From Alphaproteobacteria bacterium (GTDB taxonomy: Bacteria; Pseudomonadota; Alphaproteobacteria; Rs-D84), in NCBI GenBank assembly GCA_017471445.1, contig JAFUTJ010000008.1, positions 112,382 through 176,381 on the forward strand: DNA of 64,000 nucleotides, read 5' to 3'. The position numbers and the translations under genes are program-made. Below the pieces are notes generated by a model, which was given only the letters and a program-made list of their open reading frames with translations, ran no database searches and had not been told where the DNA came from. The number at the start of each line of letters is the position of its first letter. Position 1 is the stretch's first letter. Positions 1 through 64,000 of this stretch are shown here, in pieces.

Positions 1-178
1 GTTGTGCCAGCGGGTGCGACGCAATTAAATCGCGTGGTAATTCGAAATCAAAATCCGACAGCAGCATTTCCGGCATCGGCGTATCAACCGGCTGTGGACG
101 CGGTTTAATACCGAAACGGTCTTGCAATCGGCTGGTATTACGAATTTCAACTTGCTTTCTCTTTCTGCCCTTTTTCAT
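1..178 (-). CDS. queA: S-adenosylmethionine:tRNA ribosyltransferase-isomerase QueA, 5' end only (runs off window)
   Basis: Minus-strand translation reads ...MPEMLLSDFDFELPRDLIASHPLAQ, matching the conserved QueA N-terminus (LSDFDF-LP-LIA). In-frame ATGs at 67, 76 and 178 leave the true start uncertain. Confidence 0.7.
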   Translation of the reverse strand, partial: MKKGRKRKQVEIRNTSRLQDRFGIKPRPQPVDTPMPEMLLSDFDFELPRDLIASHPLAQ

Positions 179-194
179 ACATTTTGCCTTTTTA

Positions 195-1088
195 TTATTT
201 CTTGAATTCTAAACCTTGGGCCGCATAGTTTTCCGCGCGTTCTTCCCAGTCGGGTTCCACACGCACAAACAGGTGCAACCGCGCATTTACCCCCCATTGG
301 TCTTGGATATCGCGCCGCGCCGCCGTACCAATTTGTTTCAGTTGCGCCCCACCCCGCCCAATTACAATTTTTTTATGCGCCGGGTTTGCAACAACAATCT
401 TTTGATATATGTCCAGAACGCCATCAGAATCAACATCAACCTGTTCGGTCATAACATTTATGTGATACGGCAATTCTTGGTGAATATATTTATAAACTTT
501 TTCCCGTGTCAATTCCGCCAGGTACAGCTCATCTGGCACATCGGTTGCATCCGCCGCATCAAACAGATATGGCGACTGGGGCATCACTGCTGCCAACGCG
601 CCCAATAATTGTTCTACTCCATCATTTTTCAGTGCTGAAATCATGAATATCTCACGAAATTCGGCCAATTCGCTTAATTGCGCTGCAATCGGCAACAGGG
701 CCGATTTCTGAACCGCATCAACCTTGTTCACGGCAACAAATAAATTTTTATGTCCGGCAATTTTACCAACCAAATCACGCACTGTTTCGGTTATGCCGTG
801 CGACGCATCAATAATTAATAAAATGGCATCTGCATCCGTTGTTGCGTCCATGGCCGCGCCAACCATCGCCCGGTCCAGCCGCCGCTTTGGCCGAAATACC
901 CCCGGGGTATCAACAAATATCAATTGCCGGTTGCCAACCATTTTCACCGCACGGTGACGGGTACGTGTTGTCTGAACCTTGTGCGATACAATTGACACCT
1001 TGCGCCCCATGATTTGGTTAACCAAGGTGCTTTTGCCCGCATTTGTTGGGCCAACGATTGCGACAAAACCAGAATATGTATCGTTCAT
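195..1088 (-). CDS. era: GTPase Era
   Basis: G1 motif GPTNAGKST, then DTPG and NKVD, with a KH-like C-terminus (VIGRGGAQLKQIG). Start moved to MNDTYSGFVAIVG (ATG at 1088). Confidence 0.9.
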   Translation of the reverse strand: MNDTYSGFVAIVGPTNAGKSTLVNQIMGRKVSIVSHKVQTTRTRHRAVKMVGNRQLIFVDTPGVFRPKRRLDRAMVGAAMDATTDADAILLIIDASHGITETVRDLVGKIAGHKNLFVAVNKVDAVQKSALLPIAAQLSELAEFREIFMISALKNDGVEQLLGALAAVMPQSPYLFDAADATDVPDELYLAELTREKVYKYIHQELPYHINVMTEQVDVDSDGVLDIYQKIVVANPAHKKIVIGRGGAQLKQIGTAARRDIQDQWGVNARLHLFVRVEPDWEERAENYAAQGLEFKK

Positions 1089-1214
1089 GCGACAAACATT
1101 ACCACAACAAAACAAAAAGTGAATAAAAATCTTGCAAACACGCCACTATAATATAACATAATGGCTGTACAGTGTGAATGTTGGGGGGGCGTATAGAAAA
1201 CAAGAGGCACAAAA

Positions 1215-1928
1215 ATGCAACTGACCGGTCCCGAAATAAAAAAACGCATGCAAGAATCAAACAAATCCGAACCCGATATTGTCATAACACCATTTGATGA
1301 CCGATGCCTGGGCAGTAACAGTTACGATTTACACCTGGCCCCGATATTAAAGGTCTATAAAAAAACAATCCCAACCGGCATGAAACCCGCGATTGCAAAT
1401 GCTGAAAACCTGACCATGCGTGATTGGTTTGTATCACCATGGGATTATGAAGATTACACACTGCGACCGGAAAAGTATGATGTTCGCAATCCGCGTTATG
1501 CATTGGACCCATGCGATGAAGTAACACACGAAACAATTGATATTGAAATTCCAGATGGCGGATTAATTTTATCACCAACAATCGGATACCTGGGGTCAAC
1601 GGTCGAATACACCGAAACACGGAATTTATTCCCATACATTGACGGCAAATCATCATTGGGACGCAATTTTATATTAAACCACCACACCGCAGGCCGTGGC
1701 GATGACGGTTTTTGCGGGCAATGGACGCTGGAAATAAAAACATTGTACCCAACGGTTGTATATCCATATATGCGCATCGGCCAGATTTATTATGAAACAT
1801 TTGTCGGTACACGCAAACCATACGACAAAAACCCGGCCAGCCATTATAATAATCAATCTGGTCCCGTTCCGGCCCGCCCAATTACAATTGACGGTTTTAT
1901 TCGTGAATTGGTTGCACGTGGGAAATAA
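1215..1928 (+). CDS. dcd: dCTP deaminase family protein (long form)
   Basis: SYDLHL, GKSSLGRNF, GFCGQWTLEIK and MRIGQIYY resemble Dcd/dUTPase-superfamily motifs. At 237 aa it is longer than the typical ~190 aa. Confidence 0.7.
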   Translation: MQLTGPEIKKRMQESNKSEPDIVITPFDDRCLGSNSYDLHLAPILKVYKKTIPTGMKPAIANAENLTMRDWFVSPWDYEDYTLRPEKYDVRNPRYALDPCDEVTHETIDIEIPDGGLILSPTIGYLGSTVEYTETRNLFPYIDGKSSLGRNFILNHHTAGRGDDGFCGQWTLEIKTLYPTVVYPYMRIGQIYYETFVGTRKPYDKNPASHYNNQSGPVPARPITIDGFIRELVARGK

Positions 1929-2013
1929 TATCAATGGTATAATAACGTATTTGCATGCACACAAATCGTGATGATTGTATGACTTATCCGACGGGGAATG
2001 GCATCAACAAACG

Positions 2014-3255
2014 CTATTTATGTTTATATGCAAACATGTCGGGCGTAAAGACGCGCGCCGCATCGCCAATCCATGCGCATGGGATTGTTATGCTGTTGCA
2101 TTGGCCGGCGGACATTTTCTGCATAATTTCGCCATTTTTGGCATTGATTATATGCGGCACGCGAAACGTCACATTTTTTGCCGAACGCGGAACAATAAAG
2201 TTTAATTCATCGCCCGCCCGCAATTCGTTGCGTAATTCCATGGTAACGGTGTCCGCGGTGCATGCGGTTATAACACCTGCCGCATGATATTCTGATTCAG
2301 AGCGTGTTGTTTCGTAATTATGTGCTTCCGAATTTACCGGCCCATCAAAGAACGCGGTCGTATAACCACGGGTTTCCAGTTTATTTAATTCTGCCATAAA
2401 CGGTGCCGGGTCAAAATTTTCCGGGTCACGCGCCCATGCATCCATTGCCACGCGATACGCATGTACAACCGACGCAACATAATATTCGCTGCGGTTTCGG
2501 CCCTCTATCTTTAATGAATCTGGCGATGCGGCCAACACATCACCCAACCGCGGCATCAGGCATAAATCACGTGCATTCATAATGTATGCACCGCGCCCAT
2601 CTTCGGTAATCGGCATTTCAACCCCAGATTCGCGTTCGCGTAAAATTACATCGTAATTCCACCGGCACAGTTGCGCGCACGCACCACGGTTTGACGGCCG
2701 CCCTGTTACAAAGTTTGACAATAAACACCGCCCAGAATACGCCATGCACATGGCCCCATGAACAAATATTTCTAATTTAATATCGGGACATGCCGCGCGA
2801 ATGGTGCAAAAATCGCGATGTGTCACTTCGCGTGCCAACACGCACAACGACGCGCCCGCATTTTGCCAAAACTTAACAGATGCCGCCGAACAAATGTTTG
2901 CCTGGGTTGAAATATGAATCGGCATATTTGGAAAATTTTCACGTACCCATGTAACAACACCCGGGTCTGCAACAATTAATGCATCCGGCCCCAGGTATTG
3001 AATAACCTTGGCCACACGGTCAAAATTGTCATATTCATGGTCATGTGCAAATAAATTGAACGCCAAATACACTTTACGACCGGCGGCGTGCGCCATGTCA
3101 ATTCCGGCCCGAACCTCGTCCGTGGTAATTTTTGCACGCGCCCGCATTGAAAATCCGGGCAATCCTGCATAAATTGCATCTGCGCCATATAATATTGCCG
3201 TGCGAAATGCCGCCAATGTTCCCGCCGGTGCCAACAGTTCTGGTAATTTATTCAT
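2014..3255 (-). CDS. U32 family peptidase-like protein (YegQ/TrhP/RlhA group)
   Basis: N-terminus ELLAPAGTLAAFRTAILYGADAIYAG and overall layout are typical of peptidase U32 proteins. Confidence 0.75.
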   Translation of the reverse strand: MNKLPELLAPAGTLAAFRTAILYGADAIYAGLPGFSMRARAKITTDEVRAGIDMAHAAGRKVYLAFNLFAHDHEYDNFDRVAKVIQYLGPDALIVADPGVVTWVRENFPNMPIHISTQANICSAASVKFWQNAGASLCVLAREVTHRDFCTIRAACPDIKLEIFVHGAMCMAYSGRCLLSNFVTGRPSNRGACAQLCRWNYDVILRERESGVEMPITEDGRGAYIMNARDLCLMPRLGDVLAASPDSLKIEGRNRSEYYVASVVHAYRVAMDAWARDPENFDPAPFMAELNKLETRGYTTAFFDGPVNSEAHNYETTRSESEYHAAGVITACTADTVTMELRNELRAGDELNFIVPRSAKNVTFRVPHIINAKNGEIMQKMSAGQCNSITIPCAWIGDAARVFTPDMFAYKHK

Positions 3256-3343
3256 GACTAATATTGTTTACAACAATTTTATAAATGCAAGTGTTTTACA
3301 AAAATATTTATACACAATTTCGGAAAGACTCTGATTTTTTCCC

Positions 3344-3371
3344 TTGATTTAGGTATACGAATATATATAAT
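3344..3371 (+). promoter_or_regulatory. sigma70-like promoter for tRNA-Thr
   Basis: TTGATT (3344-3349), 16 nt spacer, TATAAT (3366-3371), about 13 nt upstream of the tRNA 5' end. Confidence 0.5.
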
Positions 3372-3384
3372 TACATTCGCATTG

Positions 3385-3460
3385 GCCAGTTTAGCTCAGC
3401 TGGTAGAGCATCTGATTTGTAATCAGAGGGTCGTTGGTTCAAGTCCGACAACTGGCACCA
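3385..3460 (+). tRNA. tRNA-Thr (anticodon UGU)
   Basis: Hand-folded cloverleaf. Acceptor GCCAGTT/AACTGGC, D arm GCTC/GAGC, anticodon stem TCTGA/TCAGA with loop TTTGTAA, T arm GTTGG-TTCAAGT-CCGAC, encoded CCA. 76 nt. Confidence 0.92.
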
Positions 3461-3466
3461 GAATTT

Positions 3467-3489
3467 ACCGCAGGATTCTGCGGTTTTTT
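3467..3489 (+). terminator. rho-independent terminator after tRNA-Thr
   Basis: Hairpin ACCGCAG-GATT-CTGCGGT followed by TTTTTG. Confidence 0.7.
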
Positions 3490-3602
3490 GTTTAGGATGC
3501 CCAGATTATCCATTCCTAAAATTTCTATATATACCGACATCATTAAAGACATTTCAATATGGTGATTTATTTTACACCACCGCAACATTTATTGCAGATT
3601 GT

Positions 3603-3806
3603 TTATCCGCCACAAACTTTACAAGGCCGCCCACCCCTGCGTCTTGCTTCTGAACTATCTATGGAGATACAGTTTTTTGTGCATTTTTGGGCCCATTCGC
3701 AAGAATGTTTGTGATAAATACGAGAATTGGTATTAAACGCAACATCTCGCGCCATTGCACCACCATAGGCAAATACACAAAGTAATACTATCAACAATTT
3801 TTTCAT
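3603..3806 (-). CDS. small secreted Cys/His-rich (Ada-like metal-binding motif) protein
   Basis: Signal-like N-terminus MKKLLIVLLCVFAYGGAMA. Then YHKHSCEWAQKC...GGRPCKVCGG, a pattern seen in small zinc-binding domains appended to nucleases. Confidence 0.45.
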   Translation of the reverse strand: MKKLLIVLLCVFAYGGAMARDVAFNTNSRIYHKHSCEWAQKCTKNCISIDSSEARRRGGRPCKVCGG

Positions 3807-3902
3807 TTTATTTATCTCCTCTCTACAAGGGATAAGTAATTTTTTTTATTTTTCAAGATTTATACAAATTTGTTTTACAATTTAAAATACTTGGTCATTG
3901 TC

Positions 3903-4826
3903 TTAAATCAAATCCGAATACGGCAAAGATTTAATATATTCTTCCATATAATCCCAATCAGGATTACCAATTTTATCAACGGGCAACTTAATTTTATGTA
4001 ACATGAAATCTTTTTGACGGTATTGTCGTCCATATGCGTATCTATATTTATCTGCTTCAATAACAGATACCAAGAATAATTTAACAAACTTAGTTAGTGA
4101 TATTTTTTCTTGTAACACCAGAATGTTATCATCACAGGCAAAATTATAAGACCTATAAAAACAATTACAAAACATATCAATTGTTATAGCATCCTTATAT
4201 ATTTTCATTTCTGGATTTGAGATATAATCAGATACACCTTCGTTTGATGCACCCGCTGTCGCCAATGGCATTTTGCCGGGGATCCTGTTTCCTTTTGTTA
4301 AACGAACCCCTCGAACAACATTAAACAAATCAGATAACTTAAATTTTTTCCATTCTGTCGTATCAAATGGTAATTCTTTGTGTTTTATTTTGGTGTTGAT
4401 TGGACTGTAATCTATTTTATATTTTTTTAACCAATCTGGTAATGGCGGTAAATTGATATTTTTCAACGTTTTGTTCGCCTGACGACCATAACTATAACGA
4501 TACGAATTCATTTTTATCACATGGCAGTAAAACAACTTTTCTTCCAATGACATTTCTTTTTTGGGTATCAACAAATACAAATCACGACCGCTATAAAACG
4601 GTTTATCTTGAACAAATGTCGACAACACACTTCCACCGCCAGCACATGTAAGTATGCCTGCTGGTTGTGGTTCTTTTCCTGGAATACGTTTTACCCTTGC
4701 CACAACACCATTGTTTTCAGCCGTTCTGGCAACAAAATTTATTGCATCTGCATCATCAGACTGTTCCAGAGAATCAAGTTCTAGATTTATCCCGTATTTA
4801 ATATCAAATAGTTCTGATACTAACAT
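3903..4826 (-). CDS. restriction-modification specificity subunit (HsdS/BcgIB-like, two half-domains)
   Basis: Two repeated halves: SELFDIKYG...YRYSYGRQANKTLKNINLP and LSDLFNVVRG...YRYAYGRQYRQKDFMLHKIKLP. Starts 2 nt after the stop of the upstream methylase gene. Confidence 0.65.
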   Translation of the reverse strand: MLVSELFDIKYGINLELDSLEQSDDADAINFVARTAENNGVVARVKRIPGKEPQPAGILTCAGGGSVLSTFVQDKPFYSGRDLYLLIPKKEMSLEEKLFYCHVIKMNSYRYSYGRQANKTLKNINLPPLPDWLKKYKIDYSPINTKIKHKELPFDTTEWKKFKLSDLFNVVRGVRLTKGNRIPGKMPLATAGASNEGVSDYISNPEMKIYKDAITIDMFCNCFYRSYNFACDDNILVLQEKISLTKFVKLFLVSVIEADKYRYAYGRQYRQKDFMLHKIKLPVDKIGNPDWDYMEEYIKSLPYSDLI

Positions 4827-4828
4827 TG

Positions 4829-6691
4829 TTATTTACTCGTTTTTGTCAGATATGCCAGATAATTTTTTACCGTTTGTTCAAAATCAGATTGGGTCAGTTT
4901 TGAATAATCTGTTTCCATATATGCTTCGCACAACCATTCATCATTCCATTTAACAGGTCTTTTGGCTGTCAAACCGTCTTTTATATCGTTCTCCCGATAT
5001 AATTCAAGCCATCCCTTTTTGATATTTTCCCAACGGTTAAATTTATCAATGCGCCCAAGTTTCTTTGCTTTCACAAAACCATCATCTTTATAATATCCAA
5101 AGAACGTATTTTGTGTGCTGTCATGTGGGGTACGCGCCGTCCACACCATAACACATACATTGGTGCTGGCATTATTTGAATAAAATATATCATCCGGCAT
5201 TGAAAACACCGCTTTTAAAGTATGGTGTTTGAACAACTTTTCTCGTTCCATCTTAAATTTAGTTCCGATTGCACATGACATCGGCACAACCACAACCCCT
5301 GTTCCACCGGGTTCTAATAAATCCAACATATTCTGAACAAATTCCAATTCGGTATGGTCTTTTTGTGAATATGGTGGGTTGATAAGCCCGATGTTTAAAT
5401 GTTTTTCTTTTAACCATTTGATAATATCTGCACTAAAACAATCCCCAAATTTTATGTTTGATTTACCATCACCACGAACAATCATATTTGCAATCGCCAA
5501 TGTGTAAATATCATCGTCAGATTCAACGCCGTATAACTGGTTCCGTTTGATATTATCTATTTCTTTGTCGTTTGCACCCTTGAACATTTTTGACATAGCA
5601 GATACCAAAAATGCCCCGGAACCACAACAAATATCAACAACTTTACTATTTTTATTTACACCGGCCAAATCACACATAAATTCGGTTAAATGCTGTGGGG
5701 TTAAAACAATACCAAGACCACTGCCATCACCACCACTATATTTTACAAATTCATGATAAAATATACCCAACGCATCAAACGTATTATCGGCATAGTCCAT
5801 CATTGGTTTAATTTTTTTAGCCAATTCAGATATAAACCACGCCAAAGAATTAGTTTCATTCAATGAAATATCTTTGATTTTGGTATTTCTGCCGATACTT
5901 GCAAAATGGGATTTTATATCATTTATTTTGTCTGGTCTTATATCGCTACCTTCTAATACACGTTCAATGGCAGAACGCAATTGGGATAATAATGAATTAA
6001 AACTTGTGGCACGTGAATATTCGGCGGCAAACGCATCATCCTTTAATGCAATCAAAATTCCGGCAATAAATACAGGTTTTGCTCTTTCCGACATTTTCAA
6101 AGCACGTAATGAATCATGCATTACAAGTGCAAGTTTACGTATTTCATCAATTGATATTTTTTTACTAACCGTTTCACCATTTACCATACGTAAATAATTT
6201 TCAGGGCTATATAAAACATCTTTCCCTTTACTTAATTCTTGTGGTCTTTCTTGACCTTTTCGCCAATCAAAAGTGCTTACCTTGTAATTACCCGTTGGGA
6301 TTCCAGATACAGCAATCGCAATCACATTAAAATAATCTTTGATAAATTTGGCATAATACAACGCACCATCCACAGCAAATGCTTCCGGTTGATTCCAATT
6401 TTCTGATTCATGCTTTTTTACAGATGCTTTACATTCAACAACAATAACCGTATCACGTGCTTTGTCAAACGTTATAATAAATTCTGGTTTAGCGATTCCT
6501 TTGCCGCCATAATCATATTGATTTAATTCACAAATCTTGGGTTTGCCACCGGCACGCATCAACGCTTCACGTAAATCACCATTGATATTTGAGGCATCAG
6601 ATTGTGGATAAACAACCCCCCAAGGATTTTTACCAAGTGCAAAATCCATTTCTTTTTGTGTTAAACTCTCGGTTAAACGTTCACTTGCCAT
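4829..6691 (-). CDS. N6-adenine DNA methyltransferase with N-terminal PD-(D/E)xK-like nuclease region (BcgIA-like type IIB enzyme)
   Basis: SAM motif VVDICCGSGAFLV and catalytic NPPYS. The N-terminal ~150 aa contain FD...VIVVECK (D...ExK). Size (620 aa) and pairing with a ~300 aa S-like subunit match BcgI architecture. Confidence 0.6.
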   Translation of the reverse strand: MASERLTESLTQKEMDFALGKNPWGVVYPQSDASNINGDLREALMRAGGKPKICELNQYDYGGKGIAKPEFIITFDKARDTVIVVECKASVKKHESENWNQPEAFAVDGALYYAKFIKDYFNVIAIAVSGIPTGNYKVSTFDWRKGQERPQELSKGKDVLYSPENYLRMVNGETVSKKISIDEIRKLALVMHDSLRALKMSERAKPVFIAGILIALKDDAFAAEYSRATSFNSLLSQLRSAIERVLEGSDIRPDKINDIKSHFASIGRNTKIKDISLNETNSLAWFISELAKKIKPMMDYADNTFDALGIFYHEFVKYSGGDGSGLGIVLTPQHLTEFMCDLAGVNKNSKVVDICCGSGAFLVSAMSKMFKGANDKEIDNIKRNQLYGVESDDDIYTLAIANMIVRGDGKSNIKFGDCFSADIIKWLKEKHLNIGLINPPYSQKDHTELEFVQNMLDLLEPGGTGVVVVPMSCAIGTKFKMEREKLFKHHTLKAVFSMPDDIFYSNNASTNVCVMVWTARTPHDSTQNTFFGYYKDDGFVKAKKLGRIDKFNRWENIKKGWLELYRENDIKDGLTAKRPVKWNDEWLCEAYMETDYSKLTQSDFEQTVKNYLAYLTKTSK

Positions 6692-7008
6692 AAACTTCCC
6701 TTTCTTCGCACGATAATTATAGAAGTTTTTCTATAACCACCACAACAAAAAATCCTTCTCTTGGCTTCTATTATACCACTAAAGATAATCATAAATAATG
6801 AAAACTTGATAAAAACACTGTAATTTTATGCTGGGAACAAAATATTTTGCAAAGGCATCGGGCATTTTTGTATTTTCATGTCAAAATTCGTTTTTGGGGC
6901 GATTTTTCGTTGTTTTTTTATGATGGCATTGTTCCATCAACCGGCACCAGATATAATGTTGTAAGTACATCAAAACCGATAAACACATATTTCACTCACT
7001 TAACACAC

Positions 7009-7036
7009 TTGACAATTACAATATTTGTACTATATT
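7009..7036 (+). promoter_or_regulatory. sigma70-like promoter upstream of the paralogue pair
   Basis: TTGACA (7009-7014), 16 nt spacer, TATATT (7031-7036). RBS AGGACGAGAG precedes the ATG at 7062. Confidence 0.5.
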
Positions 7037-7061
7037 ATTGTATAAATAAAGGACGAGAGTT

Positions 7062-7865
7062 ATGGAATATCAACCAGATATTAACGCTGCACGCAAAACA
7101 CTTAGAAACAAATTTGTTGCATCGATGATGCCTTTTTCGGAATATTCCAGCGCATATGTAATCACAAACGAGAATCTGCGTTCAGAATTGAAATACATGC
7201 CGATGCATACAAATCGCGCATTGGTTACAACCGGTTCGGGCGACCATCCGATATTTTGCGCATTAAATGGCGCATCACACGTTGACACATTTGATGTTAC
7301 ATACAATGCAAAATGCATTTTAGACATCAAAACGGCGGCATTTGGCGTTTTAAGTTTGAACGAATATTGGCAAATATTAAATAAGTTACATTATTCGCAG
7401 AATATTAAAAATCTGCCAAATATGGATTTGATATTACCCAGATTATCACCCATTGTGCGCGAATACATATATCAAATGAACGAATACCCAATATTTAGCC
7501 GTGGATTAGGCGCAGATTCATATAATCAATATGCCCCTTTGCCGGCTGAATACGAAATAATGCGCCAGAAAATACAGAATCAATTTCCATTTATATGGTC
7601 AAATATTGCCGATTTAGGCGAAAAATTGACGGAATCGTATGATTTTATTCATACGTCAAATATATTTGAGTATATAAAACCCAATGATATGGAACAGATT
7701 ATATCGCCGTTAATGAACCACACAAACATTGGCGGTCGAATAATTATGATACAACAACGCCCAAGCGGTCTGATTGGTGATTTCTGCCGGTTTATTGAAT
7801 CCAAAAAGTCAAATTGGCGTGCGATAAAAACAGGACACATCAACGTATTAGAACGCGAACGTTAA
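7062..7865 (+). CDS. DUF3419/BtaA-like SAM-dependent methyltransferase-fold protein, paralogue 1
   Basis: TTGSGDHPIFCALNGASHVDTFDVTYNAKCILDIKTAA resembles the DUF3419 pattern (S-x-G-D/C-N...V-x-x-VD-x-N/S-x-x-Q...LK-x-AA). C-terminal YDFIHTSNIFEY...GGRIIM is also consistent. Confidence 0.5.
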   Translation: MEYQPDINAARKTLRNKFVASMMPFSEYSSAYVITNENLRSELKYMPMHTNRALVTTGSGDHPIFCALNGASHVDTFDVTYNAKCILDIKTAAFGVLSLNEYWQILNKLHYSQNIKNLPNMDLILPRLSPIVREYIYQMNEYPIFSRGLGADSYNQYAPLPAEYEIMRQKIQNQFPFIWSNIADLGEKLTESYDFIHTSNIFEYIKPNDMEQIISPLMNHTNIGGRIIMIQQRPSGLIGDFCRFIESKKSNWRAIKTGHINVLERER

Positions 7866-7887
7866 TAAAGAAACAAGGTAAAACAAA

Positions 7888-8703
7888 ATGCAACACATAC
7901 CAGACGTAAATGCCGCACAAGAATCACTGCGACCAAACAAATCAGATAACACACCTTTGTTTTCCCGGTATTCGCGTGCATATAATATAACAAATGAAGA
8001 TTTGCATTCAACGTTACGGTATGCACGCTTAGACGGTAAAAGCATGCTGACTGTTGCGGCGTCTGGCGACCACCCATTATTTGGCACAATGTATGGTGCA
8101 TCGCATATTGATACGTTTGACGTTACATACAACGCAAAATGTATCATGGATATTAAGTCGGCGGCACTAGATACACTAGATTACAAAACATATTGTGCAA
8201 TGGTAATGGATTTTCATAATGCGCCCGATGTTACCGCCGTGAATGGAATGTCAAAAATCTTTCCAGATTTAGACAAGATTGAAAAACAATACATATACAA
8301 AATGCGCGGATACGGTATTTTCGGCATGGGCGTGCAATGTGCCGAACCGGAAAAATTCTTGCCATCCGAAAGCGAATACGAAAAAATGCGGGCCGCGCCA
8401 CATGGGCCATTCAATTTCATATGGTCTGATATTTCGGATTTACATACGCATTTGACACAGGAATATGATTTTATGCATCTGTCAAACATATTCCATTATA
8501 TGGAACCGCATGATTGTGAATCTGTGCTGGACAATTTAATGCCACATGTTGCGCCGGGCGGAATGATTATGTTCTATGATTTGCCATTTGGGTCAATGAT
8601 AACAAATTGCAAAAATCGTGCATATGCACACAATAAAAAATGGGCCGCGGAATACATTCCGGGTCGCCCAATTATTGTTATGTGCCGTTCGCACATCAGA
8701 TAA
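7888..8703 (+). CDS. DUF3419/BtaA-like SAM-dependent methyltransferase-fold protein, paralogue 2
   Basis: Collinear with 7062-7865: VAASGDHPLFGTMYGASHIDTFDVTYNAKCIMDIKSAA and YDFMHLSNIFHY...GGMIMF. A tandem duplicate. Confidence 0.5.
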   Translation: MQHIPDVNAAQESLRPNKSDNTPLFSRYSRAYNITNEDLHSTLRYARLDGKSMLTVAASGDHPLFGTMYGASHIDTFDVTYNAKCIMDIKSAALDTLDYKTYCAMVMDFHNAPDVTAVNGMSKIFPDLDKIEKQYIYKMRGYGIFGMGVQCAEPEKFLPSESEYEKMRAAPHGPFNFIWSDISDLHTHLTQEYDFMHLSNIFHYMEPHDCESVLDNLMPHVAPGGMIMFYDLPFGSMITNCKNRAYAHNKKWAAEYIPGRPIIVMCRSHIR

Positions 8704-8708
8704 CCATA

Positions 8709-9527
8709 TTACACCGCAACAATAAATATTTTGGCCGCATTTGCCGCCGCAATGACTGCATCGCGGTCGACAACAAAGCATGTTTTTGCATTCACAATTA
8801 TTCCGCGCAATTTTGCCGCCGCCACCGCGCGCACCGTGTCAACACCAATTGCCGGAATATCAATACGTAAATCCTGACCAGGCTTGGTCATTTTTGCAAA
8901 AACACCACTGACACGTTTTTGATTTTTGCGCATTTCCACCACACGGTCCAACATGCGCGCCGTACCTTCGGCCGCTTCGACCGCGATAACTTGGGCATCA
9001 ACAACAACCGATGCACCAATGTCCGCCGCGCCGATTGTATGCGAAACATCCACCGCGCGTTCAATATCGGCCGCATCGCGTTTGGTGGGTTTGGTACGTG
9101 TTTTTACACCCGGTGTTTCGAATGTTAATTCCGGTGCCGCATCTTGGGCGGCAATAACACGAAAACCCGATTTTTCCAAAACTTTATTTAATGCAACCGC
9201 CATAGAATCATACCCCCGTTGATGTCGCTTTATATAAAACAATGCGCGCAAAGTCCACAAATCCGGCCGTAAATCCGTTAAATTCGGGTGCCCCAGTGAC
9301 CCAACAAATGTCATTTGTCGTATTCCACGTCGCCGAAATTCGCGTATCGCACGCCCACCCCCACCCAGTCGCACCACCATATCAGGATTTAATCTTTCGT
9401 CATAGAAATTTTTCAGTCCCACGACAAAAACATCCCACCCTGCCCGACGCAGTGCATCCCGTGTCAGCATTGGCAAATCCAACGCCCCGGCAACCAGTGC
9501 AATTTTATTATCTTTTATTTTACGCAT
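8709..9527 (-). CDS. lpxI: UDP-2,3-diacylglucosamine pyrophosphatase LpxI (DUF1009)
   Basis: IALVAGALDLP N-terminus, GGGGRAIREFRRRGI, and GAADIGASVVV...IAVEAAEGTARMLDR are typical of LpxI. Confidence 0.75.
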   Translation of the reverse strand: MRKIKDNKIALVAGALDLPMLTRDALRRAGWDVFVVGLKNFYDERLNPDMVVRLGGGGRAIREFRRRGIRQMTFVGSLGHPNLTDLRPDLWTLRALFYIKRHQRGYDSMAVALNKVLEKSGFRVIAAQDAAPELTFETPGVKTRTKPTKRDAADIERAVDVSHTIGAADIGASVVVDAQVIAVEAAEGTARMLDRVVEMRKNQKRVSGVFAKMTKPGQDLRIDIPAIGVDTVRAVAAAKLRGIIVNAKTCFVVDRDAVIAAANAAKIFIVAV

Positions 9528-9610
9528 ACGTTAATGGTACGCGCAATTGTATCTGGAATCAAGTTGCAAATTGTGTTATTATTTCCATAACATCTAAACA
9601 GGAATAGAAA

Positions 9611-10384
9611 ATGATGGCAAAATATATTGTTTCGTTGGCGATAATTGGCACGACATTGTGTGGTACCGCCAACGCGAAGTACAGTGACCGCACGTTTCGC
9701 AACGAAGTGCGCGACGGCTTGGACATAATTGGTGCACAACGCACCGCACATGAAACCCCAGATGTGGCACCGGGCGAACTGGGGCGTGAAGTTTATGAAT
9801 TTGCCGACGCGGTTAAATCTGATGACATAAAAATGTTTATACCGACAACAATGTATGTGCGATTGGGTGGTGGAATTGGCTTACCATTTATGTCGGAACA
9901 TGCACGTTACAACGGCCACAGTCATGAAATTGACAATGCGTATTCTGCGCAAATTGGGTTGGGGTTGAATCTGTCATCATATGTGCGCACAGAATTTGAT
10001 TTCCAAATGTCTGAATTAAAATTTCGCCATATACCGGACGTCAGTGCAACATATCATACCGGTGGCGCAATGTTGTACTTTGACTTTGCACGTCGATATG
10101 TTATAAATGGCGATGTCACACGGCGGCGTACATTTGTTCCATTTATGGGTGTTGGGGCCGCAATTGGTGAATATCGCTTTTCTGGGGCAGATGGGGCCGA
10201 CGGCATGGTTATTGCCGCACCACGTGTTGCGGCCGGATTTAATGTAATGCTGACCGACTTGATTGGGATTGACATAATGTATCAGTATCAGATGATGTCG
10301 GGCAATGGATTTGGTTGGAACGTCGCACGCGGCGGCACCGATGATATCAGCAATATAATGGCATCTGTGCGTTTTAATTTCTGA
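9611..10384 (+). CDS. outer-membrane beta-barrel protein (OMP_b-brl family)
   Basis: Signal peptide ending TANA, alternating beta-strand pattern, C-terminal ...VRFNF. Confidence 0.65.
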   Translation: MMAKYIVSLAIIGTTLCGTANAKYSDRTFRNEVRDGLDIIGAQRTAHETPDVAPGELGREVYEFADAVKSDDIKMFIPTTMYVRLGGGIGLPFMSEHARYNGHSHEIDNAYSAQIGLGLNLSSYVRTEFDFQMSELKFRHIPDVSATYHTGGAMLYFDFARRYVINGDVTRRRTFVPFMGVGAAIGEYRFSGADGADGMVIAAPRVAAGFNVMLTDLIGIDIMYQYQMMSGNGFGWNVARGGTDDISNIMASVRFNF

Positions 10385-10407
10385 AATATAACAATGGGGT
10401 GATACCG

Positions 10408-11049
10408 ATGAATATAAAATACTTAATTGCAATGATTACGTTTATGCCATGTGTTGCGTCGGCGGCAATTCCATACCGCGTACAACAGGTGCGAACCCCG
10501 CATGATACACGCGAAAGTGATACTGCGGCATTTGCAGATGCACATCGGTTCTATGTCGGCGGTATGTATGATTTTTCAATGTGGTTGTCTGATAATGATG
10601 GTACGACACATGCGGGCGGAAAAAACACATCTTCGTTTGATGCGGTCGTTGGGGTGCGTGCGCTTGACACATTCCGACTGGAACTTGACTATACCCACAT
10701 ACGCGCAAAATGGAATACGTTTTCATTGACTGGCAATGCCGCGTTTATAAACGCGATTGTTGATGCCCGCATTGACAGTTTGTATCGTATCTTTTACCGG
10801 CAACACATTGTGCCGTATGTTGGTGTGGGTGCGGGCCTGTCGTGGAATGATGCCGACGGCACCGAAATATCGCACGACATGTCGCCGGCGTTTGCGGCCC
10901 TGGGCGGCGTTGCGGTTGAACTGGGGGAATATTTTGCAATTGATTTTGGATATCGGTATTTATACATGGTATCGCCACGGTTTGATGTTGTATCTGATAT
11001 GAATCCCCGCGCGCATCAGTTTCGCGTTGGCGCACGTGTTAATTTCTGA
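10408..11049 (+). CDS. outer-membrane beta-barrel protein (OMP_b-brl family)
   Basis: Signal peptide ...CVASAA and C-terminal ...GARVNF. ATG at 10408 is preceded by GGGGTGA; the ORF track begins at an upstream GTG (10399). Confidence 0.65.
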   Translation: MNIKYLIAMITFMPCVASAAIPYRVQQVRTPHDTRESDTAAFADAHRFYVGGMYDFSMWLSDNDGTTHAGGKNTSSFDAVVGVRALDTFRLELDYTHIRAKWNTFSLTGNAAFINAIVDARIDSLYRIFYRQHIVPYVGVGAGLSWNDADGTEISHDMSPAFAALGGVAVELGEYFAIDFGYRYLYMVSPRFDVVSDMNPRAHQFRVGARVNF

Positions 11050-11987
11050 TGTGCAAAACATGTCCATTTTTTGGAATATGTGGCGGGTGTAAATATGATT
11101 TTACCGCCCCCGATTACCACGATAAAAAATTGGCCGAATTACGAAATATAAACATAACCGAACCGCCAATTTGGATTGCGCCCGGCACACGCCGACGCGC
11201 CGATTTTTGCTTTGGCGGCGGTCGCTTTGGTTTCTATAAAATGCACAGCAAGGACATAATTCCCATTGACGCATGTCCATTGTTATGCGATGAAATAAAC
11301 GCAATTATTCCGCATCTGCGTGCAATACCCTTTGATGGCGCGGGGTCATGTCTGGTAACGCTGTGCGATAATGGGGTGGACGTGGCAATAACATCAAATG
11401 TCACATACTTTTCCGCAGAAATGCGGGGGGCGGTGAATAATCTGCCGGTGATACGCGTATCATGGAATGGCAACGCCATACAGGCACGCGCAACGCCACG
11501 TGTTTCGTTTGGTACGCATTCCGTTGAATACCCAATTGGCGCATTTTTACAGCCGACAATCCCCGGTGCCGACGCTTTGCGTGACATGGTTGTTCGTGCA
11601 TCGCATGGCGCACAACATATCGCAGATTTATTTTGCGGATTGGGAAATTTTACATTCGCAACAAATGCCGATGGATTTGATATTGTTGGACCACATATTA
11701 GGCGCGATTTGTTCCGCCAACCGGTTACGCGCAAGATGTTAAATCAATATGATTGTGTAATAATGGACCCGCCACGTGCCGGTGCCGATGCCCAATGTCG
11801 TGAATTGGCGCATGCAAATGTACCACGGGTTATATACGTTTCATGCAACCCACAAACATTTATTCGCGACACAGAAATATTAACCCGCGCCGGATACCGA
11901 ACACAATCAATCACCCCGGTTGACCAATTCGTGGGTAGCCGCCATTGGGAAATATGTGCCGTATTTGGATTGCACATTGACGATTGA
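11049..11987 (+). CDS. RNA (uracil-5)-methyltransferase, TrmA/RlmD family (no TRAM domain)
   Basis: N-terminal Cys cluster CKTCPFFGICGGCKYD, then DPPRAGA and YVSCNPQTFIRD. The start overlaps the upstream stop (TGATG). Confidence 0.75.
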   Translation: MCKTCPFFGICGGCKYDFTAPDYHDKKLAELRNINITEPPIWIAPGTRRRADFCFGGGRFGFYKMHSKDIIPIDACPLLCDEINAIIPHLRAIPFDGAGSCLVTLCDNGVDVAITSNVTYFSAEMRGAVNNLPVIRVSWNGNAIQARATPRVSFGTHSVEYPIGAFLQPTIPGADALRDMVVRASHGAQHIADLFCGLGNFTFATNADGFDIVGPHIRRDLFRQPVTRKMLNQYDCVIMDPPRAGADAQCRELAHANVPRVIYVSCNPQTFIRDTEILTRAGYRTQSITPVDQFVGSRHWEICAVFGLHIDD

Positions 11988-12029
11988 CGGTGTTTGATAC
12001 CGTTAATTATCAAACCAGTCAAATCAAAA

Positions 12030-12052
12030 ACGGCCATTCGGCCGTCTTTTTT
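12030..12052. terminator. bidirectional rho-independent terminator
   Basis: ACGGCC-ATTC-GGCCGT flanked by an A-run upstream and a T-run downstream, between convergent genes. Confidence 0.7.
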
Positions 12053-12746
12053 ATCTATTCTTGTTCATAAAATCATCACGCATTTTATTTACAGTTATAT
12101 TTTTTACAATTTCATATGCCGGTGGAACAGTATTATTATTGCGCTTAATTTCCAGAACATCGCCACGCTGAACAAAGTCGGCAATACTTTCACCATTGGT
12201 ATATTTTTTATGCAACGTCATTTCACCAAAGATTTTACCATACACATGCATAATGGTGGAATATTCTTCTTGGATAACACCTGTAACAATCATTTTATCA
12301 CATTCCAATTGTTGGTGTAACTTTTGCTGAATACCGACAATTTGTCCGTTGTTGTTGGTTTCAACAATAATATCATCATTTACCTTTAATTCTGGCAAAA
12401 ACGGTTGCCGTTCACGATATACATACATGTCACCATTTGTGTTAATCAATGTAATATCGCGATAATATTGGTTTATGGTGCGCATTGCTTTTATATGCAT
12501 CTCACACGGTTCATTTTTACCAATCGCATTTTTCAGAAAAACCCATTTATCATTTTGCTTTGTAACGTCTATCATATCGCCAACATTGTATGGAAAATCT
12601 TGACCATCAACGGTCATATATACCACACGGCCATGTTTATTTGTTAATCGAATGCGGCGTTCATTTTGGGTGATATTTTCGATTTTCATGATTCGCATTC
12701 TGTATACCGATTCTTGAACATCGGATGATTTTGTATTTTGGAACAT
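12051..12746 (-). CDS. hypothetical protein with three internal ~65-aa repeats
   Basis: Start moved to MFQNTKS (ATG at 12746, RBS AGGAG). The longer ORF-track N-terminus would cover the dnaK promoter. The repeats share an x-I-x-L-x-N-x-x-G...GD-x-I/L-x-V/I pattern. Confidence 0.5.
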   Translation of the reverse strand: MFQNTKSSDVQESVYRMRIMKIENITQNERRIRLTNKHGRVVYMTVDGQDFPYNVGDMIDVTKQNDKWVFLKNAIGKNEPCEMHIKAMRTINQYYRDITLINTNGDMYVYRERQPFLPELKVNDDIIVETNNNGQIVGIQQKLHQQLECDKMIVTGVIQEEYSTIMHVYGKIFGEMTLHKKYTNGESIADFVQRGDVLEIKRNNNTVPPAYEIVKNITVNKMRDDFMNKNR

Positions 12747-12834
12747 GTTATAATTACTCCTGTAACTGATATGTTGTTTATATCCTACACAATAGCATAC
12801 AATTATACGTTTGCAAATATTTTGTATCCACCCC

Positions 12835-12863
12835 TTGACACATGGAAATAACATAACTATATG
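12835..12863 (+). promoter_or_regulatory. dnaK promoter
   Basis: TTGACA (12835-12840), 17 nt spacer, TATATG (12858-12863). RBS AAGGAG precedes the ATG at 12907. Confidence 0.5.
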
Positions 12864-12906
12864 TACTGCAACCGAAATTTTATAAATATGCTAAGGAGTT
12901 AAAAAT

Positions 12907-14802
12907 ATGGGAAAAGTAATTGGTATCGACCTGGGGACAACAAATTCCGCCATGGCGTTCATGGACGGTGGCGACCCAAAAATCATTGAAAATTCCGAAG
13001 GGGCCCGCACAACCCCATCTGTGGTTGCGATAACCGCAAACGGCGAACAATTGGTCGGCATCACCGCCAAGAACCAGGCGGTCACCAACCCGGCAAACAC
13101 AATATATGAAATTAAACGTTTAATGGGCCTGCGCTATGACAGTGACGCGGTACGCGAAATCGCGGCACGTGTGCCATATAAAATTGTCGCGGGCGACAAT
13201 GGCGACGCATGGGTTGAAATTGACGGTAAAAAATATGCCCCATCACAAATTTCGGCCATGACATTGGCAAAACTGAAAAAAGATGCCGAAAGTTACCTGG
13301 GTGAACCGGTAACGGATGCGGTTATTACTGTGCCGGCATACTTTAATGATTCCCAGCGCCAGGCGACCAAAGACGCGGGCCGTATTGCGGGTCTGAACGT
13401 ACTGCGCATTGTAAACGAACCAACCGCCGCCGCATTGGCGTATGGTCTGGACAAAAACAAGGACGGCGTTATCGCGGTTTACGACCTGGGTGGTGGCACA
13501 TTTGACGTATCCATCTTGGAAATTGTTGATGGCGTGTTCGAGGTTAAATCAACCAACGGTGATACTGCACTGGGTGGTTCAGACTTTGACGCACGCGTGT
13601 TGCAACACTTGGTGGCGGAATTCCGTGCGCAATCCGGCATTGATTTATCGGGCGATAAATTGGCGCTGCAACGCATGAAGGAAGCCGCCGAAAAGGCAAA
13701 AATCGAATTGTCGTCGCGCACATCGGCAGAAATCAACCTGCCGTACCTGACGGCGGACGCAACAGGGCCAAAGCACTTTAACACAACACTGACACGTGCA
13801 AAATTGGAATCATTGGTTGCGGATTTAATTGAACGCACAATTGAACCGTGCCGCAAGGCGTTAAAGGACGCGGGACTGACCCAATCACAAATTAACGAAG
13901 TTATTTTGGTTGGTGGCCAAACCCGCATGCCCAAGGTTGTTGAAACTGTACGCGAATTCTTTGGTCGCGCCCCGCACCAGGGTGTAAACCCGGACGAAGT
14001 TGTCGGCATGGGTGCCGCGATTCAGGGCGGCGTTCTGAAAGGCGATGTCAAAGACGTATTATTGTTGGACGTAACACCATTGTCATTGGGTATTGAAACA
14101 CTGGGCGGTGTGTTTACGCGCCTGATTGACCGTAACACAACAATCCCGACCAAGAAATCCCAAGTGTTCAGCACCGCCGAAGACAACCAATCGGCCGTTA
14201 CAATTCGCGTATTTCAAGGCGAACGTGACATGGCCGCCGATAATAAATTATTGGGCCAGTTTAATTTAGAGGGCATTGCCCCTGCCCCGCGTGGAATGCC
14301 ACAAATCGAAGTATCTTTTGATATCGACGCAAACGGCATTGTTCACGTATCGGCCAAAGATAAAGGCACCGGCAAAGAACAGGCGATTTCGATTAAATCC
14401 GACGGTGGGTTAAGCGAAGATGAAATCAAACGCATGGTTGATGAAGCCGCCGCCAACGCCGACGCAGACAAAAAGAAACGCGAACTGGCCGAGGCCCGTA
14501 ATACCGCCGAAACCGCTGTATTCAGCATTGAAAAATCGCTAAAAGAACATGGCGACAAGATTTCTGCGGATGAACGCAATGCAATCGAAGATGCAAAAAA
14601 AGCGGTCAGCGACGAATTGGCAAAATCGGACGCGACGGCGCAAAGCCTGAAAGAAAAGACCGATGCATTAACGGAAAAAGCCATGAAATTAGGCGAAGCC
14701 GTCTACAAGGCCGCCCAAGCGGAAGCGGCCGCACAGCAAAATGGTGCGGACCAAAAACCGGATAATAATGGCGCAACCGATGCAGACTTTTCAGAAAAAT
14801 AA
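12907..14802 (+). CDS. dnaK: molecular chaperone DnaK (Hsp70)
   Basis: [17 protein letters not shown] and [11 protein letters not shown], with full-length Hsp70 collinearity. No grpE or dnaJ is adjacent. Confidence 0.97.
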
Positions 14803-14805
14803 AAA

Positions 14806-14826
14806 TTGCCCCGTTTGGGGCGATTT
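14806..14826. terminator. terminator after dnaK
   Basis: GCCCC-GTTT-GGGGC followed by a T-run, directly after the dnaK stop. Confidence 0.65.
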
Positions 14827-15267
14827 TTATTTTTCGTTTCCGGGTTTTACACGTACCGCAAACCGCGATGGCGACATAAACGCGAATGTAAAGTCCTTTA
14901 ATACACTGCTGGATGCGGTGTAATTAAATTTCTTAATCGCTTCCAACAATGCTTTCTTGACATCGTCATTATATCCGTATTGTTCATGTTTATAATATGT
15001 ATCCATCGCGGCCAGTACATCTCTTACCGCAATATATACAGAATTATTCTGCCCACGCAACAATCCATTTACCTTTAATTCTTGATATTTCTTATAGACA
15101 TCGCAATATTCACGCGGATTTTTACGTGCCAATTCAAACGATTTAATGGATTCACGAATTTTCGCCAATTCTTGTGTATCTTTGGCGCGCGACACGCGAC
15201 TGTTCAGGTATTGAACAACCCCATCAAAGAATTTATCAATTGTTTTATCGTAATCAATCATTGCCAT
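14827..15267 (-). CDS. hypothetical protein
   Basis: 146-aa ORF, last gene of the virB11-like transcription unit. No recognisable motif. Confidence 0.4.
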   Translation of the reverse strand: MAMIDYDKTIDKFFDGVVQYLNSRVSRAKDTQELAKIRESIKSFELARKNPREYCDVYKKYQELKVNGLLRGQNNSVYIAVRDVLAAMDTYYKHEQYGYNDDVKKALLEAIKKFNYTASSSVLKDFTFAFMSPSRFAVRVKPGNEK

Positions 15268-15274
15268 TCCATGT

Positions 15275-15637
15275 TTAACGTGTGTTATTTTTATTTATCG
15301 GCATGCTTTTCTTACGCCCCAGACCAATTTTTGCAATTGCCCGACGGAATACGTCGCCCAATCCAACAACCGGACCAGATGTGTATTCTTTGCTTGCCCC
15401 TAATTCGCGCAACTCATATTCTCGCAGTTTTTCCGCGTCAATCACCGCACCATTTTCATCAACGATACCTGCATTAATCAAATCGGTACGATTACGATAT
15501 TTCTTACGCGCCTCTACTTCCTTTATATACATACTGTATCTGTATCTTTCTGATTCAACAACAACGCCGTTTTCGGTAATCAGACCCAACTCTATCATTT
15601 CGGCGTCACTGCCATCGTATTTTATATCTTTTGCCAT
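15275..15637 (-). CDS. hypothetical protein
   Basis: 120-aa ORF immediately downstream of the VirB11-like ATPase. No recognisable motif. Confidence 0.4.
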   Translation of the reverse strand: MAKDIKYDGSDAEMIELGLITENGVVVESERYRYSMYIKEVEARKKYRNRTDLINAGIVDENGAVIDAEKLREYELRELGASKEYTSGPVVGLGDVFRRAIAKIGLGRKKSMPINKNNTR

Positions 15638-15680
15638 ATTTAACTCCTTTTTTATTTGTCATCTCTTGTTGGCTGGGTAT

Positions 15681-16640
15681 TTATACAACCTCGGTCACGG
15701 CGCGCAATGCCCCATCCCGCGACAATTGTACAACACGAATCTTTTGTTTCATTTCCGCAATTAATTCAGCGCGGTCATACGCCGGTTGGGTATGTAATAT
15801 GCGGTCTGCGAACGCGGCATAGGCGGCATCGGCACTTTCGGCATGAATTGTTGTATAGAAATGGTCGTGTCCCGTCCCCAGCATTTCCCACAACACCGAT
15901 GCATTATCGGTGGAAATTTCCCCGCCAATAATTACATCTGGGGTCATGCGCACGACCAAATCCAACAATCGTGCATAATTAAAGTCGTTTGTTTGTTCGG
16001 TACGCGACAAAACAAAGTGCACCCGGTTTTTCTGGGGCACACGAATTTCACGCGCGTCTTCCACCGTGATAACGCGACTGTTTTTATCAATCAACGTTAA
16101 CATATGGTTCAAGAATGTCGTTTTTCCGGTTGCGGTTGCACCACTTATCAAAATCGGACTGCCGTCATTTATGGCAGACATTAATCGGTCATACGGGTCA
16201 TCTGGGCGCGTTTTGTCACGTGGCTTTACCCGCATTAACTGTTCCCCCTGTTTCAGGTGGTAATTTTCGAAACTGGTTTCAACCGCGCCACCACCACGAA
16301 TATTCATTGCAACGCCACCCGTTACATCGTTTTCATCATATTGCACATTGGGCCCGGCAATTGCCGAAAAACGGTGATTGCCCGGCAATGTTGCATAAAC
16401 CACCGGCACACCATGAACCGGGTCAAACGGACGTTCATAAATATTTGCAACCGTATGTATCAGGTCAACCAAGTACTGCTTGCTTAACACCGCGGCATCG
16501 TACGCGACCCATGGAACACGTGCCCCATGCAGTCGCATCCATACCTGGCCTGCGTGATTAATTGCAATTTCTTCGACAAATGACGGTGTATAAAAATCCG
16601 CCAATGGACGCAATAAAGATTCCAAGACTACATTTGGCAT
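15681..16640 (-). CDS. VirB11/TrbB-family secretion ATPase
   Basis: Walker A SGATATGKTT, then RVITVEDAREI, MTPDVIIGGEI and GTGHDHFYTTIHA, collinear with VirB11-type hexameric ATPases. Confidence 0.75.
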   Translation of the reverse strand: MPNVVLESLLRPLADFYTPSFVEEIAINHAGQVWMRLHGARVPWVAYDAAVLSKQYLVDLIHTVANIYERPFDPVHGVPVVYATLPGNHRFSAIAGPNVQYDENDVTGGVAMNIRGGGAVETSFENYHLKQGEQLMRVKPRDKTRPDDPYDRLMSAINDGSPILISGATATGKTTFLNHMLTLIDKNSRVITVEDAREIRVPQKNRVHFVLSRTEQTNDFNYARLLDLVVRMTPDVIIGGEISTDNASVLWEMLGTGHDHFYTTIHAESADAAYAAFADRILHTQPAYDRAELIAEMKQKIRVVQLSRDGALRAVTEVV

Positions 16641-16719
16641 TACGCCATTAATTTTATCATAAATCGCCCCTTGAACAAAGGGGATTTATTTGTTAAGATT
16701 ATTAAAAAGAGAGAAAAAG

Positions 16720-17280
16720 ATGAAACTATCACTGATTTGCGCTTTATCTGGTACATTAATGCTGGCCGCGTGTGCCGGTGGTGACACACCGTATAATGAA
16801 TATGATTTTGCAAACGGTGGACCGGATGCACCACTGTACAACGAACGCACCGCCGAATTTATGCAGGATGACAACCAATATTCATATATTGATTCATACA
16901 AACCAAAAACATCCGCAGAAAAGGAAGAAAACGACAACCGTTGGAACACGGCGCGTATGGAAACCCGCTGGCAAGAATATCGCGGAACAATGGTCCGGGT
17001 TCAGATATTATTGGGCAACACCGACATGCGCGAAATGCGCCTGCGGTTAATGCAAAGTGCCGACGGCATGGACGTTGATGGCGATTCACGTACAATCTTG
17101 GCACGTGTCGCAGATTTTGAGATGAAACGGGTGTGCGGTCGCAACGCAGACAGCATTGTTGTTGTCTATGACCGCCCGTCATTTGACGTTATGCGCCCAA
17201 CACCATATTTCGACTATCGCATCGAAGCCGAAGGCGTAACCATGCGCGAATACGGGTTCCGGTGCGTATACAACGACTAA
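16720..17280 (+). CDS. lipoprotein, unknown function
   Basis: MKLSLICALSGTLMLAAC lipobox. Start moved to the ATG at 16720. Confidence 0.5.
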   Translation: MKLSLICALSGTLMLAACAGGDTPYNEYDFANGGPDAPLYNERTAEFMQDDNQYSYIDSYKPKTSAEKEENDNRWNTARMETRWQEYRGTMVRVQILLGNTDMREMRLRLMQSADGMDVDGDSRTILARVADFEMKRVCGRNADSIVVVYDRPSFDVMRPTPYFDYRIEAEGVTMREYGFRCVYND

Positions 17281-17317
17281 CCAAACTTAATTAACAACAA
17301 ACGAAAGGAACGAACAA

Positions 17318-17647
17318 ATGAAAAAATTCATGTCTGTTTTGGGTGTATGTGGCGCGTTTACGTTGGCGGCATGCGACAGTAACGCCGGCGCACAACGTGG
17401 TGACACGGTTATTATTAACTTTGCCGGTTTTTTAGGCGAAGAACAATTTGAGGGCGGCACCGCCGAAAATTTCCCCTTGAAATTAGGCAGCGGTCAATTC
17501 GTACCAGGTTTTGAGGACCAATTAATTGGTGCCGAAAAAGGCGAAGAACGCGACGTAAACATCACATTCCCAGAAAACTATGTCCCACACCTGGCCGGTA
17601 AAGACGTTGTGTTCAAGGTAACGGTCGTTGACATTGTCAAAGAATAA
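17318..17647 (+). CDS. FKBP-type peptidyl-prolyl isomerase domain lipoprotein (trigger-factor-PPIase-like)
   Basis: Lipobox FTLAAC. GDTVIINFAGFLGEEQFEGGTAENFPLKLGSGQFVPGFEDQLIG...LAGKDVVFKVTV follows the trigger-factor/FKBP PPIase domain pattern. Confidence 0.7.
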   Translation: MKKFMSVLGVCGAFTLAACDSNAGAQRGDTVIINFAGFLGEEQFEGGTAENFPLKLGSGQFVPGFEDQLIGAEKGEERDVNITFPENYVPHLAGKDVVFKVTVVDIVKE

Positions 17648-17723
17648 TTTTTTCTGGCCGGTGATTATTATTGCGGGCATACAAAAAAACTATCGCGATA
17701 ATTCAACCAAATAAACACAAAAC

Positions 17724-17752
17724 AAAAAATCACGCCATGCGTGATTTTTTTT
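17724..17752. terminator. bidirectional terminator
   Basis: ATCACGC-CAT-GCGTGAT flanked by A6 and T8, between convergent genes. Confidence 0.65.
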
Positions 17753-17829
17753 ATATATTGTTTTTTTCTTGTCACCGCCCCACAAAAAAAGCGTACCGAA
17801 CATACCACATTCATCACAACAGATTGTCA

Positions 17830-18105
17830 TCAACCAATCTTGTGCTTTATTTCGCGGATGCGGGCCAATATTTCTTTCATATCCGCATCGGTAACCGACG
17901 GCGTAACGCGGTTATTTATTTCATCGGCCAACACAATACACAATGTGGCCAACAATGAATTTTCCGGCAACGGACCAATTCTGTCCAATATTTCACGGGC
18001 GCGCGCATCAACCATTTTACCCAATTCAATCAGGCGTGGTTCTTGGCCGTCTTCACATCCCATGGGGTAATTTTTATTAACAATTGGTATTGAAACAACA
18101 CTCAT
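17830..18105 (-). CDS. zapA: cell division protein ZapA-like
   Basis: About 90 aa. The V-x-I-x-V-N-x-x-x-Y...C...E...L...A..VD pattern is typical of ZapA, and it is paired with a coiled-coil partner upstream. Confidence 0.55.
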   Translation of the reverse strand: MSVVSIPIVNKNYPMGCEDGQEPRLIELGKMVDARAREILDRIGPLPENSLLATLCIVLADEINNRVTPSVTDADMKEILARIREIKHKIG

Positions 18106-18112
18106 ATTTTTC

Positions 18113-18322
18113 TTACTTTAATTTTTGTAATATTCCGATTGATTTATCAATCATATCGGCCGCACGTGCATTTTTTTCACGCAGTGACCGCACCTGTTCG
18201 GTCAGGATTGCCACCTCTAAATCTGTTTGCTTTCCGGCATTTACCGCGGTTGCACGCAGTCGCGACACCGCATCATCCAACGCCGCCAGTTCTGTAAATA
18301 TCTGATGCTTTATATCTGTCAT
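18113..18322 (-). CDS. DUF4164-like coiled-coil protein (ZapA-associated)
   Basis: Small coiled-coil ORF directly upstream of zapA, as in alphaproteobacteria. Start moved to MTDIKHQ (ATG at 18322). Confidence 0.45.
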   Translation of the reverse strand: MTDIKHQIFTELAALDDAVSRLRATAVNAGKQTDLEVAILTEQVRSLREKNARAADMIDKSIGILQKLK

Positions 18323-18417
18323 AACAATAGCGATTGTACGATATTTTTTATATGCGTTCAACACCAAAATATGGTATAATACCGACGTTAATTAATTAAA
18401 TGTAGCGGGGTTGTTTT

Positions 18418-19455
18418 ATGAAGCCAAAAATTATTTATATTTCTGGGAATGAAGTTTTTGATATTGCCGATATTCGTGCCGCATTTGACACGGTTCGCGA
18501 CGCATTGGGATTGGCACCAGACACGGTTTTGTTTGGTGTACCGGTTGACAGGGATGCATCTGTTTTATCCACCACGACCGATGCGGCAATCGCACCCGCC
18601 ACGCCAATTATCACATCAGATATTGCAACCGATACTGTGGCAGATGCCGCATCCGTACATACCGCGGCACCAATTATTGATATCGCCACCGCAGAACCCA
18701 CCCCCACGGTTGATTTGCCCGTAAAACGTCCACGCGGGCGGCCACGCGCCAATTCGGCCACAATCAACATTGAACCAATTGTTGAATCACATACCGATAC
18801 GACCGAACCGGCCCCTGTGCCAGATACAATGGATACTGATTCCAATACAATCATGACCGACGAAACGCCAATTGTACCAATTTTATCGGTTTTGGGTAAA
18901 AAAGATGAACCAACCCCAGATACATTTGATTCTGCATCCCCAGAACCAGAGCCAGAACAGAACAATGATTCCAACACAGAATCTGCACCGGATATTGCCG
19001 ACACCGACGTTATTGACACAACTGTTACGGACGATATCGCCGAATCGGTACCAGAAACTGAAATTACCCCGGCAATTGATGACACCGAAAAAACATTGGA
19101 ACAATTACTGGAAAGCATGGCCCCGTTAAGTGAAGATAAAGAAACCGCGATTGTTGAATCACTGGAATCCGATGACGAAATTGTCGACATTACCGCCCAA
19201 TCAGACGATGACGATGTTACACTGGAACATTTGGCATCAGAATTTGTTGCATCGGCCGATAAAATTGCCACACCAGACGAACGTCCACAAACCGGCGGTA
19301 AAATTGGAAAATTAAAAAATATATTACCATTTAAAAAGGCAAAACGTAATGATTCTGGGCTAATGGGCGACCTGTTTGGGTGGGCCGGCATTGCCGCCAA
19401 CGACGAAGAATTTTCAATCCCTGGATTCTTTACGAACGCCGCATCAAAAAAATAA
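18418..19455 (+). CDS. acidic, T/D/P/E-rich low-complexity protein with an AT-hook-like motif
   Basis: Ordered N-terminus (~45 aa), a long acidic disordered region containing KRPRGRPRA, and an ordered basic/hydrophobic C-terminus ...EEFSIPGFFTNAASKK. Confidence 0.55.
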   Translation: MKPKIIYISGNEVFDIADIRAAFDTVRDALGLAPDTVLFGVPVDRDASVLSTTTDAAIAPATPIITSDIATDTVADAASVHTAAPIIDIATAEPTPTVDLPVKRPRGRPRANSATINIEPIVESHTDTTEPAPVPDTMDTDSNTIMTDETPIVPILSVLGKKDEPTPDTFDSASPEPEPEQNNDSNTESAPDIADTDVIDTTVTDDIAESVPETEITPAIDDTEKTLEQLLESMAPLSEDKETAIVESLESDDEIVDITAQSDDDDVTLEHLASEFVASADKIATPDERPQTGGKIGKLKNILPFKKAKRNDSGLMGDLFGWAGIAANDEEFSIPGFFTNAASKK

Positions 19456-19461
19456 TATGCA

Positions 19462-20505
19462 ATGGATACATTAAATCTAAGCATCGCCGTCAGATTATTG
19501 CGCAATTCTGGTTTTAATGTTTTGGGCGCAGACAGTGCTTTCTTGTATTTAGAAGACCCATCATGCATCCTGCGCAGTTTTCAGACCTTTGCCGAATATA
19601 TGTGGATTATTATTTGCTGTATTACGGGAATATTGCTGTTTGGGTGGGGAATTTCACTGATTCGCGGTGCCAAGAATGATATTTTCACAAATATGCGTAA
19701 TTTAGCCCTTATATTTGGTATACTTGGGGCGGCGGGACCAATTATAAACACGATTTATGGGGATAATTTGTTTGGCCGTGGTTGCAATACAATCAAGATT
19801 TCACAATCCGCCGTGGCCGAATTATTAGATGCCCGTAACGCAACACTGAACAAACACGGCAAAAACGAATTATACGAAGAATTTGATATGTATGATTCGG
19901 GACCAACGTATTACGATGAAGACATATTTGATACCAATGTTATGGATGATTACCCCGACGATGCCATAGCCGACACACCAACCGTCGTACGCGATGGAAC
20001 ACCACCATCACATGATGATACGCATTTGACATCCGATGGCGGTGCGGGAATCGGAACAACAACAACCGCACCACACAATGCCAGCAATGGCACATCCCGG
20101 AACGAGGTTATTTACACACGCCCCGACGGTTCACGATATAAACACGTTGGCGGCAGTCGCGCATGGCGCAACAATAATCCAGGCAACCTGCGCGGTGGTG
20201 ATACATCCATTGGCACCGCCGGTGGCTTTGCCGTATTTGCCAGTGAATCAGACGGAATGCGCGCGTTGCATAAGTTATTACGTACGCCAAACTATCAACG
20301 GTTAAGTATTCTGGACGCAATGAAACGATATGCACCTGCATCAGATAATAACCGCCCCGTCCAATATGCCCAGAAAATCGCATCACGCGCAGGCGTTTCA
20401 ATAAACACAAAATTATCACAATTGAACGACACACAAATGGATGCCGTTGCAAATACAATTCGCACCGTCGAAGGGTGGACGCCCGGCAAAATTGTGGAAA
20501 TGTAA
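19462..20505 (+). CDS. membrane protein with C-terminal conserved WRNNNPGN-motif domain
   Basis: Two or three predicted TM helices, an acidic linker, then GGSRAWRNNNPGNLRGG...GGFAVFASESDGMRAL...YAPASDNN. I recognise the domain pattern from phage or secreted proteins but cannot name it. Confidence 0.5.
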   Translation: MDTLNLSIAVRLLRNSGFNVLGADSAFLYLEDPSCILRSFQTFAEYMWIIICCITGILLFGWGISLIRGAKNDIFTNMRNLALIFGILGAAGPIINTIYGDNLFGRGCNTIKISQSAVAELLDARNATLNKHGKNELYEEFDMYDSGPTYYDEDIFDTNVMDDYPDDAIADTPTVVRDGTPPSHDDTHLTSDGGAGIGTTTTAPHNASNGTSRNEVIYTRPDGSRYKHVGGSRAWRNNNPGNLRGGDTSIGTAGGFAVFASESDGMRALHKLLRTPNYQRLSILDAMKRYAPASDNNRPVQYAQKIASRAGVSINTKLSQLNDTQMDAVANTIRTVEGWTPGKIVEM

Positions 20506-20520
20506 CAAGAGGTAAATGGA

Positions 20521-21168
20521 ATGAAAAACCAACGTGGTGATATTAAGTTAACAGTACTGATGATTTTGGCCATCGGTATGTTATTTGCAATAATTTATAT
20601 GTTACGCACAAATACGTCACGTGTTGGGAACGCGGTTGGCATATCGTCACCAACAACCACACCAATTGATAATGATGCGAAAATAAATACCTCTGTAACC
20701 ACGTTGAATGAATATTCTGATTCAGAATTTAACGATGGCCTGGGGCGTGCCGACAAGACTGAAAAATATGAATTGGATGAAATTGGGGCCGGGTTGGCAG
20801 AAATTGTTGAATTTAATCGCGACATAAATTCTGATGGTATGATTGACCGTATAACGCGCCGCCGTATTGAAAATGGCACACCACATTTTTATTATCAATA
20901 TACTATTGAAATTCGCCGCAACGCGTCGTTTATTGATATTACCCCGCCCGACATGCAAACGGTCGAAGGGGCCGACTGTGCACTGCGAAAATTCCGGTTT
21001 ATGTTTCAACCGAAATTTAGCATACAAAAAATTGACCGCCCAATGGGCGATACATGGAATACACCAACCCCGGCCATTCAGACAATATATAAATTAAATG
21101 GTGAAAAATTGGTTGAATCGTCACCGCGTGACATGGGCACCGTATGTGATGTTGGCGAATTATTTTAA
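20521..21168 (+). CDS. membrane-anchored/exported hypothetical protein
   Basis: N-terminal TM segment LTVLMILAIGMLFAIIYML. No recognised domain. Confidence 0.45.
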   Translation: MKNQRGDIKLTVLMILAIGMLFAIIYMLRTNTSRVGNAVGISSPTTTPIDNDAKINTSVTTLNEYSDSEFNDGLGRADKTEKYELDEIGAGLAEIVEFNRDINSDGMIDRITRRRIENGTPHFYYQYTIEIRRNASFIDITPPDMQTVEGADCALRKFRFMFQPKFSIQKIDRPMGDTWNTPTPAIQTIYKLNGEKLVESSPRDMGTVCDVGELF

Positions 21169-21840
21169 CAATTGCATATTACGCGCAGAATATAAAACAT
21201 CACCTGCGACCAAGAAATGGTCATACAACCGGATTCCAAACACATTTAACAGACGCTGAATCTCGTGCGTCATTTCAATATCATCATGTGAAAATGAACG
21301 GCCAGATATTGGATGATTATGAACAATAACAACACTGGTTGAATTTTGTTCTAATGCACATTTTACAATTTCACGTGGATACACCGCCGCCCAATCACTG
21401 GTACCGCAACTGTGCGTATCGTCACGCAGTATATGCATATCACTGTCCAGGTAAATTACATGAAATTCTTCTACGGCCTTGCCATTCAATAATAATCTGC
21501 AATAGTCTGCCAATAAATTTTCATCATGAAATATCGGCCGTTCATCCAAGCGTTTTCTGTAACCGACCAAAACAATATTGTGAATTACCTTTAAGAACAA
21601 CGCCGTACTGTGGCCGATACCGGGGAATTTTTCTAATTCATCACGCGATGCAGTCAATATTTGGTATATTCCGCCATATTTTTGCAACAACCCACGCGCC
21701 AACGGCCGCACATCGCGCCGTGGGATTGCATATCCCAATAACAATTCCAACAATTCATAATCTGCCAACTTTCCGTCTATGAATTTTTGACGTAGACGGC
21801 CACGATGACCACTGTAAAAATTATCGTCGGCACCAAACAT
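21160..21840 (-). CDS. radC: RadC-like JAB domain protein
   Basis: HhH-like region GIGHSTALFLK and JAMM-like VHNHPISGRSFSHDD. The ATG at 21840 overlaps the map stop (TAATG). Confidence 0.8.
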   Translation of the reverse strand: MFGADDNFYSGHRGRLRQKFIDGKLADYELLELLLGYAIPRRDVRPLARGLLQKYGGIYQILTASRDELEKFPGIGHSTALFLKVIHNIVLVGYRKRLDERPIFHDENLLADYCRLLLNGKAVEEFHVIYLDSDMHILRDDTHSCGTSDWAAVYPREIVKCALEQNSTSVVIVHNHPISGRSFSHDDIEMTHEIQRLLNVFGIRLYDHFLVAGDVLYSARNMQLLK

Positions 21841-22601
21841 TACACTGCGCGTTCCGTAAATATTATAACGCCATCTTCGGTAATCCCCAGGGTATGTTCC
21901 CATTGCGCCGACAAACCGCCATCAACCGTACGCGCGGTCCAACCATCGGCATCAATCTTGCATTCTGGTCGTCCTGTATTAATCATTGGTTCAATTGTAA
22001 ACACCAAACCCGGCACCATTTTAACCCGATCCCACATCTTGTCATAAAAATGATAAATTTGCGGGTCATCATGCATAACCTTGCCAATGCCATGGCCCAC
22101 AAAGTCCCGCGATATTGAAAAACCGTGCGGCTTAACAACGGATTCAATCGTTTTGCCAATTTCAGACAACGGCACACCCGGCGCACAAATTGATATTGCC
22201 GCATTCAGTGCATCTTGACATGTCTGAACCAATTCGCGGGCGCGCGGGGACACGTTACCAATCATAAACATGCGCGACGCGTCACCATGGAATCCCTTGT
22301 ATTCTGCGGTCAAATCAACATTTACAATATCGCCATCTTTTAATATTTCATTATCGTTTGGAATTCCATGTACAATAACATCATTTACCGACGTACAAAT
22401 ATGCTTTGGGAATCCGTGATAACCAAAATCAGACGACCGGGCCCCATTTTCCCGCAAGAATTCTGCAACCATGCGGTCAATTTCACCGGTTGAAATTCCC
22501 GCCCGAATATGTGGCGTAATAAAATCAAAACACCGTGCAACCAAATCGCCAGATGCACGCAAACGCTTAAAATCCTTGGGGGCATATACAGATGATAACA
22601 T
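21840..22601 (-). CDS. map: type I methionine aminopeptidase
   Basis: The metal-ligand context (DIVNVDLT, HGIG, FTIEP, WEHT) is collinear with MAP-1. Confidence 0.92.
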   Translation of the reverse strand: MLSSVYAPKDFKRLRASGDLVARCFDFITPHIRAGISTGEIDRMVAEFLRENGARSSDFGYHGFPKHICTSVNDVIVHGIPNDNEILKDGDIVNVDLTAEYKGFHGDASRMFMIGNVSPRARELVQTCQDALNAAISICAPGVPLSEIGKTIESVVKPHGFSISRDFVGHGIGKVMHDDPQIYHFYDKMWDRVKMVPGLVFTIEPMINTGRPECKIDADGWTARTVDGGLSAQWEHTLGITEDGVIIFTERAV

Positions 22602-22603
22602 TA

Positions 22604-23593
22604 TTAATTCCTTTGTTTAATTGACATTTTTGCGGCCCGCACAGCCAGTTTTAATGCAAAATCACGCAACAATATATCGGCGGGCATTCCGGTTGTGCGC
22701 ATTTGCTTTTCCAATTCGTTCAATCGCACCAAGACCGCGCTGATTTCATCTGCGGTCCAAAATTTCACCGCACGATTAAATTTTTCGGCAACTTTCCAAA
22801 ACAGACGTGGCAATTGCCCATCAACCACCGCCGTCAACAATTTCTTGAAATGCGAATCCAGCATTCGCACCAACATATTCGGTTCGGCATTATCATACAG
22901 CAACCGGTCCAATGCCTGCATTGTCTGGTTTACATATCCGGCGGTTAACGAATACAGAAAATCATCTGTATCCGCCGCACCCGTATCAGGCAAACATTTT
23001 TCCACATCTTCCAATTCAATGATTTTTTTATCATCAACATACAATGCAATTTTCGCCAAGAATCCACGCGTAATTCCGCGGTCCCCGCCCAGGTGCGATG
23101 TCATATACGCCATTGCGTCGGGTGTAATTTGTTGAATACCGGCGGCGGCCGACAATTCACCGCGAATTAACGCCGCCAACGAACGCGCATCATCGGTATA
23201 GCATGCCAACGCCGCAACATTATCGCCCCCTTCGAACATTGTGCGCAATGCACCACCCGCGCGCAAATCGCCCGCCGCAACAATCACGGTCGCACACAGT
23301 CCCGAATGGTTCACCAATTCTGAAATATTTTTTGCCGCCGCGTCACCCGCCCCCGACACAATGACCATTTTACGGCCACCGAACATTGACGGACTGCAAC
23401 TTTCTGCAAACAACGCGTCTTCTTTTTCCCGCCATTCATCCGCGTCCAGCGCAAACAGATTATCCTTTTCTATCCCCAGTTTTTTTATCGCCCTGTCACA
23501 AAATTCATCCACCTGGCCACCGTCGGGCCCATATACCAGCACCGCGCGAATTTTTTCAATACCGTTGTTAAAGTCCGCTTCTTTCCATTTCAT
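22604..23593 (-). CDS. holA: DNA polymerase III delta subunit
   Basis: LVYGPDGGQVDEF N-terminus, ~330 aa, and position downstream of lptE as in many proteobacteria. Confidence 0.75.
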   Translation of the reverse strand: MKWKEADFNNGIEKIRAVLVYGPDGGQVDEFCDRAIKKLGIEKDNLFALDADEWREKEDALFAESCSPSMFGGRKMVIVSGAGDAAAKNISELVNHSGLCATVIVAAGDLRAGGALRTMFEGGDNVAALACYTDDARSLAALIRGELSAAAGIQQITPDAMAYMTSHLGGDRGITRGFLAKIALYVDDKKIIELEDVEKCLPDTGAADTDDFLYSLTAGYVNQTMQALDRLLYDNAEPNMLVRMLDSHFKKLLTAVVDGQLPRLFWKVAEKFNRAVKFWTADEISAVLVRLNELEKQMRTTGMPADILLRDFALKLAVRAAKMSIKQRN

Positions 23594-24075
23594 TATTTAT
23601 CGTTATCTGCGTCTGTTTCATACCGGCGCGTTTCTGCAATTGCGCGTGCACCGATTTTATTCCCCAGCACGTTTATAGTATTTTTTACTGCATTGTTATA
23701 TGATGCGTTTGCCGCAACCAAGTATCGCACAAATGTGTAACTTTCCGACGCAACTTCGGTTCCGGATGCAATTTGTTTCCCATTATGTGTTAATGTATAT
23801 GTTGCACGCATAGAAATTTCCTGCCATGTGGCATCACCGGTTGGGTTTAATGCCTTGTACTTGGTACTGGGGCCCATCAGGTTAACCTTTAACACATATG
23901 GTGCGGTTGCATCTTTTTGTCCACCGAATTGGGCATTCAATGCATTACGCAGTTCAATACCATTTACACCACTGACCGGTGCGACATATATGTCGGCAAT
24001 GTTATCAGAATACATTGGACGAAATCCGCATCCGGCCATTGCAAGCACCAACAAAAAGAATATAATTTTGCGCAT
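23593..24075 (-). CDS. lptE: LPS-assembly lipoprotein LptE
   Basis: Lipobox LAMAGCGFRPMY, ~160 aa, lptE-holA synteny. Start moved to MRKIIFF (24075). Confidence 0.7.
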   Translation of the reverse strand: MRKIIFFLLVLAMAGCGFRPMYSDNIADIYVAPVSGVNGIELRNALNAQFGGQKDATAPYVLKVNLMGPSTKYKALNPTGDATWQEISMRATYTLTHNGKQIASGTEVASESYTFVRYLVAANASYNNAVKNTINVLGNKIGARAIAETRRYETDADNDK

Positions 24076-24147
24076 CGGTAATTCTGTTTTCCTGTTGCAA
24101 TTTACCTGTATATTACCTAGACTTTTAGTAAATCGCAAGGGGGAAAG

Positions 24148-25389
24148 ATGAATATTTTTCTGATGCTGTTGGCATTTTTATTCATGGGCACATATTACAT
24201 GTTATCTGGACCGTCATTACACCGGGAAACACATACGGTTGAATATGCGATAACCCAGGCCGATTTACGCGGCATTGCCGAATGCACTGCGGCGGTACAT
24301 AACGCATCAATCCGTGGTGGGGAATTTGATGACCAATGCGTTTCAGAAAATGGTATTACCAGCCTGTTTGTATGTCTAAACAAATCGCTGGATGTTACAG
24401 ATTGCAACGCATCAACCGGTCGCCGCCCGGTATTTAGTTACATTGTCACCGCGACATCACCGATACCAATGGACCAATATAACAACATGATGGAAATAAT
24501 GGACAAATACTATTCCGATGCGGGCACATTTGGGATATTTTCCGATGGCACAATTGCATCTGGGGGCACGGCCAGTCGCCGTATCGTCCCACGTGGTGTA
24601 ATTACAAAAATGGAATTAACCGCCGGTCAATTGGTATACATGACGCAATATGAAATTCCTGATGCAGATATTGAATTTACAGACCCAGAATCCGCCGATA
24701 TTTCATGCCCCGGCGGCACGATAAAGACATACCGCTTTGGCCGGTGGCAATGCGTGACCCATAATATGAAATCTGATTGTGGTGGCGATATGATATGGAA
24801 TTCGACTTTATATGAATGCGTCCCCGATGAATCGCGCAAGCCATTGTGTGCATCCAAACAAACGGCGGTTATTGTTGACGATGTATGGGAATGCATTGAC
24901 CCATTCCCAGAACAGAGCTGCGCCACCAACATGATATCGCGATTAAATTATGAAACACTGGAATGGGAATGTGTTCCTGACCCGGCGGCAACGGTTGATA
25001 CAAAAAAGTGCGCGGCGGCAACACGTGGTGTTGTATACGGTGGCATTGGGGCAACATTACGTGTTTCGGCGGCATCGTCATGCACCGATTGCGAACGTAT
25101 GATAATTGATTCTGAAACATGCGCATCTGCGTGCGTTCCCGACCCGGCTAAGATTAATTTACCCGCGTGCTATCCCGGAACAATTTCAGAATGCAGTGGC
25201 CCATCACGCGCATTTTATTTTGGTTTTACAAATGCATCCGCGGCGACAGGTGTGGATGCACTGAAAAATGCATATATACCAATTGATAAATCACATTCCC
25301 AGAATCGCCGCTTTAATTGCATGGACTGTGGTGCGGGCGAAATTGATTCTGCGCGTTCTGTTCCACCATACACCGCCATTTGTAAATAG
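24148..25389 (+). CDS. membrane-anchored Cys-rich repeat protein
   Basis: N-terminal TM helix. Five copies of a W/Y-x-C-V/I-x-D/P module: RWQCVTHN, LYECVPDE, VWECIDPF, EWECVPDP, ASACVPDP. Roughly 25-30 cysteines. Confidence 0.55.
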   Translation: MNIFLMLLAFLFMGTYYMLSGPSLHRETHTVEYAITQADLRGIAECTAAVHNASIRGGEFDDQCVSENGITSLFVCLNKSLDVTDCNASTGRRPVFSYIVTATSPIPMDQYNNMMEIMDKYYSDAGTFGIFSDGTIASGGTASRRIVPRGVITKMELTAGQLVYMTQYEIPDADIEFTDPESADISCPGGTIKTYRFGRWQCVTHNMKSDCGGDMIWNSTLYECVPDESRKPLCASKQTAVIVDDVWECIDPFPEQSCATNMISRLNYETLEWECVPDPAATVDTKKCAAATRGVVYGGIGATLRVSAASSCTDCERMIIDSETCASACVPDPAKINLPACYPGTISECSGPSRAFYFGFTNASAATGVDALKNAYIPIDKSHSQNRRFNCMDCGAGEIDSARSVPPYTAICK

Positions 25390-25392
25390 TGT

Positions 25393-26418
25393 TTATATCA
25401 GATTCTTTCGCAATTGTTGCACCAAATCTTGATTTGTTGTATGCGAAACATGTCGCATTATAAATTGTCGTAAATTATATGTGCATGCCCACTTTATCCA
25501 CCCGCGGGCGGCGGCAATGCGTCCAATGGCCAATGGTCGCGTATCATTACTTGTAATAATTCGTATAATACGTCGGCGAATTTTTAACGCGCCACGTCGG
25601 CGCAACATTATAAATCGTGGGAAATGCCGATACCCGATAAAAGATACGCCACACGCAACCCGCCCGACATTAAAGCGTGAAAAATCCATATTCAGTTTTT
25701 CACGCACAAATTCGCGAATGCGCCACGCCGCAACATGCAACATATGTGAATCATTACCATACAAACAGAAATCGTCACAATATCGAATATAGTCATGCCA
25801 TCGCAACACATGCTTAACAAACATATCCAGTTCATTCATATATACATTTCCCAACCATTGACTGGTCAGGTTTCCAATCGGCATATTTTTACCGGCCCCG
25901 CCCGACCGCACGATATTTTCCAGCAACGCGACAATCCGTACATCATTAATTTTATGACGAATTATTTGCATCAAAATTTCATGGTCAATTGACGGATAGA
26001 ATTTACGAATATCGCATTGCAAAACATACTTGTTCCGGCGCACAAATTGCATTGTTCGTTTTGATGCGGCGTGCAATCCGCGTCCTGAAATACACGCATA
26101 TGAATCACGAACAAACATACGTTGCCATATTGGCCCCAGAATGTTTATCAACGCATGTTGAACAATATGGTCGGGGTACAATGGTAATACGTATATCAGG
26201 CGTTCCTTGGGCTCAAACACACGGAACGTGCGATATTGCGACGTTGTATATTCCCCGCGCATTAACTGTTCGCGCAATCGTCGCAGGTTGCCATTGCGAT
26301 TGGCCATAAATGCACGCACGGCCCGGCGGGACTTTTTATTTTTAATTGCGCGCCGCGCCGCCAGGTCAAAATTTTCGGTTGAAATAAATTGATTCCAAAG
26401 ATTTTTGTATGTTTTCAT
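25393..26418 (-). CDS. reverse transcriptase, diversity-generating-retroelement (DGR) type
   Basis: EPKERLIY, DHIVQHALINIL, SYACISGRGLHAA, DIRKFYPSIDH, PIGNLTSQWLGNVY (DGR-diagnostic GxxxSQ), YIRYCDDF (YxDD box with Cys) and FIGYRHFP. Collinear along its whole length with Bordetella phage BPP-1 bRT as I recall it. Start moved to MKTYKNLWNQF (26418). Confidence 0.85.
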   Translation of the reverse strand: MKTYKNLWNQFISTENFDLAARRAIKNKKSRRAVRAFMANRNGNLRRLREQLMRGEYTTSQYRTFRVFEPKERLIYVLPLYPDHIVQHALINILGPIWQRMFVRDSYACISGRGLHAASKRTMQFVRRNKYVLQCDIRKFYPSIDHEILMQIIRHKINDVRIVALLENIVRSGGAGKNMPIGNLTSQWLGNVYMNELDMFVKHVLRWHDYIRYCDDFCLYGNDSHMLHVAAWRIREFVREKLNMDFSRFNVGRVACGVSFIGYRHFPRFIMLRRRGALKIRRRIIRIITSNDTRPLAIGRIAAARGWIKWACTYNLRQFIMRHVSHTTNQDLVQQLRKNLI

Positions 26419-26453
26419 TAATTGTTGGCTGTGGTATTTTGGGACAAATATTA

Positions 26454-26579
26454 CAATCACATGACCCACAATGTCCCACCAAAGACCAATGCAAATTGCA
26501 CCAACGTTTTTATTATCACGACACAAACAACCGCAGAAAATAACGTGGCACGATATTCTTGCTGTTTTTTGTTAAACAT
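26454..26579 (-). CDS. possible 41-aa hydrophobic micro-protein (speculative)
   Basis: ATG at 26579 gives MFNKKQQEYRATLFSAVVCVVIIKTLVQFALVFGGTLWVM. It has one TM-like helix and a weak RBS, and lies in the RT upstream spacer. Confidence 0.2.
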
Positions 26580-26585
26580 ACCACG

Positions 26586-27479
26586 TCACTTTTCCTGGGT
26601 CGCGATACGATTCTTCCAGAAATTGTTACGTTGGTTGTTTAATTTTGCAATTTCTGCCGTGACCCGTTCAATACGGTCGTTATATTCTGCAATATCAAAT
26701 TCTGCCTCTTTTATTTCTGCGGGCGATTCTGTCAACCGATTTACCATAATCCAATCTTCTATATTGCGGACGGATTGATGTAACCTTTCTTTCTGTTCTT
26801 CTTTTTGATGCAAATCAGATTCAATCGCATCGTATGCCATGGTATCAAATATAGAAATCTGGTATACTGCATTGTTGCGCGTTGGAACGGTTGTCCGGGG
26901 GCCATGACGCATATTTATATTTGCAATAATTTCGTCTGCACGCGCCCCGCCCGCACGTAAATCTGCCACATTGCATTCGGCAACAAAACGAAAGCAATCA
27001 CGGATATTTGCCAATGCATGATATCCCCGATTCATATGACCGTTATCTTGGATATATATTGTAACATACCCATTATTGTGCGTTCGTAACACATCATTCC
27101 ATTTACCGTTATTAAAACGGTTATTATTCATAAAATTAATTAAATAGTGTCGCAACTGGTTCAATTGCACATTATATTCACGTCCCCGACAAAATCGCAT
27201 AATATTGTTATGCCCATTAAACACGAACGGCGAACTTGTACCCCAACGCCCCGGGTTATATGACATTTGGGACCATAACGCGTTACAAATTGCATCACCA
27301 TCAATTTTACCAATATAAATCTCATCAAAACGGATGGGGTTATCATACCTTTCGCCAAGTTTCAGACGTGTCACCGACGCACTTAAATCCGCCGCTGAAA
27401 ATTCACCAACATATTTGGTTTGCGTATTGTAACGAATAACATCTTCGTAACAGGAATATTTTGATTTTTTGCGTGCCAT
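26586..27479 (-). CDS. hypothetical protein with Asn-rich globular N-domain and coiled-coil C-terminus
   Basis: 297-aa ORF directly upstream of the RT on the same strand. The C-terminal ~85 aa are predicted helical (EEQKERLHQSVRNIEDW...IERVTAEIAKLNN). No recognised family. Confidence 0.5.
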   Translation of the reverse strand: MARKKSKYSCYEDVIRYNTQTKYVGEFSAADLSASVTRLKLGERYDNPIRFDEIYIGKIDGDAICNALWSQMSYNPGRWGTSSPFVFNGHNNIMRFCRGREYNVQLNQLRHYLINFMNNNRFNNGKWNDVLRTHNNGYVTIYIQDNGHMNRGYHALANIRDCFRFVAECNVADLRAGGARADEIIANINMRHGPRTTVPTRNNAVYQISIFDTMAYDAIESDLHQKEEQKERLHQSVRNIEDWIMVNRLTESPAEIKEAEFDIAEYNDRIERVTAEIAKLNNQRNNFWKNRIATQEK

Positions 27480-27556
27480 ACAATCCCCCCATGGTTATAA
27501 CCCGGTTCATTATATATATAGCACGCATTAACGCTTTTGTCAATATTTGTCAACAA

Positions 27557-29149
27557 TCATATGTCGTTACGCGTAAATTTTCCAGAATCCAGCATATCGC
27601 GCACCATAAAATGACGAATCTTTTTTGCCGATGTCATTGGTAATTCATCGGTTGTGATGGCAAAGTGACCGACCCACTTGTACGGCGCAATTTTCAGGTT
27701 TGATGCCCGCACCAACAATGAAACCGTATCAATTGTGGTACCCGGCTTTACCTGAAACACCGCGAACGGAACAATTTTACCATTTATCGTATACTCAAAC
27801 ACTGCGGCCGCCAATATTTCCGGGTTTTGCAAATACAAGTCTTCCAATTCATCGGGGTAAACGTTTTTACCACTGTCCAAAACAATAACCTGTTTCTGAC
27901 GTCCACGCACAATCAGACGCCCACGCCGGTCGCGCATGCCCACATCGCCGGTGCGAAACCATCCATCTGGGGTAAACGCATCGCGATTCGCCGCGTCGTT
28001 ATCGATATAGCCCGGCATTAACATATTCCCCCGAAACCATATTTCACCAATACCATCGCGATTGGGATTATTAATCTTAATCTCGTTCCCACGCAGTGGC
28101 CCTGCATAATGTGTGCCGCGACCATCGGGATTTGGCACCGCCCAATTAAACAATGCCGGCCCCGTTGTTTCGGTTAAACCATAGCAATCACCCACCGAAA
28201 AACCCATGCGTTCGTAAAACTTGCGAATCGATGGCTTTAACGTTGCGCCCGCCGATACCAGCACGCGCGTATTTCCACCAAATGCATCATGCACCGGCCG
28301 CGTTACGCGCCGCACAACACACCCCAGCCCACACGCACGCAATATATGCCGCATTGATATAATGCAACGCATTAACGTCCATGCATGCTTGTCCCGTGCC
28401 GAATCGACAATTTTTTTATAAAACACTTCCCAAATACGGGGAACCGCGGGAATAACCTCTGGCTTGTACTGTTTCCAGTCTTTGATAAATTCTTGCGGTT
28501 TTAATACAGGTTGCAGCAATAATTTACACTGTAAACACACAGGAACGATTATATTTATCACCACACCATATATATGATACAGTGGTAAAAAACCATAAAA
28601 TGTAAAGCCCGGACGCACAACATGCGCATAAAAATACGCCCCGTTTACCAACCCCAACAGGTTGCCATGCGTGATACCAACAACTTTTGGATTTCCGGTG
28701 GACCCAGATGTGAACGATAACTGGGCAATATCGGCCGGACCAACATCGGCGGCAACAAAATCTGATTCGTCTGTGTCATCAATGTTTTCGATATCAAACA
28801 TCTGAAAACCCGCATCATCGAATCTGTGTACGGCATCTGCCAAAACCAATTTACAATTTGTGCGGCGAATCATATTCACGTGTTCCACACGCGCCAACCC
28901 AGTATCCAACATTAAACATTTTGCACCGATTGCCGTAATTGCATAATACGACCGAACAAAATCCGGCGTATTACCCGACAATATTCCAACCGTATCACCA
29001 CGGCGAATACCAAAACGCTGGGCCAATAATACCGCACGACGCTTTACCTTGGTCAATAAATCTGAATATGTTTCATTCTGGCGCACAAAGAATATGTTGT
29101 CGCGATTGCGCGCACAAACATCCGCCAACATTTCATAAATATTTTTCAT
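27557..29149 (-). CDS. AMP-dependent synthetase/ligase (long-chain fatty-acid-CoA ligase-like)
   Basis: AMP-binding signature SFTSGSTGNPKVV, then YGLTET and GWFRTGD. Confidence 0.85.
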   Translation of the reverse strand: MKNIYEMLADVCARNRDNIFFVRQNETYSDLLTKVKRRAVLLAQRFGIRRGDTVGILSGNTPDFVRSYYAITAIGAKCLMLDTGLARVEHVNMIRRTNCKLVLADAVHRFDDAGFQMFDIENIDDTDESDFVAADVGPADIAQLSFTSGSTGNPKVVGITHGNLLGLVNGAYFYAHVVRPGFTFYGFLPLYHIYGVVINIIVPVCLQCKLLLQPVLKPQEFIKDWKQYKPEVIPAVPRIWEVFYKKIVDSARDKHAWTLMRCIISMRHILRACGLGCVVRRVTRPVHDAFGGNTRVLVSAGATLKPSIRKFYERMGFSVGDCYGLTETTGPALFNWAVPNPDGRGTHYAGPLRGNEIKINNPNRDGIGEIWFRGNMLMPGYIDNDAANRDAFTPDGWFRTGDVGMRDRRGRLIVRGRQKQVIVLDSGKNVYPDELEDLYLQNPEILAAAVFEYTINGKIVPFAVFQVKPGTTIDTVSLLVRASNLKIAPYKWVGHFAITTDELPMTSAKKIRHFMVRDMLDSGKFTRNDI

Positions 29150-29477
29150 ACGTAATACCCTTGCATTGTTATAAAAACATCATAATTATATAACGTATAC
29201 ACACAAAAACCAAGCATTTCATAAGACTTAGTTCACAAATATTGATTCGCACGCCCAAACAATCAATATATAGACACACAATCAAAATATTATGCCCACA
29301 TATTGTGTTTTTGATTAAAAACGAATCAGATTCGCGATAAAAATTCATACAAAAACACTTTCAGTGTACAAACCAGCGATTCACATACATGCGCAACACA
29401 GCAGAAAAGTCCCCTTTCTAAAAGTAAAGCAAAAAAAAAATTTTTTTTATCTTTTACACATTGCGAAAACTTTCTCA

Positions 29478-29526
29478 AAACTATATATTGTTGTCAAAGG
29501 AATCTAAAAACCACTATATGTTGTGT
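29478..29526 (+). promoter_or_regulatory. putative tandem NrdR boxes upstream of nrdD
   Basis: AAACTATATATTGTTG (29478-29493) and CCACTATATGTTGTGT (29511-29526) resemble the NrdR box consensus acaCwAtATaTwgtgt and lie about three helical turns apart. A further ACACAAT...ATTGTGT inverted repeat sits at 29276-29308. Confidence 0.45.
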
Positions 29527-29552
29527 TTTTATAAAAATATAGGGAACAAACA

Positions 29553-31613
29553 ATGTCTGATGTACAAAACGAAGTAAAGATTCAAATCCTGCCGACACTG
29601 ACCACAAAGTTGGTTGCCGTGCAAAAGCGGTCTGGCGAAACCGTGCCATTTGATGCGAAAAAGATTTTTGACGCAATTAAAAAGGCCGTTGCGGTTACAA
29701 CTGAAATGACCGACCAACAGATTGCAAATGCAACGCAGAGTGTGTTGGACAAACTGGACGAAAAATTCGCCGAAAAAACACCAACGGTTGAAGATATTCA
29801 AGAAACAGTTATTCAGACATTAATGGACACCCATGCCTATAAGACGGCCGAGGCATATATTGTTTACCGTCATAAACGCAACGAAATTCGTCACGCAATG
29901 GTTGATGCCGTTGATATTATCGAAGGCTATGTCGGTGGTTCCAATTGGCGAATCAAAGAAAATGCAAATATCGGTTATTCAATTGGTGGGTTAATTCTGC
30001 GCACGTCGGAACGCGTAACGGCGGAATATTGGTTGAACCTGTACCCACGCGAAGTAGCCGACGCGCACAAATCCGCCGCAATTCATATTCATGACCTGGG
30101 GTGGTTAACCGGGTACTGTGCGGGCTGGTCACTGCGCGAGTTATTATACGAGGGGTTCAACGGTGTGCCGGGTTACCTGCAATGCGAACCGGCGAAACAC
30201 ATGGCAACGGCAATTTCGCACATGGTAAATTTCTTGGGCACGTTGCAAAACGAATTTGCCGGTGCCCAGGCGTTTTCATCGGTTGATACGTATCTGGCAC
30301 CATATGTCAGAATCGACAAACTGTCGTATGCAGACGTTAAAAACGCGATGCAAACACTGGTATTTAACTGTGCGGTGCCGTGCCGTTGGGGAACACAAAC
30401 ACCGTTTATTAACTTTACATTTGATTGGACATGTCCAAAAGACCTGGCAAATCAGCGGCCATTTGTCGGCAAGAAACAGGTTGACTTTACCTATGGCGAT
30501 TTACAGGCGGAAATGGACACCATTAACAAAGCATTTATAGAAGTTATGACCGAAGGCGATGCCCAGGGTCGTCCGTTTACATTCCCAATTCCGACATATA
30601 ATATCACGCCTGATTTTCCGTGGGATCATCCGAATGTAAAGCCATTGTTTGACCTGGCGGCAAAATATGGTATTCCGAATTTCCAGAATTTCTTGAATTC
30701 TGACCTGAACCCGACCGATGTGCGTTCAATGTGTTGTCGGTTACGGCTGGACGTGCGTGAATTGTTAAAGCGCGGCGGCGGTCTGTTTGGCTCAGCGGAA
30801 AAGACCGGTTCAATTGGCGTTGTAACAATCAACCTGTCGCGGTTGGGATATACACACCGTGGCGACCGTGACGGCCTGTTCCGCGAATTACAGCGTTTAT
30901 TAAACTTGGGGCGCGATTCGCTGGAAATCAAGCGCAAGATTATTTCCAAGAACATGGAACGTGGACTGTATCCGTTTACCAAACGCTATCTGGGCAACTG
31001 GAATCACCACTTTTCAACTATCGGCGTAAATGGCGCGAACGAAATGGTTATGAACTTTACAAACGGCACCGAAAGCATTGCAACGCCGTTTGGGAAAAAA
31101 CTGGTTTTGGACGTTATGGACTTTATTCGCGAAAACCTGGCCAATTTCCAGGAAGAAACCGGCAATCTGTATAATTTAGAGGCAACACCGGCCGAAGGCT
31201 GCTCTTATCGATTTGCCAAGACCGATAAAAAGAATTTCCCGGACATCATCACGGCCGGCACACCTGATGCACCGTATTACACAAATTCAACCCAGTTACC
31301 GGTGAACTATACCGATGATCCATTTGTTGCACTGGAACACCAAGAAGAATTACAGCGTAAATATACCGGTGGCACAATGTTGCACCTATATATGGGTGAA
31401 CCGGTGTCATCTGGGGCGGCCGCGCAAAAAATTGTTCGCACGATATTCGAAAACTATCGCATACCGTACATGACATTAACCCCGACATTTTCAATATGTC
31501 CAAAACATGGGTATTTGGCGGGTGCGTACGATTTCTGTCCGAAATGCGACGCGGAAATTGTGGCCAACCAAGACACATGCAAATGCGATTGCGAACGGAT
31601 GGACGATAAATAA
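29553..31613 (+). CDS. nrdD: anaerobic ribonucleoside-triphosphate reductase NrdD, large polypeptide lacking the glycyl-radical loop
   Basis: N-terminal ATP-cone (VQKRSGETVPFDAKKI), a class III RNR core, and a C-terminal zinc-ribbon-like CPKHG...CPKCD. The ORF stops before the expected RxxGY glycyl-radical motif. Confidence 0.85.
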   Translation: MSDVQNEVKIQILPTLTTKLVAVQKRSGETVPFDAKKIFDAIKKAVAVTTEMTDQQIANATQSVLDKLDEKFAEKTPTVEDIQETVIQTLMDTHAYKTAEAYIVYRHKRNEIRHAMVDAVDIIEGYVGGSNWRIKENANIGYSIGGLILRTSERVTAEYWLNLYPREVADAHKSAAIHIHDLGWLTGYCAGWSLRELLYEGFNGVPGYLQCEPAKHMATAISHMVNFLGTLQNEFAGAQAFSSVDTYLAPYVRIDKLSYADVKNAMQTLVFNCAVPCRWGTQTPFINFTFDWTCPKDLANQRPFVGKKQVDFTYGDLQAEMDTINKAFIEVMTEGDAQGRPFTFPIPTYNITPDFPWDHPNVKPLFDLAAKYGIPNFQNFLNSDLNPTDVRSMCCRLRLDVRELLKRGGGLFGSAEKTGSIGVVTINLSRLGYTHRGDRDGLFRELQRLLNLGRDSLEIKRKIISKNMERGLYPFTKRYLGNWNHHFSTIGVNGANEMVMNFTNGTESIATPFGKKLVLDVMDFIRENLANFQEETGNLYNLEATPAEGCSYRFAKTDKKNFPDIITAGTPDAPYYTNSTQLPVNYTDDPFVALEHQEELQRKYTGGTMLHLYMGEPVSSGAAAQKIVRTIFENYRIPYMTLTPTFSICPKHGYLAGAYDFCPKCDAEIVANQDTCKCDCERMDDK

Positions 31614-31657
31614 CAATACAAATCAACAAAAACTAACAAAAAAAAGGAGAAAGAAAA

Positions 31658-31837
31658 ATGACAAACACAAACAGAACACCATGCGAAAAATTTTCACGTT
31701 CAATGGGATTCATTCGCCCGGTCAGCAATTTTAACGTTGGCAAATATTCTGAATTCTGTGAACGCAAGACATTTACAGAAACAAACAGTTTGACCACCGG
31801 CGCACGCCACTGTGAATTGATGAAGAAAGCGGCGTAA
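31658..31837 (+). CDS. 59-aa ORF encoding the NrdD glycyl-radical loop
   Basis: RBS AGGAGA 8 nt upstream of the ATG at 31658. Translation is MTNTNRTPCEKFSRSMGFIRPVSNFNVGKYSEFCERKTF.... It matches the NrdD C-terminal pattern R-x-x-G-[YF]-[LI]...N-x-GK-x-x-E...R. It is below the 60-aa cut-off of the ORF track and in a different frame from nrdD. Confidence 0.6.
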   Translation: MTNTNRTPCEKFSRSMGFIRPVSNFNVGKYSEFCERKTFTETNSLTTGARHCELMKKAA

Positions 31838-31843
31838 TCCGTC

Positions 31844-32548
31844 ATGCGCGAAATACAAATCGGGGGATTGGTTTCATTCACCACCATTGACTATCCCGGG
31901 AAATTGGCCGCTGTGCTGTTCTTGGTTGGGTGTCCGTTGCGGTGTGCGTATTGTTCCAACCCCCATTTAATTACCCCCGCCCCCGGCGAATATGACCCAG
32001 AATTGGTCTTTGATTGGCTAAAATCACGCATTGGCCGGCTAGAGGCGGTTGTATTTTCCGGGGGCGAGGCATTAATGCACGGTGATGCATTAATTGAATA
32101 CATGCGGCGCGTACGTGAACTGGGGTTTAATATTGGCCTGCACACAAACGGTTTTTATCCAAACGTTTTACGACGCGCGGAATCTGTTATTGACTGGGTA
32201 GGTTTGGATTACAAGGCAACACGTGCGCGTTATCATGAATTGGTTGGTAACGACGTTGCGTATGATTTAATGTCTGGGTCACTGGATTTCCTGGTTGAAT
32301 CTGGCATGGATTTTGAGGTTCGTATTACATGCGACCCACGGTATATAACAAAATCGGATTTAATGGAAATAATTACCGATTTACATAACCGCGGTGTAAA
32401 AACCGTCGCAATTCAGAAATATATCCCCCATCACGAAGACGGCCAAACACCAACAACCGCGGCCGACCGGGACCAATTTTTTAATGATGATGAATTACGT
32501 AATAAAATAACCCGATTAATACCATCTGTTATTTGGCGTAATTCGTAA
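31844..32548 (+). CDS. nrdG: anaerobic ribonucleotide reductase activating protein (radical SAM)
   Basis: GCPLRCAYCSNP radical-SAM cluster motif, located directly downstream of nrdD. Confidence 0.85.
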   Translation: MREIQIGGLVSFTTIDYPGKLAAVLFLVGCPLRCAYCSNPHLITPAPGEYDPELVFDWLKSRIGRLEAVVFSGGEALMHGDALIEYMRRVRELGFNIGLHTNGFYPNVLRRAESVIDWVGLDYKATRARYHELVGNDVAYDLMSGSLDFLVESGMDFEVRITCDPRYITKSDLMEIITDLHNRGVKTVAIQKYIPHHEDGQTPTTAADRDQFFNDDELRNKITRLIPSVIWRNS

Positions 32549-32570
32549 TTTATGGTATAATTTTGCCGAA

Positions 32571-33881
32571 ATGTCGGCATGTAAAATAATTTTACAAACA
32601 AATTCACACGCGCACGTGGTCAAATCGATTCCGGGCGATTGCGTGTGTGTTGTATCGTTGGGCGGCGGTGGCATTACAGATTTAAGTTTCGGAATGCGCA
32701 TGTCCCAGATTGTCAATCGCGAATTATTGAATTCAATGCCCGATATACCAAATTATGTCGTGGTTTATGACCAAGGTATGTCTAGCCCAACCCGAATTCA
32801 GATGCAATATGAAACACATCGGCAAAATATTGTTACAAATCCGCCAACAGACCAACCGGTAAATTTATACATAAACGAACAAAACATTAATTGGGTATTT
32901 CGGCATCGGGTTGCGCCATTGATTACGGCGGGCCATCAAAAATTAAATTTTATTTTTGACGGCGATAAAACACGTATGAAATCGGAAATAACAAAACGAA
33001 TTTCATCTATCACGGCCAAACCACAACAGTATATAAAAAACATTTTTCCATTCGATTTGTATTTTTCAGAACCGTATATGGATGATTTGTTTAACGCGAT
33101 TCTGTTACCGCGAATAACAGATGAAAATGGCAATCGCATACCAACCGATGTTGCCGCACGACGCATTCGTAAAATTAATTTTCGGGCACATTGCTTTGGT
33201 GCATATGTCGCACTGGGGATGGAAAAACGTATGCAAAACAAAATGCGCGAATTGGGGTATTGTGAATCTGAAATGAAACACATACAATCCCAGATGTTGG
33301 TTGTGGCATTAAATCCGGCATGTCCATTTGGTGTGTCAAAATCACAATTTTTCGGGTTCATGTCTGCGTATGATAAACAATTACAACGCCCGGCAAATTG
33401 GGTTACTGAATATATTACAAATCGCCGCAATTCAGAATTAAACGATAATAAAAAATGGGACATGAAACGCGGTTTCTTGTCGGGAAAATATGGCAATATA
33501 TTTTTTGTAAAGAAACGTTTTGCATTGGTCGGCCATGGGACTAACCCGCCAATTGGCAATGACGAACACAATAATTCGCATTATTTATACGACGGTATGA
33601 CCGATGATGGCAGGTTTATAATGCAATTATCACGTAACATAATAATAAACGGCATAAAAAATTCGTTAACCATGGATTGTGACGGCGACGCCGCGCCACT
33701 GGGGCCGATTGAAGAACTGATTTTAGATGGTGAAAATGATACAAAAATTAAACGTGAATTTACCAAAATGCAGAAAAATGGCAACAGATTTATGACCGAC
33801 GTTTATAATTTTGCAACCCAACAAATTCGCGAAAATAAAATCGCACAACCGGCAAAACAAAATTCGCCAAATATACGATAA
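32571..33881 (+). CDS. hypothetical protein (possible Cys-nucleophile alpha/beta-hydrolase-like)
   Basis: No clear family. VVSLGGGG and RAHCFGAYVA loosely resemble the oxyanion-hole and nucleophile-elbow motifs of dienelactone-hydrolase-like enzymes. This is weak. Confidence 0.35.
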   Translation: MSACKIILQTNSHAHVVKSIPGDCVCVVSLGGGGITDLSFGMRMSQIVNRELLNSMPDIPNYVVVYDQGMSSPTRIQMQYETHRQNIVTNPPTDQPVNLYINEQNINWVFRHRVAPLITAGHQKLNFIFDGDKTRMKSEITKRISSITAKPQQYIKNIFPFDLYFSEPYMDDLFNAILLPRITDENGNRIPTDVAARRIRKINFRAHCFGAYVALGMEKRMQNKMRELGYCESEMKHIQSQMLVVALNPACPFGVSKSQFFGFMSAYDKQLQRPANWVTEYITNRRNSELNDNKKWDMKRGFLSGKYGNIFFVKKRFALVGHGTNPPIGNDEHNNSHYLYDGMTDDGRFIMQLSRNIIINGIKNSLTMDCDGDAAPLGPIEELILDGENDTKIKREFTKMQKNGNRFMTDVYNFATQQIRENKIAQPAKQNSPNIR

Positions 33882-33937
33882 TACAACACGGCGCAATTAA
33901 CAATCATACAAATAATATTGTCTTATAAATCAATAAA

Positions 33938-33966
33938 CGGTGGCGATGGTGCCACCGGTATTATTT
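33938..33966. terminator. terminator between convergent genes
   Basis: CGGTGGC-GATGGT-GCCACCG followed by GTATTATTTT. Confidence 0.55.
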
Positions 33967-33969
33967 TCG

Positions 33970-35664
33970 TTACTGCATATCTGGTATCGTCAACATATCA
34001 TTATATTGCGACAAGTAACGTTTACCTGTCATACAATAAACCTTTTGCCGGGAATCTTGGTATTCACGAAGCGCGGTAACCCATCGTTCTTCAATATCAT
34101 TCACAGCACCCTGGTACCCAATAAACGCGCCAATCGTACCACCAGCACCGGCACCAATTGCCGTTGATTTCATACGGGCACGATTACTGAAATCAATTAA
34201 CGCGCCATCTTCGGCATCAACAGTCATCGGATAAAAATCGTCCAAAGTATATTCTGTTTCCTGGGAATCTGTTGATGTCTGATCTTTTTTTGTGTTTTTT
34301 AACGAAATTGCCATACCTTTTGCATCACGACCAACAATGTCGGACGGTTTAAATTTAGCCTTTAATTCACTGTCCCATTGCGATGCCTTGACCCCAAAGA
34401 AACTATCGGAAACGCCGGTTATCATCGCTGCGATATGTTCTGTTGGGATTTGGGCGGACGAAATCTCAACATATTCGCCGGTTGATACCGACGACATTTC
34501 TTTTTCATTCAATTCATAACGATATTCAGTGCTAATACTGGCGATAAAATCTTTGTTACCTGATTTCAATTTAGAAAATTCTTTATCTTGGTTTGCATTA
34601 ATTACAACGTGTATCAAAGATATCGGTGCGCATTCTGTAAATTTATTGTTTGTTGTATTATATTTACATTCAACAATTGATTCATCAGATATATTTATAA
34701 AAGCCTTTTTGTTTTCTGACGGGTTGTATTGTGCCCCCTTTATCAACGCACCCCATAAACATTTAGTTTGTGCACCTTTTAGATCCTGGCAATTTTCAAT
34801 TCGCAAAACACTGTCGCCAATGCCGGACATGTTACCAATAACACCACCGGCAACGGCATTAACCCCCGCAGATAAAATCGTGTCACCGGCAACTTTGCCA
34901 CTGTATATGCTGGTTGCCATTAATGCCGCACCACCCAATCCACCAATTAAAGTACTTTGCATTTTACCTTTACTGGTTCCAAACAGGCCGTCTTTCCCGG
35001 GGTCATTTTTGCCGACAACGTTTCCGCCAACGGCGGCAACCACCGACGCGGCCGCAATTTTCAGCCCCGCGTTTTGTTTCTGTTCGGCGTTCATAACGCG
35101 TTCAACATCATCCTTGGTCGGTGCACTGTCTGCCGGAAATATTATTTCAGATGCCATTGGTAAATACGAACCATCGGGAAATTCCGATATATTGCATTTT
35201 ATTGTGTCACCTGCGGCAATTTTTACACGTGCAACATTTGCATCCGTTCCGCCGGGCCCCATTTGATAACCGTACATATTCACCACGGCAACACATGTTG
35301 CCGCACCACCGGCACCACGCCCCGCGGTTGGAACCGCCCATTCAAATTCACCGTCGGGATAAATACGCGAACATTTTTCCAAATTTTCACGCGCCGCGTC
35401 GTTTTCACCGTTAATAATTTGTTCGGCCAATTGCGCATTTGCAACCGTAACCGGCAATTCAGCCGCCGCCGATACATTATTGGCATTTTGTGCATTTGCA
35501 TACGCCCGTTGTTGCGCAACCGCATTATAAGATTCGGCATAACTGCGCGATAGATTTCCCACACGCACCGCCGCATCACACGACCAAGGGTACAATGAAC
35601 AGGAAACAAGGCACAGGGTTGCCAACGAACAGCGACCTGAAAACAACAAACAGTTTTTTTGCAT
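33970..35664 (-). CDS. exported protein with glycine-zipper segments
   Basis: Start moved to MQKNCLLF (ATG at 35664, RBS GAGGAGAG). Signal-like N-terminus. Gly-zipper stretches LIGGLGGAALMATSIYSG, GVNAVAGGVIGNMSGIG and AIGAGAGGTIGAFIGYQG. Confidence 0.5.
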   Translation of the reverse strand: MQKNCLLFSGRCSLATLCLVSCSLYPWSCDAAVRVGNLSRSYAESYNAVAQQRAYANAQNANNVSAAAELPVTVANAQLAEQIINGENDAARENLEKCSRIYPDGEFEWAVPTAGRGAGGAATCVAVVNMYGYQMGPGGTDANVARVKIAAGDTIKCNISEFPDGSYLPMASEIIFPADSAPTKDDVERVMNAEQKQNAGLKIAAASVVAAVGGNVVGKNDPGKDGLFGTSKGKMQSTLIGGLGGAALMATSIYSGKVAGDTILSAGVNAVAGGVIGNMSGIGDSVLRIENCQDLKGAQTKCLWGALIKGAQYNPSENKKAFINISDESIVECKYNTTNNKFTECAPISLIHVVINANQDKEFSKLKSGNKDFIASISTEYRYELNEKEMSSVSTGEYVEISSAQIPTEHIAAMITGVSDSFFGVKASQWDSELKAKFKPSDIVGRDAKGMAISLKNTKKDQTSTDSQETEYTLDDFYPMTVDAEDGALIDFSNRARMKSTAIGAGAGGTIGAFIGYQGAVNDIEERWVTALREYQDSRQKVYCMTGKRYLSQYNDMLTIPDMQ

Positions 35665-35716
35665 CTCTCCTCTTTTCCCCCATCTGTGCTGGACATATAC
35701 GCCAATGTCACGTGGT

Positions 35717-36865
35717 TTAGAATTGCAACCGCAGACGCACACCAACATCAACACTGCTTAAACGGCCGCTTTCGTACCAATTGGTATAGTGAAACACACT
35801 ATCATACGGTGCCTCGTATTCGCCATCGCTGTAACCCGACCCATCTGACAGCCATTCTGTCTGGGAAACAACAATACTGCCCGATGTCTTTACCTTGCCC
35901 ATGTTGGCATACCGCACAAAGAAATCAGCACGCAGGCCACTGCCCAAATCGGTTGATACGCCACCTTCGACCATAAAGGCCAAATTCTTTTCCGTGCCGC
36001 CATTGTGATACGCGTATACGTCCGATATACCGGTTAATTTTCCGGCCTCGGTTTCTTGGGGTAATGCAACAGAATAGAAATTTTTATCAAGGACAACATA
36101 GTCAGCAATTGTATTCAACGCCAGCCCGGCACCAACACCCACATACGGCCGCAGTGACCCGCCCGCAATATACCCAGTATACGAATCAATATTGTAATAC
36201 AAATTCAACATAACCGTATTTGACGTAATTGCGCCGCCATCAACACTGGCCTTAACAGTTGCCGCCCCCGTATCATCGGCGGTTAAAACATCGCTGGCAT
36301 AACTTAGCCCGGAATAACGCAAATACGAAAAGTCAATACGAATATCGTTATTAATTGCCGCACCAACAGAAACCTGTAACGGGATTACCGTGTCTGAATT
36401 ATATCCCGATGGCGCAAACGAACCCGGAACGTACGTTCCACCTTCTTCGCCGCCGTAACCTTGGGACATGTCACCCATAATACTGGCCGCGTATGCCGCC
36501 GACAATCCGATATACAGCCCACTATCCGCCAGGCGTTCATAATCCGCCGGTTGATAATATTGCCGTCCGGCGGTTGTCGCCGCCGACCCAACACGCGGCA
36601 ATGCGCCGGTTATACGTCCCGGCTGGGCCGCAACCGTTGAATTTGCCACAACAACACCATTTGACGGTGTCGGCAGGTATACAACCTGGGAATTAGGATT
36701 AGCGGCCGCGACATTTACAGAATTTCCAGGCACAACAACAACCGGATTGACCGCGTTTGCCACATTAGCATTATACGCCGGATTCACCGGATAAACCGCA
36801 CCCGCGCCACCATGGACGCCCAACAAAACGCCAATAAAAACGGCGGAAATTCGGGTATTATTCAT
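35717..36865 (-). CDS. outer-membrane beta-barrel protein with N/V/P-rich N-terminal extension
   Basis: Signal peptide, low-complexity VNPAYNANVANAVNPVVVVPGNSVNV..., then a beta-barrel pattern ending VGVRLRLQF. Confidence 0.6.
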   Translation of the reverse strand: MNNTRISAVFIGVLLGVHGGAGAVYPVNPAYNANVANAVNPVVVVPGNSVNVAAANPNSQVVYLPTPSNGVVVANSTVAAQPGRITGALPRVGSAATTAGRQYYQPADYERLADSGLYIGLSAAYAASIMGDMSQGYGGEEGGTYVPGSFAPSGYNSDTVIPLQVSVGAAINNDIRIDFSYLRYSGLSYASDVLTADDTGAATVKASVDGGAITSNTVMLNLYYNIDSYTGYIAGGSLRPYVGVGAGLALNTIADYVVLDKNFYSVALPQETEAGKLTGISDVYAYHNGGTEKNLAFMVEGGVSTDLGSGLRADFFVRYANMGKVKTSGSIVVSQTEWLSDGSGYSDGEYEAPYDSVFHYTNWYESGRLSSVDVGVRLRLQF

Positions 36866-37031
36866 TCCTTGCCTGTTATTCCTTTGCGCATATTATATCA
36901 CAAAAGCAACCATCATAAAAGTATTTAATGCGACATTCTATCCCGACCATAAATAAATTCACCGGTATCCAGTGACGGTACAACACATCACCATGCCACA
37001 GTTTGCAATATGCCTTGGTTTATTTTAATAA

Positions 37032-37727
37032 CTAAAAAAACAACCACACCACAATTGGTGCCAATACCGCGGTTAACAACCCAGATATTACGATGGCCAG
37101 GCTGCTCATTGCCCCCTCTATTGGGCCCATTTGCATGGCCTTGGTTGTACCAGCGGCGTGCGATGCATTGCCGATTGCAATACCACGCGATATCGGATTA
37201 CGTAAACCAATTGCACGACATAAAATATCACTGACCGATGCACCCAATATACCGGTAACAATCACCGCCGACACAGTTAACGCAACCACCCCACCCAGTT
37301 TTGATGTAATACCAACCGCCAATGCCGTTGTAACAGAAATCGCGACCAGTGATTTCGCAATCACATCACCCAATCCAAACAATATACACACAATACACAC
37401 CGAAAACACCGACGCAACAACACCAATCAACATTGAAAACAAAATTGTAAACATATGTTTGCGCAACAACGGTAATTGCCGATACATTGGTACCGCAAAG
37501 CAAACTGTTACCGGGGTCAACATATATGTCAGATACTTTGCCCCCATATTGTATTTTTCGTATGGTACACCGGTCAATATCAGCACACAAATAACACCGA
37601 TTGTGCCCAAAAACAATGGGGTTGTAAACGGATTGGTCCAACGCCGATTTATAACAACCGCCAACAAAAACATGCCTATTGTTAACGTCGCGCCAAAATA
37701 TGTTGCATTCGACAAAAATTCAATCAT
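37032..37727 (-). CDS. lrgB: LrgB/CidB family protein
   Basis: Polytopic, 231 aa, TPVTVCFAVPMYRQ, and paired with lrgA by a 4-nt overlap. Confidence 0.8.
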   Translation of the reverse strand: MIEFLSNATYFGATLTIGMFLLAVVINRRWTNPFTTPLFLGTIGVICVLILTGVPYEKYNMGAKYLTYMLTPVTVCFAVPMYRQLPLLRKHMFTILFSMLIGVVASVFSVCIVCILFGLGDVIAKSLVAISVTTALAVGITSKLGGVVALTVSAVIVTGILGASVSDILCRAIGLRNPISRGIAIGNASHAAGTTKAMQMGPIEGAMSSLAIVISGLLTAVLAPIVVWLFF

Positions 37728-38089
37728 TTTTTACGCCCCCCAATGTTACGGTGTTCCAAGAAATAATCTGCGGTAACACCGGTCATCACCATTGTTACAA
37801 CATATGCAATTATCATCAATAATACCAGCATCCACCAAATGTTGGAAATATCACCCCACACATCAATCACAGCAGCCGCAGGCACAATAAAAAACAACGA
37901 CATTATACCATGCATCCAATCAGCAACATCGGCGACCCATTCTAAGCGAATAACGCGTGTCCACAACGCAACGAACATCAGCATCAGACCCCAAATACTG
38001 CCTGCGATGGGTAATGGTATTATGTATTCACACAATTCACCCAAAAAAACAAACAATAAAATGATTGCAAATTGAAACAGGTACTTCAT
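37724..38089 (-). CDS. lrgA: LrgA/CidA holin-like protein
   Basis: Four TM helices, ~120 aa, MKYLFQFAIILLFVFLGE start (38089). Confidence 0.75.
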   Translation of the reverse strand: MKYLFQFAIILLFVFLGELCEYIIPLPIAGSIWGLMLMFVALWTRVIRLEWVADVADWMHGIMSLFFIVPAAAVIDVWGDISNIWWMLVLLMIIAYVVTMVMTGVTADYFLEHRNIGGRKK

Positions 38090-38161
38090 AGCCCACCCCC
38101 CATACGCCATAATAATATAATCAAAAAAAATAAAATACAGTACTTTTTACATGAATACATG

Positions 38162-38418
38162 TTGAAATTTTTCATATTAAATTGTATGTTCTGAATGCGT
38201 CACAAAATATTTTTTCGCGACGCAAGACACAGTTAGTACAGAAAGGGCTTAATCACCCTGTTGTTACTGATGCAGATGCATTACTGACCTGGCTTTATCC
38301 CGACAATCATGTCGGGAAGGCGTTGTTATACAATACCCACAACGGGAAAAGCAACGCGGTCTTTGTAATAACGGACTGATTAACTTCCCGACACCTGACT
38401 AACATTTAGGTGTCTTTT
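38162..38418 (+). promoter_or_regulatory. promoter plus ~220-nt structured leader with terminator/antiterminator alternatives (candidate riboswitch or attenuator)
   Basis: TTGAAA (38162-38167), 17 nt spacer, TATGTT (38185-38190). Terminator GACACCT...AGGTGTC plus TTTT at 38390-38418. TGTCGGGAAG (38310-38319) is exactly complementary to CTTCCCGACA (38385-38394), which overlaps the terminator 5' arm. It can alternatively pair with CCCGACA (38299-38305). Confidence 0.5.
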
Positions 38419-38451
38419 CATTAACAAAAAAATGAAAGGGGAATTAATATA

Positions 38452-38991
38452 ATGTCTGGGGAAAAAATAATCGTATTTATGTGTTGTTCAATTGCATGCA
38501 CCGCAGCAAACGCCGGTGGCCCGTTTACAAATAAAAATAAATTAGGTGATGTCATGATGGTTATGTCCCCGACATATGCATTGGGGATGACGATGATGGC
38601 AAATGATTACATCGGCACATTACAATTGGGTGAATCTGTTATCTTGGCCCAGGCCGCCAGCGAAGGAATAAAAGCATTAAATTTGGAAACGCGACCAAAT
38701 GGTAACGACAAGAAATCATTCCCATCGGGCCATGCCGTTGGCGCGTTTTCTGGTGCAATGTTTGTACATAAACGGTACGGTTGGAAACCTGCGTTGATAC
38801 CATATGGTTTCAGTATAATTGCCGGATGGTCGCGCACAGCGGTGCGTGCGCATTACTGGCATGATGTGTTGGGTGGGGCGGCGGTTTCGGCGTTGTTTAC
38901 ATGGGTACTGGTCGATAAATATATACCAAAAAATGTAACAGTCAGCGCCGATACCGAACATGTGCACGTTGGGTTCCAGACCCGTTTCTAA
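38452..38991 (+). CDS. PAP2-family phosphatase (LpxE/PgpB-like)
   Basis: The PAP2 motifs KSFPSGHA and SRTAVRAHYWHDVLGG, with an N-terminal signal or TM segment. Confidence 0.8.
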   Translation: MSGEKIIVFMCCSIACTAANAGGPFTNKNKLGDVMMVMSPTYALGMTMMANDYIGTLQLGESVILAQAASEGIKALNLETRPNGNDKKSFPSGHAVGAFSGAMFVHKRYGWKPALIPYGFSIIAGWSRTAVRAHYWHDVLGGAAVSALFTWVLVDKYIPKNVTVSADTEHVHVGFQTRF

Positions 38992-39028
38992 CCGCACCAT
39001 ACATAAAACAGAAAATCAAAAACCGATA

Positions 39029-40114
39029 TCAGTTTTCATCGCGAAACAGGCGTGCGGGGTCAACTGTGGCGTTGCCACGTCGAACCTCCATATACATTTC
39101 GGGTCTGTCACTGTTCATGCGACCAACCGGTTCCCCGGCCAGAACGTCTTGGTCTGGTAAAACATCAATCATCCCCAGGTTTGTCATAACAGTATTATAA
39201 CCATTTTTGTGCGACATAATTATAACCTTGCCAAAACCCTTGAAATTATCGGCAAATTTTACGATACCATCTGCCGGGGCGGTAACAATTGCATCGCCAC
39301 GCGTGCGAATGCGCCACCCGTCAGATTTAAGACCCAATGCGGTCTTTTCACCAAATCGTACCGTTATGCGCCCACGCACCGGCAAGTTTAATTTACGTCG
39401 CGAAAAACGTTCGTCTGATGACATTGTTGATGACCCCACGCCGGCAGATAATTCTGATATACTTTTTGCGCGCGCCGACAAATCACGCAATTTTTTCTGC
39501 AAGGCAGATTGTTGTGACTTTAATTTTTCATTTTGCGCACTGCGTGTACGCAATAACTTGTCCAATTCGCTTTTTTCTGTCGCATATTTTTTGGCCGTAC
39601 GATCTAATTTTTCTTTTTCTATCGCGCGCTCGTTACGTATTTGGGTTAATTCATTAATTTGTTTTTTTGCCGTTTGAATTTCACTATCAAAATTTTCGGC
39701 CGCCCCCATCAGTACCGCCGATGTCAAAACGTACTGATGCATATCATCGGTATCAAAGTTTGGATGTGATGCCACAAATAAAATACTGGCCGCGGAATCT
39801 GCAATACGCTGATGATTCTGGTTCATTGTGGCGGTTAATTTATCACGCTGGGCATCTAATTCAGCGATTTTACGCGCAACAGCGGCACGCTGTTCTTCCA
39901 GGGTGCCAACACGACCGGCGGCCGCAACCAATTTTTTTCGCGTGGCCGCAACATCTGCATCCGATGTTTTAACCTGTTGTGCCAATTTTTTATTTTGCTG
40001 TTCTGTTTGTTTTATTTGCGATTGAATTTTTGCCAATTCATTACTGTCCGCCGCAATGGCCGGAACACATATGCTTAACACCCCCAGAAAACAAAATGCA
40101 GACAACTTCATCAT
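39029..40114 (-). CDS. EnvC-like murein hydrolase activator (coiled coil + LytM/M23 domain)
   Basis: Signal peptide, ~230 aa Q/K/A-rich coiled coil, and a C-terminal LytM-like domain (GWRIRTRGDAIVTAPADGIVKFA...IIMSHKNGYNTV). Confidence 0.75.
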   Translation of the reverse strand: MMKLSAFCFLGVLSICVPAIAADSNELAKIQSQIKQTEQQNKKLAQQVKTSDADVAATRKKLVAAAGRVGTLEEQRAAVARKIAELDAQRDKLTATMNQNHQRIADSAASILFVASHPNFDTDDMHQYVLTSAVLMGAAENFDSEIQTAKKQINELTQIRNERAIEKEKLDRTAKKYATEKSELDKLLRTRSAQNEKLKSQQSALQKKLRDLSARAKSISELSAGVGSSTMSSDERFSRRKLNLPVRGRITVRFGEKTALGLKSDGWRIRTRGDAIVTAPADGIVKFADNFKGFGKVIIMSHKNGYNTVMTNLGMIDVLPDQDVLAGEPVGRMNSDRPEMYMEVRRGNATVDPARLFRDEN

Positions 40115-40229
40115 GCGAATATTCTATCAAAAAATGTTGCAAAACGCAATGATGTTACACGCAATTCGCCACCCGGAATCCCCCCAAACATGGGAATAAA
40201 TTCATGCAGATGAATAATCACCGATTAAG

Positions 40230-41444
40230 TTAATCAGTAACAACGACCTTTAAGAATGTTTTTTTACCTTTCTGTACGATGATTTCTGGGGCGCGGGCAA
40301 CAACAAACTTACCATCCGTTATACGGGCACCATTTATTTGGATACCCCCCTGCTCTATCATCCGTCTGGATTCACCGCGGGATGTAAACAATCCTGTTGC
40401 GACCAAAAATTCGGCCACCGGCATATCGCCCGGCATTGAAATGTTTACCGATGGCATGTTTGACATGTCCCCACCACCAAATAGTCCGGTGGCCATTTTT
40501 TCTGCATCGCGCGCCGCATCTGTGCCGTGTGCAATTTCTGTTGCCGAAAATGCCAAAATTTTCTTAACCGCGTTTAATTCTGCGCCTTGGCATTTTGACA
40601 TCTTGTCAATTTCCGCCAATGGAATTTCCGTAAATATTTTCAAGAACTTTTCAACCAATTCATCCGGTATATTGCGAAAATATTGATAATAATCATACGG
40701 GGACAATTTATCTTCGTTGACCCAAATTGCGTTACCAGCAGATTTCCCAATTTTATTACCTGCGGCATCGGTTATTAATGATGTAGACAGAACAAACGCT
40801 TCGCGGCCCAATTTTTTACGGATTAATTCAATGCCCATAATTGCGTTGCCCCATTGGTCGGCACCGCATAATTGCAATATACAACCATACTGTTTATACA
40901 GGGTCAAGAAATCCACCGCCTGAAACGTCATGTAATTAAATTCCAAGAATGTCATGCCGTTTTCCAGGCGACGTTTCACACTTTCCATGGACAGCATGCG
41001 CGGCACGGTAAAGTCGGTACCAAATTGTGCCAAGAAATCAATGTGGCTGTACCCGCGCATCCAATCATAATTATCAACAATAACCGCGTCCGACGCGCCA
41101 TCGCCAAAGTGCAAGAATTTAGAATATGACTTTTTTAATCCGGCAATATTTTTTGCCAATGTTTCTTCGGTCATCATTGGGCGACCGGTATCACGCCCAG
41201 ACGGGTCACCAATGCGCCCGGTTGCCCCACCGACCAACATTAACGGCCTGTGCCCGAATTTTTGCAGCATGCGCATCATCATCACCGGCACCAAGTGTCC
41301 CACATGCAACGAATCCGCCGTTGGGTCAGACCCCAAATATGCCGTAATTTTGCCGTTATTTAATGCATCATTTAATCCCGTCATATTTGATGTTTGGTTA
41401 ATAAAACCGCGCATTTCTAATTCGTGCAATAATTCGTTTTGCAT
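40230..41444 (-). CDS. tyrS: tyrosine--tRNA ligase
   Basis: HVGH (HIGH) motif, KIGKS (KMSKS) motif, and a C-terminal S4 domain. Confidence 0.95.
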   Translation of the reverse strand: MQNELLHELEMRGFINQTSNMTGLNDALNNGKITAYLGSDPTADSLHVGHLVPVMMMRMLQKFGHRPLMLVGGATGRIGDPSGRDTGRPMMTEETLAKNIAGLKKSYSKFLHFGDGASDAVIVDNYDWMRGYSHIDFLAQFGTDFTVPRMLSMESVKRRLENGMTFLEFNYMTFQAVDFLTLYKQYGCILQLCGADQWGNAIMGIELIRKKLGREAFVLSTSLITDAAGNKIGKSAGNAIWVNEDKLSPYDYYQYFRNIPDELVEKFLKIFTEIPLAEIDKMSKCQGAELNAVKKILAFSATEIAHGTDAARDAEKMATGLFGGGDMSNMPSVNISMPGDMPVAEFLVATGLFTSRGESRRMIEQGGIQINGARITDGKFVVARAPEIIVQKGKKTFLKVVVTD

Positions 41445-41513
41445 ATGATTTTCCTTTTACTATTGTGAATGTGATTTTAGCAGAACATCAATCATATTCA
41501 ACGAAAAACATTA

Positions 41514-41774
41514 CTATCGCAAAACCGCGCCCTTTATCATTGTAACGTCTTCTTTGATGCCATCTATTTTCATTTGCAATTGGCCAATGCCCGTTTCCAA
41601 AATGGTTGTACGATTTTCCAATGCGGTTATTCGCGCATCCGCCCGTTCAATATCGGTCAAGGACGAATCTTGGCGGGCAACCCAATAAACCATACCGGCG
41701 ATAAAGGCGATTAAAAACCAACTGTCGCGCAGGGAATCGATTATTCCACGCATATTATTTTTCTGTGACATCAT
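41514..41774 (-). CDS. membrane-anchored coiled-coil protein (phage-cluster)
   Basis: One TM helix (WFLIAFIAGMVYWV) followed by a coiled coil. Confidence 0.4.
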   Translation of the reverse strand: MMSQKNNMRGIIDSLRDSWFLIAFIAGMVYWVARQDSSLTDIERADARITALENRTTILETGIGQLQMKIDGIKEDVTMIKGAVLR

Positions 41775-41971
41775 TAACCACCCTGGCCCCGTGTTATTAA
41801 TGTTTCAATTTTATGCACCAGGGCGCGTTGCCCTTCTAGCATTCTTAATTCTGCGTCGGTTGCGTTTGCGCCCAATACGCGTTCAACCGTCATCCGCCGC
41901 AGGTGCGCCATTACTGCCGCGCCTGATGGTCCGGCAAATGCGCGCGCAAAGCAATTTTCAATATTTTCCAT
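41774..41971 (-). CDS. small phage protein (Bbp19-like?)
   Basis: 65 aa, FARAFAGPSGAAVMAHLRRMT...LEGQRALVHKIETLI. It resembles small proteins found next to portal genes in alphaproteobacterial prophages. The family name is recalled, not verified. Confidence 0.35.
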   Translation of the reverse strand: MENIENCFARAFAGPSGAAVMAHLRRMTVERVLGANATDAELRMLEGQRALVHKIETLITRGQGG

Positions 41972-41990
41972 TTGTTATTTACCCCCATAA

Positions 41991-43226
41991 CTAAATCATA
42001 TTTTCGGCGGCCGCCATTTGCACAATCGGGGCCAAGTATTTTAATTCGGCATCACTGTGCAATGATATATGTTCAATTACCCCGCGCCGTGACAGTATTT
42101 GCAGCCCCCGTGTACACAACGGGCGTATAAATTCATGTAACAATCGCCCATACGTTGCCCCCAGAATGCGCATCATATCACTGTTACGGGCCAATATTTC
42201 CGTTGCGGTCATTTCTTTATCGGTCAACAATCCCAACCGGTCGGCCAACATTGCATGGCGAATGCGTTCCCGCAAATCGTTCAATATTATTTGCGAAACG
42301 TCAAAATCGGCACCACTGGACAATGGGGTCAGGCCCGAACTGCCCACGGCCTTTGGAATAATTGCACCAGGTGTCAGATTAATATTCGCCAGGTTTATTA
42401 CACCATCATCGTCCGCCATCCATATACCAGAAACGGCAATGGTTGCATTTTTTAGTACCAATTCAACAACCTTGTTCGCGGTTTTAATATCTGGCAATGT
42501 GCGCAATACCGGGCCGCGCCCGTACAATTCGCCCGACATTAATGACCAACGGAATATCAGGTACGGGTTTGTGTCAAACGTGCCACGTGCAACGATATTA
42601 TTTTCCATATTACCGCCAACATCCAACCATGCGGTAAAGTCACAATCGTCGCACAGGCATTGCACCATGCGCAATGGCATGTCTGGGTCGTGACGCATTT
42701 TGTCGGCAATGTCGGCGGGCGGTGTCCATGTTGGGTATTTTTCTGTGACATCGCGGGCGGTCATTGTTGTGGTATGAAATATTGCATTTGGCAACACGGC
42801 AATATCGGTAATGGGTATTGCGATAAAGTTAAACGCACTGTCTGCACCAATTGGATTTTCGGCCATGAACATACACGCCGTACCGTAAACAACCAAATCC
42901 ATATAGCATTGATGGACCGTTGTATAAAAATTAGAATCGTTCAGGTGCGCCCGCAATGCCGCCGCCGCGGGTTCTGGGTCGGGGGCAGAATCGCTTTCCT
43001 GTACCAGATTAATCCACAAACTTTCCGGCGGGGTCAGCAATGAATACATTGCCGCGGCCAGGTTATCCGCCGCATCGGCCGCCGTTGCGTCAAACAATGT
43101 TGCCGCATCTGAATCCGACGATGGTATGGTATACCGCCGCGCATCGTCCCAACGGTGAATCCACGGCGCACGCATATCAATTGCACGGCGATACATGCGT
43201 TGTAATTTTTCAATATCATATTGCAT
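41991..43226 (-). CDS. podovirus-type portal (head-to-tail connector) protein
   Basis: LQRMYRRAIDMRAPWIHRWDDARRYTIPSS...AADNLAAAMYSLLTPP parallels T7 gp8 (YERLKNDRAPYETRAQNCAQYTIPS...GLNNLASKLMLALFP). Start moved to MQYDIEKL (43226, RBS AAAGGA). Confidence 0.7.
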   Translation of the reverse strand: MQYDIEKLQRMYRRAIDMRAPWIHRWDDARRYTIPSSDSDAATLFDATAADAADNLAAAMYSLLTPPESLWINLVQESDSAPDPEPAAAALRAHLNDSNFYTTVHQCYMDLVVYGTACMFMAENPIGADSAFNFIAIPITDIAVLPNAIFHTTTMTARDVTEKYPTWTPPADIADKMRHDPDMPLRMVQCLCDDCDFTAWLDVGGNMENNIVARGTFDTNPYLIFRWSLMSGELYGRGPVLRTLPDIKTANKVVELVLKNATIAVSGIWMADDDGVINLANINLTPGAIIPKAVGSSGLTPLSSGADFDVSQIILNDLRERIRHAMLADRLGLLTDKEMTATEILARNSDMMRILGATYGRLLHEFIRPLCTRGLQILSRRGVIEHISLHSDAELKYLAPIVQMAAAENMI

Positions 43227-43260
43227 AACAAAATCCTTTTGGTTTATTTTTAAGTGTTTG

Positions 43261-44106
43261 TTACAGGTTAAATTCTGTATTCGCATAAATTGTCGTGGGC
43301 GTGTTGCATGTTGCACGTACCGGCATCGGGCGGCACGAAATTGCACCGGCAACCGCGTCCAGGCCGTCATCATGCGTTGCACCATTTGGTGTCCACCCAA
43401 TCATTTCGGGCAACAATTGCGTTTTTGTAATCCGTGTATGCGCATGCATGCGTCCAGACCCCAACAGTGGTTCAATCGCATCGCAAATGCGAATTTCTTT
43501 GTTCGTGTGGTTTGACACCGGGTCAATAACAACACCGATGCCGCGGGCGCGGGCAATACTGCGCATTATTTCAGGTAATGTGCCGCCAATACCGTTTGTT
43601 TCAATTGCGATGCGGCGCATTTGATACCGCGACATTAAATTCAGTATTGTTCCGCATTGCCACGTGATTGGCGAAGGGATGTTTTCTGGTGGTGACATAT
43701 ACATTACGTCGTGAATAAATACATGGCGCGATATATCGTCGCGGTACAAGATGACGCAAACACTGCCATCATGACCACGCCCGGCGGACGATGGGTCCCA
43801 ATAAACACATGCCGCATTAATTGGCCAATTGCCAATTCGCGCATGGTCTGAATCAAAATCATCGTCATAAAACTTAATTTTTTCCGGGTCCAGACGAACG
43901 CCATCCATCGGCACAAAATTTAACATCATTTGCGATGAAAAATGTCGTTCACCAACAATCGTGCGAATTTCATTTATCTTGTCGGTCCCAAAAACATCGG
44001 GCCATGTGGGCGTGCCGGCGGCATCCATAATCGGTATTCGCAACACACGATACCCTCGCAAAAAAGGAATTGAAAAACCAATTTTTTCATATACTATATC
44101 AGACAT
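43261..44106 (-). CDS. terminase large subunit, C-terminal nuclease half (split gene)
   Basis: WPDVFGTDKINEIR...FSSQMML, then the RNase-H-like nuclease signatures CVYWDPSSAGRGHDGS, IAIETNGIGG and THDDGLDAVAGA. No ATPase motifs. Its ATG shares the tetranucleotide CATG with the divergent dnaB start. Confidence 0.7.
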   Translation of the reverse strand: MSDIVYEKIGFSIPFLRGYRVLRIPIMDAAGTPTWPDVFGTDKINEIRTIVGERHFSSQMMLNFVPMDGVRLDPEKIKFYDDDFDSDHARIGNWPINAACVYWDPSSAGRGHDGSVCVILYRDDISRHVFIHDVMYMSPPENIPSPITWQCGTILNLMSRYQMRRIAIETNGIGGTLPEIMRSIARARGIGVVIDPVSNHTNKEIRICDAIEPLLGSGRMHAHTRITKTQLLPEMIGWTPNGATHDDGLDAVAGAISCRPMPVRATCNTPTTIYANTEFNL

Positions 44107-45670
44107 GGATTTTACCCCAAAAACTTTACCAACAAATTTAGAAGCGGAACAGGCCGTACTGGCCGCTGTGTTAATGAATAACCGCGCATTGGAACGTGTA
44201 TCGGAATTTTTACGTACCGAACATTTTGCGCACCCCGCACACCAAGAAATCTATAAATTGGCCGAACGTCAATTTGCCGCAGGTATTCCGTTTGACATAA
44301 TTACTGCGAAAAATTATCTGGACCAACAAGGAACACTGGAATCTGTGGGTGGGGTTGATTATTTAACCCAATTGGCCGGGGCCGGCGCAACCGTTGTAAA
44401 CGTTGAACAATATGCGCGAATTGTATGCGAAAATGCAATGCGGCGCGAACTGATTAACCTGGGGCAATCAATTACAGACGCGGCATACATTGAAGATTTG
44501 GACAATCCTGTTTCGCATCAGTTAGAGGTTGCAGAACAAAAACTGTTCGAAATGTCAACCAAAGGTTCGTCCGAGCGCGAAATTGCATCAATCGCCACCG
44601 CATTAAACGAGGCCATGCAGGAGGCCGAGGTTGCATACAAGGCCGACGGTAAATTATCGGGTTTGACAACGGGACTAAACGCGTTGGATGCGGCAATCAG
44701 TGGACTGCACCATTCCGACCTGATTATTATTGCGGGCCGTCCCGGTATGGGAAAAACAACATTGGCCATGAATATTGCGTTTAATGCCGCAAATGCCATT
44801 CTGAACGGGCGGGCAAATGACCGGTATCGTGGCGCGGTTGTATTTTTCAGTTTGGAAATGTCGCAATCGCAATTGGCGGCGCGTGTGTTATCATCGCAGT
44901 CAAAAATTCCGGCATCGTCTATGCGCGAAGGAAATTTGACAGACGAAGATTTCCTGAAAATGTCCCAGTATTCGTCGGCAATTGGGCGCGTACCATTATA
45001 TATTGATGACACGCCCGGCATGTCGGTGCCAATGATTCGTACGCGTGCGCGGCGTTTGGCACGGAAATGTGGCGGGATTGCGTTAATTGTGATTGATTAC
45101 CTGCAATTAATGACATCACCCGGCGGACGGCGCAATGACAACCGTGTCCAAGAATTATCTGAAATAACGCGTGGTCTGAAAGTATTGGCCAAGGAATTAG
45201 ATGTGCCGTTGATTGCCCTGTCGCAATTGTCACGCAGTGTTGAACAGCGTGACGACAAACGGCCACAGTTGTCCGACCTGCGTGAATCGGGTTCTATTGA
45301 ACAGGACGCGGACATTGTTATGTTCACATACCGCGAAGAATATTATTTGCAAAACCGTGACCCATCACAACGCATATCCGGAAATACCAATTCAACAATT
45401 GTTGAAAGTTGGCAAAAACGTTATGACCGTGCCAAGGGCAAGGCTGACGTTATTTTGGGCAAGAACCGTCATGGTCGCACAGATACGTTGCACATGGCAT
45501 TCTTTGGCGATTACAGTTTGTTTGATAACCTGCCGGATGATGTGGGTGACCGTGGCGATGATGGGTATGGCACACCAACAACAAATGCGCCCGCGCAATC
45601 GACCAATATGGGTGACGAAGTGCCCGATTCAATTGATTTAAGTGCGGTGCCGGATGATATGCCGTTGTAA
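44105..45670 (+). CDS. dnaB: replicative DNA helicase DnaB (with acidic C-terminal tail)
   Basis: N-terminus PTNLEAEQAVLAAVLMN, Walker A GRPGMGKTT, and IDYLQLM, ALSQLSR, LRESGSIEQDAD. Start moved to MDFTPKTLP (44105). About 45 extra D/P/G-rich residues at the C-terminus. Confidence 0.9.
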   Translation: MDFTPKTLPTNLEAEQAVLAAVLMNNRALERVSEFLRTEHFAHPAHQEIYKLAERQFAAGIPFDIITAKNYLDQQGTLESVGGVDYLTQLAGAGATVVNVEQYARIVCENAMRRELINLGQSITDAAYIEDLDNPVSHQLEVAEQKLFEMSTKGSSEREIASIATALNEAMQEAEVAYKADGKLSGLTTGLNALDAAISGLHHSDLIIIAGRPGMGKTTLAMNIAFNAANAILNGRANDRYRGAVVFFSLEMSQSQLAARVLSSQSKIPASSMREGNLTDEDFLKMSQYSSAIGRVPLYIDDTPGMSVPMIRTRARRLARKCGGIALIVIDYLQLMTSPGGRRNDNRVQELSEITRGLKVLAKELDVPLIALSQLSRSVEQRDDKRPQLSDLRESGSIEQDADIVMFTYREEYYLQNRDPSQRISGNTNSTIVESWQKRYDRAKGKADVILGKNRHGRTDTLHMAFFGDYSLFDNLPDDVGDRGDDGYGTPTTNAPAQSTNMGDEVPDSIDLSAVPDDMPL

Positions 45671-45736
45671 TTATTTTGCTTGCGTATTTGAACAATTTTA
45701 ATTAAAATTTTGTCAAGATTATCAAGGGAGATTTCC

Positions 45737-46744
45737 ATGGCCCAAGAAGAAATTATATTTCCAAATAACATTCGCAACATCCGCATGAAAAGCGGTATGA
45801 AAATGACCGAATTGGCACGGCGAACGGGGTTGTCTTTGTCGGCGGTTTCCAAGATTGAAAAAGGTGTACGCCGGTTGAACCAAAAACAACTGTTAAACAT
45901 CTGTAACATTTTGGGTTGCAAATTGTCAGACATTTTCATTCATGAATCAGACGCGGTGGCGGACCAATGGCAATCGGAAATCAAGCGCAGATTAAATGAT
46001 AATGAAGACAGCGGTCTGAAAGTATTTGGCAGTGGACTGCGCAAAATTCGGCAAAGCCGTGGCAAGACCATTGCCCAGGCGGCAAAAGATGCCGGCATGA
46101 CGTTAAGCGTGTATCACAAGATAGAGGTTGGTCAACGCGAAGTATATCAAAATGAAATTGAACCGTTGGCAAAATCGTTTGCGTTGTCGGTTGAAAACAT
46201 GTTTGATAAAATCGCGAACCTGTATAAATCTGGCGAATTAAATAAACAGATTAGCAAGGTTAAAGAACGTGTTAAGTCTGTTCTGATTCCGGGCAACCCA
46301 TTGGCCGGTATTGACATGCAAGGCAGTTTATATGGCGCAAAATTGTACGATAGTGCACGCAAAAAACTGATTCCGGTATTTGGAATACCAAATGGAAAAT
46401 CAATTGCATTCCGAAAATCTGACAAAACAATGATTGTTGCACCCGCCGGACTGGAAGGACGCAAAGGTATTTATGCCGTTGTTCCAAATGCCAAGCGCAC
46501 AGATGGTTTTATACCCGAAAAATCATACGTGTTTGCGGATTCAGAAACCGCCGCAGTCACGGGCGATTTGGCGGTTTGTATTGATTCTGATTTTACTGCA
46601 CTGGGGGAAAAGGACACCGCAACGGCACAGATTGTGCGTGTGCGCCAAGATGCCCACGGTAAACAATACGGTCAAATCGTATCACCAGATGAAAAGATTG
46701 TCGCCCCCACAATGCACAAAGTTATCATGATTGTCATGGAATAA
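45737..46744 (+). CDS. repressor-like protein with two XRE-type HTH domains and a degenerate S24/LexA-like C-terminal domain
   Basis: Two HTH units: IRNIRMKSGMKMTELARRTGLSLSAVSKIEKG and LRKIRQSRGKTIAQAAKDAGMTLSVYHKIEVG. The C-terminal beta-rich region has a CI/LexA-like layout but no clear Ser/Lys dyad. RBS GGGAG precedes the ATG at 45737. Confidence 0.6.
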   Translation: MAQEEIIFPNNIRNIRMKSGMKMTELARRTGLSLSAVSKIEKGVRRLNQKQLLNICNILGCKLSDIFIHESDAVADQWQSEIKRRLNDNEDSGLKVFGSGLRKIRQSRGKTIAQAAKDAGMTLSVYHKIEVGQREVYQNEIEPLAKSFALSVENMFDKIANLYKSGELNKQISKVKERVKSVLIPGNPLAGIDMQGSLYGAKLYDSARKKLIPVFGIPNGKSIAFRKSDKTMIVAPAGLEGRKGIYAVVPNAKRTDGFIPEKSYVFADSETAAVTGDLAVCIDSDFTALGEKDTATAQIVRVRQDAHGKQYGQIVSPDEKIVAPTMHKVIMIVME

Positions 46745-46775
46745 TTAATACATACAGACCAGAGAGAGAATATAC

Positions 46776-47450
46776 ATGACCCCAAAAGCCAGCGTTGTCG
46801 CGCAAAAGTTGTTAAATCTGTATCGGCAAGAACACGTTATATTTGGTGGGTGGTCTGCGGTAAATCCAATTTTTGTAAACGAAGCAACCGCAGACGTAAT
46901 TGCCGAAATGCGTAATCTGCCAAATGGAAAAACGTTAATCGCACATATTGAAAATCTGCGCACAGGACGTACCCCAATGAACACCATTGACCGCAGTTTA
47001 TTGCCATATGGCGGATTGATGGACGAAACCGCGGCGACAATTAAACTGACCACCGCAGAAATAACGGAACTGACAAACGGGTTGTCAAACTTTACACCCG
47101 ACCAAGACGGATTGGCGCGAATTCAATCGTTAAACGTTGTTAAAAAATTTGGCGATGAATGGTTGGTTGGTATTCGCGCAGCATTGGCCGAATACCCAGA
47201 ATTAATTGAAAAATGGGCGGTTGTACGTAAAACATATCGTGCATATTATTTATGGAAAGTGGCCAGCGATATGCTGACCACACCAATGTCAGAACGCGCA
47301 CGCGCACAATTACAGGCCGACATGCCAGATTATGAAATGTACCTGCCGATGTTTGGGGACGCAGGAACAGAACTGTTAACAAAACTGCGCACATTTATCA
47401 GCAGTATTAAACACCCAACCGCAAACAACGACGAAGGCGGCACAAATTAA
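46776..47450 (+). CDS. hypothetical protein (cassette gene 3)
   Basis: 224-aa ORF with no recognised motif. Its stop overlaps the stop of the terminase N-fragment at a TTAA (47447-47450). Confidence 0.45.
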   Translation: MTPKASVVAQKLLNLYRQEHVIFGGWSAVNPIFVNEATADVIAEMRNLPNGKTLIAHIENLRTGRTPMNTIDRSLLPYGGLMDETAATIKLTTAEITELTNGLSNFTPDQDGLARIQSLNVVKKFGDEWLVGIRAALAEYPELIEKWAVVRKTYRAYYLWKVASDMLTTPMSERARAQLQADMPDYEMYLPMFGDAGTELLTKLRTFISSIKHPTANNDEGGTN

Positions 47451-48064
47451 TCAGCATCACACGTGCGATAAATCGTGTCACGCGTATGTGGTGTGCCGAT
47501 ATAAATCATTGTACCGGCGGGTGATAATATAAAATCCAATTCACGCAATCTTTCCCGCAGGTCCGCACGTTTTTGTGATGTGTTGCTGGTGTTTGGAACC
47601 TCTATATCATCACAGATTATTAAATCGGCACGCATACCGGTTATATTGCCATGAATACCCTGGCATACCACGGATGGTTCACGAATACCAATTGGGCGGT
47701 TTATTGTTATTCGGTCAGATGACCATTCTTTTTTATTTGACGGCACCAAATCGCGACACATTGGATGGTTTTCAATTATATTACGAATGTGCCCCACCAT
47801 GCGGCACGCCAATGTACTTTCCGCCGATAAAATTAATATGCGTGTTTTGGGGTCGCGCGCCAATACGCACGCGGCAAAAATGCCAACAACGGTTGATTTA
47901 CCAGAATGTCGAAACGCCATTAACAATCCGCGGCGTGGTGGCGTACACAGCGTTTCAACCAAGAAACGCATGATTTGCCGGTGGTGCAATGGTGTTGTTT
48001 GCCCCAGGCATGCATTCCATTCATCCAAGAATCTATAAAACGCCGTAATCATTGCATATTTCAT
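47447..48064 (-). CDS. terminase large subunit, N-terminal ATPase half (split gene)
   Basis: Walker A AFRHSGKST, Walker B ADLIICDDIE, and coupling motif YIGTPHT. It ends 13 residues later. No nuclease domain. Confidence 0.7.
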   Translation of the reverse strand: MKYAMITAFYRFLDEWNACLGQTTPLHHRQIMRFLVETLCTPPRRGLLMAFRHSGKSTVVGIFAACVLARDPKTRILILSAESTLACRMVGHIRNIIENHPMCRDLVPSNKKEWSSDRITINRPIGIREPSVVCQGIHGNITGMRADLIICDDIEVPNTSNTSQKRADLRERLRELDFILSPAGTMIYIGTPHTRDTIYRTCDAD

Positions 48065-48195
48065 TTGGTGCCATGACCGTTATATAAACACAATCCTTTA
48101 TGCAATATGGGCATGTATCGCCATTCATGCAATACGGAACACAAAACGTTCTGACCCAGGTATATAATAATTTATGCATAAAAATCCCCCCCGGG

Positions 48196-48543
48196 TTATG
48201 ACATTAATTCGTCAAAGCGATTAATTAACGATTTTAATATATTCGGTCGCGTGGTTTTTATGTTGCGCAATTTTTCAATATTGCGGCGACGTTTTTCATC
48301 GTATGTTGCGCCCGATTCCGATGCAATGCGCGACAGTACGGCATCGGTTGTCATGCCACGTGTTGCAACGCCACCAGAACCATATTTTGCGCGCTGGGCA
48401 GCGATATTCTTTTTAACCAGGTTTGTTTTCGCCGTTGCGTCCGCAGCCATTTGCGCCAAGATTTGTTGGCGTTGGGTCTTGGCGGTGGATTTATTCTTTT
48501 TATAATCCAATACGTCTGTTACATCTGATACAATTTGTCCCAT
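48196..48543 (-). CDS. small basic coiled-coil phage protein (unknown; small terminase or internal protein candidate)
   Basis: 115 aa, K/R/A-rich, immediately upstream of the TerL N-fragment. Confidence 0.35.
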   Translation of the reverse strand: MGQIVSDVTDVLDYKKNKSTAKTQRQQILAQMAADATAKTNLVKKNIAAQRAKYGSGGVATRGMTTDAVLSRIASESGATYDEKRRRNIEKLRNIKTTRPNILKSLINRFDELMS

Positions 48544-48569
48544 TGTTTTCCCCCATTGTTATTTAATTG

Positions 48570-50288
48570 TTAAATTATATAGTGGCCGTATGCCGTTACC
48601 GATAACACATTTATTGGCATGGCATCGGTACCACTGATTTCCCAGATTGGCGTAAATGCGTCATATCGTGTCCCCAACATTCCAATTGATGCATCGCCGG
48701 AAAAACCGGTGGCGTTATCCGAATATATAGAATTTGGCAAAGTAACGCGCATGCCATTTAATATCAGTGACTTGGTATCGCGCACACGCACAGACAGCCG
48801 GCGTATGCGCACATGGCGCGCGTTATGTCCACCACCACGCAGTGGCATCGCCGATGCACAATATGAAAAACTGTATGCATTCATATCATTCATTGCGGTT
48901 TCATCAAAGCGTTCAATGGTATACACACCATCGCGACATACACATACAAATGTATTATGACCAATCGTGCATACAGATTGAAAATCACCATGTGTTGTAT
49001 AGTGTGACCATGCGGCAATTCCCATTTGTGCATTGTAATTCATTACCGCCATATCACCCGCGGCCATTACAACATACATGCGGCGCAACGTGTCATTATA
49101 TGTAATGTCAATTGGGTCGTGCATTAAATGTTTCGCCATTGAACATAAATCGGTTGCACGGTAATTCTGGGCCAAATCATCCAACACCAATTGCCGAATG
49201 TCGCATCCGGTACGTGATATAAACACAGTTGCACCCGATACACATTGTGGGGCCAGGTATTTGTCAGTCAAACTGCCCACCGATGTGTGTTGTTTGATAT
49301 CAATTGATGATGGGGTTAATGGTTTACTGGTAATCGCCCATTCACCAGAATCGGTCAATATTTGTAAATTATCACTGGCCACCACGGTGCATATATGTTG
49401 TGGCGATTGCGACAACAATGTTACAAAAATTGCCTCGTCATCCAGACCGGTACCGACATCAAAGTTATTATGACGGCCAACCTGGGACATCCATACGCCA
49501 CATTTGTGCGACCGCGAACCACCGAATATCAGGCGGTCTTGATGAAATGTAATACTGGTTGGCCAACCACGCGCATTTGAAAACACCGATTCACGCCAAT
49601 CGGCAACCGGGCCGGCGGGAATTGAATATGCACCGTTTACAAACGCAACCAATTGCGATTGGTTTATATATTCGCGAATTGTCCATTGTTGATTCATTAC
49701 GATAAATGTACTGCCGACTATATCGGGTGTCCAACATGCGCGATTTGCCGTAAATGTTGCAAAATTATTTCCATATTCATGCGTTGAAATTGTAATCGTT
49801 ACATCCGACGTATCGTCAAAGCGCATAAATGGCATAAACATGTCTTGATTATTATCAGAATGCGCAAATTCAAATCCGGTTAATGTAAACGTGCCACCGT
49901 TGCCGCGTAATACACGCGGGCGATAATCTGGGTGAACAAATATCATGGTATCAAAACGTTGGGCATATTGTATGCATGGAATATCATCTGTACCCCATGG
50001 CGATAATATGTCGCATACGCGCGTGCCATCGGGCGTATATATTGCAATATGTTCTGGCATAATTGCCAATATATAATTTTCATTAACACCAACACAGAAT
50101 GGCACCAGGCGCGCGGCATCATAAATATTACAAACATGCGCCAATCCAGAACGGCGAATAATACCACCACCGTCGGTTACATCCATATTTTCCAACCGCG
50201 ATAAACCATGTATATTATCGTTTGTATAAAATTCTGGGGAAACCGCACCATGCGCAAACGAAGAATACGTTTTTACAAAATTTGTCAT
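48570..50288 (-). CDS. tail tubular protein B (T7 gp12/nozzle)-like
   Basis: ARGWPTSITFHQDRLIFGGS parallels T7 gp12 NPWPSF...FFFRNRLGFLSG, and AAWSHYTTHG parallels QSWSHWDFG. Located after the gp11-like gene. Confidence 0.55.
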   Translation of the reverse strand: MTNFVKTYSSFAHGAVSPEFYTNDNIHGLSRLENMDVTDGGGIIRRSGLAHVCNIYDAARLVPFCVGVNENYILAIMPEHIAIYTPDGTRVCDILSPWGTDDIPCIQYAQRFDTMIFVHPDYRPRVLRGNGGTFTLTGFEFAHSDNNQDMFMPFMRFDDTSDVTITISTHEYGNNFATFTANRACWTPDIVGSTFIVMNQQWTIREYINQSQLVAFVNGAYSIPAGPVADWRESVFSNARGWPTSITFHQDRLIFGGSRSHKCGVWMSQVGRHNNFDVGTGLDDEAIFVTLLSQSPQHICTVVASDNLQILTDSGEWAITSKPLTPSSIDIKQHTSVGSLTDKYLAPQCVSGATVFISRTGCDIRQLVLDDLAQNYRATDLCSMAKHLMHDPIDITYNDTLRRMYVVMAAGDMAVMNYNAQMGIAAWSHYTTHGDFQSVCTIGHNTFVCVCRDGVYTIERFDETAMNDMNAYSFSYCASAMPLRGGGHNARHVRIRRLSVRVRDTKSLILNGMRVTLPNSIYSDNATGFSGDASIGMLGTRYDAFTPIWEISGTDAMPINVLSVTAYGHYII

Positions 50289-50305
50289 ATATAATTTCCC
50301 ATTAA

Positions 50306-50824
50306 TTAAAAGCGAATATTAACCAGCGAAAATGAATCAATCTCTTCGCATGGGGTGGTTGTACTGTCAATAAAGCGGGCCGTTTTTAATTCTGATTCAT
50401 ATAACGTGGCCAACATGCGAAACACATTCTGGTCACCAGTTAATGGGATACAGAATTCCAGTGCCAATTTCGTCGCCGCCAAATCAACAAAATACCCCGG
50501 AAAGCATTCAACCGGCGTGCGCGTTATTGCCAGTATGCGATTTGTTTTTCCCGGTGCGTAAATGCGGTTTCCCACAACGCGCCCACGGCATCGCACAACG
50601 CGCAGTACATTGTTTGGCAAAACAAAATACCCGCCGTCATTGCGTACTAAATCAATTTGGCGACACGCAAATCGCCACGGGTGCGACGCAATTAATCCAT
50701 CCATAATCGGTCCAAACAGTGTGCGCGACAAATTAGCCGCCGCCGTATCATCGGTCAATGCATTTATCGGACGTTCACCCAATTTTAATAATGCCATTGA
50801 ACATATATCTATCTTGGTCAGCAT
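50306..50824 (-). CDS. tail tubular protein A / adaptor (T7 gp11)-like
   Basis: ICSMALLKLGERPINALTDDTAAANLSRTLFGPIMDGLIASHPWRF parallels T7 gp11 VNDILASIGEPPVSTLEGD...[21 protein letters not shown]. Start moved to MLTKIDI (50824, preceded by a G-run RBS). Confidence 0.55.
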   Translation of the reverse strand: MLTKIDICSMALLKLGERPINALTDDTAAANLSRTLFGPIMDGLIASHPWRFACRQIDLVRNDGGYFVLPNNVLRVVRCRGRVVGNRIYAPGKTNRILAITRTPVECFPGYFVDLAATKLALEFCIPLTGDQNVFRMLATLYESELKTARFIDSTTTPCEEIDSFSLVNIRF

Positions 50825-50890
50825 AAAATACCCCCCCATATAAAATTTGGGCCGCGATATTCACGGCCCAATATGAACACACCAAATTAT

Positions 50891-51121
50891 TTATGACAAC
50901 GCCGCTGTCGTAACATTAGACGCAGTAATATTGATTCGCTTAATCGTCGTTGTATCCGATGCGTTAATGATAATAATATCACCAATATTCATCAGCGTTT
51001 TTACCGCATTAAAATACCCCGTGGCAGAAATTGTTGCCATAGTTTCGGTCGCACAATAATGCCACAATGTAAATCCATTTGCATATGCAATAACCGATAA
51101 ATTTTTATTTGTAAATGCCAT
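50891..51121 (-). CDS. small phage structural-module protein
   Basis: 76-aa ORF between the capsid and adaptor genes. Confidence 0.35.
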   Translation of the reverse strand: MAFTNKNLSVIAYANGFTLWHYCATETMATISATGYFNAVKTLMNIGDIIIINASDTTTIKRINITASNVTTAALS

Positions 51122-51147
51122 TTATCTTAATCCTTTGGTAAAAATTG

Positions 51148-51975
51148 TTAGTGTTGGTCTGCAATATCTGCACATTTAACGCGCACGATACCGTTGTTAT
51201 CAATTAATACTGCACCTTGGGACATGCTGTTGCTGATAAAGTGCGCGGCGCGTTCACCATGCCATGAAATATCGGTTTTGACATCTTGCCCGCATGCATG
51301 ACCAATGCTGGATGCATGATAGATAAAGCAATCACGATTATCATCTTTGACCGGCAATGCGTTATACATTACCCATGTAATACCCAACCATTTTTTGGAT
51401 TCAAACCCGCGTGTTAATGGCGAATCAGTTACATAATCTGCGGAAACAAATTCGTCCATTGATAACAATTCGTTCCATTGGCGTACCCCCACAACCGCAA
51501 AGCGGCGGCCATCGTCAGGAACATCGTTTGCGTTTAATATTTCAACCGCAGACAAAATTAAATTTTTGGTCAGACCTGTTGAATAATCACCAACTGCGGT
51601 TTCTGCCGAATTCATTGCATCAACGATTAATTCATCACTCTTGCGTCCCAACGCATACGCACCGGCCGACGCAACGACACGACGTTCGTCAATATTGGTC
51701 TTTAATTCATCCATACGGTCAACCCAATCGCCCGCATAGTAATCAGACAATACGCATTCAACCGGTTCATGTTCCAGATTCATAACCGGAACAATGCCGT
51801 GACGTGATTTTGTACTGGCCACGCCACGCCCAATTTTTGGGAATGTTGTGGATGCGCCAACAACACCCGATTTACTGCGTACTGTTGAACGCAGTTTTGT
51901 GCCCATTTGTTGGTAAGCCAAGTGTACATCGGCTTCGAACTGCTTAATAAAAACATTATCTATGGAAACAGACAT
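51148..51975 (-). CDS. major capsid protein (T7 gp10-like HK97 fold)
   Basis: FIKQFEADVHLAY...GASTTFPKIGRG...DELKTNIDERRVVASAGAYALGRKSDELIVDAM parallels T7 gp10 FLKVFGGEVLTAF...SAQFPVLGR...DVRSEYTSQLGESLAMAADGAVL. Confidence 0.6.
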   Translation of the reverse strand: MSVSIDNVFIKQFEADVHLAYQQMGTKLRSTVRSKSGVVGASTTFPKIGRGVASTKSRHGIVPVMNLEHEPVECVLSDYYAGDWVDRMDELKTNIDERRVVASAGAYALGRKSDELIVDAMNSAETAVGDYSTGLTKNLILSAVEILNANDVPDDGRRFAVVGVRQWNELLSMDEFVSADYVTDSPLTRGFESKKWLGITWVMYNALPVKDDNRDCFIYHASSIGHACGQDVKTDISWHGERAAHFISNSMSQGAVLIDNNGIVRVKCADIADQH

Positions 51976-52145
51976 TTTATAATTATCCTTTTATTAATTA
52001 TTAGTTTTATATATTGCATTTTATTTTGTGTGCCGGTTGTGCAATATGCGCCGGTATGCAAAAGTCGGGTCCAAAAAATGGATTGCCCGGGAAAATTCTG
52101 ATTAATGATTTCCATTTATATGCAAATCAAAAATCATAAATCAGA

Positions 52146-52202
52146 AAAAATGCCCGGCTATTAAATACCGGGCATTAAAATAAAAAACCCGCATTACGCG
52201 GG
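52146..52202 (-). terminator. two tandem rho-independent terminators downstream of the KA-repeat gene
   Basis: On the minus strand, CCCGC-GTAAT-GCGGG followed by TTTTTT (52188-52202 region), then ATGCCCGG...CCGGGCAT followed by TTTTTT (52146-52178). Confidence 0.6.
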
Positions 52203-52212
52203 AAAATAAAAA

Positions 52213-52569
52213 TTATTTTTTCTTGGTGGCTGTCTTTTTGGCGACAGTCTTTTTAACCGTTGCTTTTTTTGCAACCGGTTTTTTAGCAGCAACTTTCTTT
52301 ACAGTTGGCTTTTTCGCCGCAACTGTTTTCTTTGCAACCGGCTTTTTTGCGGCTGTTGCTTTTTTTGCAACAGGCTTTTTCGCCGCAACAGTTTTCTTTG
52401 CGACTGGCTTTTTCGCCGCAACTGTTTTCTTTGCAGCAGGTTTCGTCGCCGTTGCTTTCTTTACCGCCGGCTTTTTCGCCGCAACCGTTTTCTTTGCAGC
52501 AGGTTTCGCAGCCGGTTTCTTTGCAGCAACTGTCTTTTTCGCTGCAGATTTTAAGAATGTGAATGCCAT
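52213..52569 (-). CDS. histone H1-like lysine/alanine-rich repeat protein
   Basis: 118 aa made almost entirely of AAKKP(V/A)AKKTV-type repeats. Strong RBS GAAGGAGAG before the ATG at 52569. The opposite-strand 138-aa ORF is an antisense shadow. Confidence 0.75.
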   Translation of the reverse strand: MAFTFLKSAAKKTVAAKKPAAKPAAKKTVAAKKPAVKKATATKPAAKKTVAAKKPVAKKTVAAKKPVAKKATAAKKPVAKKTVAAKKPTVKKVAAKKPVAKKATVKKTVAKKTATKKK

Positions 52570-52680
52570 TCTTCTCTCCTTCTTGTGTCATTTTTGGATA
52601 GAACAAAATCGTTTTGTTCTTGCTTTATATTTTATATGAATAAAAAAAATTAGTAAAGGAGAAAGTAACTTTTTTTTGTA

Positions 52681-53337
52681 TTATGAATACAATTTCTTGA
52701 AACCATTTTCTATTTTGCGAATATATTCTGCATCGTTATCACGCCAATATTTTGGATCGCGCATCATGCGACGCAAGTCATCATCTGTTAAATTTTCAGA
52801 TACATTTTTTTCGGTACGCACATCTGGTTCCATTGATTGCATCATCTTGTAAATGCTTTGGATTCCCTGGGGTGTGGCGCACAATGCATCAAACGCATCG
52901 CGTGGTAAAAACTTTTCACCAAATGCATTTATTGCATTTAATGCGTCACGTGTTTTTTCATCACTACCGAAAAAATTTTTCATTTCTGACATTGCAGATG
53001 TTTCATTTTGCATTGCAAACAAATCAGATATAACAGGTGATAAAAATTCTGTTGCCAAGGAATAAATTTTTTCAACCTGGGCCGATGTTAATCCAATTTC
53101 ACGAAATTTTTGTCGCAACGAATCGTCATCAAATAAATCATTCGTTGGATAATCTGATGCATTTTCTGGCACACCAATTGCACGATTAAATTTTTCACGC
53201 GTGGCGTCATCTGAATTTTCATCTGGGATTGAAATCATTGAACCGATTTTCTTTTCCAATTCACAATATGATTTTATCAACGCATCTGTATTTAGTGTGC
53301 CATCATTGTTCTTGAATTTTTCTGGAATTTTTTCCAT
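52681..53337 (-). CDS. capsid scaffolding/assembly protein-like
   Basis: MEKIPEKFKNNDGTLNTDALIKSYCELEKKIG is typical of podovirus scaffold N-termini. Acidic and helical, and positioned upstream of the capsid gene. Start moved to 53337. Confidence 0.5.
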   Translation of the reverse strand: MEKIPEKFKNNDGTLNTDALIKSYCELEKKIGSMISIPDENSDDATREKFNRAIGVPENASDYPTNDLFDDDSLRQKFREIGLTSAQVEKIYSLATEFLSPVISDLFAMQNETSAMSEMKNFFGSDEKTRDALNAINAFGEKFLPRDAFDALCATPQGIQSIYKMMQSMEPDVRTEKNVSENLTDDDLRRMMRDPKYWRDNDAEYIRKIENGFKKLYS

Positions 53338-53338
53338 T

Positions 53339-53527
53339 TTATTTTCCTTTTGTTTCATTTGTTTGCTGCATAAAGTAAATGCCACCAATTGTAAATAATG
53401 CACCACACATCGCAAACAAATCAGAATCACCAACCATGTATGCAGCAATTGCAGATATTATTCCAATCGCAGACATTATTCGTGTGCGCGAATTTGCAAA
53501 AAAACCACCACTGAATATTTTATTCAT
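53339..53527 (-). CDS. small two-TM protein (holin-like)
   Basis: MNKIFSGGFFANSRTRIMSAIGIISAIAAYMVG..FAMCGALFTIGGIYF. Lies directly after the hydrolase gene. An alternative start is at 53548. Confidence 0.4.
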   Translation of the reverse strand: MNKIFSGGFFANSRTRIMSAIGIISAIAAYMVGDSDLFAMCGALFTIGGIYFMQQTNETKGK

Positions 53528-53540
53528 GTCTATCACCGGT

Positions 53541-53951
53541 TTACGCATAGAACAGTAATCCATCAATATCGGCAATATATCCACGCGACATTGCCCAATC
53601 TGGGATTACGCCATCATGGTGAAACATTGTTGCGCCGTAACAGTAATCTGGTAAATTCCCATGCAACATGCGTTCTGCGACACGGCAGCACATTTGCAAC
53701 CCACGATTTGCGGCATCAACATTTAATAATTCATGTTTGGATGATGTATCATTCAAAACCAGGAACATATTCTTATCAGAAACAATATCGCGAATTTCAC
53801 GCTTTGTTTTTATTGCAGCGTTCGCAATCATTGATGTTAACGCTTCGGCGGCACGCAAAGATGTGCCACCGGTTTCTGCATAAACAACACGTGCAACACG
53901 ATATACGATACGTTGCGACGCATCTGGGTTCTTTATCAGATTAAAATGCAT
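53541..53951 (-). CDS. cell-wall hydrolase (SleB/Hydrolase_2-like) endolysin candidate
   Basis: VARVVYAETGGTSLRAAEALTSMIANA...ATMFHHDG resembles SleB-family hydrolases. Start moved to MHFNLIK (53951). Confidence 0.55.
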   Translation of the reverse strand: MHFNLIKNPDASQRIVYRVARVVYAETGGTSLRAAEALTSMIANAAIKTKREIRDIVSDKNMFLVLNDTSSKHELLNVDAANRGLQMCCRVAERMLHGNLPDYCYGATMFHHDGVIPDWAMSRGYIADIDGLLFYA

Positions 53952-53976
53952 TATTGGTTCCCCCCGATAAAAAAAT

Positions 53977-54036
53977 CCCGCACAGAAATGTGCGGGACCA
54001 TTAAAAGCGAAAAATCCGCAACCAATTTGCGGACAT
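53977..54036 (-). terminator. two tandem terminators downstream of birA
   Basis: On the minus strand, TCCGCAA-ATTGG-TTGCGGA followed by TTTTT, then CCCGCACA-TTTC-TGTGCGGG followed by TTTTTTT. Confidence 0.6.
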
Positions 54037-54122
54037 AATCTCTCCTGTTGACGCATGATATACTATCACAAATTACATAAAAAGTCAAGTCATTAATTGC
54101 AAGTACCGATTTTCCGCGGTGT

Positions 54123-54791
54123 TCATAATGTTATTTCATCGCCATAGACCAAAAAATATTGTTTATCATGACGCAATATCAACGCGCCATTTTCATTTAA
54201 TCCAATCATTTTAGCCGCGTTTCCACGATAACGTACAGTTTGGTTTAATCCAATCGCCATTTCCATCCAACGCGCACGTACAGACGCAAAATCAGAATGC
54301 ATCCATTTATCCATATTTCGCATCAGCACGCGTAACACGTCCAGAACCGCAATATCTGAACAATAATCCAACATCTTGGTCGTTTTGTATTCGGGAACCG
54401 TTGGATTGTTTTTTATATTTATTCCAATTCCGCATATTACAAATGCACCGGAATATTCTATTAATACACCACTTATTTTTTTACCTGAAACCAGTATGTC
54501 ATTCGGCCATTTTATGTTTGGCGAAATACCAAATGCGGCAAGCGTTTCTGCAATTGCGACCGCAACCGAATACGACAGGCGCGCATCGCGTTCGGGTGAA
54601 TTGTAAATAAAACTGACGTACAAATTACCATGATGGGAAACCCATGTTCGCCGATAACGACCACGACCGGCACTTTGTGCGTGTGCGACAATTGCCATGT
54701 GATCAGTTGCCGTACCAGATGCAATCATTTCATGCGCACGGGTTTGTGTGCTGGGGATTTTATCAAATGAAATTAATTTATAATTTGCCAA
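54123..54791 (-). CDS. birA: biotin--[acetyl-CoA-carboxylase] ligase, group I (no N-terminal HTH)
   Basis: SAGRGRYRRTW (GRGRxGRxW), KWPNDI, GIGIN. At 222 aa it has no DNA-binding domain. Confidence 0.85.
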   Translation of the reverse strand: MANYKLISFDKIPSTQTRAHEMIASGTATDHMAIVAHAQSAGRGRYRRTWVSHHGNLYVSFIYNSPERDARLSYSVAVAIAETLAAFGISPNIKWPNDILVSGKKISGVLIEYSGAFVICGIGINIKNNPTVPEYKTTKMLDYCSDIAVLDVLRVLMRNMDKWMHSDFASVRARWMEMAIGLNQTVRYRGNAAKMIGLNENGALILRHDKQYFLVYGDEITL

Positions 54792-55194
54792 TGGTGTATA
54801 TTCCGCCGTTATTTATTATGAATTGATGTCCGAATGTTTTTCGTAATTGATAAATCGCCGTGTCAACCGCATGCGTTGCCACACACGCATCATAACCCAA
54901 TGCAACCTTTAATTCCGCCATATTTGCGCCGCCGTTATACAGGCGTGCGATAATCTTTTCCTGGGCCGGGGGTAATATCATGTCGTGCCCAAATATTTTT
55001 TTCATAATACCGGTATTGTCCATCGCCCCCAAAATTTTTGCCTTTAATTCAATCCCAGAAATTTTATCATTTAATTTGATTGTATCAAAATCAACATCCG
55101 AATCCGCAGGCAAATCAACAACAGTCGCCCCCAAATCGCCCAAGATTTGACGCCAAACAACATCTGATGTATAAATGCGAATGCCACCCAACAT
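54778..55194 (-). CDS. winged-helix (OmpR/PhoB effector-domain-like) protein
   Basis: The C-terminus EKIIARLYNGGANMAELKVALGYDACVATHAVDTAIYQLRKTFG...GGIYTIG follows the trans_reg_C pattern. Overlaps the birA start by 14 nt. Confidence 0.5.
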   Translation of the reverse strand: MLGGIRIYTSDVVWRQILGDLGATVVDLPADSDVDFDTIKLNDKISGIELKAKILGAMDNTGIMKKIFGHDMILPPAQEKIIARLYNGGANMAELKVALGYDACVATHAVDTAIYQLRKTFGHQFIINNGGIYTIGKL

Positions 55195-55283
55195 GTATTC
55201 AGGTTAAACCACCACAGAACACATGTCCATAAAAAACGCCGCAATATGCGGCAAAAAACACAATTAAATATATGACGTACAAT

Positions 55284-55517
55284 TTATTCGCGATGTGCGA
55301 TAAATTTCGTAAAATCGTCAATATTTGCGCCGGTTGATGACAAGATTTTAGAAATACTGTTGGTTGATGGCCAACGCGGTTGCCCTTCGCGAGACCAGCG
55401 TTTTGACCGGTTAAACGTTGTTGGGTCCAGACCGCTGCACTTGGCCAGGCCCGAACAAGACATTCCGTGTTCTGTGGCAAAACATTCAATTGCGTGCCAA
55501 ACATCGTCGTGTGTCAT
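55284..55517 (-). CDS. small XRE/CI-type HTH protein
   Basis: WHAIECFATEHGMSCSGLAKCSGLDPTTFNRSKR...RWPSTNSISKIL matches the N-terminal HTH of alphaproteobacterial S24-type repressors, but no peptidase domain follows. RBS GAGGAGAA. Confidence 0.65.
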   Translation of the reverse strand: MTHDDVWHAIECFATEHGMSCSGLAKCSGLDPTTFNRSKRWSREGQPRWPSTNSISKILSSTGANIDDFTKFIAHRE

Positions 55518-55657
55518 GATATATTCTCCTCTCTGTTTTATTATTTTCCCGATTCCAAACGCATTTTATGCCTGAAATCCGCCATGTACAACAAGGACTG
55601 TTTCCTAGGGCTAAAAGCATAGAAAATATTGCCCAAAAAATATTTTTGACAAAAGTA

Positions 55658-55686
55658 TTGACAAATAAAATAAAATGTATTATATT
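55658..55686 (+). promoter_or_regulatory. near-consensus sigma70 promoter
   Basis: TTGACA (55658-55663), 17 nt spacer, TATATT (55681-55686). Confidence 0.6.
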
Positions 55687-55692
55687 TCGATT

Positions 55693-55894
55693 CGTCAAAG
55701 GGGGCAACCCCGGCGACCAGGTGCGAAAGCATCTGTGGGGTTCAGGGATTCAGACTCCCTCCTACATTCTCTCTCCTCTGGACCATGGACCCCAGAAACA
55801 TTTTTTAGAATGCCCATTTCTTTTTCTCCTTTCCTTCCTTTCAAGGGCATTCGGAAACACCGCCGGCCGGGAATCCAACCGGCGGCGTTTTTTA
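55693..55894 (+). ncRNA. candidate ~200-nt small RNA with CU-rich (anti-Shine-Dalgarno-like) loops
   Basis: Bounded by the promoter above and by terminator CGCCGG...CCGGCG plus T7 (55859-55894). Hairpins are GGGG-GCAA-CCCC (55701-55712), GGTGC-GAAA-GCATC (55720-55733) and AGGGA-TTCAGAC-TCCCT (55744-55760), followed by CCUACAUUCUCUCUCCUCU. GAATGCCC/GGGCATTC (55808-55852) closes a 29-nt loop UUUCUUUUUCUCCUUUCCUUCCUUUC. There is no plausible ORF, and the downstream gene (ssb) is convergent. Confidence 0.5.
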
Positions 55895-55952
55895 TTTACA
55901 ATTAACAACCATACAAGTGCATATGACGTAATTGGAAAAACAACATAAAAAA

Positions 55953-55978
55953 CGCGGGGATTTGCCCCGCGTTTTTTT
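55953..55978. terminator. bidirectional terminator after ssb
   Basis: CGCGGGG-ATTTG-CCCCGCG flanked by A- and T-runs. Confidence 0.7.
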
Positions 55979-55987
55979 ATCGGCATA

Positions 55988-56446
55988 TTAAAACGGAATA
56001 TCGTCGCCAATTTCCGCAACAGAAATTTCTTCGCGTGGGGCGACGGGTGCCGCCGGGGCCGCGGCGGGTGCACCATAACCATCTGACATGGCCTTGGCAC
56101 CACCCAAGATTACCATTTGACCGGCGAATTGATTCAATGTTACTTCGGTTGTATAAACGTCCACACCCTGTTGATTTTGCCATTTGCGGGTGCGCAGGGA
56201 ACCCTCTAAATACAACTTGGTACCCTTTTGCAACATGCGTTCGGCAACATCAACCAAATTTGGGTTAAATATAACAACGCGGTGCCATTCGGTTTGTTCC
56301 TTTTGTTCACCGGTTTGACGGTCACGCCAACGTTCCGATGTGGCCAATGAAAAACTGATAACCTTTTGTCCGCTTTGCATTGTGCGAACCTGGGGGTCTT
56401 GGCCCACGTTGCCAACCAGAATTACTTTATTTATGCTGCCTGCCAT
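55988..56446 (-). CDS. ssb: single-stranded DNA-binding protein
   Basis: OB-fold N-terminus [23 protein letters not shown], a Gly/Pro/Ala-rich linker, and the acidic tip GDDIPF. Confidence 0.95.
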
Positions 56447-56633
56447 GGTTTTCTTCCTTTTTTGTTTTTATTATTCTTATAATTGATTATGCCGAATATT
56501 TACGCAAAATTGCAAGTGAAAAAGATGCGGGGTGTGGGGACTTGACATTTATATGCGGTGACACTACAATATTCATATCAATTTGGGCATGGTCTTGTCC
56601 GATTTATCTTCCACACAACAAAGGATTTTTTCA

Positions 56634-57902
56634 ATGCACGTTAACGAATTAAAGGCAAAAAGCCCGCAACAGTTATTAAAAATGGCCGAAGATATGGGTA
56701 TTGAAAACCCGTCGCAATTGGATGTAAAGCAATTGCGATTTGCGGTTATGCGCATATATGCCGCCGATAAAAAAGTTACTTTGATTGGTGACGGGGTTCT
56801 GGAACGTATGCAAGATGGGTTTGGGTTCTTGCGCGCGCCGGAAAGCAATTACCTGGCCGGGCCAGATGATTTGTATGTGTCACCGAATCTGATTAAAAAA
56901 TATGGATTAAAAACCGGTGATTATATCGAAGGGCGCATTCAAGCACCACAAAACGAATCAGAACGGTATTTCGCATTAGAAACAATTGAACGCGTAAATG
57001 GTGGAAACCCAGAAAACCTGCGGCATCGGGTGTCTTTTGACGATATGACACCGTTATACCCAGATGAAAAATTACAGATGGAAGTTCCCGACGACAAAGA
57101 CAAAGGGCGCAGTTTGTCGGCACGTGTAATTGACCTGATTTCGCCAACCGGCAAGGGGCAACGTTCGTTAATTGTTGCGCCACCGCGCACAGGTAAAACC
57201 GTCATGTTACAAAACATTGCGCATTCAATTGCGACAAATTACCCGGACGTAAAATTAATTGTTCTGTTGATTGATGAACGCCCCGAAGAAGTTACCGATA
57301 TGCAGCGCAGCGTCAAGGGCGAGGTTATATCATCCACGTTTGACGAACCGGCCGCCCGCCATATTCAGGTTGCCGAAATGGTTATTGAAAAGGCCAAACG
57401 TTTGGTAGAGGCCGGACAAGACGTTGTTATATTGTTGGATTCGATTACACGTCTGGGGCGTGCATATAATACGTGTGTGCCATCGTCGGGCAAGGTTTTA
57501 ACCGGCGGTGTTGATGCGTATGCATTGCAAAGACCAAAGCGATTCTTTGGTGCGGCCCGTAATATCGAAGGTGGCGGGTCATTAACCATTATTGCAACCG
57601 CATTAATTGAAACGGGGTCCAAAATGGACGAAGTTATATTCGAAGAATTCAAGGGCACCGGAAACAGCGAAATTATTTTAGATCGCAAGTTGTCCGACAA
57701 ACGCGTGTACCCGGCCATTGATATTACAAAATCTGGCACACGCAAAGAAGACTTGTTGGTGGGGCGTGAAATACTGTCAAAAATGTATGTATTGCGCCGT
57801 ATCATAAATCCAATGGGAACGTTAGAGGCGATGGAATTCTTGCTGGATAAATTGCGTCTGACCAAAACGAACGAGGATTTCTTTAATTCAATGAATCAGT
57901 AA
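56634..57902 (+). CDS. rho: transcription termination factor Rho
   Basis: N-terminus [20 protein letters not shown], an RNA-binding domain, Walker A PPRTGKT, and [16 protein letters not shown]. Start moved to MHVNELK (56634). Confidence 0.95.
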
Positions 57903-57907
57903 AAACG

Positions 57908-58132
57908 ATGAAATTTTATTGTATCACAATTGCGCTGACATCAATGGTCGGCGCATATTTTATTGGGCGTGCCACAGGCCGTTCCGCCGCCAAGGTTGAA
58001 ATTGCCGCCCGTGACACAATTACTAACGAAAAAATTATAAAAACAATGGAATGTGTAAATGCAGAAATTATTCATATTGGCACCGGCGATATTCGTCGCA
58101 TCCTGCACGAACAATACACAATTGCCGAATAG
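57908..58132 (+). CDS. small N-terminally membrane-anchored protein (i-spanin-like)
   Basis: One TM helix (ITIALTSMVGAYFIG) followed by a short helical region. Confidence 0.35.
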   Translation: MKFYCITIALTSMVGAYFIGRATGRSAAKVEIAARDTITNEKIIKTMECVNAEIIHIGTGDIRRILHEQYTIAE

Positions 58133-58250
58133 TATAATATGCCCATGCATGCCGATATATGGACATGCGGGCGACTGGGACATAATCAGTGACGATTTGG
58201 CACGTAATATTTATCGTCACAACCAATTTTGCACCAAATTAAACAAGTAA
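58059..58250 (+). CDS. small lipoprotein in overlapping alternate frame (o-spanin-like)
   Basis: Lipobox FVASC. 63 aa. Overlaps the 3' 74 nt of the previous ORF in another frame. Confidence 0.35.
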   Translation: MQKLFILAPAIFVASCTNNTQLPNSIICPCMPIYGHAGDWDIISDDLARNIYRHNQFCTKLNK

Positions 58251-58253
58251 AAA

Positions 58254-58276
58254 ACGCCATAACCGGCGTTTTTTTA
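58254..58276. terminator. bidirectional terminator (spanin-like pair / proS)
   Basis: ACGCC-ATAAC-CGGCGT flanked by A5 and T7. Confidence 0.65.
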
Positions 58277-59710
58277 GTAAGACTTTGCAACGAATACATA
58301 TGTTGAATCGGCATCGTCCAGACAACGACGCGTGATTTTATATTTTTCCATCATTGCGTCAAATTCTGCACATTGCGTTAATACATATTTAATGCGGAAA
58401 AATCCAATTTTACCCGATGCCAATGCCGCATCCAGCGCAGATAAATCTGTGACATTATGAATCATTGATTCATTACGTTTCTGCGCACGTGCCAACATAT
58501 CATCATGGATTTGGCGCAACATATTTGTGGCATCTGTCACAAAGGCATCCACAGACATCGTTTTCTTGGATTCCCGCCCAATATCACGACGTGTAACAGT
58601 TATTGCGCCATCTGCCATTTCGCGTGCACCAACCTCTATACGTAATGGAACGCCGCGTTTAATCCATTTCCACATTTTGTCCGGCGACCGCATATCGGTA
58701 TCATCAACAAAAACACGCACACCTGTGGCGCGTAATTTTTCTGCGATTTGTTCTGCCCAGGCATTTAATTCATCGGCTGTTTCATCACGTGTAATAGGAA
58801 TAATCACAACCTGGTACGGGGCAACCGTCGGCGGCAGAACCAGCCCATCATCATCACTGTGCGTCATTAACAAACCGCCCATCATGCGGGTTGATGTGCC
58901 CCAACTGGTCGTCCAGGCGTATGACAATTTACCATCGGTCCCAAGATACTGAATTCCGAATGATTTGGCAAAATGTTGCCCCAGGTCGTGCGATGTGCCG
59001 GCCTGTAAAGCCTTGCCATCTTGCATAATTTGTTCAATCGTATATGTATGGTCGGCACCAGCAAAGCGTTCTTCGGGTGTTTTTTCACCAACAATGCATG
59101 GTATTGCCAAAACATCGCGCATATAGTCATGATACATTTTATGCATTGCGCGTGCATCGGCATTTGATTCTTCGTGTGTGGCGAACACATTGTGCCCTTC
59201 TTGCCAATTAAATTCAGATGTGCGCAAGAACATACGCGGACGCATTTCCCAACGCATAACGTTTACCCACTGATTCAACTTTAACGGCAAATCACGATAC
59301 GATTGCACCCAACGCGACATGGCCTCGCCAATAATGGTTTCGGATGTTGGGCGAATAATATATGGTTCGGTCAGCTTTGATTCCGGATCAGGCAGTAATT
59401 TACCATCTATCATTTTCAGACGATAATGTGTAACGACCGCCGCTTCCTTGGCAAAGCCGGCGACATGTTCCGCTTCCTTATTAAAAAACTCAATCGGAAT
59501 CAATAACGGAAAGTTTGCGTTTTGTACGCCCGATGCCTTAATTCGTTTATCCATTTCGTCGCGCATTAATTCCCAAATGGCCCAACCATATGGCTTTATC
59601 GTCATACAACCGCGCACAGGTGCGTTTTCGGCCAAATCCGCCGCCACAATCAGATTTTGATACCATTCACTAAAATTTTCCGCCCTTGTTGGTGTTATTG
59701 CTGTTTTCAT
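58274..59710 (-). CDS. proS: proline--tRNA ligase (archaeal/eukaryote-like type, no INS domain)
   Basis: N-terminus AENFSEWYQNLIVAADLAE...RGCMTIKPYG, class II motifs, and a C-terminal extension ending ...VFVAKSY. Confidence 0.9.
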   Translation of the reverse strand: MKTAITPTRAENFSEWYQNLIVAADLAENAPVRGCMTIKPYGWAIWELMRDEMDKRIKASGVQNANFPLLIPIEFFNKEAEHVAGFAKEAAVVTHYRLKMIDGKLLPDPESKLTEPYIIRPTSETIIGEAMSRWVQSYRDLPLKLNQWVNVMRWEMRPRMFLRTSEFNWQEGHNVFATHEESNADARAMHKMYHDYMRDVLAIPCIVGEKTPEERFAGADHTYTIEQIMQDGKALQAGTSHDLGQHFAKSFGIQYLGTDGKLSYAWTTSWGTSTRMMGGLLMTHSDDDGLVLPPTVAPYQVVIIPITRDETADELNAWAEQIAEKLRATGVRVFVDDTDMRSPDKMWKWIKRGVPLRIEVGAREMADGAITVTRRDIGRESKKTMSVDAFVTDATNMLRQIHDDMLARAQKRNESMIHNVTDLSALDAALASGKIGFFRIKYVLTQCAEFDAMMEKYKITRRCLDDADSTYVFVAKSY

Positions 59711-60546
59711 TTTTTCATCTCTTTATTTTTAATATCTTTTAATTCCATATATTTTTCTGACACGATTTTCCCCAGTGTCGCAGCGATTTCTTTTCTGTCC
59801 ATGTTACCCGGTTGAACAGGTGGCATAATTGTAATTTCAACACGAAATCCGCCAATTGCCATAATGTGAAAGATTTGACCAAATGCACTGCGTTCGTGGG
59901 AACATTTGGGGCCCATGTCTTGCTTTGCATTATCAAAGTAACCATAATGTTCGGCCAATGTTTCATCATCAATTGGTGAACCATCGCGATATCGGTAATG
60001 CATCGCAATCGGTTGAACCCATGTATCAGATTGTTCAATGAAATTGAACAATGTGCTCTTAAACGGTTTCACATATGCGCCGTTGGTCGTCGTCCCTTCT
60101 GGGAATATAATCATTGGGTATTTTACGCCACGGACCCGGTTTTGCACGTGCGTTAATGCATCGCGCGCATGCGACGGGCGGCGGTCAACAAATACAACGC
60201 CAAATTTGCGCGAAATTGGTCCGACAATTGGCCAGTGTTCCATTTCTTTTTTGGCAACAAAACTGCCCCCGATGGCCAATGGGAATGTTGCGATTTCAAA
60301 TACCGATATATGATTTGACACAACAATTAATGGCCGGTGTTCGGACAATTTACCGTTTACACGTATTTTTATACCCGCCAATTTTACCAAGAACCACATA
60401 AACACACGCATATACCAAACCGCCATGCGCCCACGTGGCAATAATGCGATAATCGGAATCTGAACCCCAACCAATACGCAAAACATCGCGAATTTAATCA
60501 CAGCAATAAATGTGTTAAAGATATTCTGGTGTGGTGTGTGTTTCAT
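59707..60546 (-). CDS. olsA: lysophospholipid acyltransferase (PlsC family), OlsA-like
   Basis: VSNHISVFE (HX4D/E box) and FPEGTT. Starts 1 nt after the olsB-like stop (ATG at 60546). Confidence 0.65.
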   Translation of the reverse strand: MKHTPHQNIFNTFIAVIKFAMFCVLVGVQIPIIALLPRGRMAVWYMRVFMWFLVKLAGIKIRVNGKLSEHRPLIVVSNHISVFEIATFPLAIGGSFVAKKEMEHWPIVGPISRKFGVVFVDRRPSHARDALTHVQNRVRGVKYPMIIFPEGTTTNGAYVKPFKSTLFNFIEQSDTWVQPIAMHYRYRDGSPIDDETLAEHYGYFDNAKQDMGPKCSHERSAFGQIFHIMAIGGFRVEITIMPPVQPGNMDRKEIAATLGKIVSEKYMELKDIKNKEMKK

Positions 60547-60547
60547 G

Positions 60548-61522
60548 TTATGCGCCCATACCCGTGGTGTTATTATCATCGGCATCTTCGATAAATTCGG
60601 CATCGGCCGCGTCTTCGCGTAATAAAAACTCAAAAACTGCGCCCGCCATTTTCAATGGCACCGTTACCGGCGACAGGACGATTTTCCCAATTGTTTTAAT
60701 TACGCCGTCACGACCTTCGCCGTCGTCAATGCCGTCCAATGCGGTTGCACGCCCCAAGAAATGTTTCTTGTACGCGGCATCAATGTTTTTAACCTGTAAC
60801 ATAACGAACACGTCGTATGTATTAAATGGCCCGTCAACAAATACGCCACGCCCAAACGATGCCCCCAGCCGCAGGTACCCCTTAATCAACGGGGGCATTT
60901 CGCGGCGTGCGGCATCTTCGTCAACAAATTCGCGAGGTAATATATTCATTCGAGATAATTTTGGATTAACACCGGGCGCAAAGCGTTCTGGTAAAACAGT
61001 GGCACGTAAACTGGCCGGGGACAGGTTATTATAATACAGGTACGAAATCGCCTGGGCCGCCAGTCCCGGATTTTTACCAACCCATGACGCAACACCAAAA
61101 ACAATAACAATTTTGCGACGCACAACATATTCGCCCAGTCCCGCCCACAACATACGCATTACCAGCGCATTTTCACGATATTCGCGTGCAACACACGCAC
61201 GCGACATTTCGGCAATATTTGCAGGGGATTTTTTTATCTTGGAAATATTAAATTCTGTTTCGGTGTAAAACCCGCCCATTTTTTCAGCGGCATCGCGCCC
61301 GATAATACGGTATGTGCCAACCACACGCCCATTGTGAAAGACCGCCATATAATCGGCATGTGTATCATAATCGTCATATTCTTCGCGCAATGCATGCTGT
61401 TCCGGGGTGGCGGATGCCCCCTCCTCGGCTACAAAAACGTCATAGCGCAGGTTACGCACCATGCGACGTTCTTCTTTGTTTCGGGTTAATCGAACCTCGT
61501 AATCACGGACCTTTATCGTCAT
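60548..61522 (-). CDS. olsB: GNAT-family N-acyltransferase, OlsB-like (lyso-ornithine lipid synthase)
   Basis: YEVRLTRNKEERRMVRNLRYDVFVAEEGA...GTYRII matches the OlsB/hemolysin-like acyltransferase N-terminus, and it forms an operon with a PlsC-family gene. Confidence 0.65.
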   Translation of the reverse strand: MTIKVRDYEVRLTRNKEERRMVRNLRYDVFVAEEGASATPEQHALREEYDDYDTHADYMAVFHNGRVVGTYRIIGRDAAEKMGGFYTETEFNISKIKKSPANIAEMSRACVAREYRENALVMRMLWAGLGEYVVRRKIVIVFGVASWVGKNPGLAAQAISYLYYNNLSPASLRATVLPERFAPGVNPKLSRMNILPREFVDEDAARREMPPLIKGYLRLGASFGRGVFVDGPFNTYDVFVMLQVKNIDAAYKKHFLGRATALDGIDDGEGRDGVIKTIGKIVLSPVTVPLKMAGAVFEFLLREDAADAEFIEDADDNNTTGMGA

Positions 61523-61679
61523 GTAAATAATTCCCCTTGGGTTACAAACATTGATTCAGACTAACAAATAAAAGCAAAATTGTAAAGGTGTTAATTGTTT
61601 TTGGCTTTTTGGGTTCATATTATTACGCCGCATGAAAATCCATGCGGCGCAGAACATACACAGGCCAAAGTTAATTACT

Positions 61680-62372
61680 CTATTTTTCCATACCCTGTTG
61701 GCACATTTGCATCATCAACAACATCTGCATTCTTTGCTTTGCGATTGCAAATACGTTTTTATTGCCAGATTGACGCAATATACCAGGGATCGATTTTTTT
61801 ACATCACGGTATATCGGTGTCCCAGGCATATGCGGACGTGCATTTACCGCCACATGTCCCGTGTGAACCTTTGCATTACCAACCGCAGATTTTACCGGTG
61901 CAGGCCGGGGCTTTTGCGGGATGGTGCTTGGTTTTTGTTTGTCGTATTGACGCAATATACCGTTTATAATATTCAATGCATCTGACGTGTTTTTTGCACC
62001 GTATGCATTCAATTTTGATACCAATTCTGGGTTGTTGGGTATTTTCATTTGACTGTTTGGGTTGGTCATTATAACACGCGACCATTTTGCACGATGTTCG
62101 GCATGCGCCTTTTTCAGTTGCTGTGCGGCCGGATTATCGGCATTTCGTGTGGTGACAAACGTGCCCGCCATATCCATTGCGCTTTGCCAGGCATGCCCCA
62201 ATGTCTTATTACGGGTCCACATCGTCATGGCCAATCCGAAATACATTCGCTTGTACTCACGCGTGATTTTACGCTGTAATTCAGGCGACAACGCATTGCC
62301 CATCGCGCGTTTGGCCCCATACAGTGCCATGATAAACTGATTTGTGTTTTGATTTTGTGTGTTGTTGTTCAT
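61680..62372 (-). CDS. hypothetical protein
   Basis: 230-aa ORF with an N/Q-rich N-terminus and basic composition. No recognised motif. Confidence 0.4.
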   Translation of the reverse strand: MNNNTQNQNTNQFIMALYGAKRAMGNALSPELQRKITREYKRMYFGLAMTMWTRNKTLGHAWQSAMDMAGTFVTTRNADNPAAQQLKKAHAEHRAKWSRVIMTNPNSQMKIPNNPELVSKLNAYGAKNTSDALNIINGILRQYDKQKPSTIPQKPRPAPVKSAVGNAKVHTGHVAVNARPHMPGTPIYRDVKKSIPGILRQSGNKNVFAIAKQRMQMLLMMQMCQQGMEK

Positions 62373-62619
62373 TGTGCGCTCCTTTGGTTTTCAATGTGGC
62401 GCATCATTACCCACATCATATTTATATAGTGTGCACGTGACCTTTTTCAAGGGCGCATATTATTTTTGACTTTATTCCCAAACTTGGTTACCATTAGTGA
62501 TGTTTTATGCCATAAAAAGCATACTGTTGCCAATAATGGGCGGTGTGGGCATGTAAACCCCGGTCTTGCCAATAATGGGGGCCGTGGAAATTCATCATAA
62601 CAATATAAGGAGTTTCTTG

Positions 62620-63630
62620 ATGAAAAAAACTTTATCGTTGGCGGCCGTCATGACCGTCATTTCGGCACCGGCATTTGCCGCGAATATGGAAAACCCACTG
62701 TATATGCCACATTCACGCGAAGTGTATTCCAAAACAACGGGTGGCGTTATGTACAAAATTACTGATGCAACCCTGCACCAGCGGTTGCGTGACCATGACG
62801 GCGAAGTGGAATTTCCCGTTTGGCGTGCGTCCGAAGAAATTGGGGTTGGCGTTACCGACCGGTGGATGGTGCATGGCGTAATTGGATACACCTATGATGG
62901 TGATATTGACCGCCAAGGTTTCCACCTGGGGCGGCTGGGGACGACATACCGCGTGATTCAGACATCTGATGATATCGTGTGGGATTTGTATGGCGATTTA
63001 CACATGGGCGGCATACAAAAAATGAAGGGCGCATACCAAGGTACCGCCACCGCCGGAACATTTGATTATCGCAACTATTCCAACGGGCGTTGGGGCGTGC
63101 ATGTCGGGTCCAAGGTTGGGAAAACGTGGTCGCGCCTGACCGCCAGTGTTTTTGCCGAAGTATTAAAAACATGGGGTAACGACAATAACGAAATAAACGT
63201 ATCAGAACTAATGTTGGCCCCAAGTATGCCGGTTACCGCGGTTGGTGTACCGTCAAAAATATCGGCAGAACTGAAATCAACATGGGAAATTAATGCAGGT
63301 GCAAATCTGTTTTACCAGATTGATGACCGGTGGTCCGGTGGTTTTGGGTTCCGTTATAACCATCATGCCGACAATGGTGTAAAGAGCATTTCAACCGAAA
63401 TCCCAACCGCAATGGGACGCACCGTTGCGGCGGCGTTTGTTGATAAACTGGCCAATATGAAGGACGAATTTAACGAGTATATCAGCACAATTACCATCGC
63501 ACGTCAAATGACAGACTGTCTGCAATTGGCATGGTATCTGGATTATACATTTGACGACGGTCATGAAAAATCATCAAACAGTACGAATTTCAAGGCCGAA
63601 ACCGGATTGCGATTAAACCTGCGATTCTAA
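62620..63630 (+). CDS. outer-membrane beta-barrel protein
   Basis: Signal peptide MKKTLSLAAVMTVISAPAFA (ATG at 62620 after AAGGAG) and a C-terminus GLRLNLRF. Confidence 0.65.
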   Translation: MKKTLSLAAVMTVISAPAFAANMENPLYMPHSREVYSKTTGGVMYKITDATLHQRLRDHDGEVEFPVWRASEEIGVGVTDRWMVHGVIGYTYDGDIDRQGFHLGRLGTTYRVIQTSDDIVWDLYGDLHMGGIQKMKGAYQGTATAGTFDYRNYSNGRWGVHVGSKVGKTWSRLTASVFAEVLKTWGNDNNEINVSELMLAPSMPVTAVGVPSKISAELKSTWEINAGANLFYQIDDRWSGGFGFRYNHHADNGVKSISTEIPTAMGRTVAAAFVDKLANMKDEFNEYISTITIARQMTDCLQLAWYLDYTFDDGHEKSSNSTNFKAETGLRLNLRF

Positions 63631-63635
63631 TAAAA

Positions 63636-63660
63636 ATCCCACAAAAGTGGGATTTTTTGT
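63636..63660. terminator. bidirectional terminator
   Basis: ATCCCAC-AAAA-GTGGGAT followed by TTTTT. Confidence 0.7.
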
Positions 63661-63673
63661 TGTGGGGATTATT

Positions 63674-64000
63674 TCACACCAGCGATTTTAATATTTGTAT
63701 TAATCGCTGTTTTTCATGACTGCCATCTGTGTTAAAGCGTATTAACGGAATATTATATGTTCTGAATATATTATCTTTCATTCTGTCACGTTCATATTGT
63801 TTTGTCCCCGTACGATGATACGCAGTGCCATCAACCTCTATCCCAAGTTTAGGTTTCTTGGACACACGGTCAAATATAACAAAATCACAATGTGTCATTA
63901 TGTTGTTTGCATAATTAAATTCTGTGTCTGTTAAATTTTGCAAATTACAAAACATATGTTTTAACGGGACATGTAATGCAACATCAAATATCTTGAACAA
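63674..64000 (-). CDS. DUF2726/restriction-endonuclease-fold domain protein, C-terminal part (runs off window)
   Basis: HCDFVIFDRVSKKPKLGIEVDGTAYH...ERDRMKDNIFRTYNIPLIRF follows the DUF2726 nuclease-like pattern (D...E-x-D/K). The ORF is open at the window edge. Confidence 0.55.
   Translation of the reverse strand: MFKIFDVALHVPLKHMFCNLQNLTDTEFNYANNIMTHCDFVIFDRVSKKPKLGIEVDGTAYHRTGTKQYERDRMKDNIFRTYNIPLIRFNTDGSHEKQRLIQILKSLV

Follow-up and report, generated by a model that had tools for sequence, protein, structure and literature searches.

The closest described counterparts of the locus considered here are the gene transfer agents (GTAs), e.g., RcGTA of Rhodobacter, BaGTA of Bartonella, the Caulobacter GTA and FpGTA of Faecalibacterium. 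What these have in common with it is a phage-derived cluster of head, tail, packaging and lysis genes, the lack of integration and replication modules, vertical inheritance without change of site, and purifying selection of a strength like that on host genes. FpGTA also shares podovirus-type tail genes and a gut habitat. The other point of reference is the T7-type large terminase (TerL; T7 gp19, the PhiV-1 terminase, NCBIfam NF033889), a single polypeptide of ~590 aa in T7-type examples. By sequence and fold it belongs to the same family as the terminase described below; the two also have their ATPase motifs and nuclease catalytic residues in common, and each is encoded next to the portal gene. 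In the locus described here, however, the chain is broken inside the ATPase domain.

The DNA analysed (the window, 64,000 nucleotides) comes from Candidatus Enterousia, a gut bacterium of the Alphaproteobacteria (order Rs-D84) with genomes of 0.75-1.0 Mb. As originally noted from its letters, two minus-strand ORFs with TerL motifs enclose three genes on the opposite strand, coding for DnaB, a double-HTH protein and a 224-aa protein, u224 (Table 1). The tight junctions are also present. The start codons of TerL-C and dnaB share one CATG (44104-44107, with dnaB starting at 44105, not 44107), and the stops of u224 and TerL-N share one TTAA (47447-47450), a 4-nt overlap found in 51 of 82 loci.

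Table 1. Features of the Enterousia cluster and its left flank (positions in the window).
Feature	Position	Strand	Description
Small HTH protein, possible regulator upstream of cluster	55284..55517	-	77 aa; weak Pfam HTH_26/HTH_23
Protein conserved directly upstream of biotin ligase gene	54778..55194	-	138 aa (170 aa in other lineages)
Biotin-protein ligase, BirA type	54123..54791	-	host gene, constant left neighbour; TIGR00121 141.8 bits (cut-off 83)
Cell-wall hydrolase, endolysin candidate	53541..53951	-	cluster's first gene; Pfam Hydrolase_2 E 1.8e-5, slightly below cut-off
Putative holin	53339..53548	-	69 aa; two hydrophobic segments; gene call in L005
T7-type scaffolding (capsid assembly) protein	52681..53337	-	218 aa; Pfam Phage_T7_Capsid E 1.9e-9; kept in 64 loci
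Histone H1-like lysine/alanine-repeat protein	52213..52569	-	118 aa; between scaffold and capsid genes; HC2 46.6 bits (cut-off 40)
Major capsid protein	51148..51975	-	275 aa; Pfam Phage_capsid_2 E 5e-71, phrog_3437
p76, head-module protein	50891..51121	-	76 aa; kept in 78 loci, omega 0.064
Terminator-like hairpin (strong)	50847..50871	-	directly 3' of capsid and p76 genes; 11-bp stem, 7 GC pairs, then T-rich tail
Tail adaptor, podovirus tail tubular A-like	50306..50824	-	172 aa; phrog_394 E 8e-29; kept in 79 loci
Tail nozzle, podovirus tail tubular B-like	48570..50288	-	572 aa; phrog_376 E 1e-77; 80 loci, omega 0.098
gp14-like (T7 internal virion protein)	48196..48543	-	115 aa; Pfam T7_gp14 E 3e-4, under cut-off; 81 loci
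TerL-N	47447..48064	-	205 aa; ATPase core: Walker A, Walker B, motif III; AFRHSGKST, ADLIICDDIE, YIGTPHT
u224	46776..47450	+	224 aa; all-alpha; last gene of nested operon; stop overlaps TerL-N stop
Double-HTH regulator	45737..46744 (ORF from 45710)	+	335 aa; two XRE-type HTH domains and uncharacterised C-terminal domain
DnaB, replicative DNA helicase	44105..45670	+	521 aa; divergent from TerL-C, start codons overlap
Candidate dnaB promoter	44070..44097	+	TTGAAA, 16 nt, TACTAT; inside codons 4-13 of TerL-C
TerL-C	43261..44106	-	281 aa; last ATPase-domain segment (residues 1-70) and RNase H-like nuclease (residues 71-260); WPDVF, VYWDPSS, IAIETNGIGG, HDDGLDAV
T7-type portal (head-to-tail connector)	41991..43226	-	411 aa; Pfam Head-tail_con E 2e-79
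Bbp19-family small phage protein	41774..41971	-	65 aa; Phage_Bbp19 53 bits (cut-off 25); 74 loci
p86, cluster's last conserved gene	41514..41771	-	85 aa; one hydrophobic segment, then coiled-coil-like tail; 71 loci, omega 0.11

The two minus-strand ORFs are contiguous parts of one TerL, and several mappings agree on this. TerL-N covers positions 272-460 (E 3e-44) and TerL-C positions 466-701 (E 2e-38) of the 760 in phrog_38; the corresponding ranges in NCBIfam termin_lrg_T7 (500 positions) are 2-191 and 332-500. On an unsplit 498-aa relative, L087, TerL-N residues 9-199 map to 9689-10261 and TerL-C residues 2-271 to 10262-11098, end to end. The Pfam matches of the halves are Terminase_6N and Terminase-T7_RNaseH-like. 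TerL-N aligns to residues 52-213 of a T7-type terminase, TerL-C to residues 256-291, 441-470 and 512-525, and the top Foldseek match of TerL-C is the T7-like PhiV-1 terminase (E 3e-13). The closest unsplit relatives are 470-515 aa long. The description of an ATPase half and a nuclease half needs correcting, as the break is not at the domain boundary. It lies ~10 residues past motif III, within the ATPase domain, so that the final part of that domain goes with the nuclease half.

For TerL-N, 812 homologues were found; the best 120 of these are all 198-221 aa (74-83% identity) and share the end GTPHTxDTIYRT, after which come 1-12 variable residues, in most cases 2-8. Among the best 120 TerL-C homologues, all have 261-288 aa except P0123 (402 aa), which has an internal tandem duplication, and TerL-C begins at its own conserved ATG. 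Walker A, Walker B and motif III are invariant in TerL-N, as are YWDP, E169 and DDGxD in the TerL-C nuclease. In the AF2 model of TerL-C, the nuclease blocks have mean pLDDT values of 80-96; residues 1-70 have a pLDDT of 27-65 and contain invariant positions though they are predicted to be unfolded alone. A duplicated target, tentatively proposed for the D-x-[IV]-Y elements at the two fragment ends, is not supported: unsplit relatives have a linker that accounts for the residues of both fragments, and no direct repeat occurs in the junction DNA.

The enclosed DnaB is of the chromosomal alphaproteobacterial type. It passes the equivalog models NF006606 (608 bits, cut-off 540) and TIGR00665 (510 bits, cut-off 385) and falls under the cut-off of phage_DnaB (416 bits against 498), and its top solved-structure matches are cellular DnaBs. 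The suggestion that the chromosomal replicative helicase now resides inside a phage gene is thus supported; this reading of DnaB rests as well on its retention in L040, a species with deletions among the phage genes, and on the small size of the host genomes. The double-HTH regulator matches Pfam HTH_3 over two stretches (E 1.5e-20) and is 70-83% identical across species. For u224 there are 1035 homologues, and the 120 listed are 215-233 aa; it has no match in Pfam, PHROGs or NCBIfam, and its AF2 model (pLDDT 78) has no fold match in the PDB.

A promoter scan places a candidate dnaB promoter inside the TerL-C gene, with 7 nt between the end of the -10 element and the dnaB ATG. The motif AAAAAAGGCGTTGAAAAAGCA..TTTTT.ATATAC.AT is kept upstream of dnaB in 74 loci, and the third-position information of TerL-C codons 4-16 is 1.66-1.75 bits vs a gene mean of 0.58 +/- 0.29. 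For TerL-C and the portal gene, the search for a promoter gave nothing convincing. Should these have no promoter of their own, the alternative would be transcription by antisense read through 3.3 kb of the dnaB operon.

The remaining genes form a head, neck and lysis set. The capsid protein is 80-87% identical across species (omega 0.063) and the portal 73-85% (omega 0.049). In both Pelagibacter phage Hodr and L087, a p76 homologue likewise comes after the capsid gene. In phage Hodr the Bbp19-family gene adjoins the scaffold gene. The hydrolase is kept in 65 loci (omega 0.35), with a gene call also in L005. A gene of 111-118 aa takes the place of the histone H1-like protein in L001-L005, and one of 81 aa that of the 77-aa HTH protein in L001-L004. 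The 138-aa protein, for which tblastn gives 53% identity to the window, has no Pfam match, and its C-terminal part looks winged helix-like in sequence. Neither the holin candidate nor p86 matches any family. The window shows no recognisable gene for a small terminase, a tail fibre or a large internal core protein; a gene encoding an Mtd_N-like N-terminus stands after the cluster in 17 loci only, and the window does not have it.

The layout is widespread and uniform. TerL-N is encoded on ~590 stretches of species-representative genomes. Among the loci inspected for gene order, 80 of 80 genome loci and 80 of 80 IMG/VR contigs have, to the limits of each contig, the identical 16-gene order: BirA, hydrolase, scaffold, capsid, p76, tail A, tail B, gp14-like, TerL-N, then u224, HTH and DnaB inverted, then TerL-C, portal, Bbp19 and p86. 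The chromosome record OZ007020.1 (958,618 bp; isolate name tagged 'metaflye_circ') is one of these. The left flank is constant, with a homologue of the 170-aa gene and BirA in 59 of 61 loci and BirA in the same position in 64. Neighbours of the cluster are TyrRS, Rho, SSB and NrdD, and its flanks contain no integrase or phage replication gene.

Purifying selection acts on every gene. ORFs are intact across the cluster in 64-84 loci, and the TerL halves in 76-84 independent loci. Values of omega (dN/dS) are 0.056 for TerL-N, 0.108 for TerL-C, 0.033 for DnaB, 0.061 for the double-HTH regulator and 0.085 for u224, from pairs with synonymous divergence above 0.6-0.9, i.e., loci that are not near-identical strains. 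The phage-derived genes diverge in step with DnaB and BirA (rho 0.5-0.75 for pairwise distances). The element is no prophage but a cluster passed on vertically at one chromosomal site.

Taken together, the locus is probably a domesticated, vertically inherited, GTA-like podovirus cluster whose terminase comes in two pieces and which encloses an essential host operon. Among the three readings first offered (a killed terminase, a two-piece enzyme, a host helicase inside a phage gene), conservation argues best for an enzyme that may work in two pieces. Particle production, DNA packaging and the reconstitution of one enzyme by two fragments are inferred. The head, neck and packaging genes of a T7-supergroup podovirus would have been domesticated in the Enterousia chromosome (~0.9 Mb). 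TerL-N and TerL-C would associate non-covalently, with the first ~70 residues of TerL-C completing the ATPase domain; a need for such complementation is suggested by the invariant positions in a segment predicted to be unfolded alone. The assembled halves would act as packaging motor and nuclease, docking on the portal encoded immediately downstream, and the essential host operon of dnaB, double-HTH regulator and 224-aa protein would be driven from a promoter in the first 12 TerL-C codons. Since Enterousia and L177 form one clade with 100% bootstrap support, the split-plus-dnaB layout probably has a single origin, before the Enterousia radiation and the split from the L177 lineage, with selection keeping it since.

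It is less likely, though still worth weighing, that the phage-derived genes are selected for something other than a DNA-packaging machine. The particles might be DNA-free, for example, or TerL-N (as an ATPase) and TerL-C (as a nuclease) might have been separately co-opted for host functions linked to the dnaB operon. L040 fits such a role. In this one species the capsid gene is truncated and the stretch from p76 through the gp14-like gene, most of TerL-C and the portal gene are deleted, with TerL-N left intact; the cluster is thus dispensable and TerL-N might have a separate use. The minimal tail and ejection set in the window, with no fibre or core proteins, and the conservation of TerL-N far above that of the much faster-evolving TerL-C (47-67% identity across species) point the same way. 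However, L040 is one species among ~75 and may represent a recent loss. Selection on portal, capsid, scaffold, adaptor and nozzle is as strong as on DnaB, which fits a complete, packaging-competent head, and all nuclease catalytic residues and ATPase motifs are invariant. Only a partnership with TerL-N would explain the conserved, unfolded N-terminus of TerL-C.

Repair of the split on demand, whether by excision of the cassette in lysing producer cells or by joining through an intron, trans-splicing or a split intein, is very improbable. The layout does resemble that of herpesvirus UL15, a gene of two spliced exons on either side of antiparallel genes, and fragments joined at the D-x-I/V-Y elements would have a linker of a length inside the natural range. 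Against this, the junctions are free of direct repeats, no recombinase lies in or near the cassette, and no Rfam intron family scores across 42800-48600 even at E up to 1. Because TerL-N stops 10 residues past motif III there is no room at its end for an intein half, and TerL-C has a start codon of its own. An uninterrupted allele had been suggested as something to look for in related genomes and metagenomes; no fused form occurs among the homologues listed, and representatives above 55% identity are at most 210 aa long.

Fainter still is the chance of a decaying, defective prophage with its terminase destroyed by insertion of host genes. Integrase, replication and fibre genes are missing, the element cannot be a complete phage, and one lineage, L040, has undergone further deletions. 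But all ORFs are intact in 64-84 species with omega of 0.05-0.11 for key genes, the capsid is more conserved than DnaB (mean pairwise distance 0.129 vs 0.155), and the layout has been kept over the ~590 genome stretches in genomes of ~0.9 Mb, which shed useless DNA fast. With both halves intact, under purifying selection and invariant at their catalytic residues, the idea that an inserted module killed the terminase has to be given up. Least probable of all is that the locus belongs to an active temperate phage or another kind of mobile element with dnaB as cargo, or that it is an assembly chimera: IMG/VR lists 282 such contigs as viral, but the constant position beside BirA in 59-64 loci, the co-divergence with host genes and the chromosomal type of DnaB speak against mobility, and against an artefact stands the recurrence of the layout in over 160 independent assemblies produced by many studies, OZ007020.1 among them.

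The likeness of this probably domesticated cluster to GTAs is one of organisation. Its T7-type TerL and Phage_capsid_2 capsid are not homologous in kind to the RcGTA set, and BaGTA with the run-off-replication loci of Bartonella are different elements. We know of no GTA with a two-cistron terminase or a nested essential host operon. Co-oriented gene pieces with kilobases of unrelated DNA between them are also found with skin in sigK, SPbeta in spsM and the nifD element. These carry their own recombinase and have att repeats on both sides, and excision in terminal cells makes the gene whole again, whereas in Enterousia the intervening DNA is an essential host operon and both recombinase and flanking repeats are absent.

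No description of a split terminase around a host dnaB was found in the literature, in line with the original view that no such case was known; the exception, in layout alone, is UL15 of HSV-1 and its homologues. There too, two co-oriented terminase blocks lie several kb apart with opposite-strand genes between them, and the arrangement is conserved through a large clade, as in Enterousia. In UL15, however, the two blocks correspond to exons that are spliced in the nucleus to give a single protein, and the genes between them (UL16, UL17) belong to the virus; the exon junction probably falls elsewhere in the ATPase domain than the Enterousia break. In Enterousia each block has a separate start and stop codon, there is no intron signature, and the enclosed genes form an essential host operon, so that UL15 may be regarded as a topological analogue only.

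The large terminase of the Candidatus Enterousia cluster is encoded in two pieces. As in T7-type large terminases (TerL), one fragment, TerL-N, carries an ASCE ATPase (Walker A, Walker B, motif III), and the other, TerL-C, an RNase H-like nuclease whose acidic catalytic residues are conserved. A T7-type enzyme is one polypeptide of ~470-590 aa, whereas here the protein is divided between two independently started and terminated ORFs with 3.34 kb between them. The ORFs and their motifs (see the table) are those of the original prediction. That they are contiguous parts of one TerL, as it had claimed, follows from profile matches in which they occupy neighbouring, non-overlapping regions of single models: positions 272-460 (TerL-N) and 466-701 (TerL-C) of the 760 in PHROG 38, and 2-191 and 332-500 of the 500 in NCBIfam termin_lrg_T7. 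TerL-N scores 233 bits for NF033889 (cut-off 150), and the halves match the Pfam families Terminase_6N and Terminase-T7_RNaseH-like (32.7 bits for the latter, cut-off 27).

The predicted separation into an ATPase and a nuclease half is right for the motifs, but the break lies ~10 residues past motif III, within the ATPase domain and not in the linker. In alignments with solved T7-type terminases (4bij, 8dgc), TerL-N corresponds to their residues 52-213, and residues 29-64, 191-220 and 243-256 of TerL-C to their residues 256-291, 441-470 and 512-525. On an unsplit 498-aa relative (P0244, from locus L087) the two fragments map end to end, so that no residues have been lost and no duplication is required. 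A D-x-[IV]-Y element at both fragment ends had been put forward as a short duplicated target; this is not supported, since the fragments do not overlap on the unsplit relative, only ~8 of 12 DNA positions match and no direct repeats flank the cassette. In the AlphaFold model of TerL-C, residues 71-260 form a confident RNase H-like domain, with the terminase of T7-like PhiV-1 as top structural match and the nuclease domains of P22, HCMV, HSV and Sf6 after it. Residues 1-70 are predicted to be unfolded (pLDDT 27-65) despite invariant positions among them, and may fold only against TerL-N. FRHSGKST, L(I/L)CDD.E and GTPH are invariant across 23-81 TerL-N orthologues, and D104, E169 and D246/D247/D250 are invariant in TerL-C.

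Coordinates of features in the window and in loci compared with it; dN/dS is by Nei-Gojobori for species pairs with dS < 1
Feature	Sequence	Position	Strand	Product or content	dN/dS
TerL-C	window	43261-44106	-	281 aa; WPDVF, VYWDPSS, IAIETNGIGG, HDDGLDAV	0.108
dnaB	window	44105-45670	+	DnaB helicase	0.033
HTH regulator	window	45737-46744	+	two-XRE-HTH protein	0.061
u224	window	46776-47450	+	224 aa	0.085
dnaB operon, whole	window	44105-47450	+	dnaB, HTH regulator, u224
TerL-N	window	47447-48064	-	205 aa; AFRHSGKST (Walker A), ADLIICDDIE (Walker B), YIGTPHT (motif III)	0.056
terminator candidate	window	50847-50871	-	hairpin + T-run; directly after capsid and p76
terminator candidate	window	52149-52202	-	hairpin + T-run
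HC2-like gene	window	52213-52569	-	118 aa, Lys/Ala repeats; between scaffold and capsid
terminator candidate	window	53974-54034	-	hairpin + T-run
portal	window				0.049
capsid	window				0.063
tail B	window				0.098
locus with deletions	L040, JAZLBQ010000007.1	9641-14600
TerL-N part of unsplit TerL	L087	9689-10261		P0244
TerL-C part of unsplit TerL	L087	10262-11098		P0244
nested gene	L087	555-2381	opposite to cluster	608 aa, metallo-beta-lactamase/ODP type
split TerL with dnaB	L177, IMGVR_UViG_2820136564_000001	4731-12600
adjacent TerL halves	L178	7980-9726
adjacent TerL halves	L089, L090	10001-11480
unsplit TerL	L091	10001-11518

The two-piece form is conserved. Among the 812 TerL-N homologues found, the best 120 all measure 198-221 aa at 74-83% identity and end alike, in GTPHTxDTIYRT followed by a short variable tail that is often acidic. 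The best 120 TerL-C homologues span 261-288 aa in all cases except one. That exception, P0123 (402 aa), was considered as a fusion of the two halves and ruled out; its extra length comes from ~120 nuclease-domain residues repeated in tandem within the protein, probably through an error of assembly in a single contig. A survey covering one genome for each GTDB species yielded ~590 TerL-N-encoding stretches, the best 80 of which belong to Candidatus Enterousia and gut Alphaproteobacteria from chicken, ruminants, horse and human; one is OZ007020.1, a chromosome record of 958,618 bp with an isolate name tagged 'metaflye_circ'. When the window proteins were searched by tblastn against 86 loci, the cluster order was constant in every locus up to the contig ends: BirA (biotin-protein ligase), hydrolase, scaffold, capsid, p76, tail A, tail B, gp14-like, TerL-N, the inverted u224, HTH and DnaB, then TerL-C, portal, Bbp19 and p86. 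An identical order is found in 80 IMG/VR contigs, each of the 16 ORFs is intact in 64-84 loci, and the TerL break is the same in all orthologues. The same layout in all loci and in the 80 IMG/VR contigs, with intact ORFs, refutes an assembly artefact.

Purifying selection acts throughout, with dN/dS (omega) of 0.05-0.35 over the cluster genes and the lowest value of the locus in DnaB. The capsid is on average better conserved than DnaB (mean pairwise distance 0.129 vs 0.155). One Enterousia species (L040) has two deletions in the cluster. The first cuts the capsid after 69 codons and removes its remainder together with p76 through gp14-like; the second cuts TerL-C after 89 codons and removes the portal. 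TerL-N, the dnaB cassette, Bbp19 and p86 are intact, and the locus represents a natural knock-out of the particle genes.

The three predicted opposite-strand genes are present between the halves, and the shared CATG of the two starts and the TTAA of the two stops are real. The 4-nt stop overlap is retained in 51 of 82 loci and the CATG overlap in 47 of 75, the other loci having a gap of 19-25 nt. The window DnaB lies above the equivalog cut-offs of alphaproteobacterial-type NF006606 (608.3 vs 540 bits) and TIGR00665 (510.5 vs 385) and below that of the phage_DnaB exception model (415.9 vs 498.65). Both Pfam DnaB and DnaB_C are matched, and the closest solved structures are cellular DnaBs. The proposal that the host's replicative helicase now resides inside a phage gene is supported by these scores and structural relatives. 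That this DnaB may be the sole replicative helicase is indirectly favoured by the small genomes (0.75-1.0 Mb), by its omega and by its persistence where phage genes have been deleted. The all-alpha u224 is seen in this clade only, as far as visible, and has no relatives in Pfam, PHROGs or NCBIfam; its AF2 model, of adequate confidence (pLDDT 78), has no PDB neighbour (best E 2.4).

A motif 5' of the dnaB ATG, AAAAAAGGCGTTGAAAAAGCA..TTTTT.ATATAC.AT, is common to all 74 loci and reads as a putative sigma-70-like promoter (TTGAAA, 16-17 nt, TATACT). Read on the complementary strand, the motif encodes the conserved N-terminal residues of TerL-C, (M)VYEKNAFSTPFL. Third-position information reaches 1.66-1.75 bits over TerL-C codons 4-16, the mean for the gene being 0.58 +/- 0.29; this excess argues that the DNA is constrained beyond the protein. 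One lineage group, to which the window belongs, has 7-9 nt between the end of the -10 element and the ATG, and this short distance suggests a dnaB transcript with little or no leader; the other group has a leader of 22-25 nt with an AAGGA ribosome-binding site. A palindromic operator, TGAAAAA-N2-6-TTTTTCA, was considered in the promoter spacer. The palindrome occurs once in the window but matches exactly in only 40 of 92 loci, and is better taken as promoter with coding constraint than as a proven operator. A TerL-C promoter embedded in the 5' end of dnaB was likewise set aside, the excess of synonymous constraint there being weak (1.14 bits vs 0.78 +/- 0.22). Over nearly the whole window, plus-strand GC skew is negative and genes lie mostly on the minus strand. 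The dnaB operon is among the few plus-strand blocks, with locally positive skew; it is probably head-on to replication, an orientation that fits a secondary insertion.

The surrounding genes (hydrolase, scaffold, capsid, adaptor, nozzle, TerL and portal) provide phage-derived structural, packaging and lysis functions without those for integration or autonomous replication; no integrase or phage polymerase was found within ~10 kb on either side of the cluster. Vertical inheritance under purifying selection is indicated by the fixed order and left flank (59-64 loci), by omega and by correlated distances. BirA and a 138-170-aa gene form the left flank in 59 of 61 loci, the right flank being variable. 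DnaB and BirA distances correlate with the pairwise distances of the phage-derived genes at rho 0.5-0.75, as strongly as with one another (0.62). The wider neighbourhood is core chromosome (TyrRS, M23 peptidase, LrgAB, SSB, Rho, a class II aminoacyl-tRNA synthetase and NrdD). The fixed order and flank and the host-tracking distances mark the cluster, at the level of comparative sequence, as a domesticated element inherited with the chromosome and not a prophage.

Several side features accompany the cluster. The 118-aa HC2-family (chlamydial histone H1-like) protein has similar-sized genes at its place in L001-L005, and could be a DNA-condensing or packaging accessory. In 17 loci (L017, L018, L023, L033, L041, L059 and L063 among them) a 154-170-aa gene follows p86, at 19-84 nt in nine and at about 610-810 nt in eight. 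Its N-terminus resembles the N-terminal domain of Mtd (major tropism determinant), so that the gene is a candidate for a receptor-binding fibre; the HMM of these genes has no match in the 64-kb window, where fibre and core proteins were not found. The three terminator candidates, all strong, split the cluster into units, the one after capsid and p76 recalling the terminator of T7 after gene 10, and none is located at either cassette junction. Two contigs of one MAG, JAZTWT01 (L017 and L024), each hold TerL-N, u224 and HTH, both 77% identical to the window, reflecting either a duplicated locus or a bin mixing two strains.

That a two-piece enzyme is made, as the original prediction allowed, is supported by the comparative evidence; we infer that the fragments physically associate, that DNA is packaged and particles are produced, and that a second dnaB is absent. 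Rejoining of the halves has been considered in two forms. For a gene split by an intron or intein, Rfam intron families gave no score in 42800-48600 even at E up to 1, and there is no space for an intein half in either fragment and no extra length at the junction. An apparent 879-aa DnaB, examined as a possible intein, was an ORF-extension artefact. A skin-like excisable element fails because the cassette (DnaB, the HTH protein and the all-alpha protein) has no recombinase signature and there are no direct repeats at 44100 or 47450. What remains is that the halves would be translated separately and assembled non-covalently. A functional, inducible prophage is not indicated, since no integrase or att sites, repressor switch, replication module or complete virion set was found in the window around the cluster. 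A prophage killed by the insertion, also among the earlier suggestions, is rejected on the intact ORFs, invariant motifs, purifying selection and chromosome-linked inheritance.

Uninterrupted relatives, the search for which had been proposed, do exist: they are 470-515 aa long with 47-51% identity to TerL-N. No fused TerL occurs among the listed homologues of >55% identity, every such representative being <=210 aa. The closest unsplit relative, in L087, belongs to a comparable cluster (scaffold, capsid, p76, tail A, tail B, gp14-like, TerL). There, a 608-aa gene on the opposite strand separates scaffold from capsid, a second case of a host-like gene nested backwards in such a cluster. In the more divergent lineage L177 (68% for TerL-N, 56% for DnaB) dnaB likewise lies between the TerL halves, abutting TerL-N and not, as in Enterousia, TerL-C. 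An 834-aa cysteine-rich, secreted-looking protein replaces HTH and u224 in that locus, and pilin-like and ParA-like genes are found between TerL-C and portal. In a neighbour-joining tree Enterousia and L177 group together at 100% bootstrap, which argues that the split-plus-dnaB state arose once and is old; the sister of this clade is weakly placed (L178 14%, P0269 12%).

The same break without a cassette has been detected in L178, where the adjacent halves have a spacer of ~215-270 nt, and in L089 and L090, where they overlap in ATGGGTGA codons. These split forms do not group with Enterousia (0% support for all split forms being monophyletic), and this TerL linker can thus be considered a recurrent, permissive fission site. 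In the Enterousia line it is plausible that fission preceded dnaB insertion. A lone unsplit relative with small ORFs on either side is found in L091. The TerL relatives of L178, L089/L090 and L091 are surrounded by host genes, with no capsid or portal close by, and may belong to further elements of domesticated or multi-locus type. A search of metagenomes with P0267, from the adjacent-split L089 lineage, returned relatives at 27-29% identity only. Among cultured phages, the closest capsid is that of a Pelagibacter podophage (43%) and the closest terminases are those of T7-like phages (35-37%); since all genes of Pelagibacter phage Hodr are annotated 'hypothetical', its gene order was obtained by tblastn.

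Taken together, the locus appears to be a domesticated phage cluster in which an essential operon is nested and the terminase is split in an unprecedented way, and is a candidate podovirus-type gene transfer agent (GTA) in bacteria with ~900 genes. That ~9 kb of phage genes persist in so small a genome speaks for an important role of the putative particles, such as DNA exchange to offset genome decay. Large terminases are regarded as single-chain motors whose ATPase and nuclease communicate via a flexible covalent linker. A break within the ATPase domain, kept under selection in the ~160 loci inspected, provides a system for testing which motor contacts matter, and suggests a permissive split site for engineering. 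An essential replication gene with its promoter inside terminase codons is also an unusual entanglement of host and phage genes. We consider it improbable that the nesting serves regulation instead of being a frozen accident. Late capsid-side transcription would reach TerL-C and portal only antisense through the dnaB-regulator-u224 operon, and the dnaB promoter would fire outward from the TerL-C start; particle production and chromosome replication would be mutually exclusive in a commit-to-lysis switch, on which assembly of the split terminase, an obligate heterodimer under this reading, would depend. There is a practical aspect as well. The chromosomal cluster, including the host dnaB operon, is contained in 282 'viral' contigs of IMG/VR, many trimmed to ~10-12 kb. 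Provirus predictors evidently call the domesticated Enterousia cluster viral, and such mislabelling can mislead virome and host-prediction analyses.

Enterousia belongs to the order Rs-D84, with genomes of 0.75-1.0 Mb and ~850-950 genes, and the paper describing it is silent on phage, terminase, capsid and gene transfer. Full-text literature searches covering Enterousia, its order, split terminases and GTAs of podovirus type turned up nothing with this arrangement, as the original prediction had anticipated. The locus is like a GTA in organisation. It differs from RcGTA-like elements in its T7-type TerL, Phage_capsid_2 capsid and podovirus adaptor and nozzle tail genes; a podovirus-like GTA was first reported in 2026, in Faecalibacterium. 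Equivalence with the Bartonella BaGTA or run-off-replication locus was ruled out, since published accounts of that system place its lambda-like terminase and its Twinkle-like helicase at different loci. The terminase gene UL15 of herpesviruses likewise consists of two blocks around antiparallel genes; it differs in that its blocks are exons joined by splicing and the genes enclosed are viral.
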